From contig CBDUXL010000001.1 in assembly GCA_965371155.1 (NCBI GenBank), positions 1 to 52,096 on the forward strand: a stretch of DNA of 52,096 nt. The letters are read 5' to 3'. The notes beneath the pieces are model-generated. The model was not told the DNA's origin. It saw only the letters and a list, made by a program, of their open reading frames with translations, and did not search any database. Made by a program: the position numbers and the translations under genes. Of this stretch, positions 1 through 52,096 are shown one piece after another. How positions within the stretch are numbered: the first letter of the stretch is position 1; the number at the start of each line of letters is the position of its first letter. The DNA comes from an uncultured bacterium. Lineage in GTDB: Bacteria; JAJVIF01; JAPKYR01.

Positions 1-111
1 CGCAGGGCGTGCGCCCGCACAAGAAAGACATTCGCATCCCGTAGGGGCGCAGGGCGTGCGCCCGCACAAGAAAGACATTCGCATCCCGTAGGGGCGCAGG
101 GCATGCGCCCG
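1..111. repeat. Tandem 47-bp GC-rich REP-like hairpin repeat (2 full units plus 1 partial), probably continuing upstream of the window
   Basis: Units at 1-47 and 48-94 are identical (cgcagggcgtgcgcccgcacaagaaagacattcgcatcccgtagggg). A partial third unit starts at 95. Each unit carries the stem GGGCGCA/TGCGCCC. Confidence 0.9.
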
Positions 112-141
112 TCGGTGTTCATAGGATCGCGATTTATCCAT

Positions 142-1131
142 TCATGCTAGCAACATCCGCAGAGACTTGAAAAGCCCTCCGAAATCATCCGCCGTCACGC
201 AGAAACCCTCCATAAGAAGTCCCTCCGCGGGATTGGGATGAACATCAATAAGCACTCCAGCCGCGCCGCAGGCAATCGATGCTCTCGCGATCCGCTGCAC
301 CTCCTCGGTGGACCCTGCCGCCCTCGACGCATAGACCATGACCGGCAGAGGGCAGGTCCCGCACAGCTCCGCAAGCACAACAAGGTCGATTCGGCGCTTT
401 CCCTCGACCATTTGCCCGGTTTCCACAAGAGCGACATCGGTATTCCCAGCCGCAACAATCGCTCCCGCCGCTTCCAGCCAGAGGGATGTGGATGCTTCGG
501 GGTGTCGCTCCAGAAAGACAGGCAATCCCATGCCGGCGAGTTGTTCTCGAAGGGCTGTCTCGAACATGAACGCGCCGGGGACATGAAGGATCGAGGCTTC
601 GAGCGCGGAGAGTGCGACTTTCGGTCCAAGCGCTTCGACCATCCCTGTTGACGGAATCCCCGCGTGCTTTGCTATTCCTTTGACGATGCTGCCCGTGCGT
701 TCATAGAGTGCCTTGGGGGCCAGTGTCCCGGTTGGGCGATACGGTCCGGCCTTGTAGATATTCACCCCGATGGCTGCAAGCTCTTTGGCGAGTTCAACCG
801 CCTGCTTGCGGCTTTCGAGGAACGGGCTTCCGGCAACTACAACCGGTCTTGCGCCGCGGCCGATCCTTCGACTGCCCACCATGAATTGAACCGGTTCCAA
901 CTCACGGAGAGGGTCATCTTCTTTCCCCCTCCTGATCAGGGAATCGACAATCGGCATATGCCTGAGCTGATGGTAAAGCTCATCGATCTTGGACCGGTCT
1001 GCGCTTTCGAGAACCAGGTAGCTGGTGCCGGTTTCCTGGATGAACTTGTAGCGCACACCAAGCTCTTCGAGACGCTCGGTGAGTCGCCCGATGTGGTCAA
1101 GGCTTACCTCGGGAGTGAATCTGACAAGCAT
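142..1131 (-). CDS. DAHP synthase-like protein (type I-beta fold with an N-terminal ferredoxin/ACT-like domain); active-site motifs look degenerate
   Basis: The 329-aa ORF is collinear with my recollection of Thermotoga-type DAHPS: an N-terminal regulatory domain, then VVAGSPFLES, YKAGPYRPTG and DVHPNPAEG. The expected GPCSVE, KPRT, LLKRG and DPSH positions are substituted. Confidence 0.6.
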   Translation of the reverse strand: MLVRFTPEVSLDHIGRLTERLEELGVRYKFIQETGTSYLVLESADRSKIDELYHQLRHMPIVDSLIRRGKEDDPLRELEPVQFMVGSRRIGRGARPVVVAGSPFLESRKQAVELAKELAAIGVNIYKAGPYRPTGTLAPKALYERTGSIVKGIAKHAGIPSTGMVEALGPKVALSALEASILHVPGAFMFETALREQLAGMGLPVFLERHPEASTSLWLEAAGAIVAAGNTDVALVETGQMVEGKRRIDLVVLAELCGTCPLPVMVYASRAAGSTEEVQRIARASIACGAAGVLIDVHPNPAEGLLMEGFCVTADDFGGLFKSLRMLLA

Positions 1132-1245
1132 GTTCTTGTGTTCCCCCGCCTAGTTCCTTTCGGGGACACCTCATTTCGTCCCGAAATAGAGATGTCCCCT
1201 GATTTGGAGGCAGGGATGAACATTATACGCAAATGGGAAAGAAAA

Positions 1246-1265
1246 GGGCGCATGCCCCGCGCCCC
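1246..1265. repeat. REP-like GC hairpin (family A), inverted orientation
   Basis: gggcgcatgccccgcgcccc is the reverse complement of the hairpin core of the 1-111 units, with one mismatch. It is intergenic. Confidence 0.7.
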
Positions 1266-1296
1266 GAGAATTGGGTGCTCCATTTTCGGGATTGGC

Positions 1297-1944
1297 CTAC
1301 AATACCGACCACTTCTGGAACGAAGGACTTACGGTCGGGTCAACCTTGGGGGGCAGCCTCGGGATTGTCACTTTTTTTTTACGGCGAGGCTCCCTGAGAA
1401 GCCTGGTGACCACATCAATCACTCTCCCGGCCTGGATTGGCTTTCCGATTACATCGCGGGCGCCGGCGATAACCGCCGAGACCAGCGTGTTTTCCTGGGT
1501 GCCTGCAGCGAGCGCGAGGATGGTCATATCGGGTTTGAGTTGACTCATGCGAGAGATCAGGACCAGTCCGTCGATATCATCAATATCCAAATCAACAAAC
1601 GCGAACTGCGGGCTGTGCTGCTCGACAAGCGAGAGACCATCAAGCCCGCTGTCCGTTATGCCCAGAATCCTCAATCCCATCTGGGGGCACAAGAGCATGA
1701 GAGATCTTCCGACCAGAGGCGTGCCGCAGACCGCGATCGCGCCGGGCCAGTGCGGTGATGATTGCCGCCCGACTTCCTCCACTGTCGGCGTGATTCCACC
1801 AAGCGCCTTGCCGTCGGAACCGAGGATGGGCTCGTATTCGTGAAGCCTGTCGTAGAGCGAACGGATTTCGCTCTCGCGCTTAGCGAGCAGCTCGAAGCAT
1901 GCAGCCAGGATTTCCAGGGTGTCACCGGGGGTTAGTTCTTTCAT
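1297..1944 (-). CDS. Response-regulator receiver (CheY-like) domain protein with an N-terminal helical extension and no recognisable output domain
   Basis: The C-terminal ~120 aa have the receiver pattern (FAFVDLDIDDIDG phospho-acceptor region; ILALAAG; GARDVIGKP). The N-terminal acidic pair appears to be replaced (AVCGTP). Confidence 0.6.
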   Translation of the reverse strand: MKELTPGDTLEILAACFELLAKRESEIRSLYDRLHEYEPILGSDGKALGGITPTVEEVGRQSSPHWPGAIAVCGTPLVGRSLMLLCPQMGLRILGITDSGLDGLSLVEQHSPQFAFVDLDIDDIDGLVLISRMSQLKPDMTILALAAGTQENTLVSAVIAGARDVIGKPIQAGRVIDVVTRLLREPRRKKKVTIPRLPPKVDPTVSPSFQKWSVL

Positions 1945-2024
1945 ATACGGCCACCGTACAGGACCATATCAGGGTGTATCTAACTTAATATCGTTTGATG
2001 GAGGGAAAAAAAGACCTTGGAGAT

Positions 2025-2137
2025 GTGCCATGCTCATCCTGAGCATGATTCACCGTGCCATGCTCATCTTGAGCATGATTCGCCGTGCCATGCTCATCCT
2101 GAGCATGATTCACCGTGCCATGCTCATCCTGAGCATG
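2025..2137. repeat. Tandem 30-bp repeat array (3.8 units), each unit holding an 8-bp inverted repeat
   Basis: Units start at 2025, 2055, 2085 and 2115 (gtgccatgctcatcctgagcatgattcacc). Each has arms CATGCTCA/TGAGCATG with a 3-nt loop. The array lies between the stop of the 2192 gene and the start of the 1944 gene. Confidence 0.9.
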
Positions 2138-2191
2138 TCACAGGCAGGATGCCTGGTGTCACGATCAATCATTGGCAGGATGCCAATGTCA

Positions 2192-3715
2192 CTATTGCAG
2201 CGGCACCTTCAGCAGGAATGCATCGGAGGAATAGTAATCGACATTGGTGCTCCCGATGTCCGGTCCGAAGTCGATGTTTCCGTTGCATCCTCCCGTGATA
2301 TAGATCGCTACGTCGGGGTGAAGGGCGATCCCGTTTCCGTAGATGCCCTCAACTGTGCCGCGACGCCCCCAGTGCCAACTGTGGAAGTGTTCTCCGGACT
2401 GCCTGAATCCCATGATAAGAATGCCGTGCCAGAACCCCTCGGGAAAATACTCCTCCGGATAGACCTCCGAGGCCTGTCCCATGATTGTCGCGATAGTTCC
2501 TGTCAACCAGATGTTTTCGTACTGATCGAGAGTAATTCCAAAGACCAGGTCCGCGAGTCCATCCACGCCCCAGGTTCGGACCCAATCGAGCTCTCCTGAC
2601 GGATTGAATCTACACAGGAAGGCGTCTCCACCGTAACCGAGGCTGTGCCGCATCTCGGTTCCCGGGCCGGGATCAAAATCGCAGGATCCCGAGAATCCGC
2701 CGCCGACATAAACATTGTCCGAATCGTCGACTACCACCGCTCGTCCACTGTTGTTGCCTTCCGCCCCACCCCAGGTGTGGGTCCATAGGTATTCGCCGTC
2801 CGGACCGTACCTGGTTAAAAACACGTCAATGATGCCGTTAGGGCTCCGCTCATCGATATCCGGACCCGGGTCGAAGTCGCCGGTATTCCGGAAGCTACCG
2901 GTAACATAGATGTTCCCTGAGTGATCGATGGCGATATCTTCCGGGTGTTCGGCAGAGGATGTCACTACCCATTGAAACTCGCCATCAGGATTGAACCGAC
3001 TGACAAAGGAGTCATAATCATAGGTTTCATGCTCAACAGTTTCCGCACCGGGGTCAAAGTCAACCAGGTGCTCGTAGGTGCCGGAAACATGCACGTTTCC
3101 CGACGAATCGAACGCAAGCGCCCGTCCCGTGCAACGGCCACGTTCGCCTCCCCAACAATGACCCCAGAGGAACATGCCGTTTGTATTGAACTTGCTGAGA
3201 AAGGCATCCTCACTATAGTAGGCGTTGTACTCTTGAACGGGAAGCCCCGGATTGAGATCATATTTCCCCCCCCAGATGCTTCCGGTCACGTAGATGTCTC
3301 CCCATGGATCGACCTCGACAGCATATATGTGATCCGTGTGCGTTTCTGTTTCGTCCTCGCTTCCCCAGGTGAGAACCCACTCGAGTTCTCCTGAGGCGTT
3401 GAACTTGCTGAGGTACACGTCCACATGGCCGTTTGCGGTGATGCTGACATCCGCCGGACCGGGATCCAGATCCACAGTTTCCCGGAAATCGCCTACCACA
3501 TAGATATTGCCCTCCCCGTCCAGCGCATGTGATGCTGCGGCACCATATTGTTCCCCGCCCCAAGTTCTAATCCAACCGGTCCCCTCAGACCGGATACCGG
3601 GATCACCGGATGATTCTGAACTTGCCATGCCGATCGATGTGGGTCCTACGGATGCCAGCAAGCCAAGAACCGGAATGACTACAAAAGAAGCAAGTTTGAC
3701 TGATCGGAACGACAT
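2192..3715 (-). CDS. Secreted SBBP (beta-propeller) repeat protein
   Basis: ATG at 3715 follows a GGGAGGA RBS. There is an N-terminal signal-like segment (MSFRSVKLASFVVIPVLGLLAS). About 8 repeats show the pattern W..TWGG...A.....D..GN.YV.G.F....DFDPGPG......G..D.FL.KF...G...W. Confidence 0.8.
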   Translation of the reverse strand: MSFRSVKLASFVVIPVLGLLASVGPTSIGMASSESSGDPGIRSEGTGWIRTWGGEQYGAAASHALDGEGNIYVVGDFRETVDLDPGPADVSITANGHVDVYLSKFNASGELEWVLTWGSEDETETHTDHIYAVEVDPWGDIYVTGSIWGGKYDLNPGLPVQEYNAYYSEDAFLSKFNTNGMFLWGHCWGGERGRCTGRALAFDSSGNVHVSGTYEHLVDFDPGAETVEHETYDYDSFVSRFNPDGEFQWVVTSSAEHPEDIAIDHSGNIYVTGSFRNTGDFDPGPDIDERSPNGIIDVFLTRYGPDGEYLWTHTWGGAEGNNSGRAVVVDDSDNVYVGGGFSGSCDFDPGPGTEMRHSLGYGGDAFLCRFNPSGELDWVRTWGVDGLADLVFGITLDQYENIWLTGTIATIMGQASEVYPEEYFPEGFWHGILIMGFRQSGEHFHSWHWGRRGTVEGIYGNGIALHPDVAIYITGGCNGNIDFGPDIGSTNVDYYSSDAFLLKVPLQ

Positions 3716-3865
3716 GGCAATCCTCCCGCAGGTCATCTCCAGCAATTATACCAACGGTTACTCGGATGGGGAATCAGAAAGAAAGCGCCGACAAACAAGC
3801 CGGTGGCCCACAATTTGTTGTGGGTTCTTGTGTAAATATCATTTTAATGGGTTCTCGTATAAATA

Positions 3866-6322
3866 TCAAATCGGTATCTCGCACGGTCGGAAGACCGAAA
3901 CACCATTCGTGTGGACCACATGCACCTCGCCGTCGCCTTCGTCGACGTCCATTCGGAGCGGATCGCCAGTGATAGTCACATCATCACCGAACTCACCCAG
4001 GTAATTACCGTCCATATCGTAAACCTTCACCGCAGGCTGGCCTGTGGACAGCATCTCCAGGACGTAAATATTGTCATCGGCATCGCCGGAGATATCCCTC
4101 GGGTCATTCAGTTCGTCCTCACCATCGCCCTGGGATCCGCAAATGGTCAGGTCATGGGAGGCGGAGTGTGAGCCTCCGGTAGCATAATAGTCGTAACGCT
4201 CTATCGCGTACTCCGGCGCAGCTTCCAGCGCGTAACACCACATGGTGTAGTATGAGTCGGCGTTGTCGCGCGATGTATGAAGCGCGCGGAAAGCGCTCAA
4301 ATTGACCTTGCCCGGTCCTGTTCCGACAATGTAGAACCACGTGATATTGCCGCCATACGATGGCGGGGTCCGCCGAGTAGAGCAGATGGCACCTCCTGAA
4401 TCCGCCCACCAATATGCCCGGTCGCCCAGTCCGGGCGGATCGGTTTCGGTGGTATCCATCACCGGCCCGCCGTATGCCCCTCGTAGCTGAATGTAGTCAC
4501 CTGTCAGAAAATAGATATACTGTCCGTTGGTGCTTGAATCGGCCAAGCACGCATCGCCATTGTCCAGCACGTCCATATAATCCAGAGCGCTATTGCCGGT
4601 CTTATAAATTCCACTGGAGTAATCGGGCTCATAGATCCACAACTGGCCGTCATCGAAAAGAACGTACGGCTCGCCGGTTGTCTCCCTTACGCCGAGATCG
4701 CGAATGGCGACACCAGGTCTGAGATCCATATTCTTTAGAGGATCAGGCTCAATCGTGTAGCCAGTCGATGCATAGGAAATCGGCTCGCAGCCGTTGGTTA
4801 CTCTGAGATCGTAGTCTCCAGGATTGACACCGCAGAAATCGAACGCGCAGTTGATAGTGTTGATATCGGCCAGCACCACCGATGTTGCTCTGACGACGAC
4901 ATCCGAGACATCGAAGATGTCAACGGCAAGGTTCAGGCCGTCCTGGAAATTCTCCCCTTCAACAGTGAAATCGGGATAGAACTCACCGCTTTGGCCCGGC
5001 GATGGGTCCGCGCCGGTGACCGAGAAGTTCCCGCATGGGTTGTCGCCGACCGGAAGTGTGAAGGTGAAATAACTTGCCAGAGTCGCGTCCGGCACGGGAA
5101 CTCCGAAACCCTGGTTGTAGGTTTCCGATCCTTTCGCCTCGAGTGTGACGAGGAACTCGACATCTTCCGGTCCGGTGGGCTCTACGCCGATGAACTCCAA
5201 CTCGGCAACACTGCTGACTGCGGTTCCCTGCTGGATATAAGGAGCGAATTCATCCGGGGTGAAAATCACGCAATCGCCGAGGACATCGGCATTCGGTGAC
5301 TCGATGATTACCTTTGAGAACTCTCCGAGAATGCCGCTTGGGTTGTAAGGCGCGTTCCAGTCGAAAAGCTCCACTCTGATTCTGACAACGCCGCCGCCTA
5401 CACCACCCGAATAGTAAAGCTGGCTTCCGTTGTCAGCGATCGAAAGATGGAACGGTTCAAACGCGTTTGCACTGATCGGGAAATCGCCTGGAATATCAAG
5501 TGGAGGAGTCGGGTCCGGGGATTCCCAGCTCGCGACAACCGCATACTGGAACATCAGTAGCGGAGAGCCGCCGACCATGGGGAATTGAAGCTCGTACAGC
5601 CGCGAGTTGGATGCGGTCGAGCTGAACAAGCCCCGCCTATCGACGACGCCCGGCATATGGAGGAAGCCGGTAAGGTCATCTTCGCTATTCAAGCCATCGG
5701 CGTAGTACTTGTATCCGTTGATCGTGGCAGTGAAGCCCAATCCCTTATTTCCGAGCGCGCCTTCAGTGAAACCGAGAATGCCGGTCGCTGTGAATTCTTT
5801 CGGGTTGTACCATCGCGTGAGACCATCCGAGTTGAGAAGCCTCGCGACCTCCGAGCGTCGTCCGTAGAAGATATCGCTGTCGTATTCGCTGAGTTCGTCG
5901 CCATCGTGCACGAACACGCCAAGAACATCGAAGCCGGTGAAAGTGTCAAGACCGGGGAACGGGTGGGTCAGGATAACTTCGACATCTATCCGGCCGGTAT
6001 CGTTGAACTCGGTCAGATCGATGATTTTGATCGTCATATTGGATGTTGAGCCGCCGGGTGGTTGAAGGAACCAGACCACATCGCACGTGAACTCGACGCC
6101 TCTGAGGGGAACCGTTTCAACTGCCCCGACTTCAGGATCAATTGCGACATCCCACAATCCCCAAAGGTGCTTGTTCGCGCCGGTCTCCTGCGTAATCCGA
6201 GTGTCGAGAGCAGGGGGGGCAGACGGGTTGAGTGTGAGTGGATCGCCCGATTCGTGCGAGCATGAAATCGCACACAGCGCGATAACAGCTACCATGATCG
6301 GAAGCGTAAAATGGACTCTCAT
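3866..6322 (-). CDS. Large lipoprotein with an uncharacterised conserved N-terminal module, a middle Ig-like region and a C-terminal NHL/propeller-like region
   Basis: ATG at 6322 follows a GGAGGG RBS. The signal peptide has a lipobox (VIALCAISC). The N-terminal ~330 aa are shared with the 37591 and 41032 proteins (HLWGLWDV.IDPE, THPFPGLDTFTGFDVLGVF, FQYAVVASW, DFPISANAFEP). Confidence 0.75.
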   Translation of the reverse strand: MRVHFTLPIMVAVIALCAISCSHESGDPLTLNPSAPPALDTRITQETGANKHLWGLWDVAIDPEVGAVETVPLRGVEFTCDVVWFLQPPGGSTSNMTIKIIDLTEFNDTGRIDVEVILTHPFPGLDTFTGFDVLGVFVHDGDELSEYDSDIFYGRRSEVARLLNSDGLTRWYNPKEFTATGILGFTEGALGNKGLGFTATINGYKYYADGLNSEDDLTGFLHMPGVVDRRGLFSSTASNSRLYELQFPMVGGSPLLMFQYAVVASWESPDPTPPLDIPGDFPISANAFEPFHLSIADNGSQLYYSGGVGGGVVRIRVELFDWNAPYNPSGILGEFSKVIIESPNADVLGDCVIFTPDEFAPYIQQGTAVSSVAELEFIGVEPTGPEDVEFLVTLEAKGSETYNQGFGVPVPDATLASYFTFTLPVGDNPCGNFSVTGADPSPGQSGEFYPDFTVEGENFQDGLNLAVDIFDVSDVVVRATSVVLADINTINCAFDFCGVNPGDYDLRVTNGCEPISYASTGYTIEPDPLKNMDLRPGVAIRDLGVRETTGEPYVLFDDGQLWIYEPDYSSGIYKTGNSALDYMDVLDNGDACLADSSTNGQYIYFLTGDYIQLRGAYGGPVMDTTETDPPGLGDRAYWWADSGGAICSTRRTPPSYGGNITWFYIVGTGPGKVNLSAFRALHTSRDNADSYYTMWCYALEAAPEYAIERYDYYATGGSHSASHDLTICGSQGDGEDELNDPRDISGDADDNIYVLEMLSTGQPAVKVYDMDGNYLGEFGDDVTITGDPLRMDVDEGDGEVHVVHTNGVSVFRPCEIPI

Positions 6323-6427
6323 TGCGAAACCCTCCGTAATCAGGATGGTGAATTCGTATTCATGATAACCGATAGGGCTATAGGATGCAATAGTGTTGCA
6401 GAGCCGCTCGGCATCCGGGTGCAAGCA

Positions 6428-6449
6428 GGGGCGCACAGCCGTGCGCCCC
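6428..6449. repeat. REP-like GC hairpin (family A); possible operon-end terminator stem
   Basis: ggggcgcac-agcc-gtgcgcccc is a perfect 9-bp stem. The flanking ctacggg matches the family A unit in reverse orientation. It sits between the 6515 stop and the 6322 start. Confidence 0.75.
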
Positions 6450-6514
6450 TACGGGTTGAATTCATATTTTCTAACAACGAAGAGAATGCCTTGCCCTCAA
6501 CTGATCGCTAGCCC

Positions 6515-8092
6515 TCACCCGGCAGCCAAATCCGATTCCGTGAAGCTCGGATGACGCCACTCGAGTTCCATCAGCCTGTCCTGCTTGATTGCACCCTCCT
6601 CGAGCATCGCCCTCAAGTCCCGGCAGGCGCGAATATGATCCGCAAGGCGGATTTTCGCATACCCGGTTTGCGTGCCCGTATGAAGAATGAACGGCCAGTC
6701 CGAGCTTTCCAACAGAAGAAGTTCGCGCTCGAACTGCAAAAGCGCTCTCTTTACCAACGGGTCGTGAGAGTCATGGTGACGCTGCTTGAGTCGCCTGAGA
6801 TGGTGATTAAGGCCGAAAATATGAGGATAAGTCCACTCCGCCTTGTCGCTGCCCCAGACCTCGCCGTAACCGCCATCACCCCAGGATGAGTGCGCGGGAA
6901 CCCCCGGACGGGTCTCGCCGTCAAAGTCGAGGTAATCCGACGCCGAAACAGCCTGGATATCATCCACCTGCGCAATATGCCTGAACACCCCGCCAATCCA
7001 ATCGATTCCCTCGAACCACCAGTGCCCGAACAGCTCGGCGTCGTACGGGCAAACGATCAGCGGAGTCTTCATGCCGCTCTCGGCGATCCACCACAGACGT
7101 CCTTTGCAGCGGCCCACGAAATCATCGGCATGCGCGCGTGCCTTTCCGAGCGCCTCCTCGCGATCGTACGGCTCCTTGTGGTCGGTCTCGCCGGTGATCC
7201 GGTAGTACTTGATGCCGGTAAAGGTATGATCGACGGCGGGGGGAAGGAACGGAGCGACGACTTCGGGCGGAAGGTCGAATCCCACATCGCGGTAGAAATC
7301 CCTGTAATAGTAATCACCCGGATAACCCTCACGCGAACTCCAGACGGCTTTGGATGTCTCTCGGTCGCGCCCGAAAGCCACCGGACCGGACGGCGTTTTC
7401 ACAGGGATAAGCGGTCCGCCGTCTTCGACTGGCCGTGCGGGAGCGGCAAGCTCCAATCCGTGCGACTCGACGTAGAAATAATCGATCCCCTCATTCTTGA
7501 GGATGATCTCGATGGAGGGTATATAGCCGCATTCCGGAAGCCAGATTCCCCTCGGTCGCTTTCCAAGCAGGCGTTCGTAGACCCTGCAGCCTACGCCGAT
7601 CTGCCGGCTAATGCCGTCGGGCGACATCATGATGTGCGGAAGGAACGCGTGGCTCGCGGCGCAGGTGATTATCTCAAGTGTCCCTTCATCCTGCAGGGTT
7701 TTCAAAGCCCTCAACAAGCCGCCGCGACCGTCGAGAAGCTCCCGGATAGCACTGAACCGCTCGCGATACATATGTACGAGCGGTTGGAATGGGTCATGGG
7801 GCGCGGAGTGGCGCTGGGCTTCATCCTCGAGCAGTTTGAGGCGGGTATCAACAAAACGAATGGTGCGTTCGTGCAGAAGCTCATCGTCCAGCATCAATAG
7901 AAGCGTGGGTGAAAGCGTGAGCGTGAGCCTTGCGGGGACTCCGTCGCGACGAAGCTCATTAAGCATCAGCACCAGAGGCGCGTATGTCTCGGCAATTGCC
8001 TCGAAAAGCCATTGCTCCTCGAGGAAGTTCTCCCACTCGGGGTGCCGAACGTACGGCAAATGTGCATGGAGTGTCAGTATGACGTATTTCAT
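6515..8092 (-). CDS. GH57-family 1,4-alpha-glucan branching enzyme
   Basis: Motifs seen: LHAHLPYVRHPEWENFLEEQWLFEAIAETY, WLPECGY (nucleophile region) and PYDAELFGHWWFEG. The ~525-aa length is typical of Thermus/Thermococcus-type GH57 branching enzymes. I prefer the ATG at 8092 over the TTG at 8122. Confidence 0.85.
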   Translation of the reverse strand: MKYVILTLHAHLPYVRHPEWENFLEEQWLFEAIAETYAPLVLMLNELRRDGVPARLTLTLSPTLLLMLDDELLHERTIRFVDTRLKLLEDEAQRHSAPHDPFQPLVHMYRERFSAIRELLDGRGGLLRALKTLQDEGTLEIITCAASHAFLPHIMMSPDGISRQIGVGCRVYERLLGKRPRGIWLPECGYIPSIEIILKNEGIDYFYVESHGLELAAPARPVEDGGPLIPVKTPSGPVAFGRDRETSKAVWSSREGYPGDYYYRDFYRDVGFDLPPEVVAPFLPPAVDHTFTGIKYYRITGETDHKEPYDREEALGKARAHADDFVGRCKGRLWWIAESGMKTPLIVCPYDAELFGHWWFEGIDWIGGVFRHIAQVDDIQAVSASDYLDFDGETRPGVPAHSSWGDGGYGEVWGSDKAEWTYPHIFGLNHHLRRLKQRHHDSHDPLVKRALLQFERELLLLESSDWPFILHTGTQTGYAKIRLADHIRACRDLRAMLEEGAIKQDRLMELEWRHPSFTESDLAAG

Positions 8093-8169
8093 TTGGATCG
8101 CCTGTCTGGTTTGATCGGACAATTCGGTCAGCAGCCCGTCAAGTCAGTGCGACGCATACGCTTCGTCTA

Positions 8170-9687
8170 TTACACCACTGCTGTCTGCTGCAAGGTTTGC
8201 GACTCGTCCTCCTGTGCAATCCTGGAGTAGAGTTTCATATATTGCTTTGCCTGCGCGGGCCAGCCGAAGTCTTTCTTCATTCCCGCGATCATCAGTCGAC
8301 GCCAGGTTGCAGGCTCGTCTCTGTAAACATCAACCGCTTTCTTGAGCGTGTTCACCAGGCTTCGGCTTGAGAATGCCTTCATTACGAATCCTGTCGCCTG
8401 ATCTTTCTTGAGACGGGCAGGTGTGGCGTTGATGACCGTATCCTTCAGGCCCCCGGTAGCGGTGACGAGCGGTACGGTGCCGTAGCGCAAGCTGTAAAGC
8501 TGGTTCAGACCGCAGGGTTCGTAGCGCGACGGCATGCAGAAGATATCACTTCCGGCCTCGATCAGGTGCGCGAGGCGATTCGAGAATTCCAATCGCACCG
8601 CAACATGCTCCGGGTACTTCAACTGGGCCTCGGAAAGCGAGGTATGGTACTTCGGTTCGCCCGTGCCCAGAATCACGAGCTTGCAGCCCATTTTCACGAT
8701 CCTGCTCATCGCCTCGGTAACCAGCTCGAACCCCTTCTGCTCGGCGAGCCTGCTTATCATGCCGATCAGCGGACCCTGCCCCTCGGGAAGGCCGACCTCT
8801 TTCAGGAGTTTGGAGCGGCACTTCCATTTCCCATCGAGCTTTTCAGGCGAGTACGAAACAGGAATGTGCGGATCGTTGCCGGGATCCCATCTCGAGTAAT
8901 CCACACCGTTCAGAATTCCGGTGAGCTTGTGAGACCTCGCATCCAGAACACCATCCAATCCCGCGCCGTGCTCCGATGTCTGGATTTCCTTTGCATAGGT
9001 GGGGCTGACGGTTGTAATGCTGTCGGCGAAGATGATTCCGCCCTTGAGGGCGTTCACCTGGCCTATGTACTCGAGGCTTTCAGGGGTGAAATAATCCCAG
9101 GGGAGGTCGAGCGCCTTGAACTTCTCGCCCGGGAAGCGACCCTGGTAACCCAGGTTGTGAATCGTCAGAACGGCGCCGGTTCCATGGAAGTAGGGATCGT
9201 CCCTGTAATGGGTCTTCAGGTAAACCACCGCCATAGAGCCTTGCCAGTCGTGGGCGTGGACAATATCGGGCTTGATCTCAAGCGCCTTGCAGGCTTCCAG
9301 AGCCCCCTTGGTGAAGATCGCAAACCGTGTCAGGTTGTCGTCGTAGTCCTTTCCGTCCTCGGTATACAATTGATCGCGATCGTAAGCGGTCGGGTAATCG
9401 ATGAACAGCACCCTGACGCCTGACGGGTCTTTGAACTCGCGGACGCAGGCTTCGCCGGTGTACCCGGGCAGGAAGAAAGGAAGGTGGTCGACGACAACAG
9501 GCAGTTCGTTTCCGGTTTTCTCGGACCAAAGAGCCACATGCCGGTAGAAGGGGATGAAAACAGTTACATTCGCTCCAAGCCGGGCCAGCTCCTTGGGAAG
9601 CGCGCCCAGCACATCGGCCAGGCCGCCGGTCTTGCAGTATGGCACCATTTCACTGGCGATGAATACGATTTCAGATGGTTGACGCAT
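8170..9687 (-). CDS. glgA: Glycogen/starch synthase (GT5)
   Basis: Motifs VFIASEMVPYCKTGGLADV and a C-terminal MPSRYEPCGL. The ATG at 9687 is preceded by GAGGAGG. The upstream ATG at 9705 is possible but less supported. Confidence 0.9.
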   Translation of the reverse strand: MRQPSEIVFIASEMVPYCKTGGLADVLGALPKELARLGANVTVFIPFYRHVALWSEKTGNELPVVVDHLPFFLPGYTGEACVREFKDPSGVRVLFIDYPTAYDRDQLYTEDGKDYDDNLTRFAIFTKGALEACKALEIKPDIVHAHDWQGSMAVVYLKTHYRDDPYFHGTGAVLTIHNLGYQGRFPGEKFKALDLPWDYFTPESLEYIGQVNALKGGIIFADSITTVSPTYAKEIQTSEHGAGLDGVLDARSHKLTGILNGVDYSRWDPGNDPHIPVSYSPEKLDGKWKCRSKLLKEVGLPEGQGPLIGMISRLAEQKGFELVTEAMSRIVKMGCKLVILGTGEPKYHTSLSEAQLKYPEHVAVRLEFSNRLAHLIEAGSDIFCMPSRYEPCGLNQLYSLRYGTVPLVTATGGLKDTVINATPARLKKDQATGFVMKAFSSRSLVNTLKKAVDVYRDEPATWRRLMIAGMKKDFGWPAQAKQYMKLYSRIAQEDESQTLQQTAVV

Positions 9688-10981
9688 GGGGTGCCTCCTC
9701 TTCATGGGGGGAATATGGACCCTTAAGGCGGGTGACCTCGCCGGAAGATTTCACGTGGGTCCATTTGGTCAATACCACGATCCCACCCGGGGTCACCACG
9801 AAGTGCTCCTGGTCGAACTCGGGATCGTAGCCTATCTCAACGCCATCTTCTATGACGCAGCCTCTGTCGATGATTGCGTTCTTGATCCTGACATGACGAC
9901 CGATGTCGCAGTCGTTGAAAATTATGCTTCCTTCAACAAGTGAATATGAGTGCACGAAAACGTTGTGGGACAGCACGCTATTCAAAACCGTGGCTCCGGA
10001 GATGATGGAGCCGGAAGCGATAATGCTGTCGATCGCCTGACCGAACCTCCCGCCTTTCTCGGCGAACACGAACTTCGCGGGTGGAAACGGTCTCATCAGA
10101 GTCCGAATGGGCCACTTGTAGTTGTAAAGGTTAATCGGAGGATGGACGGTCCTGACTTCCATGTTCGCTTCCCAGTAGCTGTCCAGCGTCCCGACATCCC
10201 GCCAGTAGTGCTTCTCGCGCTCGCCCTCGCCCGGAATCCAGTTCAGCGAGTAATCATAGGCGTACACTGTCTCCCCGCGCGAGACCATGTCGGGTATCAC
10301 GTCCCTGCCGAAATCGTGAGTGGACGAATCGTCTTTTTCCCGGTCACGAAACAAAGCGTCCCTGAGCGCGTGTGTCTCCCAGAAATAATTACCCATGCTG
10401 ACCAGAGCCATGTCGGGTCGACCGGGCATGGGGGTGGGACTGTCGGGCTTTTCCTGAAACCCGATGATTCGGCTCTTGTCGTCGACCTCGGCAATTCCAA
10501 ACCGGTTCGCGGCGTACTCTATCGGATAGGGAATGCATGCCACGGTAAGAGCGGCTCGACGTTTGAGATGAAACCTGAACATCTCACCGACATTCATCTT
10601 GTATATGTGGTCGCCGCCGAACACCGCGACATGCTCGGGAATTGTGTCCCAGATAAGATGCAGGTTCTGGAAGACCGCGTCCGCGGTTCCGGCGTACCAT
10701 CGATCCCCGGTGCGCATTTGAGCGGGCACCGAGTCGATATAGTGACCCACCGACCTGCTTAGGTTCCATCCACGCGACAGATGCATAATCAGCGAGTCGC
10801 TCATGAATTGGGTCAGGACCTTGATATGGTAGAACTTGGAGTTGATGAAGTTGGAGAGCACAAAATCGATAATGCGATATGCTCCGGCGAACGGCACCGC
10901 AGGTTTGGCGCGGTCCCCGGTCAGCGGCATAAGACGCTCGCCTCGACCCCCTGCAAGAATAATGCCGAGCATCTCAATCAT
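9671..10981 (-). CDS. glgC: Glucose-1-phosphate adenylyltransferase
   Basis: [26 protein letters not shown], followed by a C-terminal left-handed beta-helix region. The start abuts the stop of the upstream ORF (TGAATG). Confidence 0.9.
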
Positions 10982-11488
10982 TCATGCTTTCCCCTTGTCG
11001 AGCACATCGCGGGCTTTTTTCTGCAGGACTTCCGGGGACGATGGGAGGTCGGCGGGGATGTCACGTGGCGGTCGACGGAGGGGCATTCGGATGGGATTGG
11101 TGACCATAAGCGGGATTTCTTCGCCATCAACCACCCGCGCAATCACATACAGGTACTCTCCGCCAGGCTCGACTTCGGGGTCCTGGTGCCGTCCGATCGG
11201 TTCAATCTGCCGGGAGGACTCACGCTGCGGTGTCTCGCCTGCAAGCCTCAACCTGATTAATCTGAACAGAACATCCTGTGCTATGCCGGCTTCAATTACT
11301 CCGGCAAGCTCCCAGAAGACTAACGCGCGTTCGGGGGTAACGGCGATGGCAACCGCCTCATCGATTCCGTAGGCGCTATCCCATTCCGCGGGCTCCGGAA
11401 TCGGAGGCAAACCTGCACCCACGGGTCCAAGCGAAGTTTCGAGCATCGCCGACGGATGCTCTTCCTGAGTTTTGTCCTGTTCACCCAT
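10982..11488 (-). CDS. DUF4912-like protein, commonly linked to GH57 glucan genes
   Basis: [21 protein letters not shown] resembles the DUF4912 signature as I recall it. It sits inside the operon and appears translationally coupled to glgC. Confidence 0.5.
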
Positions 11489-11595
11489 CTCCTACCCTCC
11501 GGTTAAATCCCTATTCATTTTTATTGTCCAAGAATATAGCGCACTTTGTGTCGATACTACCACCCTATAGCTGCTTTTTCGGACAAAATGCCTGA

Positions 11596-13734
11596 TTATC
11601 GGTTTGGCTCGATTGTCATTCTGCTCCCGCTGTTCCACGCGGAACCGCCGCCCAGCTTGATCGGCACCCGAAAAACAAGCGATGTCCCCTGGTATGTCAT
11701 TTCGAGACCGCCTTCACTTCTGCTGAGTGTCTTTACCGGATAAACGCCCAGCCAGTCGGCGCCGTCGACCTGGCACGTGATCCGCACGTTGGACCATTCG
11801 TCAACGGCGATTGCCTCGGAAACGCCGTCCAACTCAAAATCGGACGCCAGCGGCAGACGTTCACCCGAGGGAAGCAGATGATAGCGGTCGGGAGCCTCAC
11901 CTGCCAGCAATCCGAGATTGAACTCCAGCAAAAGAAAGCCGTTATAGGCAGCGTGATCAGACCTCGATAGCCTGTAATGCACTATCGCGGTTGAGCCCTG
12001 GTTGTCGAGAGAAAAAGTTTTTTCCCGGCGCCATGGACCGTGGGTGTTGGTCAACTCAACGGAATTCCCTGTTATCCTGGTATCCCAGAATCCGCAAAGC
12101 GGGCCGACCTCGACAGTATACTCGACGCGAGCGAGCCGATCCAGAGATGGCGGCACATCAATCACACGATCCGCAAAACACCCTCGCCTGCATTCATCAT
12201 AACCATGACCATCGCGCCACCCCGGCGGGGCGATCTCAACCATGTCATGAATGCTCGCAGGCTCAGCGGCTTCATCGATCTCATCGCTTTCTTTCATGGT
12301 GGCGTGGTACGCTTCAGGTCTGCGCGCCAGAACATCGATTACGTCTATTTCTCTCTCCAAATCACCCGCTGCAATGATCTGCCCGGTGACCGGATCGATC
12401 ACCCAATGAACGCGTTCGGTCGCTACCAGAACGGCGGATTCCGGTTCGGGAATTTCAACGCCCTTTTCGGAATCCACGTGTCGCGTGCCAAGGAACCTGA
12501 TTGTCTTCGGCGGCGAGTCCGCACGCATGAAAGCCTTCTCCGCCGCGAGAACCTCCCTGTGAACTGCGAACCGAAGGTAGTTCAGATACAGCCCCCCGAA
12601 AACACCGTGCCAGTAGGCGCAATTGCACTGGGCTCTAAGAGCGTGCCATAAGGCTCGTTGCAGCGGAGCTGCGTCTTTTTCATGTGACGGCTCCACATTC
12701 GGGTCCTGGGCGACAATTCCCCTAATCAGTTCCGCAACGCGCTCGTGCATGTATCGACTTTCGAGGTAGCGCGCAAGGAAGTTACGGAAGAATCCCGCGG
12801 CATGTGGCGGGCCGATCCTGCTGAGTTCCTCGTTCTTTTCCACGAACCGGTGAATCTGCTCGGCTCCGAGGTTCCTGCGAGGGTACAGTGTCCAGATGCC
12901 CATTTCCCGGTAGCTCGATGTGGGCACGTACACGCGACGTCGCGGGCGGGGCATGAGTTCCATGTATTTCGAGGGGTGAGTTGTGGTGATTACCTTTGAT
13001 TCCTCAATCCTTCCGAGGAACTCGTCCAGCCATCCTTTCTCATAAACCCACTCATAAGTTTCCGGCCAGAGTCCGAACTTCTCGCCGTCGTCACCGTAAG
13101 TGATCGCCGCATCGTTGGGAAGCTTTCCGGCAAGGCCCTCCAGATACCTGACCACTTCATCCGCCTTGTGAAACGGAATAAAGTACCTGAGGCTCTCATC
13201 AATTGGAAAAATGGCGATGCTTTTCTCATTGTGCTCGGTGCGATAGTACCCCCAAACCGGATCCTCATCGGCCGGAGGCAAACCCGCGCGCAACTGGCTG
13301 TCGTCAAGAAGGGTGTAGCGTATGCCGGCATCCGCGAGCCTCGCCGCCAGGACAGGTTCCCATACTCGCTCGGTCGTCCAGCTTCCGATCGGGTCCACAC
13401 CGAAGCGGTCTTTCAGGAAATCGCGCATTCCCTTGAACTGGAACCGGCAGGAAGTCTCATGCAGAAGCGGCTGGATCGGTTCCCACATTCCGCCGGTGAG
13501 GAATTCGAGCCGCCCCGCAGAGTGCTCTACCCTGAGGGCATCCATGTATCCGGGTTCTTCCTTTTCAAACCACTCCCAAAGGCAACCTGACGCGTGCAGA
13601 GCCCATTTGATTCCCGGGTGACGGCGCACCACGTCGAGAAAGGGCGCGTAGGCGATGTCGTAAGCTTTTCTGAAGACCTCGGGGAGGTTCCCTAGCGGCT
13701 GGTGATTGTGTATTACGAGAAGCAGACGGAGCAT
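11596..13734 (-). CDS. GH57-family 4-alpha-glucanotransferase
   Basis: There are long collinear matches to my recollection of the Thermococcus litoralis enzyme: IHNHQPLGN, TERVWEP, FPIDESLRYFIPF, GDDGEKFGLWPETYEWVYEKGWLDEF and AQCNCAYWHGVFGGLYL. Confidence 0.88.
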   Translation of the reverse strand: MLRLLLVIHNHQPLGNLPEVFRKAYDIAYAPFLDVVRRHPGIKWALHASGCLWEWFEKEEPGYMDALRVEHSAGRLEFLTGGMWEPIQPLLHETSCRFQFKGMRDFLKDRFGVDPIGSWTTERVWEPVLAARLADAGIRYTLLDDSQLRAGLPPADEDPVWGYYRTEHNEKSIAIFPIDESLRYFIPFHKADEVVRYLEGLAGKLPNDAAITYGDDGEKFGLWPETYEWVYEKGWLDEFLGRIEESKVITTTHPSKYMELMPRPRRRVYVPTSSYREMGIWTLYPRRNLGAEQIHRFVEKNEELSRIGPPHAAGFFRNFLARYLESRYMHERVAELIRGIVAQDPNVEPSHEKDAAPLQRALWHALRAQCNCAYWHGVFGGLYLNYLRFAVHREVLAAEKAFMRADSPPKTIRFLGTRHVDSEKGVEIPEPESAVLVATERVHWVIDPVTGQIIAAGDLEREIDVIDVLARRPEAYHATMKESDEIDEAAEPASIHDMVEIAPPGWRDGHGYDECRRGCFADRVIDVPPSLDRLARVEYTVEVGPLCGFWDTRITGNSVELTNTHGPWRREKTFSLDNQGSTAIVHYRLSRSDHAAYNGFLLLEFNLGLLAGEAPDRYHLLPSGERLPLASDFELDGVSEAIAVDEWSNVRITCQVDGADWLGVYPVKTLSRSEGGLEMTYQGTSLVFRVPIKLGGGSAWNSGSRMTIEPNR

Positions 13735-13761
13735 TAGGAAATTTCCCTTACCACGATTGCA

Positions 13762-15951
13762 TCATTCCCGCCAGAGGCTTCCCATGTAGCGCTCGTCAGG
13801 AATCACCAGCGAAATTGTCCCGAACAACGGACATCGGTCCACTTGTTCGATACCGCGCATGATAAAGCAGGCAAAGCTGAGTGTTGATTTCGGTGAAAGC
13901 TCCAGGATCTCATTGGGGATCGCGAGTTCAACAACTTCCCCAACCGCCGCGGAGGTGAGTGTTTCGATCCGGCAAGCGCGATGTTGGCTGTCCGCCCTGT
14001 AAAGCCGCAGAAGCGCCCGTGGATCCTGCACAAGCTCCATTGCAAGACCCACCTCGGCAGGTTTTATCACCCGTATAATTAGTATGTCGTCCTTGTGCAA
14101 ACTCTCGCGATCGATGTCGATCCTGATGAAAACGTTTGATGAGTCGGCACCGAAGTACAGGTCGGTAATCGGACCCGATTTCGCCCTGCCCACAAGCCCC
14201 TCGAGCAGGCTTGCCTTGAGGTGTCCAGCCCCTGACCATTCATAGAAAGTCGTGATCCTGCCGTCGATGTCGGGATCAATAATGTCAAGCGGCGCTTCGA
14301 CACTCACATTGTCAATCGGAAGCTCGGGATCGACCGGAACCAGCACGTCGATCGGCGGCTCCAGACCCATCAATTCGTATGCCCTCTTGACTCTGCGCCG
14401 GAAAATGATGTCGAACACGTAGTCCAGAACGCTGTGGAACGGCTCTCCGTACCACCAGAACCAGTCGCTTCCCTCCGCGACCCACAACTGTTCAAGGACT
14501 TTCCGACGCTCCTCGCCCCCGATTTCATCCTCGCTGTCCTCGGGGACGGGATAGATCTCATCAAGATGGTCGCGGGCCTCGGCCAGGATGGCCCAGGCGC
14601 GACGGTCCTCCTCGCAGCCCATCCAGATGTCGAAATTGCCGCCTATCCAGCTACCGGCCCCAAGTTTCTCCACACGATCCTTTGACGGGAAATCGGCGAG
14701 GTAATCCGACGGGGTGGTAAATCGGATGTTGGGGTGATCCTCAATTACCTCCGCAAGGCCCGTCAAGAAGCCCTCGCCGCCGTCCGGATAATACTCCCAC
14801 GGATTCTCGCCGTCGCAGACCAGAGTGACCAAAGGTGGTGGGGCTTTCGGCTTGGCGAGCTTGACTATGTCTTCGAGGTGGCCTACGAAGGTCTTTACAG
14901 CTTCCCACGGTTCCAGTCGAGAGTATTTGAAGCCGATATCATCCGAAAGTCCTCGATTTCTAAAAAAACAGTACAGTGGCGGGCCATCGGCTTTACCCAC
15001 CAGCCAGGGGCGCCACATTGTTGCCTTGCCGGGCACGATTGTGCCGGTGGTCGGATCGAGCAGAAGCGCCTCATCCGCGGCCATCCACTTGAGGCCTGCT
15101 TCCTGGATCATCTCCACCACCGCCTGACTGACTGCGCCCTCACTGGGCCACATTCCCCTGGGGGGGAATCCGAACACGCTCTTGAAGATCTCCAATCCCC
15201 GCTTGATTTGTCTTTTCCCATCCTCGGGATATCGAAAAACCGGCGTTTGGGGATGATGGTCGGGTCGTACACGGCTGTCAATGAGGAGAGGCAGGATCGG
15301 ATGATTATCCGGTGTGCAGGTCAGCTCGAGGATGCCTTTCGACGCAAGGCTCCAGTAAGCCGGCACGATTTTCTTGATCGCCTCTCGGTGCTTTTCAAGA
15401 ACCGTCAGCTTCTCTTCCTCAGTGTAACCGCGTTCCTTCTCGATGAGAGCTTTGATGACCGGATCGTTCCGAAGAGTGAAGCCGAACCATGCCAGATTGA
15501 AAAGCACCACAAGGTCGCGGAAATCCGAGCGTGTGAACTGGGCCCTCACGTACTCGAGGTCAACACCCTCGATGTTCCGCCCTCGTTTCATCAAGAGCTG
15601 GTGATACCTCGGGTGCGGGCGGACATGAACATCCCAATTAATAAGGAAACAGTGCCTGAGGAGATAATCGCAATCGCTTACGGTAAGCTCGTCGGCAGGC
15701 TTCTTTGAAAGCTCGAAGAAATGATCTCGTTCCAGGTTCCCTGAGAGTTCCGTAAGCTGGCTCAGGAGAACCGGGCTGAAATTAATCGTCTGGTGAAAGT
15801 GGGGGTACTTCTCGGAGATCACGGCAAGATCGGTATATCCCCTGAGCGCATGGAGCCGCACCCATGGAAGCAGGTGCACGCCTGTTTCCGGATCGCGGTA
15901 ATCCGGCTGGTGCATGTGCCAAATTAGGGCAAGTCTGATCTCCTTGGCCAT
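13762..15951 (-). CDS. GH57-family glycoside hydrolase (amylopullulanase/alpha-amylase-like)
   Basis: IWHMHQPDYRDPETGVHLLPWVRLHA is the GH57 region I motif. The length is ~730 aa. I prefer the ATG at 15951; the TTG at 15969 would overlap the galT stop. Confidence 0.8.
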   Translation of the reverse strand: MAKEIRLALIWHMHQPDYRDPETGVHLLPWVRLHALRGYTDLAVISEKYPHFHQTINFSPVLLSQLTELSGNLERDHFFELSKKPADELTVSDCDYLLRHCFLINWDVHVRPHPRYHQLLMKRGRNIEGVDLEYVRAQFTRSDFRDLVVLFNLAWFGFTLRNDPVIKALIEKERGYTEEEKLTVLEKHREAIKKIVPAYWSLASKGILELTCTPDNHPILPLLIDSRVRPDHHPQTPVFRYPEDGKRQIKRGLEIFKSVFGFPPRGMWPSEGAVSQAVVEMIQEAGLKWMAADEALLLDPTTGTIVPGKATMWRPWLVGKADGPPLYCFFRNRGLSDDIGFKYSRLEPWEAVKTFVGHLEDIVKLAKPKAPPPLVTLVCDGENPWEYYPDGGEGFLTGLAEVIEDHPNIRFTTPSDYLADFPSKDRVEKLGAGSWIGGNFDIWMGCEEDRRAWAILAEARDHLDEIYPVPEDSEDEIGGEERRKVLEQLWVAEGSDWFWWYGEPFHSVLDYVFDIIFRRRVKRAYELMGLEPPIDVLVPVDPELPIDNVSVEAPLDIIDPDIDGRITTFYEWSGAGHLKASLLEGLVGRAKSGPITDLYFGADSSNVFIRIDIDRESLHKDDILIIRVIKPAEVGLAMELVQDPRALLRLYRADSQHRACRIETLTSAAVGEVVELAIPNEILELSPKSTLSFACFIMRGIEQVDRCPLFGTISLVIPDERYMGSLWRE

Positions 15952-15965
15952 AGCCCGGCGGTGGT

Positions 15966-16988
15966 TCAAACCACCTCACGAAGGTAACGAGCGGCTTCCT
16001 CCGGAGGAGTCGGGTTGATATAGAAACCGGTTCCCCATTCGAAGCCGGCGGTCCTGGTCAAGCGCGGGAACATCTCGATATGCCAATGGTAATGCGCGTG
16101 ACCGTAAGGGAACCCTTCCTCCAGAGCGCGCTCGCTCGGTGCTGTGTGAAGTATATAGTTGTAATGGACCTCGCCCAGCGTCTTCTTGTATTTGCCGACC
16201 AGACGGGTCATAACTCCCGCCAGGTCCCTGAGTTCGTCATCGGATGACTGCGTGTAGTCCGCTTGGTGGCGGGTAGGGATAATCCAAAGCTCAAACGGAT
16301 GACTGGAGGCGAACGGAGTCACAGCCAGGAAATGGTTGCTCGCGAGTACCACCCGCTCCTCAAACATCTGCTCCTGGTCCAGGATATCACAGAAAATGCA
16401 CCGCTTCTTGAACCTGTAATGCTCCTGCGAGCCGGTGAGCTCCTCGGTGACGCGTTTCGGCATGATTGGAGTGGCGATTATCTGGGAGTGCGGATGGCTC
16501 AAACTCGCGCCCGCCAGGATTCCGTAGTTTCGGAACACCAAGATGTACGAGAACCTGTCATCACGCTGGAGGTCGACAATTCGCTCGCGATATGCTCGAT
16601 AGACAATAAAGTTCTCCTCAATGTCGCGAGCGTCGATATCCCTGTGGTGGTCAGGGTTCTCGATCACCACCTCGTGGGCACCGACTCCGTTCATCTTGTC
16701 GTAGAGACCGACTCCCTTGCGCCCGAGCTGACCCTCAATCCTGAGAGCGGGAAATTTGTTCGGTATGACCCTGAGCTTCCAGCCCGGGCTATCAGGCTGG
16801 CTTCCCGGCGGCCTTACCGCTCCTACTTCCGGAGGGGTCATCTCCTCGTTGCCGGGGCAGAACGGGCAGTTCGTGATGTTCATCTTGCCCCCCTCCGAAT
16901 CGTGTTTGAAGTCGCTGGGACGTTTACCTCTCTCAGTTGCGATAATCACCCATCGTCCCAGCACCGGGTCTTTTCTTAGCTCTGGCAT
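15966..16988 (-). CDS. galT: GalT-family hexose-1-phosphate nucleotidyltransferase (possibly an ADP-glucose phosphorylase-type enzyme, given the operon context)
   Basis: It has the zinc motif CPFCPGNE and the HIT-like catalytic motif SHPHSQI. It is the first gene of the alpha-glucan operon. Confidence 0.8.
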   Translation of the reverse strand: MPELRKDPVLGRWVIIATERGKRPSDFKHDSEGGKMNITNCPFCPGNEEMTPPEVGAVRPPGSQPDSPGWKLRVIPNKFPALRIEGQLGRKGVGLYDKMNGVGAHEVVIENPDHHRDIDARDIEENFIVYRAYRERIVDLQRDDRFSYILVFRNYGILAGASLSHPHSQIIATPIMPKRVTEELTGSQEHYRFKKRCIFCDILDQEQMFEERVVLASNHFLAVTPFASSHPFELWIIPTRHQADYTQSSDDELRDLAGVMTRLVGKYKKTLGEVHYNYILHTAPSERALEEGFPYGHAHYHWHIEMFPRLTRTAGFEWGTGFYINPTPPEEAARYLREVV

Positions 16989-17276
16989 ACCGTTTCCGAT
17001 CCCCTGACTCGCAGGATTGTATCACATTAATTCGAGTAAACCCCCACTCCTCCGCTCAGAATGGGCACTATTAGAATCCTGTTCCGGCGCTCAAAATGTC
17101 GCTCAGAGCGGAAGCGGTTGCCTGTATGAGGGAAGTCGAGTGGGGTTGGTGTCAGCAACTATCGGAATCCGGATGATTCTGATCAAGCAATGAATGGAGT
17201 GAGTTGCGGATGCGGGTGCAAATATTAAAAGCCTTCTCGGCATCAGTAGGCAACGCGGTAGTCACCTTCGGCTTTC

Positions 17277-17606
17277 CTAATCCACTCTTTTATCGTTTCG
17301 TTCATAAAGTACCTTACCACTATCAATAGCCTCACGGATCAGCGGGTCGCCTTCTTCATATCGTCTGGCGGTATCGTCAGGGCGGCATGCAAGAAGGTCG
17401 ACAGGGAACTCAGGATTAGCTTTGTTGAGAATTTCAAGCGATTTAATGAAAGGCCGTTCGTCAAATGGCAGGATTACCAGCAGATCAACATCGCTGTGAA
17501 CGGTTGGATGACCGGTGGCATAGGAGCCAAAAAGCAGGATCCTGAGAGGCTGAAATTGACTTACGATTCGCCGACATAACTCCTCAATTTCCTCCATAGT
17601 AACCAT
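17277..17606 (-). CDS. Minimal nucleotidyltransferase (MNT/MntA-like antitoxin family)
   Basis: LFGSYATGHPTVHSDVDLLVIL matches the GS..(D/E).D signature. The size (109 aa) is typical. Confidence 0.8.
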   Translation of the reverse strand: MVTMEEIEELCRRIVSQFQPLRILLFGSYATGHPTVHSDVDLLVILPFDERPFIKSLEILNKANPEFPVDLLACRPDDTARRYEEGDPLIREAIDSGKVLYERNDKRVD

Positions 17607-17818
17607 GAAACAAACCTCCAGATGGGCGCGTCCATTATACCTGAATTCAGTTCATTCAGCCCGAAAACACGGTACGTTCCGGTTGGTTACTCTTGGACTC
17701 TTGGCTCAGGCTGAGATTCTTCCTCATATGGCACCCGCGTACCCCGCGTGATAGATTGTTATCATCCGTCCGCCTCAAATCGTGCTATCATGCAATGCCT
17801 GCGATGCTTCGACGCTGA

Positions 17819-18802
17819 GTGACCAAAGCTGCAATGCTTGACAATCGCCGCAAGAAACAGGTTGCCGCAAGATTAAGTCTGGCTGCCGTTGCCCTGGTCC
17901 TCTTGCTTGCGGAATTCTTCCTGCTCTTGCACATGAGAAGCTACATGCCCTGCGGTATCGGACCTGCATTGAAGTACGAGTCGCTTCCGCCGGAGCTTGA
18001 ATTCCCGGTTGAGAGTGATCGGACCGGTTTCATCAGAAGTGATTTGGACACATTGGCACTAAAAGTCGGAGAAGAGCTGGAATACTTGGATCCAAGCGTT
18101 TTTCAGACTGATCTCATCATGGCAAGCGCTATCAGGGACTGGACGCGCCGGAAAGCCGGCGGGATCGGGAAGGACATCGATTCACGCAATCCGTGCGAGG
18201 TCCTCGAAGCCATGGAAGCAGGCGCGAAAGCTCACTGCGAGCCATTTGCGATACTGTACATGGCTGCTATCGAAGGTTTCGGCATGCACGCTCGCGAGAT
18301 CGCCCTGTTTGCCGAGCCTGGCGACTTCCACAAGGCTCACTCCACGGTGGAAGTCTGGACCGACTCCGGCTGGGTCTTGCAGGATCCCACTTTCAATGCT
18401 GTCCCACTCAGCCCGGATGGTAGTCCCCTGGACGCCGCGGCTGTCCAGGCGGTTTATGCTGAAGGGGGGCAGGTCATCTGGGAACAGGATGTGAATGAAA
18501 CCGAGCCGAAAATGGAGGGTTATAACATTCCTCCCAGGGAGTTGTATCGCTACGTTTTCTACCGACTTCACAGGTATCCGGCCGATATTCCCCGACCGAA
18601 ACTGTGGCTTGCCCGTTTCATCGATCGTCTCACCGGGCGGGTGGAGTGCGTTCTGGTAACGCGGGAGGATTTTCCTATTGGAAATGCGGTCATGGTCGGA
18701 ACGGTGGACCGATTCCTGGTCTTTCCCGCGATCATCTTTTTCGTTGCTGTGTTGGTTCCGTGGCCGTCCAGGACAATCAGACCGGGTCATCATAACACGT
18801 AG
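17819..18802 (+). CDS. Membrane-anchored transglutaminase-like cysteine protease superfamily protein
   Basis: There are N- and C-terminal hydrophobic helices. A Cys-His-Asp core is present: KAHCEPFAILYMA, HSTVEVW, LQDPTF. The start could be the GTG at 17819 or the ATG at 17834. Confidence 0.7.
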   Translation: MTKAAMLDNRRKKQVAARLSLAAVALVLLLAEFFLLLHMRSYMPCGIGPALKYESLPPELEFPVESDRTGFIRSDLDTLALKVGEELEYLDPSVFQTDLIMASAIRDWTRRKAGGIGKDIDSRNPCEVLEAMEAGAKAHCEPFAILYMAAIEGFGMHAREIALFAEPGDFHKAHSTVEVWTDSGWVLQDPTFNAVPLSPDGSPLDAAAVQAVYAEGGQVIWEQDVNETEPKMEGYNIPPRELYRYVFYRLHRYPADIPRPKLWLARFIDRLTGRVECVLVTREDFPIGNAVMVGTVDRFLVFPAIIFFVAVLVPWPSRTIRPGHHNT

Positions 18803-20525
18803 CCTGGGAATGCACTTCCCAGGAATCCGAACCGCGCGCGTCAGCAAGCGGACCTGTAGCGTGGGAACCCGTGCTATCGCTATTCATGACAGAATCAGGG
18901 ACGCGGTAGTGTATTTCGATTTCGCGGTCCTCAGGGAAAAGGGTCACCCTGTCAACCCAACTCTGGACGTATTCCTTCCGCTCCTCGGGTTTGGCGTGTT
19001 TCAGGACCCGATCAAGGTCCTTGCGGACGGCCATGGCCTTGTCTGAGTCAACCTGAGGGGGTTTGTCAGGGACGGTGCGGGCCTTGACCAACTCTTCCCT
19101 TTCAACCCTCAGTTCACGTAGCTGGCTGTTTGCCCACACCACATCATCCAGGCCGTTCACAAGTAGGGTGCGGATGTGGGTGATCTTCTTGTCGATCTCT
19201 GCAATGTGCCTCTCGGCGTCAGGGTCATAGCCCGTCTGCCGCTCCCAGATACGCCTCAACTCCTCGTTGACTTTGCGTGTGAACCTGTCAGGATCAGACA
19301 GCTTACTGATGATGCCCTTGATATCCTTGATGATCTCTGACTCCAGCAAGAGCTGGGGGACGTAAACTCCTGGACCACATCCCTTGCCACCACGGTAGGG
19401 TTCACTGCCGCAAACATAGTATTTCTTATGACCTACCAGGTTCTTTCCGCATCTATCGCAGACAGAAACTCCACCTGTCAGCAGGAAGTGTGATTTCCTG
19501 CTTCGACCGCGAGGGGGGCCCGGGTAGGTCTCACGTATTCCGCGCCGCACATTCGCAATGGCGATGGCTTCCTCCTCGGTGATGATTGCGGGGTGTGCGT
19601 CCTCGACAATCTCCCACTCGGAGACCGGCTTACGCCTGGCGCTCGGACCTCGTACATTCCAGACGCCATAGCCCGCGTACTTGAGTAGGTTGAAGTCATA
19701 GAGAAGGTCCTTCCAGCTCGTTGAGTTCCAGTACTTGTCACGCCTTGATGGAATGCCCTGCTCGTTGCAGAAGTCGCGAAGCTTTGCGACAGACGCGCCC
19801 TTCATCGCATGCTCAACCAGGCAGTGCCTGACCCATTCCCATTTTGGCTTTCCCGCTACAATCGTTTCATCCTTGACCCAGATGCTCTTGATTATGGGTT
19901 TCCCACCTTTAGCTGTGCCGTAATTAACGTGCTGTATTTTGAATCCCCAGAGAGGCATGGCACCATTCTTGAAGCAGTAGCCACTCTTAGGGTCACGGGT
20001 CCTTAGATTCGCTCTACACCCTTTCTTAGTGTGGAATGCCAGGGTCCGGCTGTAAGCTTCGTTCTTAGCGAATGTGAATGCTTCTGCGAATACTCCCGCT
20101 TCTGTTTCCGGGTCGATGTCCGGGTCAGATACGGACAGCACTTTGATGTCTTCAGAGCGGAGGTCTCGGAATAAAGCCCTACCCCCCAGGCTGTCTCTGG
20201 AGAATCGGGAAAAGTCATGCACGATTATGGCGTTGATGTCAGGATCAGCCCTCGCCAACCCGACCATCTTCTCGAATTCAGGTCGTTTACCATTTCTGCT
20301 GAAAGCGCTAGCAGCTTCACTGAACTCCCGGACTATCTCGACCCCGCGACGCTCAGCGAAGGTCCGTATCTCACGAAGCTGCTGCTCGATAGAATTACCA
20401 CGCCTCTCCTGCTCCTCGGTGGAGACCCGTGCCCATGCGAAGGCCTTGACCTTCTGAGCGCAATGGTCTTCCTCACCTCCTGATGTTCCGGTCATCGTTT
20501 CCACTAGGGTTTGGATGTCAGTCAT
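18777..20525 (-). CDS. Large serine recombinase (integrase)
   Basis: The N-terminal resolvase domain has the catalytic-Ser motif (AWARVSTEEQ). It is followed by a recombinase domain, a zinc ribbon (CDRCGKNLVGHKKYYVCGS) and a coiled-coil region. Length is 582 aa. Confidence 0.9.
   Translation of the reverse strand: MTDIQTLVETMTGTSGGEEDHCAQKVKAFAWARVSTEEQERRGNSIEQQLREIRTFAERRGVEIVREFSEAASAFSRNGKRPEFEKMVGLARADPDINAIIVHDFSRFSRDSLGGRALFRDLRSEDIKVLSVSDPDIDPETEAGVFAEAFTFAKNEAYSRTLAFHTKKGCRANLRTRDPKSGYCFKNGAMPLWGFKIQHVNYGTAKGGKPIIKSIWVKDETIVAGKPKWEWVRHCLVEHAMKGASVAKLRDFCNEQGIPSRRDKYWNSTSWKDLLYDFNLLKYAGYGVWNVRGPSARRKPVSEWEIVEDAHPAIITEEEAIAIANVRRGIRETYPGPPRGRSRKSHFLLTGGVSVCDRCGKNLVGHKKYYVCGSEPYRGGKGCGPGVYVPQLLLESEIIKDIKGIISKLSDPDRFTRKVNEELRRIWERQTGYDPDAERHIAEIDKKITHIRTLLVNGLDDVVWANSQLRELRVEREELVKARTVPDKPPQVDSDKAMAVRKDLDRVLKHAKPEERKEYVQSWVDRVTLFPEDREIEIHYRVPDSVMNSDSTGSHATGPLADARGSDSWEVHSQATCYDDPV
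18803..18823. terminator. Perfect 8-bp inverted repeat at the convergent gene junction (bidirectional terminator-like, or part of the element junction)
   Basis: cctgggaa-tgcac-ttcccagg lies immediately after the 18802 stop and inside the last codons of the recombinase ORF. Confidence 0.4.
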
Positions 20526-20612
20526 TGCATTTCACCTTCACGGAGTATACCTCATAACGTCGCATTCGTAAACATGTATACTAGTATAGCCGAGATAGAC
20601 CGGCGGTTTTGT

Positions 20613-20927
20613 ACGGAAGCTCACCGGAAGCACTAGATACGCTTCCGGTACCGATTCCGGCAGCCAAAAAACCGTTTGCGCCGTCCCCAACGCAAGTAAT
20701 CATGCGAGTTACAGATATCGATGTCATACTGGAACCCGCTAAACCGGAATCGCCGGAATCGTTTTGGGAATCTTTTATACTAATTTCATTTTTCTTCAAA
20801 GTTTTTAGCATTTTGATTCCTGTGATTCCGGAAAAGTGTATAAAAGCCTTTATTAGTGCGGTTTAGCGATGCCGGAAGCTCCTCCGGAAGCTCCCCGGAA
20901 TCACATCTTGGTCTAATTTGATTCCGG
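20613..20927. promoter_or_regulatory. Iteron-like cluster of CCGGAA(G/T)C motifs flanking an AT-rich stretch; putative replication origin of the element
   Basis: There are ten perfect CCGGAA/TTCCGG hexamers (20624, 20643, 20655, 20744, 20753, 20826, 20872, 20884, 20895, 20922) plus three near copies. An AT-rich block lies at about 20761-20860. Confidence 0.5.
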
Positions 20928-22589
20928 CTGATCTTTAGGCTTGAAGCTGTACATTGTTTGCCTCTTCGCTGAGTCAAATCGCGTTGAATAGTCAAAAAGC
21001 TCCTCAAGCCTGGCTCTCTGAGTTCTCAGTTTCTGACCAAGTGAGCGACCGCTTGCGTAGGGCCACTGGACCCCAACCGTGGTAGCTTCCTGGCCTAGCT
21101 GGTTACTCAGAACACCAGCGTCTGACCATTGCCCTGGATTCTGTTGAACCCAAGGCGACAGCACCTTGAACAGAACATCTTCAGAGTCGGGTTGCACGTC
21201 GACTCTGACTAGCGGCTTCTCCCACATCGCATGTGCCGTTTCCTCGCAACCAAGAGCCCTGCCGACAATGACGGTGAACCGTGCCCAATCCTGCATCCTT
21301 GCACTTCGAACCCGAAGCGTTTTCAAGTCTATTTCGCTGAGCACACCAAGGATTCTCTGCGCCAGGGCAATTAATTCACGCCATAGCTCGATCCGGTGCT
21401 TCAGGATCTCCTCAACTGCTTCCAGAGCACCGCCAAAATCACCGAGCTCCGACTCATCTAATCTCACGGTATCAAGGACAGTCAACCGTTCGAGTACATC
21501 AGGTCGGCTAAACCAGAGTTCGCGGGTTGAAATGGCAAGCATCGACACAATCGGGAATTCACCGAACCGATTCGTCTTGTAAAGCACTCTCCTTGGTATC
21601 TTTCCCCCTGTCGCGGCAATGGCAAGCTTGTTATTGAACCATCTGATTCTTTCATCTGCGTTATCCACGCCTGCCATTACTTTTGAAGTGATTAGCGCAT
21701 CGAAGTCCTTCTCATCCTTGGAAAGGTCAAAGACATCCCAATTATCACCAAACAAGGAATTCCCGATGAACCGCATCGCAGTTGTTTTGCCACTGCCCTG
21801 CGGTCCGACAAAAACCAGTATCGGTCTACTGGGAACGATCGCACGCATTATCACTGCCATCATCCAGCAGATGACTATGAGCCTGGATTCCTTCAGGGAT
21901 AGCCTTTTCGTATCAAACGGTATGTTGTTGAGTATCAGGGTCTCTAGTCGCCTGAAACTGCCGGTGAACTCGGAGGGATCATAATCGACAAGAATGTCGT
22001 GCGGAACAGCCTCATCAGCAGATAGAAACAGGACATCATCGGTGCCGTTTTGTACTTTCTCACAGGAATCCTTCGTGACCCGTAAGGTCGAGTTGTCGGT
22101 GAGAGCAAGATCAAGGACAGGATTCTCGGGGTCTGTAAGTCTCAGGTGACTGAAACGGTAGATTTCCTTTTGATCACCATTCTCAAGTGCATGGATGTAA
22201 AGCGCCTCGACCACGTACTTGAAAACAGGTTCAGTTGCGTTGAGCCCGTACTTGACCAGGAACCTGGTAATGGGAAGCCCATCCTGCTCAAGCGCTATTA
22301 ACTGACCTGTTTCGCGGAACAGGTAGTACCCCTGGTCCCCCTGGTGGTAGAATGCACCCCTTTCTGTCATGTCAGCAATAATCGCTTTAGCTGCTTTCTG
22401 GTGTCTTTCAAATGCACTCATCTTTGTCTGTTTTCCTTCCTCAAAAGGCGAGTCTGGGTCATAACCCCGCCTGATTGTGTTTATCTTGGCTTCGACCTCA
22501 CAGAAAGCAGGCAAATTCTTCCGAGCAGGAACTGATTTCCTCTCGCCAGACTTCTTTGCTGGTCGAGCCTTGGTAGGTGCTTTCGTCAC
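20913..22589 (-). CDS. Primase-helicase-like replication protein with a C-terminal SF3 (P4/D5/VirE-like) NTPase
   Basis: Walker A is VFVGPQGSGKTT and the Walker B-like segment is VMAGVDNADE. A downstream LYKTNRFGEFPI segment is typical of P4-family NTPases. The start codon is GTG. Confidence 0.7.
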   Translation of the reverse strand: MTKAPTKARPAKKSGERKSVPARKNLPAFCEVEAKINTIRRGYDPDSPFEEGKQTKMSAFERHQKAAKAIIADMTERGAFYHQGDQGYYLFRETGQLIALEQDGLPITRFLVKYGLNATEPVFKYVVEALYIHALENGDQKEIYRFSHLRLTDPENPVLDLALTDNSTLRVTKDSCEKVQNGTDDVLFLSADEAVPHDILVDYDPSEFTGSFRRLETLILNNIPFDTKRLSLKESRLIVICWMMAVIMRAIVPSRPILVFVGPQGSGKTTAMRFIGNSLFGDNWDVFDLSKDEKDFDALITSKVMAGVDNADERIRWFNNKLAIAATGGKIPRRVLYKTNRFGEFPIVSMLAISTRELWFSRPDVLERLTVLDTVRLDESELGDFGGALEAVEEILKHRIELWRELIALAQRILGVLSEIDLKTLRVRSARMQDWARFTVIVGRALGCEETAHAMWEKPLVRVDVQPDSEDVLFKVLSPWVQQNPGQWSDAGVLSNQLGQEATTVGVQWPYASGRSLGQKLRTQRARLEELFDYSTRFDSAKRQTMYSFKPKDQPESN

Positions 22590-22843
22590 GACAAACGGTC
22601 ACCCACTTTAATCAAGTCTTCCCCAACGAGTGGATTCCTCTTCCTCGGCCTGCTCCACTCCCTGTGCTTCAGTCTGTTGTTTTTGCGTTCTTCCATGAGC
22701 TTGTCCCTTATCTTTAGTATTCATTCTCCCTCTCGCAGACTCCGGCGGATTGCATCGATTCTTGAAGCCCGAAATTGCCATTTTGCCCTTCTGTGTACCG
22801 CATGAAAAGCGGTGGTTTCAGCGCTCACTTTCTGCCATACGTC

Positions 22844-23137
22844 TCAGGGCCGCGTAGAGGCCCGATAGTCGCTCAAGTAGGGTAGAGACACCTCTATCCC
22901 GGAAACACCCCGTGAGAGGGCAATACCCTCCAGAAGCTTCGAGAAGAAACCGGTTATGCTATCTTGCACTCCGTCGGTCACGATCAGGTACTTCCCGCAC
23001 CAGGGGCACATCTGCTTGCCATTTGGCGACCAGAAGTCACCCTTGCAGTGGAGGCAGCGGGTGGGTGAAGCGACGTTGCGTTCACGTTTCACGACTTCGT
23101 CCTTCTGCTTCTTCTTACGTTGCACGGTCATTTCCAT
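22844..23137 (-). CDS. Small zinc-ribbon protein
   Basis: It has two CxxC pairs (CLHCKG ... CPWCGK) and a basic N-terminus. It lies in the element module. Confidence 0.5.
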   Translation of the reverse strand: MEMTVQRKKKQKDEVVKRERNVASPTRCLHCKGDFWSPNGKQMCPWCGKYLIVTDGVQDSITGFFSKLLEGIALSRGVSGIEVSLPYLSDYRASTRP

Positions 23138-23174
23138 CGGCTTACCTCAACTCCTAAGTGGATTATGTGCAGTC

Positions 23175-23477
23175 CTATGCTGCCGACTTGCGCTCCTTGA
23201 AGTCATAGTCCAGCACCTCTTTCAGCATGTCGTATGTCTCCTTACACGCCCGTTGGATTTCGTGGATTGACTTGACCTCGGCGAGCTTAACTGTCTCATC
23301 AAAGATGCGCTCAAACGCACCGCTGAGCTTGTCGTGGTAGGTCAGGTCGGTGTACTTGTGCCCGTCGGGGCGGACCTTGCTCTTCTTACCCTTGTCCCGA
23401 CGGGCTACGATCCAGTTCAAGCGGTCGGACTTCAGGAAGAAGTCAGTCCGTCCGATTCTTAACCAGTTTGCTGGCAT
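23175..23477 (-). CDS. Hypothetical protein (100 aa)
   Basis: The ATG at 23477 is preceded by a GAGGAGG RBS, and it is co-oriented with the element genes. I recognised no family. Confidence 0.5.
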   Translation of the reverse strand: MPANWLRIGRTDFFLKSDRLNWIVARRDKGKKSKVRPDGHKYTDLTYHDKLSGAFERIFDETVKLAEVKSIHEIQRACKETYDMLKEVLDYDFKERKSAA

Positions 23478-23478
23478 A

Positions 23479-23661
23479 TCATTCACCTCCTCTTGATTTC
23501 TGAGTGTCTCTCCCAAACCACTCCGGGTGCTCCGCTGCGATTGCACGTGCGACCAGGACCGCCAAGAGGTCCTCGGCGGCTTGCCATTCGGTCTGGGTCA
23601 TGACAATGGGGGAGTACTTGACCGTGAATTTGAACCTTGATTTCGCTTTCTTTCGTGTCAT
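23479..23661 (-). CDS. Small hypothetical protein (60 aa)
   Basis: The ORF ends one base before the next gene's start region and has a basic N-terminus. Support is positional only. Confidence 0.35.
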   Translation of the reverse strand: MTRKKAKSRFKFTVKYSPIVMTQTEWQAAEDLLAVLVARAIAAEHPEWFGRDTQKSRGGE

Positions 23662-23853
23662 ATTCTGCTACTCCCAGCCTTCGAAAGGTAAGAAAGTCCC
23701 GTGGACGGAAAATTCGCGTTTCCGTCAAGTCAATCCCGATCCCGACTCGTTCTTAGTTCAACTGATCAGCCCTGGCATCCTTTCTCCCACCAGCGCGCCA
23801 GGCCGTGCTTTGACGCTCTCCCTGCTGGGCAGTGTTCTGCAAAGCCAATCAGA

Positions 23854-26229
23854 TTAAGGATTTGCTCTTCCGATGACCTCCTGATCGTTCTGTGAAGATG
23901 GTATTCTATCGCGCATCTCTCGGATACGCGAGACTATGTCTTGTGCAACCTCCGTGATCTCAGCGGGAGCTTTCACATCCTCTCCCATGTCGAGTTTCAA
24001 CCCCACAATTAGCGGTTCCAGGATGTCAGCACTCGGCGAGTTGAAAAGAACGTTCAGTGATTCGCGACCACAACCACAGGCAGCTAACCAAACGAATGTA
24101 TCGATTATGTCGGCTACACTCTTAGCTGCGAATTCGGTGCGCTCAAGGAATATACGCATCGGCTCCAAGGCTTCTTCGCGGCACTCATCAAACCTCGTGA
24201 GCAAGATGATCATTAGACGTCTATATGGGGCAATGATCTCGGAATTAAGCTCTATCGCTCTACGATAGGCTTGCTCGGCTTCCGTAGGCTGGCCCAAGCA
24301 TTGGTCATGCAATTGACCCAATAGTTCCCAAGCAGGTAGAAACTCTTCTTCAAGCTCTATGACCTTTCGGTACGCGTCTTCGGCCTCATCAAATCGCTGG
24401 AGATGCTCGTGGCATAGAAGGCCCAACTGCAGCCACAGCCCAGGGTTCCCGGGCTCAAGCGCTATGGCCTTCTTGTAGGCGCCCTTCGCCTCCCAAAAAC
24501 GCTTCAACTGGTAGTGGAAGAGCTCACCTAGTTGCAGCCACCCTAACGAGACGTCGGGCAGCAGCTCCGTCACCTTGCGAAAAGCCTCTTCGGCTTCCGC
24601 ATGGCGCTCAGGGAATCTCCTCAGTAGCTCTCCGAGCATGCCCCATGGCTTCGCGTAGTCCGGGGCCAGCTCAATCGACTTCCTGTACGAGTCCTCAGCT
24701 TTACCGTACTTGCTGAGTTCACAGTACGCCATGCCAAGGTTCACCCGTGCCAACGGATGATCCGGGGCTTTCTTGATGGCTTCTTTGAATATCACTACGG
24801 CTTTCGCAAAATCCCCCAGCTGATACATCAAGGCGTTGCCGTACTTCACCAAGTCCTGGAAGTCTGACTCAGGGCCCGCGACAACAAGCTTGGGCAAGGT
24901 CATCTCCTCTATGATGTCAGGGAGGTCAGGAAGATCGAGGAATTCTCCAGGCGTTTCCTCAAGAAGCTTGCTACGAAGGAAGTCGCATGGTGTTTTGAGC
25001 AGTTCTTCGTAAGCGGAGAAGTGGTCCTTGCGCGATTCTGGATCCAGCTTGCAGGCTTCACCGGTGATGAGCTGGACGGTCTGCCGCTCGCCATAGGCGA
25101 TGACCATGAAATTGACCAAAGCCTTCACTCGGCTCGACGACGTCCCCCGCCTGCGCATCAGGTAGTAGATGTTGTACATGCGCTCAGTGACTTGGTACCA
25201 CTTCTTGCGCGCCCGCTCACTCACGACTTCGACCAACCCCCGATCCACAAGCTGGGCCAAGTATGAACTTGTTGTGCTCGTGTTGTATCGCGTGATGCGG
25301 GCGACCTCGCGCGCAGTTGCCGGTTCCCAGATCTCCGCCAAGGCATGGTACACCTTCCCCTCTGTGAGGCTGAGGCTGTCGAGGATGTTCTTGAAGTAGC
25401 CGGTGTGATCATCCACCAGCTGCATGAGGTCTTCCATCAACCCCTTCAGCGACTTCTCATCTCCAAACCTCGAGATGATCGCAAGAAGCCTCGGATTACC
25501 CCCCGTCAGAATCCTGATGGCTTTGACTCGGCCTTCATCAGGCTCACTGCCGGTAACAGAGGTCCATACCCTTTCACATTCCTCGTTGGTCAAGGGGCCT
25601 AGCTTGCGAATCTGGAAGAATCCGTGCAGGCTCTTTCCCGGGTCTTTGATCTCGTCGAACTCACTCGTTGCAGTGGCGAGCAGCGTGATTCCTCGCTCGG
25701 TGGCGAGCGTTCCACGAATAGTCCGTGCCCCTTCCGGTCTTATCTGCTTCTCCACTAGCCTGTTGAAATTCTCGACTACCAGAAGAAGCCGCTTGCCCTC
25801 TGATTTCACAAAGCTCAGAAGCTCTGTAAGAGCACTCTGGCCCAGCCGTTCCTCATCCAGCTCATCGATCAGTTGTTCACGGACCTGCGACAATCTTTCG
25901 TTCTTGACCTCATGGCTCAAGTGAGCCAACACTTCCAGCCAGAATTCACCCGGGGTGCCAACATGGTTGATCTCTTCTGACAGCACGAGCGGATACCATA
26001 TCTCATTCAGCTCAGGACTATGCCTAAGCTCTGCGGCCACTCTAAGCGCCAGCATAGTCTTGCCAGCACCTCTAAGGCCAACGAGCAACATGTGCCTGTC
26101 CGGATCAGTGGAGCCTCCCCTGATGCCATTCATCACCCAGTCGAAGTCGGCCTGCCTGGCAACGAAGGAGCCGATAAGTTCATCGTCCGACAGGAAAGAG
26201 GGGTTGTACTTGACTAGTTTCGTCGTCAT
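23854..26229 (-). CDS. ORC/Cdc6-like or STAND-type P-loop ATPase with a winged helix and a C-terminal TPR array
   Basis: Walker A is LVGLRGAGKTMLAL and Walker B is RLLLVVENF. The wHTH is TAREVARITRYNTSTTSSYLAQLVDRGLVEVV. About 7 TPR-like repeats follow (A...Y.KAIEL.P). I recognised no effector domain. Confidence 0.75.
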   Translation of the reverse strand: MTTKLVKYNPSFLSDDELIGSFVARQADFDWVMNGIRGGSTDPDRHMLLVGLRGAGKTMLALRVAAELRHSPELNEIWYPLVLSEEINHVGTPGEFWLEVLAHLSHEVKNERLSQVREQLIDELDEERLGQSALTELLSFVKSEGKRLLLVVENFNRLVEKQIRPEGARTIRGTLATERGITLLATATSEFDEIKDPGKSLHGFFQIRKLGPLTNEECERVWTSVTGSEPDEGRVKAIRILTGGNPRLLAIISRFGDEKSLKGLMEDLMQLVDDHTGYFKNILDSLSLTEGKVYHALAEIWEPATAREVARITRYNTSTTSSYLAQLVDRGLVEVVSERARKKWYQVTERMYNIYYLMRRRGTSSSRVKALVNFMVIAYGERQTVQLITGEACKLDPESRKDHFSAYEELLKTPCDFLRSKLLEETPGEFLDLPDLPDIIEEMTLPKLVVAGPESDFQDLVKYGNALMYQLGDFAKAVVIFKEAIKKAPDHPLARVNLGMAYCELSKYGKAEDSYRKSIELAPDYAKPWGMLGELLRRFPERHAEAEEAFRKVTELLPDVSLGWLQLGELFHYQLKRFWEAKGAYKKAIALEPGNPGLWLQLGLLCHEHLQRFDEAEDAYRKVIELEEEFLPAWELLGQLHDQCLGQPTEAEQAYRRAIELNSEIIAPYRRLMIILLTRFDECREEALEPMRIFLERTEFAAKSVADIIDTFVWLAACGCGRESLNVLFNSPSADILEPLIVGLKLDMGEDVKAPAEITEVAQDIVSRIREMRDRIPSSQNDQEVIGRANP

Positions 26230-26315
26230 CTCTCAGGATCCTTCCTCGCTGACTCTGACCGTTGCAGTTCTCTGTGTTCCAGTTCCCATCAGGTATTCAT
26301 GAACTATCGCGGCTG

Positions 26316-26398
26316 GCGGGAAATTTCCCGCAAAAGGTTCTAGGGTCAACATAGCACAAAATGGGACACTTGTCAAATTTTCGCGGGGATTTTCCCGC
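26316..26398. promoter_or_regulatory. Pair of 16-bp operator-like palindromes in the divergent intergenic region
   Basis: GCGGGAAATTTCCCGC (26316-26331) is a perfect palindrome. GCGGGGATTTTCCCGC (26383-26398) is a near copy. Their starts are 67 bp apart. Confidence 0.45.
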
Positions 26399-26553
26399 CA
26401 GGATCCGTCAGCGTTCCCGCGGATGGGCTTAGGCGTCGCCCGGATCGCTCAGTTGGGACCGGTCCATTCAGCAGATAGGCGCATCCCAGGATTTCATGTG
26501 GCCAGATCCCTTAGGTAATGGCTCCTGGAGACATGGGGCAGTACCTACCAGAC

Positions 26554-26583
26554 TTGACAAAGCTAGAGTGATTCTGTTATCAA
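26554..26583 (+). promoter_or_regulatory. Sigma70-like promoter candidate for the wHTH gene
   Basis: -35 TTGACA at 26554-26559, an 18-nt spacer ending in TG, then -10 TATCAA at 26578-26583. Confidence 0.35.
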
Positions 26584-26744
26584 TTCCTTTGCATGGGTAG
26601 GAGGCAAGGTCAAACACATCGTTAGGCATAGGCACTTCGGGGTCCCTGCGAGTCTCCATGAAGGGAATCTCTCGCAGGTGCAAACGGCCAAAGGTAAGAT
26701 CCGGTTGATTGGGCATCCGATCAGCAAACGAGGTGGACACAGTA

Positions 26745-27374
26745 ATGGATAGCAACACAGATGACATTGAGTATGCCAAGCTCGAGAAGGAAGCGAAGGA
26801 ATTACTGCAAAGGGTTTCTGAAATTGTTGATGAGCTAGAATGTGCAACATCCAGCGGCGGAAACCTTGCGGCAAAGGAAGAGCAATTAAAGGCTGTCTCA
26901 AAGTCGATTAATACCCTCGAGCGGAAGAATGTAGCAGTGCCTGATAGCCTTAGAGACATGAAAACCAGTCTCTTCTCAGAGATTAGTTTTTCTAATGAGG
27001 TTAAATCAAATCTAGCAAACATAGGCACTGTGCTTGCTTCGATTCTGCAGAGAATCGAAAAGACCCAACCGCGAAGAAAAAGGGGCACAAGAAAGCGCAG
27101 TTACAGCTCGGGCCAGCCTTCTACTCACCATTCCACATACAGACCATTGATCATAAGGGCATTGCAGGAAAAAGGTGGTCAAGCTTCAAAGCATGAAGTC
27201 ATGGAGTGGATCGAAAAGGAGCTTGAAGGCAAATTTCAGCCAGGGGATCTGGAGCTGCGGAGCCGTGGAATACCAACGTGGATTATACGCGTTCAAAATG
27301 AACGATCGTCAATGGTAAGAGATGGAATTATCAAGAAAGATACGCCACAGGGAACTTGGGAGTTAAACGAATAG
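26745..27374 (+). CDS. Coiled-coil protein with a C-terminal Mrr_N-like winged-helix domain
   Basis: The ATG at 26745 follows a GAGGTGG RBS. The C-terminus (LIIRALQEKGGQASKHEVMEWIEKEL...IPTWIIRVQNERSSMVRDGII...GTWELNE) fits the wHTH pattern found at the N-terminus of Mrr-type restriction proteins. Confidence 0.6.
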   Translation: MDSNTDDIEYAKLEKEAKELLQRVSEIVDELECATSSGGNLAAKEEQLKAVSKSINTLERKNVAVPDSLRDMKTSLFSEISFSNEVKSNLANIGTVLASILQRIEKTQPRRKRGTRKRSYSSGQPSTHHSTYRPLIIRALQEKGGQASKHEVMEWIEKELEGKFQPGDLELRSRGIPTWIIRVQNERSSMVRDGIIKKDTPQGTWELNE

Positions 27375-27416
27375 TCAAATGATCAGACACTCCGTCCCGC
27401 AGTATCTATTCGTCAC

Positions 27417-27440
27417 GCATGCTCTTCGCCGAGCATGTTT
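27417..27440 (+). terminator. Hairpin plus short T-run after the wHTH gene
   Basis: gCATGCTC-ttcgcc-GAGCATG followed by ttt. The stem uses the same CATGCTC/GAGCATG arms as the 2025-2137 array. Confidence 0.4.
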
Positions 27441-27474
27441 GTGACTCGTCAATCAGACGGCAATGGCGAGTCAC

Positions 27475-27503
27475 TTGCGCCCTGTCATGCCGGCCGCTAC
27501 AAT
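27475..27503 (+). promoter_or_regulatory. Sigma70-like promoter candidate for the seven-gene operon
   Basis: -35 TTGCGC at 27475-27480, a 17-nt spacer, then -10 TACAAT at 27498-27503. It lies about 125 nt upstream of the ATG at 27627. Confidence 0.4.
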
Positions 27504-27626
27504 ATCCATCGGAGGACCGGTCGTGCAGTGGCGTCAATCACATCTGAATTCAGCGCCCCAGTCATCTCGGACCGGGGGCCACTCGCTTCAAGAGATCTTG
27601 ACTGTTCCACCAAGAAGAATGGCGGA

Positions 27627-29750
27627 ATGAAGATGACTCTGAGAGAACTTCCACTAAAGAAAGCCTACATGTCAGACGTGGATGATGTCCTTGCGGATTT
27701 CTTCATTCCAGCTCTTGAAGTGTCGACACAATACAATCGCCTAGCCGCCTTTTTCTCATCCTCAAGCCTGGCAGTTGCTGCAATGGGAATTCTGGGACTG
27801 ATTCGCAATGGTGGCAGCATGAGACTTGTCGTTTGCCCTCGGTTTTCACGAGCGGATGCACAAACGATTCTCGTGGCCAAGGATAATCCTGAAGTATATC
27901 TGACTCGGTATATGTTGTCCGAGCTTGAAGAGCTGCAAGAGGGCTTTGTAAAGGACCACGTCTCAGCTCTAGGGTGGATGGTGGCAAACGATCAATTGGA
28001 GATCCGCGTGTGCATTCCGCGTAACGAACCCAGACGGCTTGACGATTTCAGGAACGTTGATAGTTGGGGGATTTTCCACCCCAAAGTGGGTATCCTTCAG
28101 GATAGTGAAGAGAATTGTGTGACCTTCAGCGGCTCGATCAATGAATCCGCCTCCGGATGGATGCATAACAGCGAGGAATTCAAGGTGTTCCGAAGCTGGG
28201 AGCCCGTCGAGAAGGAGTATCAGCAGTCTGACTTATCGAATTTCGACAGGTTCTGGAACGGTACTTCTCCAACAATGAAGACAATGAGTATTCCCGAAGC
28301 CGTCCAGGAGCGACTGGTTCAGCTTGCACCCAACGACATTGAGAATCTCGCCTTGGAACGCTGGACTCAAAGGCGGTCCAAGGCTCGGAGAAGACAGGTG
28401 ACGCTCTTTGATTATCAGAATGAAGCCGTTCAAGCGTGGCTAGCCAATGAGATGAGAGGAATCTTCGAGATGGCCACTGGTACGGGAAAGACGTTCACCG
28501 CCCTGGGATGCATTGAAGAAGCCTTTGCCAGCGGCGTAGATGGGGCGATCATAGCAACGCCCTTTCAACACCTTTCGCAGCAGTGGATTCGTGAAATAGA
28601 GAAATTCGGTATCGACCACGGTGACATTGTCGTGGCAGACTCCAGCCGCCCACGCTGGAAGGACCGACTTGCCGATTCGCTGATCGATCTGAGCTTGGGC
28701 CACAAGCACAGGTTGCTCGTTCTGACCACACACGCTTCCCTGTCACTGGCCGATTTCCGTGATATCGTTGCAGAGAATCGGGGCAAGTCTCGATTGCTAC
28801 TCATAGCGGATGAGGTCCATGGTCTCGGGGCTAAAGAATCTCGGCAACGACTCAGCGAAGAGTATAATGCCCGTCTCGGACTTAGCGCGACTCCCCATAG
28901 GTGGTTCGATGATGTCGGCACAGCGGCGCTCATGGAATACTTCGGTGGTGTGGTCTATGAGTTCCCTCTCGAACGTGCGATAAACACTGTAAATCCAGCA
29001 ACTGGAACCACATTCCTAACCCCTTACAGGTATGAACTGCGATTTGCATCACTGTCGCAGGATGAAATAGCTGAATACTTGCAGAAGACACAAGCACTAA
29101 TCTATGCCAGAGGTAAGAGTGAATCGAAGTTAGACGAAGATGATTGGTTTGAAAGGCTGCTTTATGCGCGTGCTGACATTGTGAAGAACGCACAGGCGAA
29201 GTACGCTATTCTAGGCAAGATAGTCGACGACCTTGGGAAGGACATTAGGTGGACCCTTGTGTACTGCAGTCCCCAACAAATAGACACTGTCGTTGGACTC
29301 CTGAACGACCGGTCCCTTTCTCTGCACCGCTTCACAATGGAAGAAGGTACAACCCCGAGCAAGAATTACCAAGGTCGAAGCGAGCGCGAGCACATCCTGG
29401 ATAGATTCGCTGAAGGTGAATACCAGACCCTAGTAGCCATGAAGTGTCTTGATGAAGGTGTGGATGTCCCGGCTGCAAGGACAGCCGTTCTGATGTGCAG
29501 TAGCAGCAATCCTCGGGAATACATCCAGCGCATCGGCCGCGTGATTCGACGCTTTCAAAGCAAGACAGTGGCGATGATATACGATATAGTGGTGGCTCCT
29601 TCAATTGAGATGCTACCAGCAGACCTGAGAGAAGTTGAGCGTCGGATCTTTGAAAAGGAAATGACTCGGTGCAAGGAAATAGCTAGAACTGCCGAGAACA
29701 TCTCTGAGGCATTGATCGCCTTGGATGATATCATGAACCGGGTTTTGTGA
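27627..29750 (+). CDS. PLD-family (single HKD) nuclease domain fused to an SF2 (type III restriction res-like) helicase
   Basis: The HKD-like motif is FHPKVGILQDSEENCVTFSGSINES. Helicase motifs are ATGTGKTF (I), LLIADEVHGL (II), LSATP (III) and QRIGRVIR (VI). The ATG at 27627 follows GGCGGA. The 64 upstream codons of the long ORF look non-coding. Confidence 0.8.
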   Translation: MKMTLRELPLKKAYMSDVDDVLADFFIPALEVSTQYNRLAAFFSSSSLAVAAMGILGLIRNGGSMRLVVCPRFSRADAQTILVAKDNPEVYLTRYMLSELEELQEGFVKDHVSALGWMVANDQLEIRVCIPRNEPRRLDDFRNVDSWGIFHPKVGILQDSEENCVTFSGSINESASGWMHNSEEFKVFRSWEPVEKEYQQSDLSNFDRFWNGTSPTMKTMSIPEAVQERLVQLAPNDIENLALERWTQRRSKARRRQVTLFDYQNEAVQAWLANEMRGIFEMATGTGKTFTALGCIEEAFASGVDGAIIATPFQHLSQQWIREIEKFGIDHGDIVVADSSRPRWKDRLADSLIDLSLGHKHRLLVLTTHASLSLADFRDIVAENRGKSRLLLIADEVHGLGAKESRQRLSEEYNARLGLSATPHRWFDDVGTAALMEYFGGVVYEFPLERAINTVNPATGTTFLTPYRYELRFASLSQDEIAEYLQKTQALIYARGKSESKLDEDDWFERLLYARADIVKNAQAKYAILGKIVDDLGKDIRWTLVYCSPQQIDTVVGLLNDRSLSLHRFTMEEGTTPSKNYQGRSEREHILDRFAEGEYQTLVAMKCLDEGVDVPAARTAVLMCSSSNPREYIQRIGRVIRRFQSKTVAMIYDIVVAPSIEMLPADLREVERRIFEKEMTRCKEIARTAENISEALIALDDIMNRVL

Positions 29751-29760
29751 GGAGGGATTT

Positions 29761-29961
29761 ATGTCAGAAGCTAGAATAAACCGCCAGATAATCGATGCGA
29801 TACGCGAGTCTACATCGGACGATCCTCTTATTCAGGAATTTCTTCTGGGTCTTCTTAACATAGAAGCCGAGCACAGCGGTCATTGGCGATGGAAGAAGCC
29901 ATATCAAGACAAGCTGAAGCAGTTCACCAACAGGAGCAAAGACACCGATGAGAATCAGTAG
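29761..29961 (+). CDS. Small (66 aa) operon protein of unknown function
   Basis: A strong GAGGAGGG RBS lies just upstream of the ATG. It starts 10 nt after the helicase stop and overlaps the next gene by 14 nt. Confidence 0.6.
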   Translation: MSEARINRQIIDAIRESTSDDPLIQEFLLGLLNIEAEHSGHWRWKKPYQDKLKQFTNRSKDTDENQ

Positions 29962-31930
29962 AATCGAGCTGCGAAACTACCGTCAGTTCAAACACGCTGT
30001 ACTCTTATTTACGAAAAAGAGCGGAACTGACCTGCATATTTTCATCGGAAGAAATACTGCTGGTAAAACGAACATATTAAATGCCATTAATTGGTGCCTC
30101 TACGAGGATGAACCTCATGTTACTGCACAATACCAAGGCCTGGAGATTCCTAATTTGTTAGCAGTTGATGAGATAGCTGATGAAGGAGAGATTCCTGTAG
30201 TTGTTGAAATCACAGTTGAAAGTGATGACAGGGATTCCCACGTCTTCCGGCGGGAGCAGGTCTTCCGAATTCATGGTCGCCAGAAACCGACATTGCAGCG
30301 AACTGAGTTCCAAGCTAGATTTCAAGGTGATGATGGTAACACAGTCATTCTAAAGGATGATGACGCAACTGAGTATGTGCAGCGTTTTGTACCCAATAAC
30401 ATACGGGAGTACTTCTTCTTCGACGGTGAAAGATTAGATAATTACTTCAAAGAGGAAGCAGGCCAGAAGATTAGGCATGCAGTATTTCAGATTGCACAGA
30501 TCGACCTTTTAGCACGAGTGAATTGTCACCTGGCGGATTTGGTGCACGACCTTGAAAAACAAGCTGCTCGAATCAGTCCTGCTTTAGAAGGTATTAGGAC
30601 CCGTCTTGAGAAGGCCAAGGAAGAAGAGGCTGACTGTAATATTAGATTTGCAGAATGCGAAAAACAGCTGCTTGCAGCAGAAGACGGAACAGTAAAATAC
30701 ACACAGAAGATTTCTGGCCTGCCTGCTGTCGAGAGTCTGGAAGCCGAACGCAAGCAGCTTGGTTCACAAGTCGAGGGACTCCAGAAGATGTTACGCGATA
30801 AGGAGGATGAGAAGGGCGAAGTGTTGTTTAAATTTGGTGTAAGACTGAATATACATGAAGCCCTAAGAAATGCAATTGCTGTGATTGATGATAAGACAAA
30901 AGCCCGTGAAATACCGCCAGCTATAAAAACCGAGATTCTTGAAGATGCATTGGCTAATGGAAGGTGTATTGTTTGCGGAACAGAACTTACCGATGTAAGC
31001 AGGATATGTGTTCAAGAACTGCTTCGGGAAGTTAGCTTATCATCTGAAGTTGCACATGAACTGCATCGAATCGAGGGCCCTTTACGGATGATGGTTGATG
31101 AAACAATGCAATTCGACAAGGGGATTCGCAAAGTCACCCGTGAAATGGAAACAATTAAGAATCAGATTGACAGCCTCCAGCAACGTCGAGAAGAGATTGA
31201 CAGCGACCTTGCGGGTTACGATGTCGAAGAGGTCCGCCATTGGCAAGCTATGCGCAAGGAGTTTGAACAGACGGCAAGGAGCCTAAGGGAGAATCGTGGT
31301 GTACTGAAGGACGCCCAGAACCGAAAAACCAAGGAAGTTGAAGAGTTACAAAAGAAACTTCACACAGAACTTAAAGCAGAGCAAGCGGCTGGTGAATTGC
31401 AATTGCAGATAGAGGTATGCTCAAGTGCACGGGCAGCTGCATACAGAGCTGAACAAGCAGTAATGACAAAAACCCGATCCTTCATCGAACAGAAAACATC
31501 TGAGACCTTCATGGAGCTAGTATGGCGAAAGTCCACGTATGAGGATGTGACAATCGAGGAGAATTACCACATCAGCGTCCACCACTCAATGGGTTACGAC
31601 GCACTGGGAACTTTGAGTGCTGCAGAAAGAGAACTACTTGCCCTATCATTCACATTGGCACTTCACGAAGTGTCAGGCTTCGAAGGACCGTTGCTGATCG
31701 ATACTCCTGTAGCAAGAGTTTCTGACAGTCACCGCGAAAACTTCGCACAAGCTTTGCTTCGCGTAGCAAAAAGAGGGAAGCAGATTATACTTCTGTTCAC
31801 ACCAGACGAATACACCAGCACTGTGAGCAAGCACCTTGAGAACGATGCTGCTTCACGACATGAGATCCGGCTACAGCAAAACGAACGGGAAAGCAAAGTG
31901 GAGGATCTTACCAATGGCGAACGTACCTGA
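29948..31930 (+). CDS. DndD/SspC-like SMC-type ABC ATPase
   Basis: Walker A is IGRNTAGKTNILNAINWCLY. Other motifs: YFFFDGERLDNYF, long coiled coils with a CxxC hook (GRCIVCGTEL), the signature LSAAERELLALSF, and Walker B plus tail LLIDTPVARVSDSHRENF. Confidence 0.8.
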   Translation: MRISRIELRNYRQFKHAVLLFTKKSGTDLHIFIGRNTAGKTNILNAINWCLYEDEPHVTAQYQGLEIPNLLAVDEIADEGEIPVVVEITVESDDRDSHVFRREQVFRIHGRQKPTLQRTEFQARFQGDDGNTVILKDDDATEYVQRFVPNNIREYFFFDGERLDNYFKEEAGQKIRHAVFQIAQIDLLARVNCHLADLVHDLEKQAARISPALEGIRTRLEKAKEEEADCNIRFAECEKQLLAAEDGTVKYTQKISGLPAVESLEAERKQLGSQVEGLQKMLRDKEDEKGEVLFKFGVRLNIHEALRNAIAVIDDKTKAREIPPAIKTEILEDALANGRCIVCGTELTDVSRICVQELLREVSLSSEVAHELHRIEGPLRMMVDETMQFDKGIRKVTREMETIKNQIDSLQQRREEIDSDLAGYDVEEVRHWQAMRKEFEQTARSLRENRGVLKDAQNRKTKEVEELQKKLHTELKAEQAAGELQLQIEVCSSARAAAYRAEQAVMTKTRSFIEQKTSETFMELVWRKSTYEDVTIEENYHISVHHSMGYDALGTLSAAERELLALSFTLALHEVSGFEGPLLIDTPVARVSDSHRENFAQALLRVAKRGKQIILLFTPDEYTSTVSKHLENDAASRHEIRLQQNERESKVEDLTNGERT

Positions 31931-32378
31931 CAGGCTCTATGTTGGCAAGGGCGACATTGAGCTCTACAACAAGCTTCAGCAGGAGTGGATACTTCGAGGG
32001 AAGTCGCGAAAGGAGCAATTCATGCTTGCACTGGCATTTGGCTTCAAGAACGGAGTATCAGACGAAATTGACCAACCAAAGGAGTTTTTCAGACGGGAGT
32101 ATCTGCGGACTGAAGATGAAGCTTTGCTCTATGCAGTTGCTATCAAAGCCAAGGGCGAGTTGGACTTACTCAGTGACTTAGAAGCAGTATTCAAGATAGC
32201 CCAGGAGTATGCACACGCAGGCATTCGTCTTCTTGCTGACGAGATTGCCGGTACTTCCTTTGGCAGCTTCGAGAAAAAGTTCGAAAAAAGCCTTTTCGAG
32301 ATCTTTGAGGAATTGACGAAGTCCAGCGACACTGAGACCGCCCCCAGCGACCCATCAGGCGCAAGCTCCGGCAGTTGA
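31914..32378 (+). CDS. Small helical protein in the DndE position (weak DndE-like pattern)
   Basis: The ATG at 31914 follows a GTGGAGGA RBS and overlaps the upstream gene by 17 nt. The helical pattern ending in YAHAGIRLL resembles my recollection of the DndE family end. The C-terminal tail is acidic and Ser-rich. Confidence 0.4.
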   Translation: MANVPDRLYVGKGDIELYNKLQQEWILRGKSRKEQFMLALAFGFKNGVSDEIDQPKEFFRREYLRTEDEALLYAVAIKAKGELDLLSDLEAVFKIAQEYAHAGIRLLADEIAGTSFGSFEKKFEKSLFEIFEELTKSSDTETAPSDPSGASSGS

Positions 32379-32447
32379 TCGAGCCTGGAAAGGGCTTGCA
32401 GCATTCAGAGTTGACAAAGGAGGAAAAGTGCAGTAAATTTCTGCAAA

Positions 32448-33452
32448 ATGCAGGATAATACTGCAATAATTGAACTTTGCGGGATTGTCGGCAAGTGCGG
32501 AAGTCTTGATGTTTTTCTCGGTTTTGCTCCCGCTAGACTTCTGCATTCTATCTCCCTCGTGGACGTTCTGAACGAAGACACAGGGAAAGGCTACCAGCGT
32601 CCCCGTAATCGGCGGCACAGTCTGGACTTCAAGCAGTACATCTCCCGTCAAGACAGTTCCACCATTCCATTGACTTTCAACCTTCGTTCTGAGTTGTCCG
32701 ACGCATGGGAAATCAGAATTGAAGGTGATGGGCATGCAACGCTCCGCATTTGTCCATCAGTGAAGTGCTTGGCCCAGGTTGACTGTCAACACCGTCTAGG
32801 TGAGCTACACGATTCGGATATACCGCTGGCTTTCATGACATTTATCAGCCTAGACCTCCGAGCAGAAATGGGGTTATTTGTAATCATCAACAGCAAGGCC
32901 AAAGGTCTGAGTTCTTCCCTTACGGACTTTCATGAAAGCAATTTGCTCAATGACCTTGCCGCCGAGTCTCCGCATCTATATATAGCTCGCAAACTAAACG
33001 AAGACCCGCAGTCTCCCTGGTTCAGATTAATTCGATATGGTGGAGAAACTACCGCTGGGCTAAAAAGGCGGACGTCTTTTCGCATGATGCAGAAAACCAT
33101 AGCTAAGCTGCTCAATCAAATTAAGTCGCTGGACATTGGGAGCGTCGAGGATAAGTACGCTTTAGTTGTTTCCTTCTGGCGTGCCGTAGCTACTGTTTTC
33201 AGTGATGAATGGCAAGATCACCGACATAACCTCCTGACAAAGGGAGTGGGGCTTTATTCGCTCACTCTCTTACTGGCTGACTTTGTGCGAGGTGCTGGAA
33301 CAGCTTCATTGGACGATCAGTTCTTCATCCAGCAACTTAAACCCTTGAAGGAGAGAATTGATTGGAACACCAAGGGCATGTTCGCTGATGCTGGTGGTCA
33401 AAAGGGTGCAGTTGAAGTCTATCAAAAGATTAAGGAGTTCGCTAAGGCATGA
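32448..33452 (+). CDS. DGQHR-domain (DndB-like, ParB/Srx fold) protein
   Basis: The motif VDCQHRLGEL is a DGQHR variant. It is preceded by GKGYQRPRNRRHSLDFKQYI and followed by FVIINSKAKGLSSSL. The start codon is moderately supported. Confidence 0.7.
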   Translation: MQDNTAIIELCGIVGKCGSLDVFLGFAPARLLHSISLVDVLNEDTGKGYQRPRNRRHSLDFKQYISRQDSSTIPLTFNLRSELSDAWEIRIEGDGHATLRICPSVKCLAQVDCQHRLGELHDSDIPLAFMTFISLDLRAEMGLFVIINSKAKGLSSSLTDFHESNLLNDLAAESPHLYIARKLNEDPQSPWFRLIRYGGETTAGLKRRTSFRMMQKTIAKLLNQIKSLDIGSVEDKYALVVSFWRAVATVFSDEWQDHRHNLLTKGVGLYSLTLLLADFVRGAGTASLDDQFFIQQLKPLKERIDWNTKGMFADAGGQKGAVEVYQKIKEFAKA

Positions 33453-35020
33453 GGGTCTTGATGGTAGAACCTCAGTATCGAAGGCTGCGTCCAGAAAAGA
33501 GAAACGCACCTAACTCAAAACTGGATGACAGCACTCTCTGGTACCCTCCGCTTGGCCTCCTGAAATTATCAAGGTTCCACAAGGACCGTGGGGACGAAGT
33601 TCGATTCGTCAGCGGTTGCGACCCTAACGTTTTTCATTGCCAGGATCTCTTCAACCCAGCTGATTTGTGGGACCGCGTTTATATAACCACGCTTTTTACC
33701 TATCACTTTGACCGCATAGTCAAGACAATCAAGTTCTATCTAGAGGCAGTCGGCGGTACTGTAGGTAAGATTTTCGTTGGTGGAGCCATGGCATCCTTAA
33801 TGCCGGACGCGGTTTTTGAGGAAACAGCGGTCTATCCTATTCTTGGCGTGCTTAACTCGCCTGAGCCACTTCGCCTTTCGGGCAACACAAATATCGACAT
33901 GCTGCCACTCGACTACGAGCTACTCGACCCGACGCTCTACGCAATCAATGACACTTTCTATGCCTACACGACCAGGGGTTGTACGAACCATTGTCCCTGG
34001 TGCGGCGTTCCCAGACTGGAGCCTGAGTATATCCCCTACATCGACATAAAGCCCATGATACTGGAAATGAGAGACCTGTACGGGGACAAGGCTAACTTGA
34101 AGCTGATGGACAACAACGTCCTGGTCAGTCCAGAGCTCCCGCGGATTGTGGACGACCTTCTGGAACTTGGCTACGGTCGAGGACAGCACACTGAGACTCA
34201 CTCTAAGAAACAACGCGTGGTCGATTTCAACCAGGGACTTGATGTAAGTCCCTTGAATAAGAAGACGATGCGTTTGCTCGCAAAACTCAATATCCGCCCT
34301 GTGAGGATAGCCTTTGACAGACTACGTGAAAAGGATGAATACGTGCGTGCTCTGGAACTTGCTAATAGACACGGGGTAAATGAGTTCTCGAACTACATGC
34401 TGTACAACTTCAATGACACACCGCGTGACTTGTATGAGCGGCTTTGTGTGAACATCCACCTGAATGAAAAATGGCTGGAAGACATGCCCGATCGCATGGC
34501 TGGAAAAATCTACAGCTATCCCATGCGATATGCACCGATCGATGATGATTCAGGAAGCGGTGCCAGCAGACGGCGAGACCACTTGACCATGGAGACTGCA
34601 GGCCAACGAGACTGGCTGCTCAGACCGTTGTGGACGCGCCGCTTCATACGAAATATCGAAATTATGAAAGGTGCAGCACATGGTGCGATCTCCCCAACTC
34701 CTACACTCGCCTGGCGAACCATAGGCGCAACATTCGAAGAGTTCCTTGTAAATCTCTACATGCCCGAAGAGCTTCTACGCAATCGCAATGAGCACGAGCG
34801 TCGCGTCTACGAGGATGAACCGAAGCGAAAACCTGGCACGGGGAAGGTGGAGGAATTCAGGAGATTTGTGCTCACCTTACTCGAGGGGGGCGGTGAGAGA
34901 TTTTGCCAGTTCCACAATGCAGTTAGCGCTAACTCCACCCAAGTTGTCAAGGCTTCTTTGCAGGAGATCAAAGATCCTGAGATCAGGAGATGGTTGAAAT
35001 GGTACCTCAAGCGAAGATGA
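33449..35020 (+). CDS. Radical SAM enzyme with an N-terminal Rossmann/B12-binding-like region
   Basis: The CX3CX2C motif is in YTTRGCTNHCPWCGVP. The N-terminal WYPPLGLLKLSRFHKDRGDEVRFV resembles class B radical SAM N-domains. There is an ATGA overlap with the DGQHR stop. Confidence 0.8.
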   Translation: MRVLMVEPQYRRLRPEKRNAPNSKLDDSTLWYPPLGLLKLSRFHKDRGDEVRFVSGCDPNVFHCQDLFNPADLWDRVYITTLFTYHFDRIVKTIKFYLEAVGGTVGKIFVGGAMASLMPDAVFEETAVYPILGVLNSPEPLRLSGNTNIDMLPLDYELLDPTLYAINDTFYAYTTRGCTNHCPWCGVPRLEPEYIPYIDIKPMILEMRDLYGDKANLKLMDNNVLVSPELPRIVDDLLELGYGRGQHTETHSKKQRVVDFNQGLDVSPLNKKTMRLLAKLNIRPVRIAFDRLREKDEYVRALELANRHGVNEFSNYMLYNFNDTPRDLYERLCVNIHLNEKWLEDMPDRMAGKIYSYPMRYAPIDDDSGSGASRRRDHLTMETAGQRDWLLRPLWTRRFIRNIEIMKGAAHGAISPTPTLAWRTIGATFEEFLVNLYMPEELLRNRNEHERRVYEDEPKRKPGTGKVEEFRRFVLTLLEGGGERFCQFHNAVSANSTQVVKASLQEIKDPEIRRWLKWYLKRR

Positions 35021-36585
35021 ACAGCAAACCCACCTGCATTCAAATAGGCCCGAAGATCATCGAAGTCCTCACAACGGGAATGTACAGCAATCCTCTCATG
35101 GTGATTCGGGAGTATGTGCAGAACTCCGTTGACGCCATAGACCTTGCCACTGAACAGGGGACTATAGACCACGAAGATAGCATCATTGACATCCATTTGA
35201 ACGGTGGGAATCGATGCATTTCAGTCAAGGACAATGGGATTGGTGTTCCTAACGACGAGGTTGAGCAGGTTCTGTGCGCACTGGGTTGCAGCAAGAAGAA
35301 CCTAGGTTGCCACAGAGGCTTTCGAGGCATAGGCCGACTGGGGGGAGTTGGATACTGCGACGTTGTCCAGTTCGAGACTCGAAGTCACCCCAGGGAACAA
35401 GTGGCCATCATTGAATGGGACGGCAGGAAGCTCAGGAAACGCCTACAATCTGGGAGAAAGACTGCCAAGGCCGCCGTACGGGAGTGTGTACGAATCGGCT
35501 ATCGACCGGCAGAAAAGAGAGAAGGTGGCCACTTCTTCCAAGTGCGCCTTATGGGGGTCCGACGTTTTCACAAGGATGAGCTCATGAACGTCGGGGTTAT
35601 TACGTCCTACCTCGGTCAGGTTGCCCCCGTTGCTTTCGACAAAGCTCGATTCAGTTTTGCCAAGGAAGTTGAGGAGCATCTTCGAGAAGTCGATGGGTTC
35701 GCATGCTATCGAATCCGGGTGAATAGTCAGCAAGTGTACCGACCTCACGCGGATACTTTTGAGGTCACGGCAAATCGCCACGGCAGGATTCACGGTATCG
35801 AGCTCCTTGATATAACAAGAACTGACGGAAGGTCCTTAGGACGCGGTTGGTATGCCAAGACCGAGTACTTGGCCTCGATCCCGCCCCGGATCGGCATGCG
35901 CGGTGTGAGAATACGCCAAGGAAACATCGAAATCGGTGACGAGTACTTCCTTGCTAACACCTATGCAGAGCGCAGGTTCGCGACTTGGCACATTGGGGAG
36001 ATACATCTGGGATACACCTTGATAGCTAATGCTCGACGCGATGGGTTTGAGCAGTCTTCGGATTACGAGGCGTTTCTCGAGCAGGCGAGCATTCTCGGCG
36101 CTCACCTCAGCTACCTGTGTCGGAAGTCTTCGAAGAACCGGAGCGGGATTGCTGCCGTCGAAAGTGCACTAGGCCGGCTGGAGGCCCTTGTGGGAAGTGA
36201 GCTCTACGTGGACGATCAACATTTGCATTGCGCAAAGGCCGAGGCGTCGAGGCTTTTGGGAATATTGGCAGAGTATGCTGACAAAGGATGGCTTCGTGCG
36301 GATTCCCTTCGAAAACTGTCAACACTCCAGAAAGCAACGGACCGATTGGACAGCAATGTAGAATTCCTGGCGGATGCGTTGGACGGCCGGAAGCTGCACC
36401 ACCGCTCTAAGCGAACCCTACTGGAGGCCGTGGCCAGAGCGGTAGCTGAAAGCCAGGACGGAGATGTAGTTACAGACGCCTTGCTGTTGCGAATCTTTGG
36501 CCCGTACCTGAAGCCGAAGCAATTGGGAAACAAAAGGAACCCGAAAGCAAAAGTGAGGAACCAACCGAAGAGAAGGAAAGGTTAA
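35017..36585 (+). CDS. GHKL (HATPase_c_3, MORC/MutL-like) ATPase
   Basis: Bergerat-fold motifs: IREYVQNSVDA (N box), VKDNGIGV (G1) and GFRGIGRLGGVGY (G2). I prefer the ATG at 35017, which overlaps the radical SAM stop (ATGA). The C-terminal tail is basic. Confidence 0.8.
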   Translation: MNSKPTCIQIGPKIIEVLTTGMYSNPLMVIREYVQNSVDAIDLATEQGTIDHEDSIIDIHLNGGNRCISVKDNGIGVPNDEVEQVLCALGCSKKNLGCHRGFRGIGRLGGVGYCDVVQFETRSHPREQVAIIEWDGRKLRKRLQSGRKTAKAAVRECVRIGYRPAEKREGGHFFQVRLMGVRRFHKDELMNVGVITSYLGQVAPVAFDKARFSFAKEVEEHLREVDGFACYRIRVNSQQVYRPHADTFEVTANRHGRIHGIELLDITRTDGRSLGRGWYAKTEYLASIPPRIGMRGVRIRQGNIEIGDEYFLANTYAERRFATWHIGEIHLGYTLIANARRDGFEQSSDYEAFLEQASILGAHLSYLCRKSSKNRSGIAAVESALGRLEALVGSELYVDDQHLHCAKAEASRLLGILAEYADKGWLRADSLRKLSTLQKATDRLDSNVEFLADALDGRKLHHRSKRTLLEAVARAVAESQDGDVVTDALLLRIFGPYLKPKQLGNKRNPKAKVRNQPKRRKG

Positions 36586-36989
36586 TAGATAAACCGCGAT
36601 CTGATGAACCTCGATTTGGGTCCTAGCCCATCATGGGATAATCCGAGCAACCGTCCCCCCAAAACCAGAAGGCCGGTCACGCAATGCTGACAACATCGCC
36701 AGACGGGATATCCACTGCCTTTCTATTCCTAGAGGAACTGATATCGAAGCGAGCCTTGAATCTCAAGCGAAGCTTCCGGAAGGCCCTCCCGACTACGTTG
36801 TACGCACGGCAACTGAGAACTGCTGGACAGTAAGGTGCACTAGCCATGGCATCGAGAGGGAGAAGGACTGCCACCTTGAAATTCCGGGGCAGTAGGTGCG
36901 GTCAGCTCGAACAAGGTTCAGGTTCATCAGACCATTTTCACACCCCAGACCGTTCCACGTTAGGACCGCCGCTCTCAGTGCCCCTGAGC

Positions 36990-37143
36990 GCGAGAAATGC
37001 CCGTTATTCTGCATTGTCTCGGGACTTGAGACCCTCTCCCCTTGAAGCCCAAAACTTGGATTTTCACCCTCTACAACCCCCACCAAAAGCCCCAGTCCGG
37101 GTATCACTTTCTGTTATGCGTCTCACGGGCGGCTGGAGGGGCG
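36990..37143. repeat. Dispersed ~155-bp intergenic repeat, family B, copy 1
   Basis: It aligns end to end with 44152-44306 in the same orientation. Long identical blocks include ctccccttgaagcccaaaac and agccccagtccgggtatcactttctgttatgcg. Confidence 0.85.
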
Positions 37144-37590
37144 ATGATTAATCCGGTGCACTTGATCCTTACCTTCCGAATATCCGCCCTCTGAGCGGTT
37201 CTGAACACAGGAATAGTCCAGTTTTTTGCAGGGCAAATCGGACCAGCTCCCGCTTGCCTTCGCGAGCAACCCTTTGATCGAGCTGCGACGGAGCCTCGAG
37301 GTGGCGATGGCCATGGTAAGAAGTAGATGGGGATTGGATACAATCGGCCCGGCACGTAGCAGAGGAGGAGCAGGACAGGATGAAAAGAGCGGTTAATCTA
37401 GGGAATACTCATGGCAGGATGGCTTCGAACTGGATAGCAGAAAATCCCTTCAACTGCCTTGCCGGAAACGTGAGTAATACCTGCTGGCAAACGAACACTG
37501 GCAATGATACAATTATTTGACACCAGACTGCGGGAAATTGAATGTTATCATAGCTGGCGATTTACCTTAACAACCAGAATGGAGGTTATC

Positions 37591-40485
37591 ATGAAACGGT
37601 TAATTACATTACATGTGGCTTTATTGCTTGGTTTTCTCATTCTGTCATGTTCCGGGTCCCTGGACGGGCCTGTTGTACCTGGTTCGGATCCGTCACCCAA
37701 CCTGGTAACCGGTCAAGAAACAGGATCCGCTTATAACAGTACTCATTTGTGGGGCCTCTGGGATGTCTTTGTCGATCCGGAAAATGGGAAGGTTGATGCA
37801 GTTCCTCTGAGAGGGATTGCTTTCGCATGCAATGTTGCGGGATATGTCGACGGACCACCATCGAATCTGCTCTTTCAAAACCTGACGATCGACATCCAGG
37901 TGGATTACACTGACATTGCACTGGATGTCGGGCTTCAGCATCCATTTCCGGGACTCGACACGTATACTGGATTCGACGTGCTGGGAGTATTCATGGGTGA
38001 AGGAACCGATGTTTGTCCCGGGGCAGGTGGATATGCGGTCGCTGGTGAAGATGATCAGCGTTTGCTGAATCCAGAATGCTACACGAGATGGTTCAATGCA
38101 ACGGAATTCAGCGACACCGGAATGCCTCTTTTGGGGTACTCACCGGGGAAATCCGGAACTCCAGGCTACACACCATCCGCTGTGTTAAACCCATGCAAGT
38201 ATTTTGCCGACGGACTGGACAACGAAGCTGATGCGTATGAATTCCTCGTGAATAACGCAGATGACCGCGGTTGTTTCAAACCCGGCAGTGTCAATTTTCG
38301 TCATTACGATCTCCGATTTCCTCTGTCAACAGGGATAAAGTTCCAGTATGCAGTAATCGCACACTGGGAAGATTCGGGAATGCAAGGTCCACTTCCGGAT
38401 GATTTTCCACCGAGCGCGAACGCCATTGAGGCACTAGTAATTGATATTGAAGACTCAAGCACTGCTTATTACGTTGACGAAACCAATTTCGGGGGTAACG
38501 TGGTTCTTGATATTTCCCTGCCGATTTACGGGCATGATTATCCTGTGACCGATCCGGATTTAATGAATATCAAATGCTACTCTGACGCCTGGACCGGGGA
38601 ATTTGCGGTCGACATGACACCGGTAGGCGGCGGGGACCACTATTCAACGTGGTGTGCCGATATAGCTGTTGAGGGCCTTGATTCCATTGATCCGCTTCCG
38701 GTGTGGATTGAATTCAATTATCCCGAGCTGGACTATTCGAACGAGTTGGGGATTGTGAATGACGCGGCTGGCTCACTGGCAGGGTATTTCCTTTATGAGG
38801 TCCCGATCAACGACAGTCTCCCGATGTGGATCGAGGTACTAACACCGAACGGTGGTGAGGAATGGGTTCCTGGCGATGATGAAGAAATCACGTGGAACTC
38901 GTCCGGTGTTGCGGGAACCGTTTTCATTGAGTATTCAAATGATAATTTCGTGTCGGATGTCAATACGATTGCGACCGATGAAGTTAATGACGAGAGCTAC
39001 ATGTGGACTGTCCCCTGCGTGATTTCCGATACACTTCGGGTGAGAGTCAACTCTACTGATAATCCCTCAGTTAACGATACATCAGACGATGATTTTAGCA
39101 CCGTTACGAGCGGTTGGGCGGAAACATGGGGCGCTGCGAATGCTGATCGTGGATATGGAATCGCAGTTGATTCGGTCGGGAACTCCTACATTACGGGCTA
39201 CAACGAAACCTCCTGGAATGTCGGTGATGTTTTCCTGAGGAGATACAACGCGTGCGGTGAGTTGCTCTGGGAAAAAACCTGGGGAAGTTCTGGTGATGAC
39301 CGGGGTTATGGGGTCGCGGTTGACGATTCAGGCAATGTCTACGCAACAGGAAGGTTTTCGGGTACGGTCGATTTCGATCCAGATGGTGGGACGGAAAATC
39401 ACATATCGAATGGGGGTCCCGATATTTACCTGAGCAAGTTCGAACCATCCGGTGCTTTCCAATGGGCGAAAACATGGGGTGGCACTTCATATTACGGCGA
39501 TGAAGGCTGGGATGTAACTGTTGACGATTCCGGAAATATTCTTGTGATTGGCAATTTCGTCGGATCGAACGTGGATTTTGATCCTGACGGCGGTACCGAG
39601 TACCACAGCTCGAATGGCGGCAAGGATCATTGCCTTAGCAAATTTGATTCATCCGGTGCCTTCCAGTGGGCAAAAACATGGGGCGGAGGCAGCGATGAGG
39701 GCTGGTACACCGGAATCGATACGGACAGCTCGGGGAATGTTTTTGTCGCGGGTTATTTCCACGGTACCAATGTCGATTTTGATCCCGGACCTCCCAGTGA
39801 GACTCACAGTTCGCAGGGCAGGGATGTCTTCGTGAGCAAATTCGATACGAATGGTGATTTTCAATGGGTTGCAGTGTGGGGTGGCGTAAGCTCATTCGAT
39901 GAAGCTTATGGCGTAACAGTCGACAGCCAGGGATACGTGTATTCCACAGGAAGATGGGAGTACACGATCGATTTCGATCCCGGTGCGCCAACTGATTACA
40001 AGACTTCAAATGGCCATTTTGATGTCTTTGTCAGCAAGCTCGATTCGGACGGGAATTACCTGGGCGTGATTGTCTTTGGCGGGTCGAGTTACGAGATCGG
40101 AAACAAGCTCGCGACTGACGAATCCGACAATCTCTACCTCATTGGTTATTTCCGTGGCACCAATGTTGATTTCGATCCGGGTGCCGGCACCGATCCCAGG
40201 AGTTCACATGATGATGGTGGGTACCCGGGAACCGATGTGTTCATGAGCAAATTCAATTCATCGGGAGAGTTCCAGTGGGCACGAAACTGGGGGCCATCAA
40301 ACAGCAGTGACGGTTACGATATCGATATCGATGGTTCAGGGAATATCTATGCCTGTGGTGCATTCAGGACCACGGTCGATTTCGCTCCACCCGACACACC
40401 CTGCAACGAGGATCCGGATGGGCACACATCGAACGGCAGTATCGACGCGTTCGTTGCCAGGTATCTCCCGAACGGCTGCTGGTAG
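37591..40485 (+). CDS. Lipoprotein with the shared N-terminal module and a C-terminal SBBP beta-propeller repeat array
   Basis: The ATG at 37591 lies 5 nt downstream of a GGAGG RBS. The lipobox is FLILSCSG. The N-module carries HLWGLWDVFVDPENG, QHPFPGLDTYTGFDVLGVF and FQYAVIAHW. About 8 SBBP-type repeats occupy the last ~450 aa. Confidence 0.8.
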   Translation: MKRLITLHVALLLGFLILSCSGSLDGPVVPGSDPSPNLVTGQETGSAYNSTHLWGLWDVFVDPENGKVDAVPLRGIAFACNVAGYVDGPPSNLLFQNLTIDIQVDYTDIALDVGLQHPFPGLDTYTGFDVLGVFMGEGTDVCPGAGGYAVAGEDDQRLLNPECYTRWFNATEFSDTGMPLLGYSPGKSGTPGYTPSAVLNPCKYFADGLDNEADAYEFLVNNADDRGCFKPGSVNFRHYDLRFPLSTGIKFQYAVIAHWEDSGMQGPLPDDFPPSANAIEALVIDIEDSSTAYYVDETNFGGNVVLDISLPIYGHDYPVTDPDLMNIKCYSDAWTGEFAVDMTPVGGGDHYSTWCADIAVEGLDSIDPLPVWIEFNYPELDYSNELGIVNDAAGSLAGYFLYEVPINDSLPMWIEVLTPNGGEEWVPGDDEEITWNSSGVAGTVFIEYSNDNFVSDVNTIATDEVNDESYMWTVPCVISDTLRVRVNSTDNPSVNDTSDDDFSTVTSGWAETWGAANADRGYGIAVDSVGNSYITGYNETSWNVGDVFLRRYNACGELLWEKTWGSSGDDRGYGVAVDDSGNVYATGRFSGTVDFDPDGGTENHISNGGPDIYLSKFEPSGAFQWAKTWGGTSYYGDEGWDVTVDDSGNILVIGNFVGSNVDFDPDGGTEYHSSNGGKDHCLSKFDSSGAFQWAKTWGGGSDEGWYTGIDTDSSGNVFVAGYFHGTNVDFDPGPPSETHSSQGRDVFVSKFDTNGDFQWVAVWGGVSSFDEAYGVTVDSQGYVYSTGRWEYTIDFDPGAPTDYKTSNGHFDVFVSKLDSDGNYLGVIVFGGSSYEIGNKLATDESDNLYLIGYFRGTNVDFDPGAGTDPRSSHDDGGYPGTDVFMSKFNSSGEFQWARNWGPSNSSDGYDIDIDGSGNIYACGAFRTTVDFAPPDTPCNEDPDGHTSNGSIDAFVARYLPNGCW

Positions 40486-40539
40486 TTTCAAGCTCGGAAA
40501 GAAAGGCGTCAGCCTGGGAAAGCGGGGAGCGATTGGAAT

Positions 40540-40689
40540 TCAATGCGACCTACCTGCTGCCGCCTCCATCGTCTCCGGGTCAAGTGCGATATCGAAGTAA
40601 CCCCAGAGATGGGTCTGCCGATCTGTCGATTCTTGTTGAGCAGCAGAGGTCAGACCTCCCGGGTCATCCGCGTCCGTTTCAGGAATGAC
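40540..40689 (-). pseudogene. Relic of a fourth paralog of the lipoprotein N-terminal module
   Basis: The translation ...DRQTHLWGYFDIALDPETMEAAAG then hits a stop. It matches the HLWGLWDV.IDPE segment of the three intact paralogs. No signal peptide or downstream domain remains. Confidence 0.6.
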
Positions 40690-40710
40690 GTAGGAGTTAC
40701 CATGAAACAA

Positions 40711-40875
40711 GCCCGTACAGCCCCATATTTGCCCAAGATGACCTAGACCCTTGCTGGACCATGGATCGACCCTTCTACCGCCCGATATACGCATGTGGGA
40801 AATCGGGCTTCTACACGTGGCTTCTGGTGCGGGCTACAGAGGACGTTTTTAGCAGTTTTGGGTTATAAGGGGAGG
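40711..40875. repeat. Dispersed ~165-bp repeat, family C, copy 1
   Basis: The first ~130 bp are identical to 49526-49655, and the next ~35 bp are slightly diverged. Both copies share orientation. Confidence 0.9.
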
Positions 40876-41031
40876 CTATCTCCTTGCATGCCCGTTTCAG
40901 TGCAGATTCAGTATCTGAAGTAGTGCTTTAGGCAATCCCGTCAATACCAGTTCCGCCCAGTTGAGTTTTAAATAACACGTACGCGTATGCTATAATGATC
41001 AACTGATCCTGAAGACAGTGGATGTACTGTC

Positions 41032-44000
41032 ATGGAACTCTCAATCCGATGTGGACTAATCCTGACTCTAGTAATGGCTATTGCTGTCGGTTGTTCAGGC
41101 CTCGATAACCCTTCAATGCCCTCGATGCCTGACGAGGCTGCTAACACCCCTGTCCTAACTGCAAACTCCCAACCAGTAGAGGAGGCAGGCAGCCATTCCC
41201 TGTGGTCTTACTACTTAATATACGTCGACACCACCTCTCCCGGCGATATCCGGATCGAAGCGGTTCCACTTCGACAGATAGTAGGTCACTGGAACGCGCT
41301 TTCCTGGCTGGAGCAGGCACCGTGTACTTACTGCCTGCAGGTGGTCGGTATCACACCCTCAGGATACGGGACCCAGCTTGTGGATATCAAAATCACTCAT
41401 CCTTTTACGAACGCAAATCTGACCGGCTTCGATGTGCGTGGTATCGCAATGTTCTCAGGCAGTCACAGCTTTCCGATGGCCGGGCTGAACACTCCTGATC
41501 GGAACGCGGGCGATGGGGAACTTGTTAACGCGGATGGTTACACCACGCTTTACAACTACACGACAACAGGCTCAGGTCCTGATGGACTTGAAGGATACAT
41601 ACAGGGCAACCTAGCAAGCGCAACGCCACCCGATGCTCTGTTGAATGGTTATAAGCGGTTTGTTTCACAAGGAAGTGCGAATACGCGCAATGCATTCTAC
41701 GTGTCCGAATCTATCATTGAAATTTATGAAATTGACATGCCCGACGGGCCTTTTGTATTTGGTTATGCAGTAGATACGAGTTGGGTCCCTACATTAACCA
41801 AACCTGTGACAGATCCAATAGCTGATTTCCCTGTTTCAGCAAATTGCCCCGAACCATGGAAGATAGAGATCACCGAGGAAGCAGTCAGCGGGGGTCTGAC
41901 AAGTGATGGCGGTGCAACAAAACTCCTCATTGATGTTTTCGACTGGCAGGGAAGAACCACACACAAGGAACCGGTTGTCGAGTGCCCCGAGATATTTACC
42001 GGCGCACTGATTGCGAATTACCTGGCTGATGGTGCTGGGTATTCTCGGTGGGAGGTCACTGTCGAAAACGAACTCCTCGCCCATGCTGGTGACTACAAAT
42101 GCCTTATTAGTGTCGAAGACAACGAAAACGATCCCGCGAATAAGCCATGGCTTGACCTTACCGCATATCAAATACCTGTCCTGAAGGTCAGCACTGAGTC
42201 TTTCCCTATCGATGTCACTCCTCCATGGTTAAACTTCACCCCGACGGACGTTTGTTTCGACGGGAATTATGCCTACACGGTTGGCAACATTAATGGGCTG
42301 CATATTTTTGATATCTCCGATCCTGTGAATCCGCTTTGGGTGAATGCGGTGGAAACACCTGATGATGCCAGGGCGGTTTATGTAACCGGGGGCTATGCAT
42401 ATGTAACAGTTTATGAAGACTGGCCTGATCCCTTTACTGGTCTTTTGGTAATCGATATAAGTCTGCCTGAATCAGCACATGTTGTAAATTCAATCGAGAT
42501 TCCCGGGTGCGGGTCTTATGCAGTCACAGTATCTGATGGCTTCGCACATGTGGCGGCAAGCAACGGTGGGCTGGTAATTATCGATGTCGATCCTGCGGAT
42601 TCCGCTTTCATTTTGAGTACGGTCGACGAGGAAATTTCATGCGCCTTTGATGTCGCCATCTTGGACGGCTATGCGTATGTACCTGTTTTGTGGCTTGATT
42701 CTACAGGTGGTGGCTATACATATTCCTTAAAGGTTATCGATATCGATCCACCTGAGCAGGCACATGTCGTAAAAACTGTTGAGACTCCTACCTCAACTCA
42801 CTGTGTCGATGTTTCTGACGGTTATGCTTTTGTGGGAGTCAGAACAACGGTTGCAGGATTCCAGGTTGTCGATATCGACCCACCTGAAATGGCAAATATT
42901 ATACACACTGTCGACACTCAGGGCCTGCCTTATTACCTGACCGTAGAGGAGGGTTACGCCTACGTATCATGTGCAGGGGAAACCTATAATGATGACGTAG
43001 GACTTCAGATATTCGATATTGGTGATCCTGAATTCTCATATTCAGCAGGCTGGGCACCTACTCCTGAATATATCAAGGCATCAGATGTCAAAGATGAGTA
43101 CGCTTATGTCACGACTCACTTTTCAGGTCTTCATGTAATTGACATCAATCCTCCGGAAACATCCGTCATTGTTAATTCAATCCACTCAAGCGGGTCACCT
43201 TTCCAGGTGAGTGTTGACGAAAACGATGGTTATTTATATGTAGCAGCAGGGGTGTCAGGTTTACAGGTAATAGACATCGATCCTCCCGAATCGGCGCATT
43301 ACATTGATCCGGTATACAACCTTGGCACTTTCAACATCGCCTGTGTAGAAAATGGATATGCATACGTGGCGTATGACGGACAACCAGAAATTTGTGAATT
43401 GGCCATTATCGACATCGATCCTCCCGAATCCATGCAGATAGTGAACTCATTACAATGGACAGGCACCGTTCCTTACGGCATTGATACCTCGGATGGACTT
43501 TTATACGTTGTGTTTCGCTATAACAACTATACTGACAGACTGCATATCATCGATGTTGATCCACCTGAATCCGCGGCCATCATAAATACATCCGACACCC
43601 TTGGTTATGGCGGTATTGATGTATCAGATGGCCTTTTATACCTCGCATACGAGGGCGTCACTGATTGGATTGGTGTTTCCGGCTTTCAGATAATCGATAT
43701 TGATCCTGCGGAACTGGCACACAGTGTAAGTGACCTGGATTTGGCGGGTTATCCAAAAGATGTTGCTGTTTCCCAGGATTATGCGTATGTGGCTGGTTTC
43801 GACAAGAATTGGGAATTCGGCTACCTGCATGTAATTGATGTCGACCCCCCGGAATTGTTGGAAATTGTGGATACAGTTGAAACGCCGGATATCATCCTGG
43901 ACGTAGCGGTTGCTGGCGATCGTGCCTTTGTCGCTGACAGATATAATGGATTGCAGATTATTAATATTTCTTCACCATTCGATGCGTTTATAGAAACCAC

Positions 44001-44094
44001 CTTCAACCCGCCGGGGAATGATTTCGGTGTGGAAGTTTCGACCCAATATGCTTATGTAGTGGGATCAGGCGGTGTGTGGATCATCAAGCTCTGA
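41032..44094 (+). CDS. Lipoprotein with the shared N-terminal module and ~13 LVIVD beta-propeller repeats
   Basis: The lipobox is AIAVGCSG. The N-module carries HSLWSYYLIYVD, THPFTNANLTGFDVRGIAMF, FGYAVDTSW and DFPVSANCPEP. Repeats follow the pattern GL.VIDI.PPE.A. Confidence 0.85.
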   Translation: MELSIRCGLILTLVMAIAVGCSGLDNPSMPSMPDEAANTPVLTANSQPVEEAGSHSLWSYYLIYVDTTSPGDIRIEAVPLRQIVGHWNALSWLEQAPCTYCLQVVGITPSGYGTQLVDIKITHPFTNANLTGFDVRGIAMFSGSHSFPMAGLNTPDRNAGDGELVNADGYTTLYNYTTTGSGPDGLEGYIQGNLASATPPDALLNGYKRFVSQGSANTRNAFYVSESIIEIYEIDMPDGPFVFGYAVDTSWVPTLTKPVTDPIADFPVSANCPEPWKIEITEEAVSGGLTSDGGATKLLIDVFDWQGRTTHKEPVVECPEIFTGALIANYLADGAGYSRWEVTVENELLAHAGDYKCLISVEDNENDPANKPWLDLTAYQIPVLKVSTESFPIDVTPPWLNFTPTDVCFDGNYAYTVGNINGLHIFDISDPVNPLWVNAVETPDDARAVYVTGGYAYVTVYEDWPDPFTGLLVIDISLPESAHVVNSIEIPGCGSYAVTVSDGFAHVAASNGGLVIIDVDPADSAFILSTVDEEISCAFDVAILDGYAYVPVLWLDSTGGGYTYSLKVIDIDPPEQAHVVKTVETPTSTHCVDVSDGYAFVGVRTTVAGFQVVDIDPPEMANIIHTVDTQGLPYYLTVEEGYAYVSCAGETYNDDVGLQIFDIGDPEFSYSAGWAPTPEYIKASDVKDEYAYVTTHFSGLHVIDINPPETSVIVNSIHSSGSPFQVSVDENDGYLYVAAGVSGLQVIDIDPPESAHYIDPVYNLGTFNIACVENGYAYVAYDGQPEICELAIIDIDPPESMQIVNSLQWTGTVPYGIDTSDGLLYVVFRYNNYTDRLHIIDVDPPESAAIINTSDTLGYGGIDVSDGLLYLAYEGVTDWIGVSGFQIIDIDPAELAHSVSDLDLAGYPKDVAVSQDYAYVAGFDKNWEFGYLHVIDVDPPELLEIVDTVETPDIILDVAVAGDRAFVADRYNGLQIINISSPFDAFIETTFNPPGNDFGVEVSTQYAYVVGSGGVWIIKL

Positions 44095-44117
44095 TTAATC
44101 CGACCGGTGGGAAAAAG

Positions 44118-44148
44118 CCTTCGACATAATCGAAGGGGAATTTTCTTG
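44118..44148 (+). terminator. Rho-independent terminator candidate
   Basis: ccttcg-acataat-cgaagg is followed by ggaattttcttg. It begins 24 nt after the 44094 stop. Confidence 0.5.
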
Positions 44149-44151
44149 TCA

Positions 44152-44306
44152 GCGGGAAATGCCCGCCATTCTGCATTGCTTTCGGGACTTGAGATGCTCT
44201 CCCCTTGAAGCCCAAAACTCGGGTTTTGCCCCTCGGCACACCGCACCACAAGCCCCAGTCCGGGTATCACTTTCTGTTATGCGTTTTTCGGGCGGTTGGA
44301 GGGGCG
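44152..44306. repeat. Dispersed ~155-bp intergenic repeat, family B, copy 2
   Basis: See copy 1 at 36990-37143. Confidence 0.85.
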
Positions 44307-44454
44307 GGAAAGCCGCTAGGTGTGTGCTAGGTCGGATCGGGCAATACGCGGCCCTCTCGCGGCCTAATCGGGGCTCACTCCTCCGCTACCCCTAGCCGAG
44401 GGCCCATTCTGATATTATCTACTTGGCGCGTGCGCACGTCAGGAGACGGCGCCC

Positions 44455-44577
44455 ATGCCTGAGCACCCATCCACAGCCAAGGTGAAGACACTGTTCGGCG
44501 AGTTCGAGTACACCGACCTCGAAGGCGGGCGGATTGAGATCAACTCGGCGTGGGTCGAGGAGAATCTAGTGGTGCAA
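44455..44577 (+). pseudogene. 5' fragment (~40 codons) of a high-GC gene truncated at a compositional break
   Basis: An AGGAGA RBS precedes the ATG, and MPEHPSTAKVKTLFGEFEYTDLEGGRIEINSAWVEENLVV looks coding. The sequence becomes AT-rich and non-coding-like from about 44578. The peptidase-like identity is only a guess. Confidence 0.3.
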
Positions 44578-44636
44578 CTCATAATTGTCGCTATATATGC
44601 TTTACAGGGCCGAACAACCTGCTATAATTTACGTTC

Positions 44637-44810
44637 ATGGCAAACAAATCGTCTCTATTGTCCCCGCTTTACGCTGACGATCTGCTCGAGTTGCAGGTAC
44701 TACTTCGAGCCGGAAGGACCCCGGCGGCGGTATTCCGTCGCTGTCGATTGATCTGGGAGTTGGCAGCCGGATGCAACCTGGGCGAAGCCGCCGAGCTTGC
44801 CAGAATGCAC
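44637..44810 (+). pseudogene. IS630-family-like transposase N-terminal HTH fragment
   Basis: LSPLYADDLLELQVLLRAGRTPAAVFRRCRLIWELAAGCNLGEAAELA fits the N-terminal HTH pattern of IS630/Tc1-type transposases. No DDE domain follows. Confidence 0.4.
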
Positions 44811-44933
44811 TATATCGATTATATCCTCACCAGTTTCAGCCATGATGAGAGTGAACAGGATGAAAGGATTAACATCTCCTCATTAAGCCCGAATGCTTCA
44901 GGATGTTGGAGTATTGCCAGCCGACCAGCATAC

Positions 44934-45260
44934 TTAGAAGACTCGATCATGTCGGACTTCCGTCATGACTTCAGCGAGTGATTTTGGTGCCCAGTAGAGA
45001 TCACGTTCGATTGGCAATCCAAGCAGCCCCCAAACGGGCTCAAGTTGTGATAACCAGAAATAACCAAGCACAGCTTCGAGACCATTGACAAACCCGAAGA
45101 ATTGGACCTCCCCACCCTCTTCATCTTTTGACGCGCTCACTGCATACCACGTCCAGCTTGAATCGGCAGTGAAGAATTTGACCAAAATGACGAGTTCATC
45201 AGCGGGCAGTTCCTCATGGTCCAGAATCTGATCACAAGCAAATCCCAGGGAAAGCCCATT
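44934..45260 (-). pseudogene. DUF2958-like fragment lacking a proper start
   Basis: ...ELVILVKFFTADSSWTWYAVSA...FFGFVNGLEAVLGYFWLSQLE...PIERDLYWAPKSLAEV fits my recollection of DUF2958. In-frame upstream codons run to a stop at 45261-45263 with no ATG or GTG. Confidence 0.45.
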
Positions 45261-45392
45261 TCAAAAGATTTCACAGCAGCGGAGCGGGAGATGGGGTATT
45301 GAACTTCTCATTCAAACGGTGTAAACTCACATAGGTCTAAGTGCGTTTTTTTTCTTGAGTGAATATCTGGGCCGTCAGCTTACCAACTGCGG

Positions 45393-48300
45393 GTGAATCC
45401 AAAAGCATCAATGCGACGTAAAACCGACAAGCAGCACGCTGGGAAGACAAAGATTGTGGAACCCAATTGGGAAGCTTTGACCCCAGGCCAATTTGAAGTA
45501 TTCGTTTTTCACTTGGTGAAAGCTCTAGGCTTTGAAGAAGTAAAACTCCGAGGAGCCACTGGTGACAAAGGCGAGGATGTTATAGGAATCCTCCCATCTC
45601 CTGCAGATCTATTTCCCTCTATAAGACGCAAGTTTGTCTTCCAGTGTAAGCGCTCTAAGAACGTTAAGCCGGCGGACATTAGACATGAGATCGCACGGTT
45701 TGCCAACAGGCCTATTGACACTTGGATTCTTGTTACGACCGCAAGAGGAACTAATAGCCTCTCTGACTACATCAGTGAATTCAGTAAACATAAACATTGT
45801 GACTTCTACACTGACGTTGTGTGGAGAAGCCAACTCAATGCTCTCATAATGGACCATGCTCCCCACCTTATATCACGTTTGCCCCCCGCTATCATCGAGG
45901 CACTTGACCTTCCTTCCTATCTTAAGTACAGCATCGCCTCATCCCAATGGGATCATTCCTTTATTGCCAAATGCCGTAATCTGGTTAATCACAACATAGA
46001 TACCTTCGCAAAAGGTAAGTATATTCCTCGTCTGTATGTAAGCCGGAAACTTGAGGATGAAATACGAGCCTTCCATTCACTAGAACCGTTACTGGCAAAT
46101 AAGCTAAGGCTCCTTGCCAATGATACTATCGCGTCAACAACTCACATACATCAAGAAGTCATACCGAAGACGTTGCTTTCTCTAGAACAACTCTACTCTT
46201 TCGTTAAAAGTAAGACAGATGGCCTCAATGCAAGCCAGGAAGTACGACACCTTAGCAAAGTCATATCTAAGCTGAAGCAACTGCTAGATAAAACAACTGG
46301 AGTTCTTGCAAGCGCAAAGGAACTCTCGTCGCAATTGCCTAACTCGAATCTAATGGATCAGGCCTCACTCCACAATAACCTTCAACATATTGTGAAGCAG
46401 CTTGTAGCGCTCTGTAAGTCTATGGCGACTGTTTCTGCGGATCGCGACCGAGACATTGACCAAATCCTCGATCGACTTGCTGATTTATGCGCCTCTTTGC
46501 GTCGGCAGAAACAACGTAGGAAGCGCGAGTTAGCTTCCTCCCTTACGAAACTGCTGAAATCAGTTCGAAACGAGACCTGGAAGGCTTTAAAAGAAGGATT
46601 ATCTCGGGTTGAGAATTTACTCGACGATCTTGCCGACAAGCTATCCAGGGCGACGAAACCCATTACAGTTATTGTTGACAGAGCTGGTGGCGGCAAGACC
46701 AGTCTCCTTTGTGAAGTTGCTTCCAACCTTTCACGGGATTTTCCGACTCTCCTATTTTTCGGAAGAGATCAAATTCATCAGAAGGGCATGTTAATTGGGA
46801 TTATCGAAAACCTCGTTCAGGATTGTTTCGATGAAGACATTGATGATCCTCTTTCTGTGCTTGATAGCACATTGAAGGCACGCGGATCCTTTCTCCATGT
46901 ATTCATAGATGCTATCAATGAGAATAGGTGTATTCCAGAATTAGATGTTGCGCTGCTGGAATTTATAACATGGAGCTCAAAACACCGTATTCGCGTAACC
47001 ATTAGCTGTCGCGACATCTACTTGAGCTTTTTTGATTCCGCTAGTTGGGTTGACCAGGTATTTTCTATCATGCGCGGCGAGTTACACGATTTTTCAGATG
47101 AGGAATTCGAACGAGCCCTTCCCCTCTATCTCGAGCACTACAAAATCGACTGTACAATGGACGAAGCGGCGCTGGTTGCATGCCGTCATCCATTACTACT
47201 ACGTTTTTTCTGCGAGGCCTACGGGGACCCGGAGGGTAAACTGGTTTTTCTTCCGCCTATACATGATATCCGCCTTTGGCAACTGTTCACGCTGTATTGG
47301 ACCCGCAAGCTTGAGTTGATTCGTAAGCGATTAGGACATGTGAATGAGCATTCAATATCGCAGTTTCTTATGCGTCTGGCGGACTTTATGTATTCGCAGT
47401 GCACGACTGACATCAAAACAGACAAGCTTGCAGAAGTCACTGAGGAAAGCGATATCAGTACTGAGTCGTCTCTATATCTTCGCGTATTAGATGAGGATAT
47501 TATTTTTGAGGAACAACCTACTGGGGATGTAACAGTGCGAAGAGTGTTCTTCGTATACGAGGAGTTTATGGAGTACATCCTGGCGAGATCACGGTTAGAG
47601 GAAGTTAGAAGTAAGAATCGAAATTGCTCCGAATTGTTTAAGGAATTGCGAGGAAAATTCGATAGTTGGGTTAATGCAAGGGGAGTGATGGAGTATATTG
47701 TGTTGATGTTGGCGGGAGATGATGAGTGGCTCATAAGGGAATCTGCTCTAGAGCTATTAAGAGAAATGGTGTGTGCTGGAGGAATATGGGTCGAGGCTTT
47801 TTGGTCCGTAGTTGGCAAAATTCCCGAGGAATTACTGGTACCATCGCTTTATGATTTGTTCCCAGATGCAATATTAGGTTTAGAGAATGTCGAGCCTATC
47901 GTGTCCGCTGCTATTGGAGTGTCAAGATTCAGTGCTGATACGAGCGGGGAGTTCATTCAAGTCCTATTGCTATCTGGGGCTTTACCTTCAGTGATCTCTT
48001 GGTCGGAACTTAATGGTTTGCAGTCACGTGATGCGGCAGAGTTCCCAAATTACGCCAATGAACTTTGTGAATTAGGGAAAAATGAGCCTATATGTGCAAT
48101 AGGTATTGATGACCTTCGCATTCTGATTATAAATTTATTTCCATACTTGGAAAAACAAAAACAACTTGTAGTGGCACAAAACAATGATATCGAAATAGAG
48201 TTTCCGGGGCTTTGGCCGGATTTCGTATGTTTTGACGGCGTTGAGGGATTTCTGCAAAAGTTTCATAGTGTCTTCTCAGAGACTTCATTTTATCTTCTGA

Positions 48301-48476
48301 ACGGGCTTTTTAGTCCCGACCAGGGAACAAGGCACTTGTGTCTCAGTAGATTGACAACGGATGCGCACTCATTTCCAAAGGCATTGCAGCTTGCCGAATG
48401 CATTTACAGTGTGACAACCCAACCCGGGTATTGGAGAAAGAGCCATACTAGTGGTGCACCTCATAAAAATCGTTAG
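45393..48476 (+). CDS. Mrr-like PD-(D/E)xK nuclease fused to a STAND/NACHT-like P-loop NTPase and a helical-repeat C-terminus (Avs-like architecture)
   Basis: The N-terminal Mrr_cat pattern is LTPGQFEVFVFHLVKALGF...GDKGEDVIG...FVFQCKRSKN. Walker A is VIVDRAGGGKTSLL and Walker B is FLHVFIDAINE. The C-terminus is long and alpha-helical. The gene is low in GC. The start may be the GTG at 45393 or the ATG at 45411. Confidence 0.75.
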   Translation: MNPKASMRRKTDKQHAGKTKIVEPNWEALTPGQFEVFVFHLVKALGFEEVKLRGATGDKGEDVIGILPSPADLFPSIRRKFVFQCKRSKNVKPADIRHEIARFANRPIDTWILVTTARGTNSLSDYISEFSKHKHCDFYTDVVWRSQLNALIMDHAPHLISRLPPAIIEALDLPSYLKYSIASSQWDHSFIAKCRNLVNHNIDTFAKGKYIPRLYVSRKLEDEIRAFHSLEPLLANKLRLLANDTIASTTHIHQEVIPKTLLSLEQLYSFVKSKTDGLNASQEVRHLSKVISKLKQLLDKTTGVLASAKELSSQLPNSNLMDQASLHNNLQHIVKQLVALCKSMATVSADRDRDIDQILDRLADLCASLRRQKQRRKRELASSLTKLLKSVRNETWKALKEGLSRVENLLDDLADKLSRATKPITVIVDRAGGGKTSLLCEVASNLSRDFPTLLFFGRDQIHQKGMLIGIIENLVQDCFDEDIDDPLSVLDSTLKARGSFLHVFIDAINENRCIPELDVALLEFITWSSKHRIRVTISCRDIYLSFFDSASWVDQVFSIMRGELHDFSDEEFERALPLYLEHYKIDCTMDEAALVACRHPLLLRFFCEAYGDPEGKLVFLPPIHDIRLWQLFTLYWTRKLELIRKRLGHVNEHSISQFLMRLADFMYSQCTTDIKTDKLAEVTEESDISTESSLYLRVLDEDIIFEEQPTGDVTVRRVFFVYEEFMEYILARSRLEEVRSKNRNCSELFKELRGKFDSWVNARGVMEYIVLMLAGDDEWLIRESALELLREMVCAGGIWVEAFWSVVGKIPEELLVPSLYDLFPDAILGLENVEPIVSAAIGVSRFSADTSGEFIQVLLLSGALPSVISWSELNGLQSRDAAEFPNYANELCELGKNEPICAIGIDDLRILIINLFPYLEKQKQLVVAQNNDIEIEFPGLWPDFVCFDGVEGFLQKFHSVFSETSFYLLNGLFSPDQGTRHLCLSRLTTDAHSFPKALQLAECIYSVTTQPGYWRKSHTSGAPHKNR

Positions 48477-48550
48477 GGTGTGAGCTGGGATTGATTTTGC
48501 CGGGCTCATCGTTGACAGGGGCGTGACTGTCTGCGGCCGCAGGAGTGTAA

Positions 48551-48578
48551 GGGCAGGGCACGCGCCCCTACGCGCACC
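48551..48578. repeat. Degenerate REP-like GC element (family A related)
   Basis: gggcagggcacgcgcccctacgcgcacc shares gcgcccctacg with the other family A copies. It is intergenic and GC-rich. Confidence 0.4.
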
Positions 48579-48736
48579 AGCAAGCCGATCCAGGGGATTC
48601 CCGGGGTGATGTCGATAATCGACGGCAAGCTCCCCCCGCATCTCGACGGACCCAGAGTCACCCCGGCGCCGCCGGATATCCCACGCCCCGCTCCGTCCAA
48701 AACCCACATTCCCGAGGGCGATCCCGCCCCGCCGAT

Positions 48737-49393
48737 TCATTCCATCCCCCAATGCCCCTCGGCGGCCAACTCGATCAGCTCGTCAGCCTTTCGCCAGATC
48801 AGATCCTGATCGAATCTCAGCCCGATGGTCCTGGTGGTGTCAGCCACACTGGGGAAAAGGGTTTCGAAATAGAACCTGCGCTTCTCGCGTTTCCTGCCGG
48901 CCAATTCCAGGATGCGCTCTTGACCCAACCCGAGCTCCTGGAACACGATCGGGAGAAGTCTCTCCAGCATCTTCTCACGCAGCGGCTTGGATGATTCAAA
49001 CAGCTCGGTTCGGATGTCGGCAGGCAGCTTAATGAAGCTGTTTATGCTGCTCAACTCACTGAGGAACTTCTCCTTCGCCGCGAAGTAATCGATCAGAAAA
49101 TCCGGCAGCTCCTTGAGTCTATCTTTGGGGACTGTTTCACCAGTGTGCTCCAGGATGTCGGAGTAGTGCTCCTCGACGTACGCGTCCCTCAACTCCCGAA
49201 ACCTGCGGTAGAATTCGTTCAGATCGTCGCGCCCGACAAGATCGGAGAAGTCAAACTCACCTCTCCTGATTCCCCCAACCACAAACCGGAAGAACTTGAC
49301 CTTCAATACCCCAGCGTTCGGAAAAACAGCCAGGACAAACAGGTCCCGAACCTTCCTAAATAGCCGCTGAATCTCTTTGGGTATGATTGCCAT
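48737..49393 (-). CDS. Hypothetical protein (218 aa)
   Basis: It is a clean ORF with coding-like composition. I recognised no family. It lies downstream of family C copy 2. Confidence 0.5.
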   Translation of the reverse strand: MAIIPKEIQRLFRKVRDLFVLAVFPNAGVLKVKFFRFVVGGIRRGEFDFSDLVGRDDLNEFYRRFRELRDAYVEEHYSDILEHTGETVPKDRLKELPDFLIDYFAAKEKFLSELSSINSFIKLPADIRTELFESSKPLREKMLERLLPIVFQELGLGQERILELAGRKREKRRFYFETLFPSVADTTRTIGLRFDQDLIWRKADELIELAAEGHWGME

Positions 49394-49525
49394 AGCGTCG
49401 CTCCTCTGGACCTAGGTTAGCTCCTGCCATGAGCATACCACCAAAATCGGAGTGTGCAGATGGGTATCCTTGCTTGGCGTACTTCTGACTGCACCGATAC
49501 ACCCTTGAAGAACTTCTTGAGACCG

Positions 49526-49690
49526 GCCCGTACAGCCCCATATTTGCCCAAGATGACCTAGACCCTTGCTGGACCATGGATCGACCCTTCTACCGCCCGA
49601 TATACGCATGTGGGAAATCGGGCTTCTACACGTGGCTTCTGGTGCGGGCTACAGAGCACGATTTTAGCAGTTTCTGGTTTCAAGGGGAGG
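49526..49690. repeat. Dispersed ~165-bp repeat, family C, copy 2
   Basis: See copy 1 at 40711-40875. Confidence 0.9.
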
Positions 49691-49768
49691 TGCAGTTCAG
49701 TCAGGTCTGTATCCAACTTCTTGAAAATCTGCCCGAAAAGGCGATGGGTGAATGACTCGGACTGCCGG

Positions 49769-52096
49769 TCAATTCTGTTCGGGAGACTGGTCCAACTGCG
49801 AGCGGATGTCGTCGAGTATGGGCTTGATCTCTTTTTCGGCGATCTGCGCAAAGCCGTGCTCAGTGGCGAGCCGATGCGCCTCCTCGGCCAGTGGGAGAGC
49901 GTCCTTAGGCTTTCCTTTCTTAGTCAACAACTCCGCCTGGCATGCAAGGCACTCAGCCAGCCCATCCAGCAGGCCAAGCTCGCGGCAGATGGCCTCCTCC
50001 TCCTTATGAAGCGCCATCGCGTCGTCCAGATCGCCTCGGTCTCTGAGTATCGACCCCTGGTTGCCAAGAGAGATCGAAAGGAAAGCCAGGTCACCAAGCT
50101 CGCGGCAGATGCGCCCGGCTTCCTTGTAGAGTGCCATCGCACCGTCCAAGTCGCCACGATCCTTGAGTATCAGCCCCTGGTTGCCAAGAGAGAACTGAAG
50201 GTCTTGCAGGTTACCAAGCTCGCGGCAGATGCGCTCCTGCTCCTTGAAGAGCGCCATCGCACCGTCCAGATCACCACGTTTTTGGAGTATTATTCCTTGG
50301 TTGACAAGAGAGGTCTGAAGGCTAGCCGGGTCACCAAGCTCGCGGCAGATGCGTTCCTCCTGTTCATGAAGCGCCATAGCACCGTCCAGGTCGCCACGTT
50401 CTGTGAGTATCACCCCCTGGTTGCCAAGAGAGGCCTGAAGGAATGCCTGATTGCCAAGCTCGCGGGAGATGCGCTCATCCTCCTTGTAGAGCACCATCGC
50501 GCCGTCCAGGTCGTGACGATAATAGAGTACCACCCCCTGGTTGTTTAGGCTCCGCGAAAGGCCATCCTGGTCATCGAGTTCGCGGCAGATGCGCTCCTGT
50601 TCCTTATAGAGCACCATGGCACCGTCCAGATCGCCACGGTTCCTGAGTATCAGCCCCTGGCCACGTAGGCACGCTGCGTGGTTCTTGAGGTCATCTGTCT
50701 GACGGTACCGCTCCGCAAGAAATTGCCATAGTGAGAGTGCCTCCGAGAGATGGCCGGTGTCTCTCAGCAGACTTGACACACTCATTAGTGGCTCGCCATC
50801 TGGAACCTTATCGGGCACATCCAGTACGGGCTTGTAGGCATCCACCAGACGCAAGGGAGAAGATCCTTCGATTTTCACCCAATGGCGCTTTACCTCAAAC
50901 TCGTTCTCCTCCCAGGCCGTCTTGAAGAACTCAAGATCGGCCAGCAAATCATGAAGCCCCTGCCAGGATTCTGCCTCGCAAAGCAGCCACGGGAGTTCGT
51001 CGACTACTCGCGGGCTTAACTCCAGCGCGGCGAAATATTCAGCCAGATGCAGATGGCGTTTTTGCTGGTTCTCTACCGTTGGCAGATACCGATCTTCGAC
51101 CGCCCGACGCAGATAGTCATGAAAAAACCCGATCAAACCTGAACGACTCACGAGTGAGTGTTCCGCTGCCAAATAGAGCGGAGCGAACACTGCAACTGGA
51201 AGTGATTCGCTATTAACGCCAAGGAGATCAAGAAGCTCCGCTTCCGAAAGACCGCAACGCGCAGCCCAAAGAAATGTCATCGAATCGCGCACCAGACCCG
51301 GTCGCTCGCGCTCATAATCCTCTTCGTAGCGTTCAAGGATCTTCCCATACAGGGCAGGCACAGTGTCGGCGTGCAGGTAATGGCCAATTCGCTCATCGAG
51401 CAGTTCATGTTCCCCGAATAACCGAAGTTCCTCCAACAAGGCCCTGAGAAAGAGCGGGTTGCGCGTTTGGTCGGCGTCCGCGATCTTTTCAACTTGAGTC
51501 TTGCTGAGACTTTTTCGGTACTGCCCAAGGTAATCGCGGATTAACTGCTTGCGTTCATCATCCTGAAGCGGTTTGACGTTCATTGTCGGCCATTCGCGCT
51601 TTTTCAGATCATCCAAAGGTCGGCCGGGAAGAGTAGATAAAATGAGCCTGATTTTCTCCGGGATGAATGGCGGCAGCCATACGAGGTCGGGTGCGTTGTC
51701 GCGGTCTTCTAGTTGGTTGAGTGCATCGAGGATCAACACTATTCTCCCGTCACCGACTCTCGCGTTCGCCATGTGAAGCCAGTTCGCAAACGCCGGGCGG
51801 AGCTTGTCCGGTTCAGTGGGGATGTCTTCCTTGATGTCAAAATGTCTCTTGAACTCCCCCATTATGCGCCTGAGCATTGCGGCCCAATCCGCACTGTACG
51901 GAGTCGCGCCGATAAAGTGCATGAGGAAAAGACCGTCAGGATGATCCTGACGGCACCGAGCCGCCCAGTTCGCCAAGAGTGCTGATTTGCCTGAGCCGGA
52001 TTCGCCCAATACAACCAACGGTTGACTGTCCGACTGAACGTGCTTGTCCAGACGATCAAAATACTCCTGCCGCCCGATATACACCTTGAATCGACT
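49769..52096 (-). CDS. NACHT/STAND P-loop NTPase with a C-terminal 40-aa TPR array; the 5' end probably runs off the window
   Basis: Walker A is LVVLGESGSGKSALL and Walker B is RIVLILDALNQLED. At least 8 repeats show GDLDGAM.LYKE.ERICRELGD. The reading frame stays open from 52084 to the window edge. Confidence 0.8.
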   Translation of the reverse strand, partial: SRFKVYIGRQEYFDRLDKHVQSDSQPLVVLGESGSGKSALLANWAARCRQDHPDGLFLMHFIGATPYSADWAAMLRRIMGEFKRHFDIKEDIPTEPDKLRPAFANWLHMANARVGDGRIVLILDALNQLEDRDNAPDLVWLPPFIPEKIRLILSTLPGRPLDDLKKREWPTMNVKPLQDDERKQLIRDYLGQYRKSLSKTQVEKIADADQTRNPLFLRALLEELRLFGEHELLDERIGHYLHADTVPALYGKILERYEEDYERERPGLVRDSMTFLWAARCGLSEAELLDLLGVNSESLPVAVFAPLYLAAEHSLVSRSGLIGFFHDYLRRAVEDRYLPTVENQQKRHLHLAEYFAALELSPRVVDELPWLLCEAESWQGLHDLLADLEFFKTAWEENEFEVKRHWVKIEGSSPLRLVDAYKPVLDVPDKVPDGEPLMSVSSLLRDTGHLSEALSLWQFLAERYRQTDDLKNHAACLRGQGLILRNRGDLDGAMVLYKEQERICRELDDQDGLSRSLNNQGVVLYYRHDLDGAMVLYKEDERISRELGNQAFLQASLGNQGVILTERGDLDGAMALHEQEERICRELGDPASLQTSLVNQGIILQKRGDLDGAMALFKEQERICRELGNLQDLQFSLGNQGLILKDRGDLDGAMALYKEAGRICRELGDLAFLSISLGNQGSILRDRGDLDDAMALHKEEEAICRELGLLDGLAECLACQAELLTKKGKPKDALPLAEEAHRLATEHGFAQIAEKEIKPILDDIRSQLDQSPEQN
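49974..50690. repeat. In-frame 120-bp tandem DNA repeats encoding the TPR units
   Basis: ccaagctcgcggcagatg recurs at 49974, 50094, 50214, 50334, 50454 (one mismatch) and about 50574 (diverged). Confidence 0.85.

Follow-up and report, generated by a model that had tools for sequence, protein, structure and literature searches.

A predicted defence operon joining a PbeABCD-type module to a conserved, apparently undescribed radical SAM cassette

Introduction

The closest described relative of the locus examined here is DndCDEA-PbeABCD, whose PbeABCD part was described by Xiong (2019; PMC6459918) and appears as the CxC-ABC ATPase/DndE system in work of the Aravind lab (PMC10853773). In the Pbe case that was tested, antiviral activity required phosphorothioation (PT) by the neighbouring DndCDEA; what mattered was the PT mark as such, and contact with Dnd proteins was not needed (PMC6459918). 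In the same study 320 of 553 pbeAC pairs lay without dnd genes, and for 165 of the 553 none of the known modification genes lay close by; the authors suggested that Pbe pairs with other modifications too (PMC6459918).

Two other systems bear comparison. DISARM combines DrmA, DrmB and DrmC with a methyltransferase (DrmMI/MII), and Dpd, which makes a 7-deazaguanine DNA modification, comprises the transglycosylase DpdA, the DGQHR ATPase DpdB, DpdC and the helicases and nucleases DpdD-K. Within Dpd, the DNA transglycosylase DpdA has DpdB as its ATPase partner.

Results

The window, by which we mean the whole 52,096-nt stretch of DNA analysed, contains seven plus-strand genes at 27435-36585 that overlap or are tightly spaced in the ORF list. 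All junctions of the original prediction were found, namely a 10-nt gap between 29750 and 29761, overlaps of 14 nt (29948-29961) and 17 nt (31914-31930), and ATGA overlaps at 33449-33452 and 35017-35020. No in-frame start lies at 27475, however, where it began the first gene; the longest ORF opens at 27435. The sole real intergenic gap (69 nt, 32379-32447) divides the operon into a four-gene and a three-gene block. This spacer carries, on the plus strand, a promoter-like site at 32411-32439 (TTGACA-17-TAAATT), which is a consensus match only, the number of such sites in the region not being above that in shuffles. Other Pbe-type loci have spacers of 70–170 nt at the same junction and overlapping genes within each module.

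The cluster is indeed lower in GC (0.44–0.53) than the glycogen operon (about 0.56), and the proposed defence-island setting was borne out by its neighbours: a serine recombinase (18777-20525, minus strand), two STAND NTPases (23854-26229 and 49769-52084, both minus strand) and an Avs2-like protein (45393-48476). Domain assignments held for all seven products, including the HKD/PLD and SF2 helicase domains, the CxxC ATPase and the DGQHR, radical SAM and GHKL proteins. As had been predicted, Pfam scans of the seven operon proteins and 20 other large ORFs of the window (leaving aside a few of 120–300 aa) found no DndA, DndC or methyltransferase. Co-conservation of the genes was also confirmed: the same seven-gene arrangement recurs in at least five further non-redundant loci, with partial versions in three more. 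All loci used for comparison in this work are metagenomic, with genes called by a crude ORF finder.

Genes 1-4 (27435-32378) are PbeABCD, also known as the CxC-ABC/DndE system, so the view that no named system fits the locus was wrong for these four genes. They resemble DndCDEA-PbeABCD (PMC6459918; PMC10853773) in order, domain architecture and strong profile matches, and in both cases the Pbe module adjoins, on the same strand, a modification module (here a candidate one). PbeA (27435-29750, plus strand), which joins a single-HKD (PLD) nuclease domain to an SF2 helicase, matched the PADLOC PbeA profile at 5.5e-218 over residues 69-759 and TIGR04095 dnd_restrict_1 at 3.1e-117 (392 bits, under the 600-bit cut-off), along with Pfam ResIII, Helicase_C and, weakly, PLDc_2; its translation contains HPKVGILQD, ATGTGKT, DEVH and QRIGR. 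Alignments begin late, at residues 64-67 for homologues and 69 for the PbeA profile, so that the true start is probably the ATG at 27627 or 27633. Gene 2 (29761-29961, plus strand) encodes a 66-aa protein without a family match among Pfam, PADLOC and NCBIfam profiles, which we call PbeB-like from its position and a shared motif: ORFs of 57–66 aa occupy the PbeB position in five other loci (L115, L119, L121, L146 and L149), and most PbeB-position ORFs have the motif ..EFL..L..E....W.WK..Y in common.

Gene 3 (29948-31930, plus strand) had been labelled DndD/SspC-like, a label that we rejected, as its score against TIGR03185 (118.7 bits) fell under the cut-off of 245.85. It matched PADLOC PbeC over its full length (3.6e-144, versus 3.1e-41 for the best DndD profile), as a coiled-coil ABC ATPase with a CxxC zinc hook belonging to the 'CxC' clade, sister to DndD; C340 and C343 of the hook are invariant in six homologues. 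Gene 4 (31914-32378, plus strand; an ATG start inside an ORF opening with TTG at 31836) encodes a small helical PbeD-like protein of the kind reported to be a DndE cognate. It is kept in seven Pbe-type loci at 34–43% identity and matched TIGR04062 dnd_assoc_4 weakly (7e-4); no sequence match to solved DndE structures was found.

Genes 5-7 (32448-36585) form a separate, highly conserved and widespread cassette that is apparently undescribed, since no description of it was found in PADLOC 2.0, NCBIfam 20 or the searchable literature. Where DndCDEA-PbeABCD has its Dnd genes, the window has no dndC, dndD, dndE, dndA or cytosine methylase, and the combination of DGQHR, radical SAM and Hsp90-like GHKL proteins occurs in neither PMC6459918 nor PMC10853773, in which 'radical SAM' appears only where DndC is discussed. 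The window likewise differs from Dpd in having no DpdA (tRNA-guanine transglycosylase), DpdC or preQ0 synthesis genes, and from DISARM in having no Drm genes.

Gene 5 (32448-33452, plus strand) encodes a DGQHR-domain (ParB/DndB/DpdB-like) protein, and the DndB-like assignment proposed for it passed the TIGR03187 check (132.8 bits, cut-off 58.85). It also exceeded the Pfam DndB cut-off (31.7 versus 29.1), and its closest PADLOC profile was DpdB (2.3e-22). Against NCBIfam DpdB (NF041060), however, it scored 82 bits, with a cut-off of 300, and its motif at residues 112-116 reads DCQHR, a family-specific form shared by 94% of 35 unique cassette homologues, among which 92 positions are at least 90% conserved. 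As in Dpd, a DGQHR/ParB-fold protein is encoded immediately 5' of a nucleic-acid-modifying enzyme, here a candidate one, that is presumably its working partner. The DGQHR and radical SAM genes overlap by 4 nt and one protein, P0242, is a natural DGQHR-radical SAM fusion (4e-45 to the window DGQHR protein). Given this conserved adjacency and the fusion, the DGQHR protein is the only part of the proposed recruitment machinery that is specifically tied to the radical SAM enzyme. The free-standing DGQHR gene is absent from some loci, one of which (L149) has Pbe; in REase-DndB-HEPN (RDH) loci its role may fall to a fused DndB domain.

Gene 6 (33449-35020, plus strand) encodes a radical SAM enzyme whose barrel carries the motif CTNHCPWC (C178-x3-C182-x2-C185). 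N-terminal to the barrel is a Rossmann domain of the B12-binding-like kind, and C-terminal to it a conserved helical domain that is basic. Neither Pfam Radical_SAM (27.2 bits) nor B12-binding (20.9 bits, cut-off 32.1) reached its cut-off. B12 dependence is not supported. We identified 3,452 homologues, about 60% identical over a wide range of lineages that are mostly anaerobic; CX3CX2C is invariant in the family, its three cluster ligands being the sole invariant cysteines. An AF2 model (pLDDT 87.7) gave AprD4 as the best Foldseek match (3.8e-9), followed by MiaB/MtaB/RimO (about 1e-7). The window enzyme shares with these structures (6fd2; 7mjw, 4jc0) the core of a flavodoxin/B12-like N-domain and a CX3CX2C barrel, but identity is only 11–15% and the TM-score about 0.43. 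Unlike the methylthiotransferases, it has neither the three N-domain cysteines by which those enzymes hold an auxiliary cluster nor a TRAM domain, and has instead the unique basic C-terminal domain (approximately residues 330-523). The substrates of MiaB and MtaB are nucleic acid (tRNA).

Gene 7 (34990-36585, plus strand; starting it at 35017 instead produces the ATGA overlap) had been predicted to be a GHKL/MORC-like ATPase. The GHKL part of this stood (Pfam HATPase_c_3, 8.3e-8); MORC did not, as all 50 Foldseek matches listed for its AF2 model (pLDDT 85.3) were Hsp90, TRAP1, GRP94 or HtpG, the GHKL and middle domains superposing on the Hsp90 N and M domains (best 7.7e-16). No curated family cut-off was reached, the match to PRK14083 'HSP90 family' (9e-15) lying far under its own. 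GHKL ATP-site positions E32, N36, D39, D72, G74, G76 and the G101-G106 stretch are invariant, and these ATP-binding motifs are common to Hsp90/HtpG/TRAP1 and to conflict-system GHKL proteins (paraMORC, MutL-like). Identity to the Hsp90 group is 10–14%, a variable helical region replaces the Hsp90 C-terminal dimerisation domain and, unlike in that group, translation of the gene is always coupled to that of a radical SAM gene.

The radical SAM and GHKL genes adjoin in 83 of 100 loci, and among 88 non-redundant loci the pair stands beside at least five unrelated helicase/nuclease modules: PbeABCD, SNF2+ParB_N, REase-DndB-HEPN, a BrxD-like module with a DrmC-like PLD and a HerA-like protein, and DrmA/DrmB. 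No recognisable methyltransferase was found in any of the five. Such a partner is present in 17–18 of the 20 non-redundant loci with enough flank (SNF2+ParB_N in nine, Pbe in four, REase-DndB-HEPN in three or four); the commonest of these modules has an SNF2 helicase similar to DpdE and ZorD. In the Drm-type locus L015 the order is DrmA (2.8e-161), DrmB (1e-52), NERD-UvrD helicases and then a divergent radical SAM-GHKL pair, which takes the methyltransferase's place in DISARM. Pbe and the cassette are adjacent in eight non-redundant loci, in the same strand and order with 70–170 nt spacers in at least six and inverted in one (L137).

The cassette moves between partner modules as a discrete unit. 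Radical SAM proteins that are 94–95% identical adjoin three different partners, those linked to Pbe fall in scattered places on the radical SAM tree, and near-identical cassettes (93–95% DNA identity) have sharp boundaries with different partners alongside; in one pair, 93.5% identity over 4,209 bp runs from 47 nt upstream of the DGQHR gene to about 60 nt past the GHKL gene, with no other sequence common to both loci. Exchange of this kind fits an output read through DNA and not co-adapted protein contacts. Given this exchange, and the occurrence of the radical SAM-GHKL pair with four modules that lack PbeC and PbeD, the proposal that DndD/DndE-like proteins recruit the radical SAM enzyme is not supported.

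The gene context of phage relatives points to DNA as the target. A full-length homologue (43% identity, E-value 2e-153) lies in a replisome cluster between a 3'-5' exonuclease and DNA polymerase A and adjoins a Dam-type methyltransferase, and a family of short homologues (phrog_9298, 1.2e-36) is found beside PAPS-reductase-like, C5-methyltransferase and VRR-NUC-like genes.

Discussion

We read the locus as a composite, restriction-modification-like defence operon in which the cassette would replace phosphorothioation or methylation as a radical SAM-based DNA self-marking module for PbeABCD, an explanation whose chances we put at about even. The general idea of a radical SAM modification arm with a PLD-helicase restriction arm remains the best reading, shorn of DndD/DndE recruitment. 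Besides the exchange of the cassette as a unit and the phage gene context, the evidence that leads us to it is this: PbeABCD needs a modification partner; no DndA, DndC or methyltransferase was found in the window; the cassette is conserved and many-partnered, with no recognisable methyltransferase in the partner modules; its catalytic sites are intact (CX3CX2C, GHKL motifs, DCQHR); and the DGQHR protein, closest to DpdB, is linked to the radical SAM enzyme. We infer that a 5'-deoxyadenosyl radical would place on host DNA a mark that is neither methyl nor phosphorothioate, that the DGQHR protein would engage DNA as an NTP-dependent partner, like DpdB for DpdA, that the GHKL dimer would serve the radical SAM enzyme as a clamp or assembly factor driven by ATP, and that PbeABCD would scan DNA and then block or cut what is unmarked.

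Several observations count against self-marking. The target specificities of methyltransferases and Dnd systems diverge, whereas the radical SAM and DGQHR proteins differ unusually little across phyla (about 60% identity) and have no obvious variable target-recognition region. We know of no precedent for a genome-wide DNA mark from an oxygen-sensitive, typically slow radical SAM enzyme, nor of any modification system that explains what the Hsp90-like ATPase does. The free-standing DGQHR gene is missing from some loci and the GHKL gene from one subgroup (L160-L162, L167-L169).

That uniformity would suit a universal small substrate, and hence a cassette that is a sensor, effector or regulator, which we think rather unlikely. 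Here, for example, phage proteins or foreign DNA could be sensed by the Hsp90-like ATPase and DGQHR protein, whereupon the radical SAM enzyme would damage invading DNA through radical chemistry or make, like viperin, an antiviral compound or signal derived from a nucleotide, with partner modules as co-effectors. AprD4, the best fold match, is a 1,2-diol dehydratase, viperin comes lower in the Foldseek list, one partner module has an RNase-like HEPN domain of a type characteristic of abortive-infection effectors, and ParB-superfamily proteins have been proposed as nucleotide-degrading effectors (PMC10853773). The known antiviral radical SAM enzymes (prokaryotic viperins, Ophion), however, are not coupled to helicase/nuclease modules, and the cassette joins modules that are mark-dependent in characterised systems (Pbe, DrmAB), here without a methyltransferase. 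Carriage of the radical SAM gene alone by a phage, in a replisome cluster by a DNA methyltransferase, also fits a DNA-protective modification better than a toxin.

It seems quite improbable that PbeABCD and the cassette are two independent systems, merely neighbours in the island, with Pbe an orphan or served by a modification encoded elsewhere. The spacer with its promoter-like site, movement of the cassette without Pbe, the often 'solitary' state of PbeABCD (PMC6459918), the tendency of islands to gather unrelated systems (here Avs2-like and STAND genes) and the possibility of dnd genes elsewhere in the genome, the search having covered the window, would all suit it. Against these stand the adjacency of Pbe and cassette in eight loci, with PbeA identities to the window of only 34–60%, the near-constant presence of a helicase/nuclease module beside the cassette and the absence from the cassette itself of any recognisable effector, nuclease or other.

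A cobalamin-dependent (class B) methylase, C-methylating DNA at an unactivated position in a methylation-based variant of restriction-modification, is very unlikely: a weak B12-binding match (residues 32-128, 3.4e-4), an N-terminal B12-binding Rossmann fold (AerR at probability 0.98 over 149 columns in Foldseek) and mostly anaerobic hosts favour it, but the score is below cut-off, the TIGR04072 match negligible and the profile search of PDB sequences empty, the top folds are AprD4, whose similar N-domain reportedly does not bind cobalamin, and methylthiotransferases, and no solved cobalamin-dependent radical SAM methylase is among the 50 matches listed.

If the cassette is a self-marking module, its logic with Pbe would not be that of classical restriction-modification, since loss of modification was not toxic in the tested Pbe system (PMC6459918). 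In the loci compared, the cassette fills the place that dndCDEA or a methyltransferase holds in other Pbe, DISARM-like and SNF2-based systems.

Organization and surroundings of the operon

We rate the locus as a Pbe-type defence system joined to an undescribed candidate modification module. The seven same-strand genes of the original prediction are all present in our ORF list, at 27435-36585 on the forward strand, as are the junctions between them: a 10-nt gap at 29750/29761, overlaps at 29948-29961 and 31914-31930, and ATGA overlaps at 33449-33452 and 35017-35020. The start proposed for gene 1 (27475) had to be given up, there being no in-frame start codon at that position and the longest ORF running from 27435; because homologues and the PbeA profile align to gene 1 only from residue 64-69, the start is likely the ATG at 27627 or 27633. 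The module boundary falls at the sole true intergenic gap of the operon (32379-32447), which separates a four-gene block from a three-gene block. This gap contains a sigma-70-like match; sites of this kind are no more numerous here than in shuffles, so that the match alone is weak evidence.

The cluster is lower in GC than the adjoining glycogen operon, as had been noticed (0.44-0.53 vs about 0.56), and the island neighbours described for it, a serine recombinase and STAND NTPases, were found as well. Two STAND/TPR proteins are encoded on the reverse strand (23854-26229 and 49769-52084), and the forward strand encodes an Avs2-like protein that combines an N-terminal Mrr_cat nuclease with a STAND NTPase (45393-48476; PADLOC Avs2, 4.8e-30). 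By these Avs2-like and STAND/TPR proteins, the whole 18-52 kb stretch is shown to be a defence island beside the serine recombinase. Pfam scans of the seven operon proteins and 20 other large window ORFs detected neither a cysteine desulfurase nor a PAPS-reductase-like protein nor a DNA methyltransferase, in agreement with the original prediction, and profile scans found no DndA, DndC, DndD or DndE proper within the 52-kb window.

Two further features flank the operon. Just upstream of gene 1, an ORF at 26709-27374 (forward strand) has a C-terminal end that we judged by eye to be winged-helix-like (Mrr_N-type); PADLOC profiles gave no match to it. Downstream of the operon, an intergenic element of ~110 nt occurs twice on the forward strand (37033-37141 and 44197-44304), and a third copy is found in the most closely related contig, shortly after its GHKL gene (L093, 3014-3122). 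Both window copies carry the element core, CTCTCCCCTTGAAGCCCAAAACT, without a mismatch, against 0 matches expected by chance, and the ends of the element are partly complementary. Tested as a structured RNA it had no Rfam match and a fold z-score of -0.54, and it may be a MITE/REP-like repeat.

Genes 1-4 as a Pbe-type module

Gene 1 (27435-29750) was identified by PADLOC as PbeA (5.5e-218, residues 69-759); it had Pfam matches to ResIII and Helicase_C and a weak one to PLDc_2, and its translation contains one HKD motif (HxKx4D) together with SF2 helicase motifs I, II, III and VI. Gene 3 (29948-31930) was identified as PbeC over its full length (3.6e-144), and its hook, which has the form CxxC here (C340-x-x-C343), is invariant in 6 homologues. 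The DndD/SspC-like designation first given to gene 3 was not upheld: it scored 118.7 bits against the TIGR03185 equivalog cut-off of 245.85, the DndD profiles (3.1e-41) fell far below PbeC, and an SspC identity was likewise considered and rejected.

Profile searches with the two small proteins, of 66 and 154 residues, gave no significant family match. In other Pbe-type loci both genes keep their position and, to a slight degree, their sequence. Gene 2 (29761-29961) has counterparts of 57-66 residues at the same position in 5 other loci and agrees with the description of PbeB as a small, fast-evolving protein between PbeA and PbeC. Gene 4 (31914-32378) resembles PbeD in its size and its position downstream of PbeC and is conserved in 7 loci, with a weak match to TIGR04062 (7e-4) and, when its profile was searched against PDB sequences, no match to solved DndE sequences. 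Gene 2 corresponds to PbeB, and gene 4 probably to PbeD.

The label "Dnd-derived" was thus a fair one, since genes 1-4 are of the Pbe/CxC-ABC-DndE type; the proposal that the gene set belongs to no named system fails for these four genes, which are the known PbeABCD module, and stands for genes 5-7, for which we found no description. PbeABCD was first described by Xiong et al. 2019 (PMC6459918) and was re-annotated by the Aravind group as a CxC-ABC ATPase/DndE-anchored system (PMC10853773). Its activity depends on the phosphorothioate mark itself and not on contact with Dnd proteins, and 320 of 553 pbeAC pairs have no dnd genes nearby, 165 of these also having no known modification gene nearby; Xiong et al. 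asked what such solitary Pbe systems pair with (PMC6459918).

The DGQHR-radical SAM-GHKL cassette

The assignment of gene 5 (32448-33452) to the DGQHR family was borne out by TIGR03187 (132.8 bits vs a cut-off of 58.85), and the protein also scored above the cut-off for DndB PF14072 (31.7 vs 29.1). The motif reads DCQHR, a C standing in for the G, and does so in 94% of the 35 unique cassette homologues compared; 92 positions of their alignment are conserved at ≥90%. The closest profile was DpdB; we rejected a DpdB equivalog identity, as NF041060 gave 82 bits vs 300 and there is no transglycosylase in the window. A search of the protein against PDB sequences returned nothing useful. In a metagenomic protein of 791 residues (P0242), a DGQHR-like domain is naturally fused to the radical SAM enzyme; the DGQHR-like part has 29% identity to window gene 5 and is degenerate, with the motif region eroded.

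For gene 6 (33449-35020) the radical SAM call was confirmed, the CX3CX2C cysteines C178, C182 and C185 being invariant in 31 sequences. In its AF2 model (pLDDT 87.7) an N-terminal Rossmann domain is followed by a radical SAM barrel and a helical C-terminal domain that is conserved; the model matches radical SAM structures at probability 1.00, with Pfam PF04055 at 27.2, just under the cut-off of 29.5. A profile search against PDB sequences gave nothing useful; the best fold matches of the model were to AprD4 and then to the methylthiotransferases MiaB, MtaB and RimO. Since the three cysteines of the motif are the only invariant or near-invariant ones, the enzyme has no auxiliary cluster. Membership of the methylthiotransferases was rejected, as the three auxiliary [4Fe-4S] cysteines of their N-domain are absent and the C-terminal domain is helical rather than TRAM, and so was methylthiotransferase-type sulfur insertion as an alternative route to phosphorothioate, for want of the auxiliary-cluster cysteines. 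An exact look-up of the window protein gave no record. There were 3,452 detectable homologues, the best 120 of which were 57-95% identical; by record label the hosts included Syntrophales, Smithella, Desulfuromonas, Geobacter, Elusimicrobia, Fibrobacterota, Rectinemataceae, Armatimonadota, Bacteroidales, Phycisphaerae and an Asgard archaeon. With 50% clustering the orthologous clade collapsed to essentially one representative, and the wider family comprised 294 representatives at E<=1e-30. One homologue (P0241) has a Lys-rich insert of ~110 residues after residue 20.

Gene 7 (34990-36585) had been called GHKL/MORC-like. The GHKL part of this name holds, with the ExxxNxxD, DxGxG and Gly-rich lid motifs intact (E32, N36, D39, D72, G74, G76, G101, G104 and G106 invariant in 35 sequences) and HATPase_c_3 at 32.8 vs a cut-off of 25. 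A MORC identity was set aside as unlikely: the predicted model (pLDDT 85.3) aligns with Hsp90/TRAP1/GRP94 over their N and middle domains (7.7e-16) and not specifically with MORC, and all 50 fold matches listed were Hsp90-family chains. MutL models reached only 2.3e-5, far under their cut-off.

PADLOC-DB 2.0 and NCBIfam 20 (June 2026) contain no specific model for the radical SAM or the GHKL protein, and in source records these are named "hypothetical protein", "radical SAM protein", "ATP-binding protein" or "HtpG". The cassette is undescribed in the searchable full-text literature, a scope lying outside subscription-only papers and the 2020 ABC-ATPase classification paper that reportedly gave the first definition of CxC systems, and among searchable full texts (again outside subscription-only papers) none combined 'radical SAM', 'GHKL' and 'phage'. 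Ophion, which consists of radical SAM, PHP and PRTase components, is a different system.

Partner modules and exchange of the cassette

Loci carrying a radical SAM homologue were gathered from genomes (7, with a single-sequence query), from metagenome and viral contigs (80 each, with an alignment query) and, for several, by exact look-up, and were analysed by a tblastn census and ORF clustering. The predicted co-conservation was evident: the radical SAM and GHKL genes adjoin in 83 of 100 loci, 60 of which have a DGQHR/DndB-family protein. A helicase/nuclease module was found alongside the cassette in 17-18 of 20 non-redundant loci with enough flank. The commonest partner (module A) comprises a ParB_N-like protein, a 136-residue protein, a SNF2 helicase (ZorD/DpdE-like) and a ParB_N-like protein. 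PbeABCD (module B) is the partner in the window and in L115, L119, L121, L141, L145, L146 and L149, and is inverted in L137. Elsewhere (e.g., L003, L133, L174) the partner (module C) is a single 766-residue protein with an endonuclease-like match and weak matches to DndB and Swt1-type HEPN. In L118, L126, L127 and L129 the partner (module E) has a BrxD/SngB-like ATPase, a DrmC-like PLD protein, an unknown protein, a HerA/mad8-like ATPase and another unknown protein, and in L015 (module F) DrmA (2.8e-161), DrmB (1e-52) and NERD-UvrD helicases precede a divergent radical SAM-GHKL pair. We found no recognizable methyltransferase in the genes scanned in these partner modules.

Partner swapping is visible among close relatives. 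Radical SAM proteins 94-95% identical to each other have Pbe as their neighbour in L119, module E in L126 and L129, and module C in L133. Between the L119 and L126 loci, a stretch of 4,209 bp matches at 93.5% DNA identity; it begins 47 nt before the DGQHR gene, ends some 60 nt beyond the GHKL gene and is all that the two loci have in common. For L119 and L133 the match, at 95% identity, is confined to the radical SAM-GHKL pair. In a crude NJ tree, Pbe-linked radical SAM sequences fall at several separate positions. The cassette is exchanged as a unit.

Several loci had features of their own. L015 (IMGVR_UViG_2619619281_000003, 2963-13445) has a DISARM-like core in which DrmA and DrmB are accompanied by two NERD-UvrD helicases. 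After this core come a divergent radical SAM gene of greater length (698 aa), a GHKL gene and a gene for an Mrr_cat protein; a methyltransferase is absent from this locus. In a cultured isolate, Desulfuromonas sp. KJ2020 (L174, JAKUKE010000001.1 951584-973149), which could serve as an experimental host, the cassette follows a phage-type integrase, and the gene order is HD protein, 773-residue DndB-fusion protein, radical SAM, GHKL. On a contig classed as viral (L005/L013, Ga0373620_0000278/IMGVR_UViG_3300036760_001538), the radical SAM-GHKL pair and an inverted SNF2/ParB_N module directly follow tail-fibre-like, NlpC/P60 and amidoligase genes, and this system may be carried by a prophage. A second, separate pair, encoding a DndB-family protein and a metallo-beta-lactamase-fold protein, recurs beside the cassette in several loci (L003 13257-15745, L008 2502-4801, L096 13351-15485, L134 7145-9441) and may be another small defence module.

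Phage homologues of the radical SAM enzyme

The 80 viral loci were kept from >500 viral contigs encoding a gene 6 relative. One of them (L014, IMGVR_UViG_3300028561_000007, 7359-13792) encodes a full-length homologue (43% identity, E 2e-153) between genes for a UDG/3'-5' exonuclease and DNA polymerase A, with a Dam-type methyltransferase immediately after. The same replication cluster encodes a primase-like Toprim protein, a DnaB-like helicase, a weak beta-clamp match, a clamp loader, a gp32-like SSB, a RecA-like protein and a 5'-3' exonuclease; L014 has no GHKL or DGQHR gene. Nearly all of the viral contigs kept belong to a large family of ~300-residue phage homologues, phrog_9298 (E 1.2e-36 to window gene 6), which have the N-domain and barrel of the window enzyme without its C-terminal domain (L020-L092, e.g., L033 9932-10939; Bacteroides phage LoVEphage MW660583.1, 37164-38081). 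Of the 73 loci examined, 19 have a PAPS-reductase/PP-loop gene no more than two genes away from the family member; close by there are also DUF551, C5-methyltransferase, Dam-type and VRR-NUC-like genes. The surroundings of these phage genes suggest that the enzyme works on DNA or on DNA precursors. The phage radical SAM genes recall the orphan methyltransferases by which phages evade R-M systems.

Discussion

The best-supported reading is that the operon encodes a composite R-M-like system in which PbeABCD would be the restricting or excluding arm and the DGQHR-radical SAM-GHKL cassette the self-marking arm, in place of DndCDEA or a methylase. We infer that DNA would be the substrate and a protective mark the product, that the DGQHR protein may act by analogy with the DpdA/DpdB pair, and that the GHKL protein would take part in the marking arm. 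Several observations count against self-marking: the radical SAM enzyme is uniform, without a variable specificity determinant; the Hsp90-like ATPase is left unexplained; some loci have no DGQHR gene or no GHKL gene; and the making of a genome-wide mark by a radical SAM enzyme would, as far as is known, be without precedent. Beside these stands the rival reading of the cassette as a sensor/effector, acting as a radical-based or nucleotide-product effector, with the phage gene contexts on the side of a DNA-directed enzyme. Another rival keeps the modification and makes the enzyme a cobalamin-dependent C-methylase. The N-domain fold is B12-like, which favours this; the PF02310 (B12-binding) score was 20.9 vs a cut-off of 32.1, and with the signal sub-threshold we rejected a firm B12 dependence. 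By our reading, no solved cobalamin-dependent radical SAM methylase is among the 50 fold matches listed, and AprD4, the best of them, is reported not to bind cobalamin. Alternatively, the Pbe module and the cassette could be two independent systems adjoining by chance, a reading that shares the swapped partners with ours and faces the recurrence of helicase/nuclease modules beside the cassette.

Returning to the self-marking arm, there is a substantial chance that the chemistry of the cassette is categorically new. Tentatively, and as a possibility rather than an expectation, we propose that the cassette makes a new radical-chemistry DNA mark that is not methylation, phosphorothioation or 7-deazaguanine, a portable 'self' mark that five or more unrelated restriction-type modules would recognize (Pbe, DISARM-like DrmAB, SNF2/ParB, REase-DndB-HEPN and BrxD/PLD/HerA), and that phages took over only the radical SAM gene, with which they would label their DNA and so escape.

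This locus and its relatives may explain a subset of the 'solitary' Pbe systems, for which they offer a concrete, testable answer, and in several families of multi-gene defence system this cassette takes the place of the methyltransferase or Dnd module. Highly conserved, mobile and spread across many phyla, the cassette is a worthwhile target even if the enzyme acts otherwise. If the radical SAM enzyme does modify DNA, it would create a new class of epigenetic DNA mark; it would be the first radical SAM enzyme used for self/non-self discrimination and a new enzyme activity for DNA chemistry, and it would explain the related 'orphan' radical SAM gene in many phages, including Bacteroides phages of the human gut.

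Follow-up and report, generated by a model that had tools for sequence, protein, structure and literature searches.

The analyzed stretch of DNA, hereafter the window, is 52,096 nucleotides long and contains a seven-gene operon that encodes, in order, a small protein, PbeA, PbeC, a DndE-like protein, a DGQHR-domain protein, a radical SAM enzyme (rSAM) in the sixth position and a GHKL ATPase (Table 1). The operon is located in a low-GC island that adjoins a serine recombinase. No tRNA gene marking the island was found, and scans for an operon promoter and terminator performed no better than on shuffled sequence.

Table 1. Genes and sequence features of the operon, with their positions in the window.
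Feature	Position	Strand	Description
Small protein, 221 aa from TTG	26709..27374	+	First operon gene; coiled-coil and C-terminal globular region
PbeA, HKD/PLD-like nuclease and SF2 helicase fusion	27435..29750	+	PADLOC PbeA 5.5e-218
PbeC, CxC-type DndD-like ABC ATPase	29948..31930	+	PADLOC PbeC 3.6e-144
DndE-like / PbeD-like small protein	31914..32378	+	17-nt overlap with the 3' end of PbeC
DGQHR-domain protein, ParB/Srx fold, DpdB/DndB-like, DCQHR motif variant	32448..33452	+	TIGR03187 above cut-off
ATGA overlap	33449..33452	+	DGQHR stop and rSAM start; likewise called in L001, L003 and the P0078 contig
Radical SAM enzyme (rSAM), 523 aa	33449..35020	+	1-170 Rossmann/B12-binding-like; ~170-390 radical SAM partial barrel; ~395-523 conserved Arg-rich helical domain
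CX3CX2C motif (C178, C182, C185), for SAM-cleaving [4Fe-4S] cluster	33980..34003	+	Only invariant cysteines in alignment A1
rSAM 3' / GHKL 5' overlap	34990..35020	+	Candidate starts 34990 (homologous), 34999 (best SD spacing), 35017 (ATGA)
Hsp90-like GHKL ATPase	34990..36585	+	Bergerat N-domain, middle domain, long helical C-terminal region

PbeABCD systems were reportedly described by Xiong et al. in 2019. The presence of PbeA and PbeC in one operon assigns the locus to this PbeABCD/CxC-ABC-ATPase type. PbeA, the predicted restriction effector, was also matched by TIGR04095 (dnd_restrict_1; 3.1e-117, below the cut-off) and phospholipD_antiphage (6.6e-18), and by the Pfam models ResIII and Helicase_C above the cut-off and, weakly, PLDc_2 (0.0091). 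The PbeC model fits its protein far better than the DndD model does (TIGR03185, 2.7e-34, below the cut-off). The DndE-like protein showed a weak match to TIGR04062 (dnd_assoc_4, 6.9e-4) and 24% identity (1e-4) to its equivalent in locus L036, and homologs come after PbeC in loci L012 and L020. For the product of the first gene, Pfam, NCBIfam and PADLOC yielded weak coiled-coil matches at most; judged by its position, it may take the role of the small, fast-evolving PbeB, as described in PMC10853773. The same study re-analyzed the PbeABCD/CxC-ABC-ATPase-DndE systems and described the CxC clade of ABC ATPases, and it reports that the modification role in these systems otherwise falls to phosphorothioation genes or cytosine methylases. 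The scanned open reading frames of the 52-kb window yielded no DNA methylase, DndA, DndC/PAPS-reductase or cysteine desulfurase, and the Dnd phosphorothioation system (DndABCDE) was rejected because neither DndA nor DndC is present there. The preliminary description had likened the place of rSAM to the slot of DndC in Dnd systems. Because the operon is of the Pbe type and the window has no DndA or DndC, rSAM would be better compared to the modification enzyme of a Pbe-type system and the slot that this holds.

The DGQHR protein belongs to the DGQHR/DndB-DpdB family of ParB/Srx fold, as indicated by its motif and by TIGR03187 (1.8e-38, 132.8 bits against a cut-off of 58.85 bits). It was also recognized by the PADLOC DpdB model (2.3e-22) and by NF041060, the DpdB equivalog, below the cut-off (3.7e-23, 82 bits against 300 bits). 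At least 90% of 21 aligned sequences share the conserved segments GYQR, QVDCQHRLG and INSKAxGLS.

The rSAM gene was confirmed as an open reading frame with an ATG start, its first methionine lining up with the N-termini of 36 homologs in the alignment. As noted in the preliminary description, the DGQHR gene stops and the rSAM gene starts in a single ATGA (gcATGAgg), and the same 4-nt overlap was called in three homologous loci (Table 1). No model in Pfam, NCBIfam or PADLOC covers the rSAM family: PF04055 fell just below its cut-off (E 5.2e-6, 27.2 bits against 29.5 bits), the sole NCBIfam match was a weak one to the lipid-biosynthesis B12/rSAM family TIGR04072 (1.7e-4), and a PDB sequence search and a profile search with rSAM gave nothing usable. 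A structure comparison, as had been recommended at the outset, supported a radical SAM fold with a B12-binding-like Rossmann domain at the N-terminus. In the AF2 model (mean pLDDT 88.5) this domain alternates between beta and alpha elements, and PF02310 matched residues 32-128 below the cut-off (E 3.4e-4). Foldseek gave a probability of 1.0 to AprD4, MiaB, RimO, HydG and LAM, with the 1,2-diol dehydratase AprD4 as the best structural match (E 3.6e-9) and with MiaB/MtaB and CysS (9e-6) likewise supporting the Rossmann assignment; among the viral models in BFVD, all matches were radical SAM proteins with generic names. The CX3CX2C motif and the partial TIM-barrel core together place the protein in the radical SAM superfamily. 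AprD4, MiaB/MtaB/RimO and CysS, matched at E 3.6e-9 to 9e-6 with a probability of 1.0, have in common with rSAM the two-domain fold and the position of the CX3CX2C motif, but identities to AprD4, MiaB/MtaB and CysS are merely 11-13% with TM scores of approximately 0.42-0.47. As further differences from this group, rSAM has no auxiliary-cluster cysteines or TRAM domain (no TRAM match in Pfam) and contains a family-specific, Arg-rich C-domain, the last 130 residues being all-helical in the AF2 model.

The single CX3CX2C motif recognized earlier was upheld by an alignment of 37 sequences, in which its three cysteines are the only invariant ones. Auxiliary-cluster cysteines, which it had been proposed to look for, were not conserved outside the motif in this alignment, C57 being replaced in many homologs. 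MiaB/RimO-type chemistry requires an auxiliary cluster. Methylthiolation and sulfur insertion, both among the reactions suggested at first, are thus disfavored because no cysteines are conserved beyond CX3CX2C, and a MiaB-like methylthiotransferase was rejected on the same cysteines and on the TRAM domain. CysS is a cobalamin-dependent class B radical SAM methylase, a group with a Rossmann-type cobalamin-binding domain at the N-terminus, and rSAM has this fold. AprD4, which is as similar to rSAM as CysS is, has a B12-binding-like N-domain yet is not known to use cobalamin. The targets of the nearest solved folds are a small molecule (AprD4), tRNA (MiaB/MtaB) and a carrier-bound metabolite (CysS).

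With AprD4 as the best structural match, rSAM could act on a free nucleotide or another small molecule to yield a toxic or chain-terminating nucleotide, by viperin-like or AprD4-like dehydration, or a signal, in which case its neighbors would be independent or downstream of it. The prokaryotic viperins are examples of radical SAM enzymes whose products are antiviral nucleotides, which also speaks for such a product. A viperin-like identity was nevertheless rejected, since the 50 PDB matches listed by Foldseek include no viperin and PADLOC had no match for rSAM, and the former also counts against the small-molecule reading. Further in its favor, Ophion pairs a radical SAM protein with nucleotide-metabolizing enzymes, according to a preprint (bioRxiv 10.1101/2025.09.30.679545). 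Ophion itself, with its PHP and PRTase partners as given there, was set aside as a different radical SAM defense system.

At its 3' end the rSAM gene overlaps the GHKL gene, as had been claimed, and an ATGA is present at 35017-35020. The GHKL start that had been read from this ATGA was not retained, as 34990 and 34999 are in-frame ATG codons further upstream. Close relatives start GHKL at an ATG overlapping the codon of the invariant rSAM Trp515, 28 nt ahead of the rSAM stop and with an AGGAG-like box in front. The equivalent position in the window is 34990, and an AGGAG at 34985-34989 has a spacing that would favor 34999. Because the family-conserved start lies upstream, the GHKL gene probably starts at 34990 or 34999, and 35017 was rejected; the overlap amounts to 31, 22 or 4 nt with a start at 34990, 34999 or 35017, respectively. 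The tight coupling of rSAM to both neighbors is upheld. Stoichiometric co-expression of rSAM with its DGQHR and GHKL neighbors is something that we infer from these junctions rather than observe.

The GHKL protein contains HATPase_c_3 (8.3e-8), with Pfam PF13589 above the cut-off, and motifs I (ExxxN), II (DxGxG) and III (GxxGxG), of which E41/N45/D48, D81/G83/G85 and G110-G119 are invariant across 35 sequences. The best match was to the HSP90 family PRK14083 (9e-15), as compared to 3e-8 for topo VI-B and 2e-5 for MutL, and PADLOC gave merely a marginal model match. With the AF2 model (pLDDT 84.6), Foldseek retrieved TRAP1, GRP94 and Hsp90 at approximately 1e-15, and all 50 matches listed are Hsp90, TRAP1 or GRP94. 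The protein had initially been taken for a DNA-binding or DNA-manipulating partner, a role that is putative; by sequence and fold it is Hsp90/TRAP1-like and not MutL/topo VI-like, and a MutL/MORC/topo VI-type identity was rejected with the Hsp90 family as the nearest. An Hsp90-like GHKL protein could handle a protein client.

The rSAM family is large and unnamed, with more than 3,400 homologs, approximately 1,000 clusters at 50% identity (E<=1e-10) and more than 500 loci in species-representative genomes. Its members are currently annotated merely as "radical SAM protein" or "hypothetical". We examined 80 loci, which are the best-scoring matches of a pattern-seeded scan and not a random sample. 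Downstream sequence of 1.5 kb or more was available for 73 loci. In 55 of these a GHKL gene was no more than 120 nt away from the rSAM stop, in most cases as an overlap (4 nt in 22 cases and 28 nt in 5), and the remaining 18 had no adjacent GHKL gene. A DGQHR gene was immediately upstream of rSAM less often (28 of 78 loci), and in one homolog of 791 aa (P0242) a DGQHR-like N-terminus is fused to rSAM (E 4e-45). Pairwise identities of rSAM and GHKL were correlated across 57 loci (r = 0.86; Mantel test, none of 999 permutations as high). rSAM and GHKL form a stable pair, and rSAM is far more conserved than its partners (~60% vs ~40% identity). The system also resides on mobile DNA elsewhere: the conjugative plasmids pNL1 of Novosphingobium aromaticivorans DSM 12444 and pR132505 of Rhizobium leguminosarum WSM1325, both cultivable bacteria, carry the DGQHR-rSAM-GHKL triad, as SARO_RS17520-17530 and RLEG_RS34120-34130, respectively.

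The rSAM-GHKL unit is shuffled among five or more nuclease/helicase modules. These are PbeA-PbeC-DndE-like (8 loci and the window), DrmA (2.2e-159)-DrmB (8.3e-64)-NERD helicase (11 loci), ParB-like protein-small protein-SNF2 (ZorD/DpdE-like)-ParB-like protein (26 loci), a DndB protein of approximately 766 aa with weak, sub-threshold matches to a Card1-like nuclease and HEPN (14 loci), and AIPR/AbiU (3 loci). Even rSAMs that are more than 50% identical were found with different modules. A nuclease/helicase or other defense-type module was recognized within approximately 8 kb in 68 of the 80 loci, and the other 12 had no recognizable nuclease partner. In five Pbe-type loci (L018, L022, L036, L059 and L079), rSAM comes directly after the DndE-like gene, with neither GHKL nor DGQHR, and no enzyme other than rSAM accompanies the Pbe proteins. 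Minimal three-gene forms consist of AIPR-rSAM-GHKL or of the large DndB fusion-rSAM-GHKL. The DNA association put forward in the preliminary description was thus borne out at the level of gene neighborhoods, which are overwhelmingly DNA-directed, with helicases, nucleases and ParB-fold proteins, and not of the peptide- or lipid-modifying kind that it had named beforehand as evidence against this association.

These neighborhoods bear on two alternatives. The Hsp90-like nature of the GHKL protein and the TIGR04072 match would fit an rSAM that modifies a protein, peptide or lipid, like many radical SAM enzymes with a B12-binding domain, with GHKL as its chaperone and the DNA-related neighbors as chance cargo of the island. 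We consider this highly improbable, given that no precursor peptide, transporter, lipid or glycan gene is conserved near rSAM, that DNA-targeting modules accompany it in 68 of 80 loci, spread over many phyla and archaea, and that the DGQHR fusion exists. The small-molecule reading is distinctly unlikely in the same light: with a GHKL ATPase and ParB-fold proteins as its invariant partners, rSAM has no conserved gene for a nucleotide kinase, phosphatase, PRTase or synthase beside it, and strict coupling to helicase-nucleases is unexpected for a diffusible product.

Short, solitary rSAM homologs are common in phages, with at least 504 matches in IMG/VR and a match to phrog_9298 (1.2e-36). Their commonest neighbor is a PAPS_reduct (DndC-family) protein, present in 19 of 67 loci, and genes for ASCH, VRR-NUC and Dam/Dcm methylases were also found nearby, a pattern that would be expected for orphan modification enzymes. 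This resemblance to protective modification is difficult to reconcile with a third alternative, in which rSAM-GHKL is a sensor or effector on invading DNA that introduces radical lesions or strand breaks, or processes foreign modified bases, for helicase-nucleases to exploit. The DNA-centered neighborhoods suit that alternative as well as self-marking, the components of the minimal three-gene forms could jointly hit an invader, and ATP-driven GHKL clamps are plausible switches. We nonetheless regard it as unlikely, since the module holds the methylase/Dnd position of Pbe- and DISARM-type systems; the higher conservation of rSAM than of its partners, a weak discriminator, also fits a fixed chemistry on a universal substrate.

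Our best explanation, to which we give close to an even chance, is that the DGQHR protein, rSAM and the Hsp90-like GHKL protein form one co-translated, self-marking DNA-modification module of a restriction-modification-like defense system, with the PbeABCD-type module proposed as the restriction half in the window. Directly established are the domain composition, the gene overlaps, rSAM-GHKL conservation, module shuffling and, among the scanned open reading frames of the window, the lack of another modification enzyme such as a methylase, DndA or DndC/PAPS-reductase. The stability of the pair, the swapping of modules, the solo rSAM in five Pbe loci, the DpdB-like partner, the phage copies and the location on mobile DNA were also counted in favor. 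Counted against marking were the Hsp90-like GHKL protein, the non-DNA substrates of the nearest folds and the loci without a nuclease (12/80) or GHKL (18/73). We infer every step of the mechanism, and it is the gene context that points to DNA as the substrate. By analogy with DpdB, the ParB-fold DGQHR NTPase may help the enzyme to reach duplex DNA, and a dimeric GHKL ATP clamp could likewise aid access or confer specificity; no sequence-specificity element was identified. A [4Fe-4S] cluster on C178/C182/C185 would cleave SAM reductively, and the resulting 5'-deoxyadenosyl radical would take a hydrogen from a DNA nucleotide to leave a covalent mark. This could be a C-methyl group if the N-domain binds cobalamin, or else an adduct or rearrangement. 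PbeC and the DndE-like protein would scan the DNA, and the HKD-nuclease/helicase PbeA would attack it where unmarked.

More broadly, and with somewhat less than an even chance, we suggest that this is the first cellular restriction-modification-type epigenetic system with a radical SAM writer, in which the DGQHR NTPase, rSAM and the Hsp90-like ATPase lay a chemically unprecedented genomic mark that is read by interchangeable Pbe, DISARM-like, SNF2/ParB or AIPR modules, and which phages counter with a stripped-down copy of the enzyme. If so, radical C-H functionalization would join methylation, phosphorothioation and 7-deazaguanine among the self-marking DNA modifications, self/non-self discrimination would be explained in many Pbe/CxC and DrmAB-type loci without methylases or Dnd genes, and a function would be provided for the approximately 1,000 clusters of the family.

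The full-text literature searched, together with a targeted reading of PMC10853773, PMC3632139, PMC3226654, PMC3710099, PMC12839542 and the Ophion preprint, gave no description of the DGQHR-rSAM-GHKL module. We compared the operon to the systems that resemble it most. Like PbeABCD systems, it has PbeA, PbeC, a DndE-like gene and a preceding small protein in a single operon, but the systems described in PMC10853773 are tied to dndCDEA or cytosine methylases, neither of which is in the window, and the continuation into DGQHR-rSAM-GHKL is a combination that this study does not mention. As in Dpd (DpdA-DpdB-DpdC with DpdD-K), a DGQHR/ParB-fold protein lies beside a modifying enzyme. Among named proteins, DpdB matches the DGQHR protein best, and the SNF2 partner in related rSAM loci is also DpdE-like. 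In Dpd, the ATPase activity of DpdB is needed for DpdA to modify DNA (PMC10164549). The operon differs from Dpd in having a radical SAM protein as its enzyme, with no TGT-like DpdA or DpdC, and in a DGQHR protein far below the DpdB equivalog cut-off. Among radical SAM enzymes, action on DNA has been reported only for spore photoproduct lyase (SPL) and gp53 of phage M6, an SPL-like isomerase that was the first radical SAM enzyme described to install a DNA modification (PMC8989533). The substrate of gp53 is an already hypermodified thymidine in phage DNA, and unlike rSAM both enzymes are of the SPL-like lineage, with no GHKL or DGQHR partner and no restriction module. As compared to DISARM (DrmA-DrmB with a DrmMI/MII methylase), the arrangement in the window is different, and the 11 loci with DrmA/DrmB homologs have a NERD helicase instead of a recognized methylase or DrmC; in these loci, however, rSAM-GHKL follows the DrmA/DrmB homologs at the place where the DISARM methylase sits.

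The 523-aa open reading frame of the radical SAM enzyme (rSAM) was confirmed in the window, and its homologues begin at the same methionine in the alignment, with the N-terminus MR(V/I)LLVEP. As previously claimed, its ATG shares an ATGA (gcATGAgg) with the TGA that ends the gene for the DGQHR protein, a DpdB/DndB-like neighbour with a ParB/Srx fold, and the identical 4-nt overlap was present in independent gene calls on other contigs. A second ATGA, at 35017-35020, was said to join the rSAM stop to the start of the gene for the GHKL protein, an Hsp90-like ATPase. Here the coupling stands, but the start at 35017 is probably wrong, since the start used by the relatives maps further upstream. 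In the closest relatives, the GHKL ATG overlaps the codon for the invariant Trp515 of rSAM; it is placed 28 nt ahead of the rSAM stop and 7-8 nt downstream of an AGGAG-like box. Additional in-frame ATGs occur in the window at 34990, which is the equivalent of the relatives' start, and at 34999, to which the AGGAG at 34985-34989 has the better spacing. In the more distant half of the family, the rSAM/GHKL overlap is usually ATGA or GTGA. The coupling of rSAM to both neighbours is real and conserved.

The rSAM gene is the sixth of seven in a co-directional, closely spaced operon (see table). The window ORFs scanned included no methylase, DndA or DndC/PAPS reductase. The operon is located in a lower-GC stretch of about 30 kb (47-53%, as compared to 56% in the glycogen-metabolism flank), which opens with a large serine recombinase gene followed by a gene for a weakly VapE-like protein, and in which a pair of STAND NTPase genes and a gene for an Mrr-like nuclease-domain protein are also located; this stretch is an acquired defence-type island. 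The recombinase and its neighbour (18777-22589, minus strand) form the left edge of the lower-GC stretch, which reaches to about 50 kb and is probably an integrated mobile element with the defence operon as cargo; a search of the window for tRNA genes gave none. The STAND NTPase genes flank the island cargo, and the Mrr_cat protein may be a further defence gene. Two genes for very large secreted proteins are situated directly 3' of the operon, and a third gene of the SBBP type is found in the housekeeping flank.

Features of the operon, the island and the flank in the window
Feature	Position	Strand	Matches and domains
Operon gene 1, small coiled-coil protein (221 aa)	26709-27374	+	
Operon gene 2, PbeA	27435-29750	+	PADLOC 5.5e-218
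Operon gene 3, PbeC	29948-31930	+	CxC-type DndD-like ABC ATPase, 3.6e-144
Operon gene 4, weakly DndE-like protein	31914-32378	+	
Operon gene 5, DGQHR	32448-33452	+	TIGR03187 1.8e-38; best named relative DpdB
Operon gene 6, rSAM	33449-35020	+	
Operon gene 7, GHKL	34990-36585	+	
SBBP protein	2192-3745	-	
Serine recombinase	18777-20525	-	Resolvase, Recombinase, Zn_ribbon_recom
VapE-like protein	20913-22589	-	VapE and AAA_23, both weak
STAND NTPase	23854-26229	-	TPR array, TrmB/MarR-like wHTH
Secreted protein	37504-40485	+	SBBP beta-propeller and LVIVD repeats
Secreted protein	41032-44094	+	SBBP beta-propeller and LVIVD repeats
Mrr_cat protein (1,027 aa)	45393-48476	+	N-terminal Mrr_cat 1.6e-9; remainder without recognised domain
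STAND NTPase	49769-52084	-	TPR array, NACHT

In an alignment of 37 homologues that are 58-82% identical to the window protein, C178, C182 and C185 were the only invariant cysteines, in agreement with the single CX3CX2C motif of the preliminary description, and no cysteine beyond these three was conserved. Methylthiolation or sulfur insertion had also been suggested; the single cluster argues against such MiaB-type chemistry, which is unlikely for rSAM. The confident AlphaFold2 model (pLDDT 88.5, pTM 0.84) consists of a Rossmann-like N-domain, as had been proposed, a radical SAM core and, from about residue 395, an all-helical C-domain rich in invariant arginines (including R398, R401, R423, R444 and R446). 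The Pfam matches to Radical_SAM (E 5.2e-6) and B12-binding (E 3.4e-4, residues 32-128) fell just below the gathering score; C-methylation with cobalamin is possible. The only NCBIfam match was weak (1.7e-4) and to a lipid B12/rSAM family, a model for the rSAM family was absent from both NCBIfam and PADLOC, and PDB sequence and profile searches gave no match. The top fold match in the PDB was AprD4 (3.6e-9), followed by MtaB/MiaB (1.7e-8 to 3e-7), the cobalamin-dependent CysS (9e-6) and RimO, all at 11-13% identity and TM 0.36-0.47. Because these matches are remote and rSAM belongs to no curated family, it is a distinct lineage within the group that combines a Rossmann domain with a radical SAM core. 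The match to AprD4 speaks for a nucleotide or small-molecule product, formed by viperin-like chemistry or AprD4-type dehydration, a reading to which we assign a low probability.

In the DGQHR proteins that adjoin rSAM, the motifs GYQR, QVDCQHRLG and INSKAxGLS are invariant or nearly so, and a ParB/Srx-type NTPase or nuclease site is probably kept. The homologue DpdB is an ATPase required for the insertion of preQ0 into DNA by DpdA in the Dpd system (PMC10164549). The GHKL protein is a predicted Hsp90-like ATP clamp, because the Bergerat ATP-binding motifs are all retained, HtpG and TRAP1 profiles match its N-domain (1e-12), and its AlphaFold2 model (pLDDT 84.6) matches the N-terminal and middle domains of TRAP1, GRP94 and Hsp90 (~1e-15, TM ~0.45); a long helical region follows these domains.

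We clustered the ORFs around 80 non-redundant loci, the best-scoring subset from pattern-seeded scans, in which ORFs were called mechanically and some starts are over-extended. Of the 73 loci whose sequence extends far enough downstream, 55 had a GHKL homologue directly 3' of rSAM, and a DGQHR protein was encoded immediately 5' in 28 of 78. The divergences of rSAM and GHKL were tightly correlated (r = 0.86, 57 loci; Mantel 0/999), with rSAM more conserved (about 60% identity to the window protein versus about 40% for GHKL). One homologue, P0242, known from its protein sequence alone, is a 791-aa fusion of a DGQHR-like N-terminal region and rSAM; the stretch with the DCQHR motif is deleted in the pairwise alignment, which may leave the fused domain without catalytic activity.

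The partner modules comprised a ParB-like protein, a small protein, a SNF2 helicase (ZorD/DpdE-like) and another ParB-like protein (26 of the 80 loci); a large DndB protein with weak, sub-threshold matches to a Card1-like nuclease and HEPN (14 loci); DrmA, DrmB and a NERD helicase (11 loci, mostly Clostridia); PbeA, PbeC and a DndE-like protein (8 loci and the window); PIN_8 with a second GHKL (6 loci); and AIPR/AbiU (3 loci). Four of these types are represented among rSAMs that share more than 50% identity with the window protein, so exchange of the modules takes place over short evolutionary distances. Five Pbe-type loci lack both DGQHR and GHKL, and rSAM there comes after the DndE-like gene.

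Several additional features were observed at these loci. The PIN_8 protein and its paralogous GHKL ATPase lie beside the DGQHR-rSAM-GHKL triad on alphaproteobacterial plasmids and chromosomes (e.g., L084 4042-7595 on pNL1, L085 12206-15722 on pR132505, and L029 14234-17747) and look like an independent PIN-GHKL two-gene system. In the clostridial DrmA-DrmB-NERD loci (L017, L027, L039, L043, L053, L056, L075, L081, L082), rSAM reaches 670-705 aa, an extension of about 150 residues, and a conserved gene for ~360-550 aa with only a weak bactofilin-like match is located 5' of DrmA. Pbe-type loci with rSAM usually open with a protein of ~840-1,085 aa, encoded upstream of PbeA, with sigma-70 region 4 and RNA polymerase alpha-CTD-like domains (L018, L022, L036, L059, L079, L011), whereas the window lacks it and has the 221-aa protein at the head of its operon. 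In two unrelated contigs (L003 13257-15745, minus strand, and that of P0078), the strand opposite the triad carries, next to it, a second, divergent gene of the DndB family whose translation is coupled to that of a metallo-beta-lactamase-fold gene; the pair may be a separate two-gene module. Another recurrent cluster adjoins the triad in Acidobacteriota (L047 14005-18343, L041, L066, L069, L078) and encodes DUF5131 (Gp37/Gp68-like), a HerA/TrwB-like ATPase, a further GHKL paralogue and an unannotated ~320-aa protein.

More than 3,463 rSAM homologues were present in a database clustered at 90%. The best 120 of these are 57-95% identical, come from spirochaetes, Smithella, Fibrobacterota, Armatimonadota and Asgard archaea, and are all annotated as "hypothetical" or "radical SAM protein". 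When 1.84 billion representatives at 50% identity were searched exhaustively with a profile, 1,855 clusters were recovered at E<=1e-3, 1,006 at E<=1e-10 and 294 at E<=1e-30; at least 506 loci were confirmed in species-representative genomes. The triad is also carried by the conjugative plasmids pNL1 and pR132505 of cultivable bacteria, under the RefSeq names "DGQHR domain-containing", "radical SAM" and "ATP-binding" protein only.

A short, solitary form of about 305 aa, which spans query residues ~32-320 and has no C-domain, is frequent in phages (14 GenBank records, at least 504 IMG/VR matches) and matches phrog_9298 at 1.2e-36. A PAPS_reduct gene (DndC-family PP-loop) was among its closest neighbours in 19 of 67 phage loci, often directly upstream, and ASCH, DUF551 and VRR-NUC genes were recurrent; in Bacteroides and Phocaeicola phages, the short form lies beside Dam and cytosine methylase genes. 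This neighbourhood is a typical home of orphan DNA-modifying enzymes. In gut phages (IMG/VR contigs L097-L169), the PAPS_reduct gene often directly 5' of the short form encodes 279 aa (e.g., L123 5117-5956), a hint that the two enzymes form one pathway in these phages.

Whether or not DGQHR accompanies it, the rSAM-GHKL pair has the character of a portable cassette, combined with otherwise unrelated helicase/nuclease defence modules and filling the slot where Pbe, DISARM and Dpd hold DNA-modifying enzymes. Because of this position, and because the window yielded no other modifier, the most parsimonious interpretation is a restriction-modification (R-M)-like system in which a radical SAM enzyme would be the writer and the two NTPases would assist its access to, or specificity for, DNA; as the arguments for it all come from gene context, we place it slightly short of an even chance. 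That the pair is instead a sensor or effector directed at the invader has a smaller, still appreciable probability, and that rSAM acts on a non-DNA substrate is very improbable; what is left falls to a function not yet imagined.

An identity of the window system with Dnd, Dpd or DISARM was rejected. On the restriction side, it is of the same kind as PbeABCD, which is equated with the CxC-ABC-ATPase/DndE systems in PMC10853773; according to that paper, some such systems come with genes for phosphorothioation, others with cytosine methylases, and others without any modification gene that could be recognised, and a radical SAM or GHKL partner is not mentioned there. No description of the DGQHR-rSAM-GHKL module was found in the literature searched, the coverage of which is incomplete. 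[quoted passage not shown] We therefore regard the window system as a putative defence system of the R-M-like type whose candidate modification enzyme is unprecedented.
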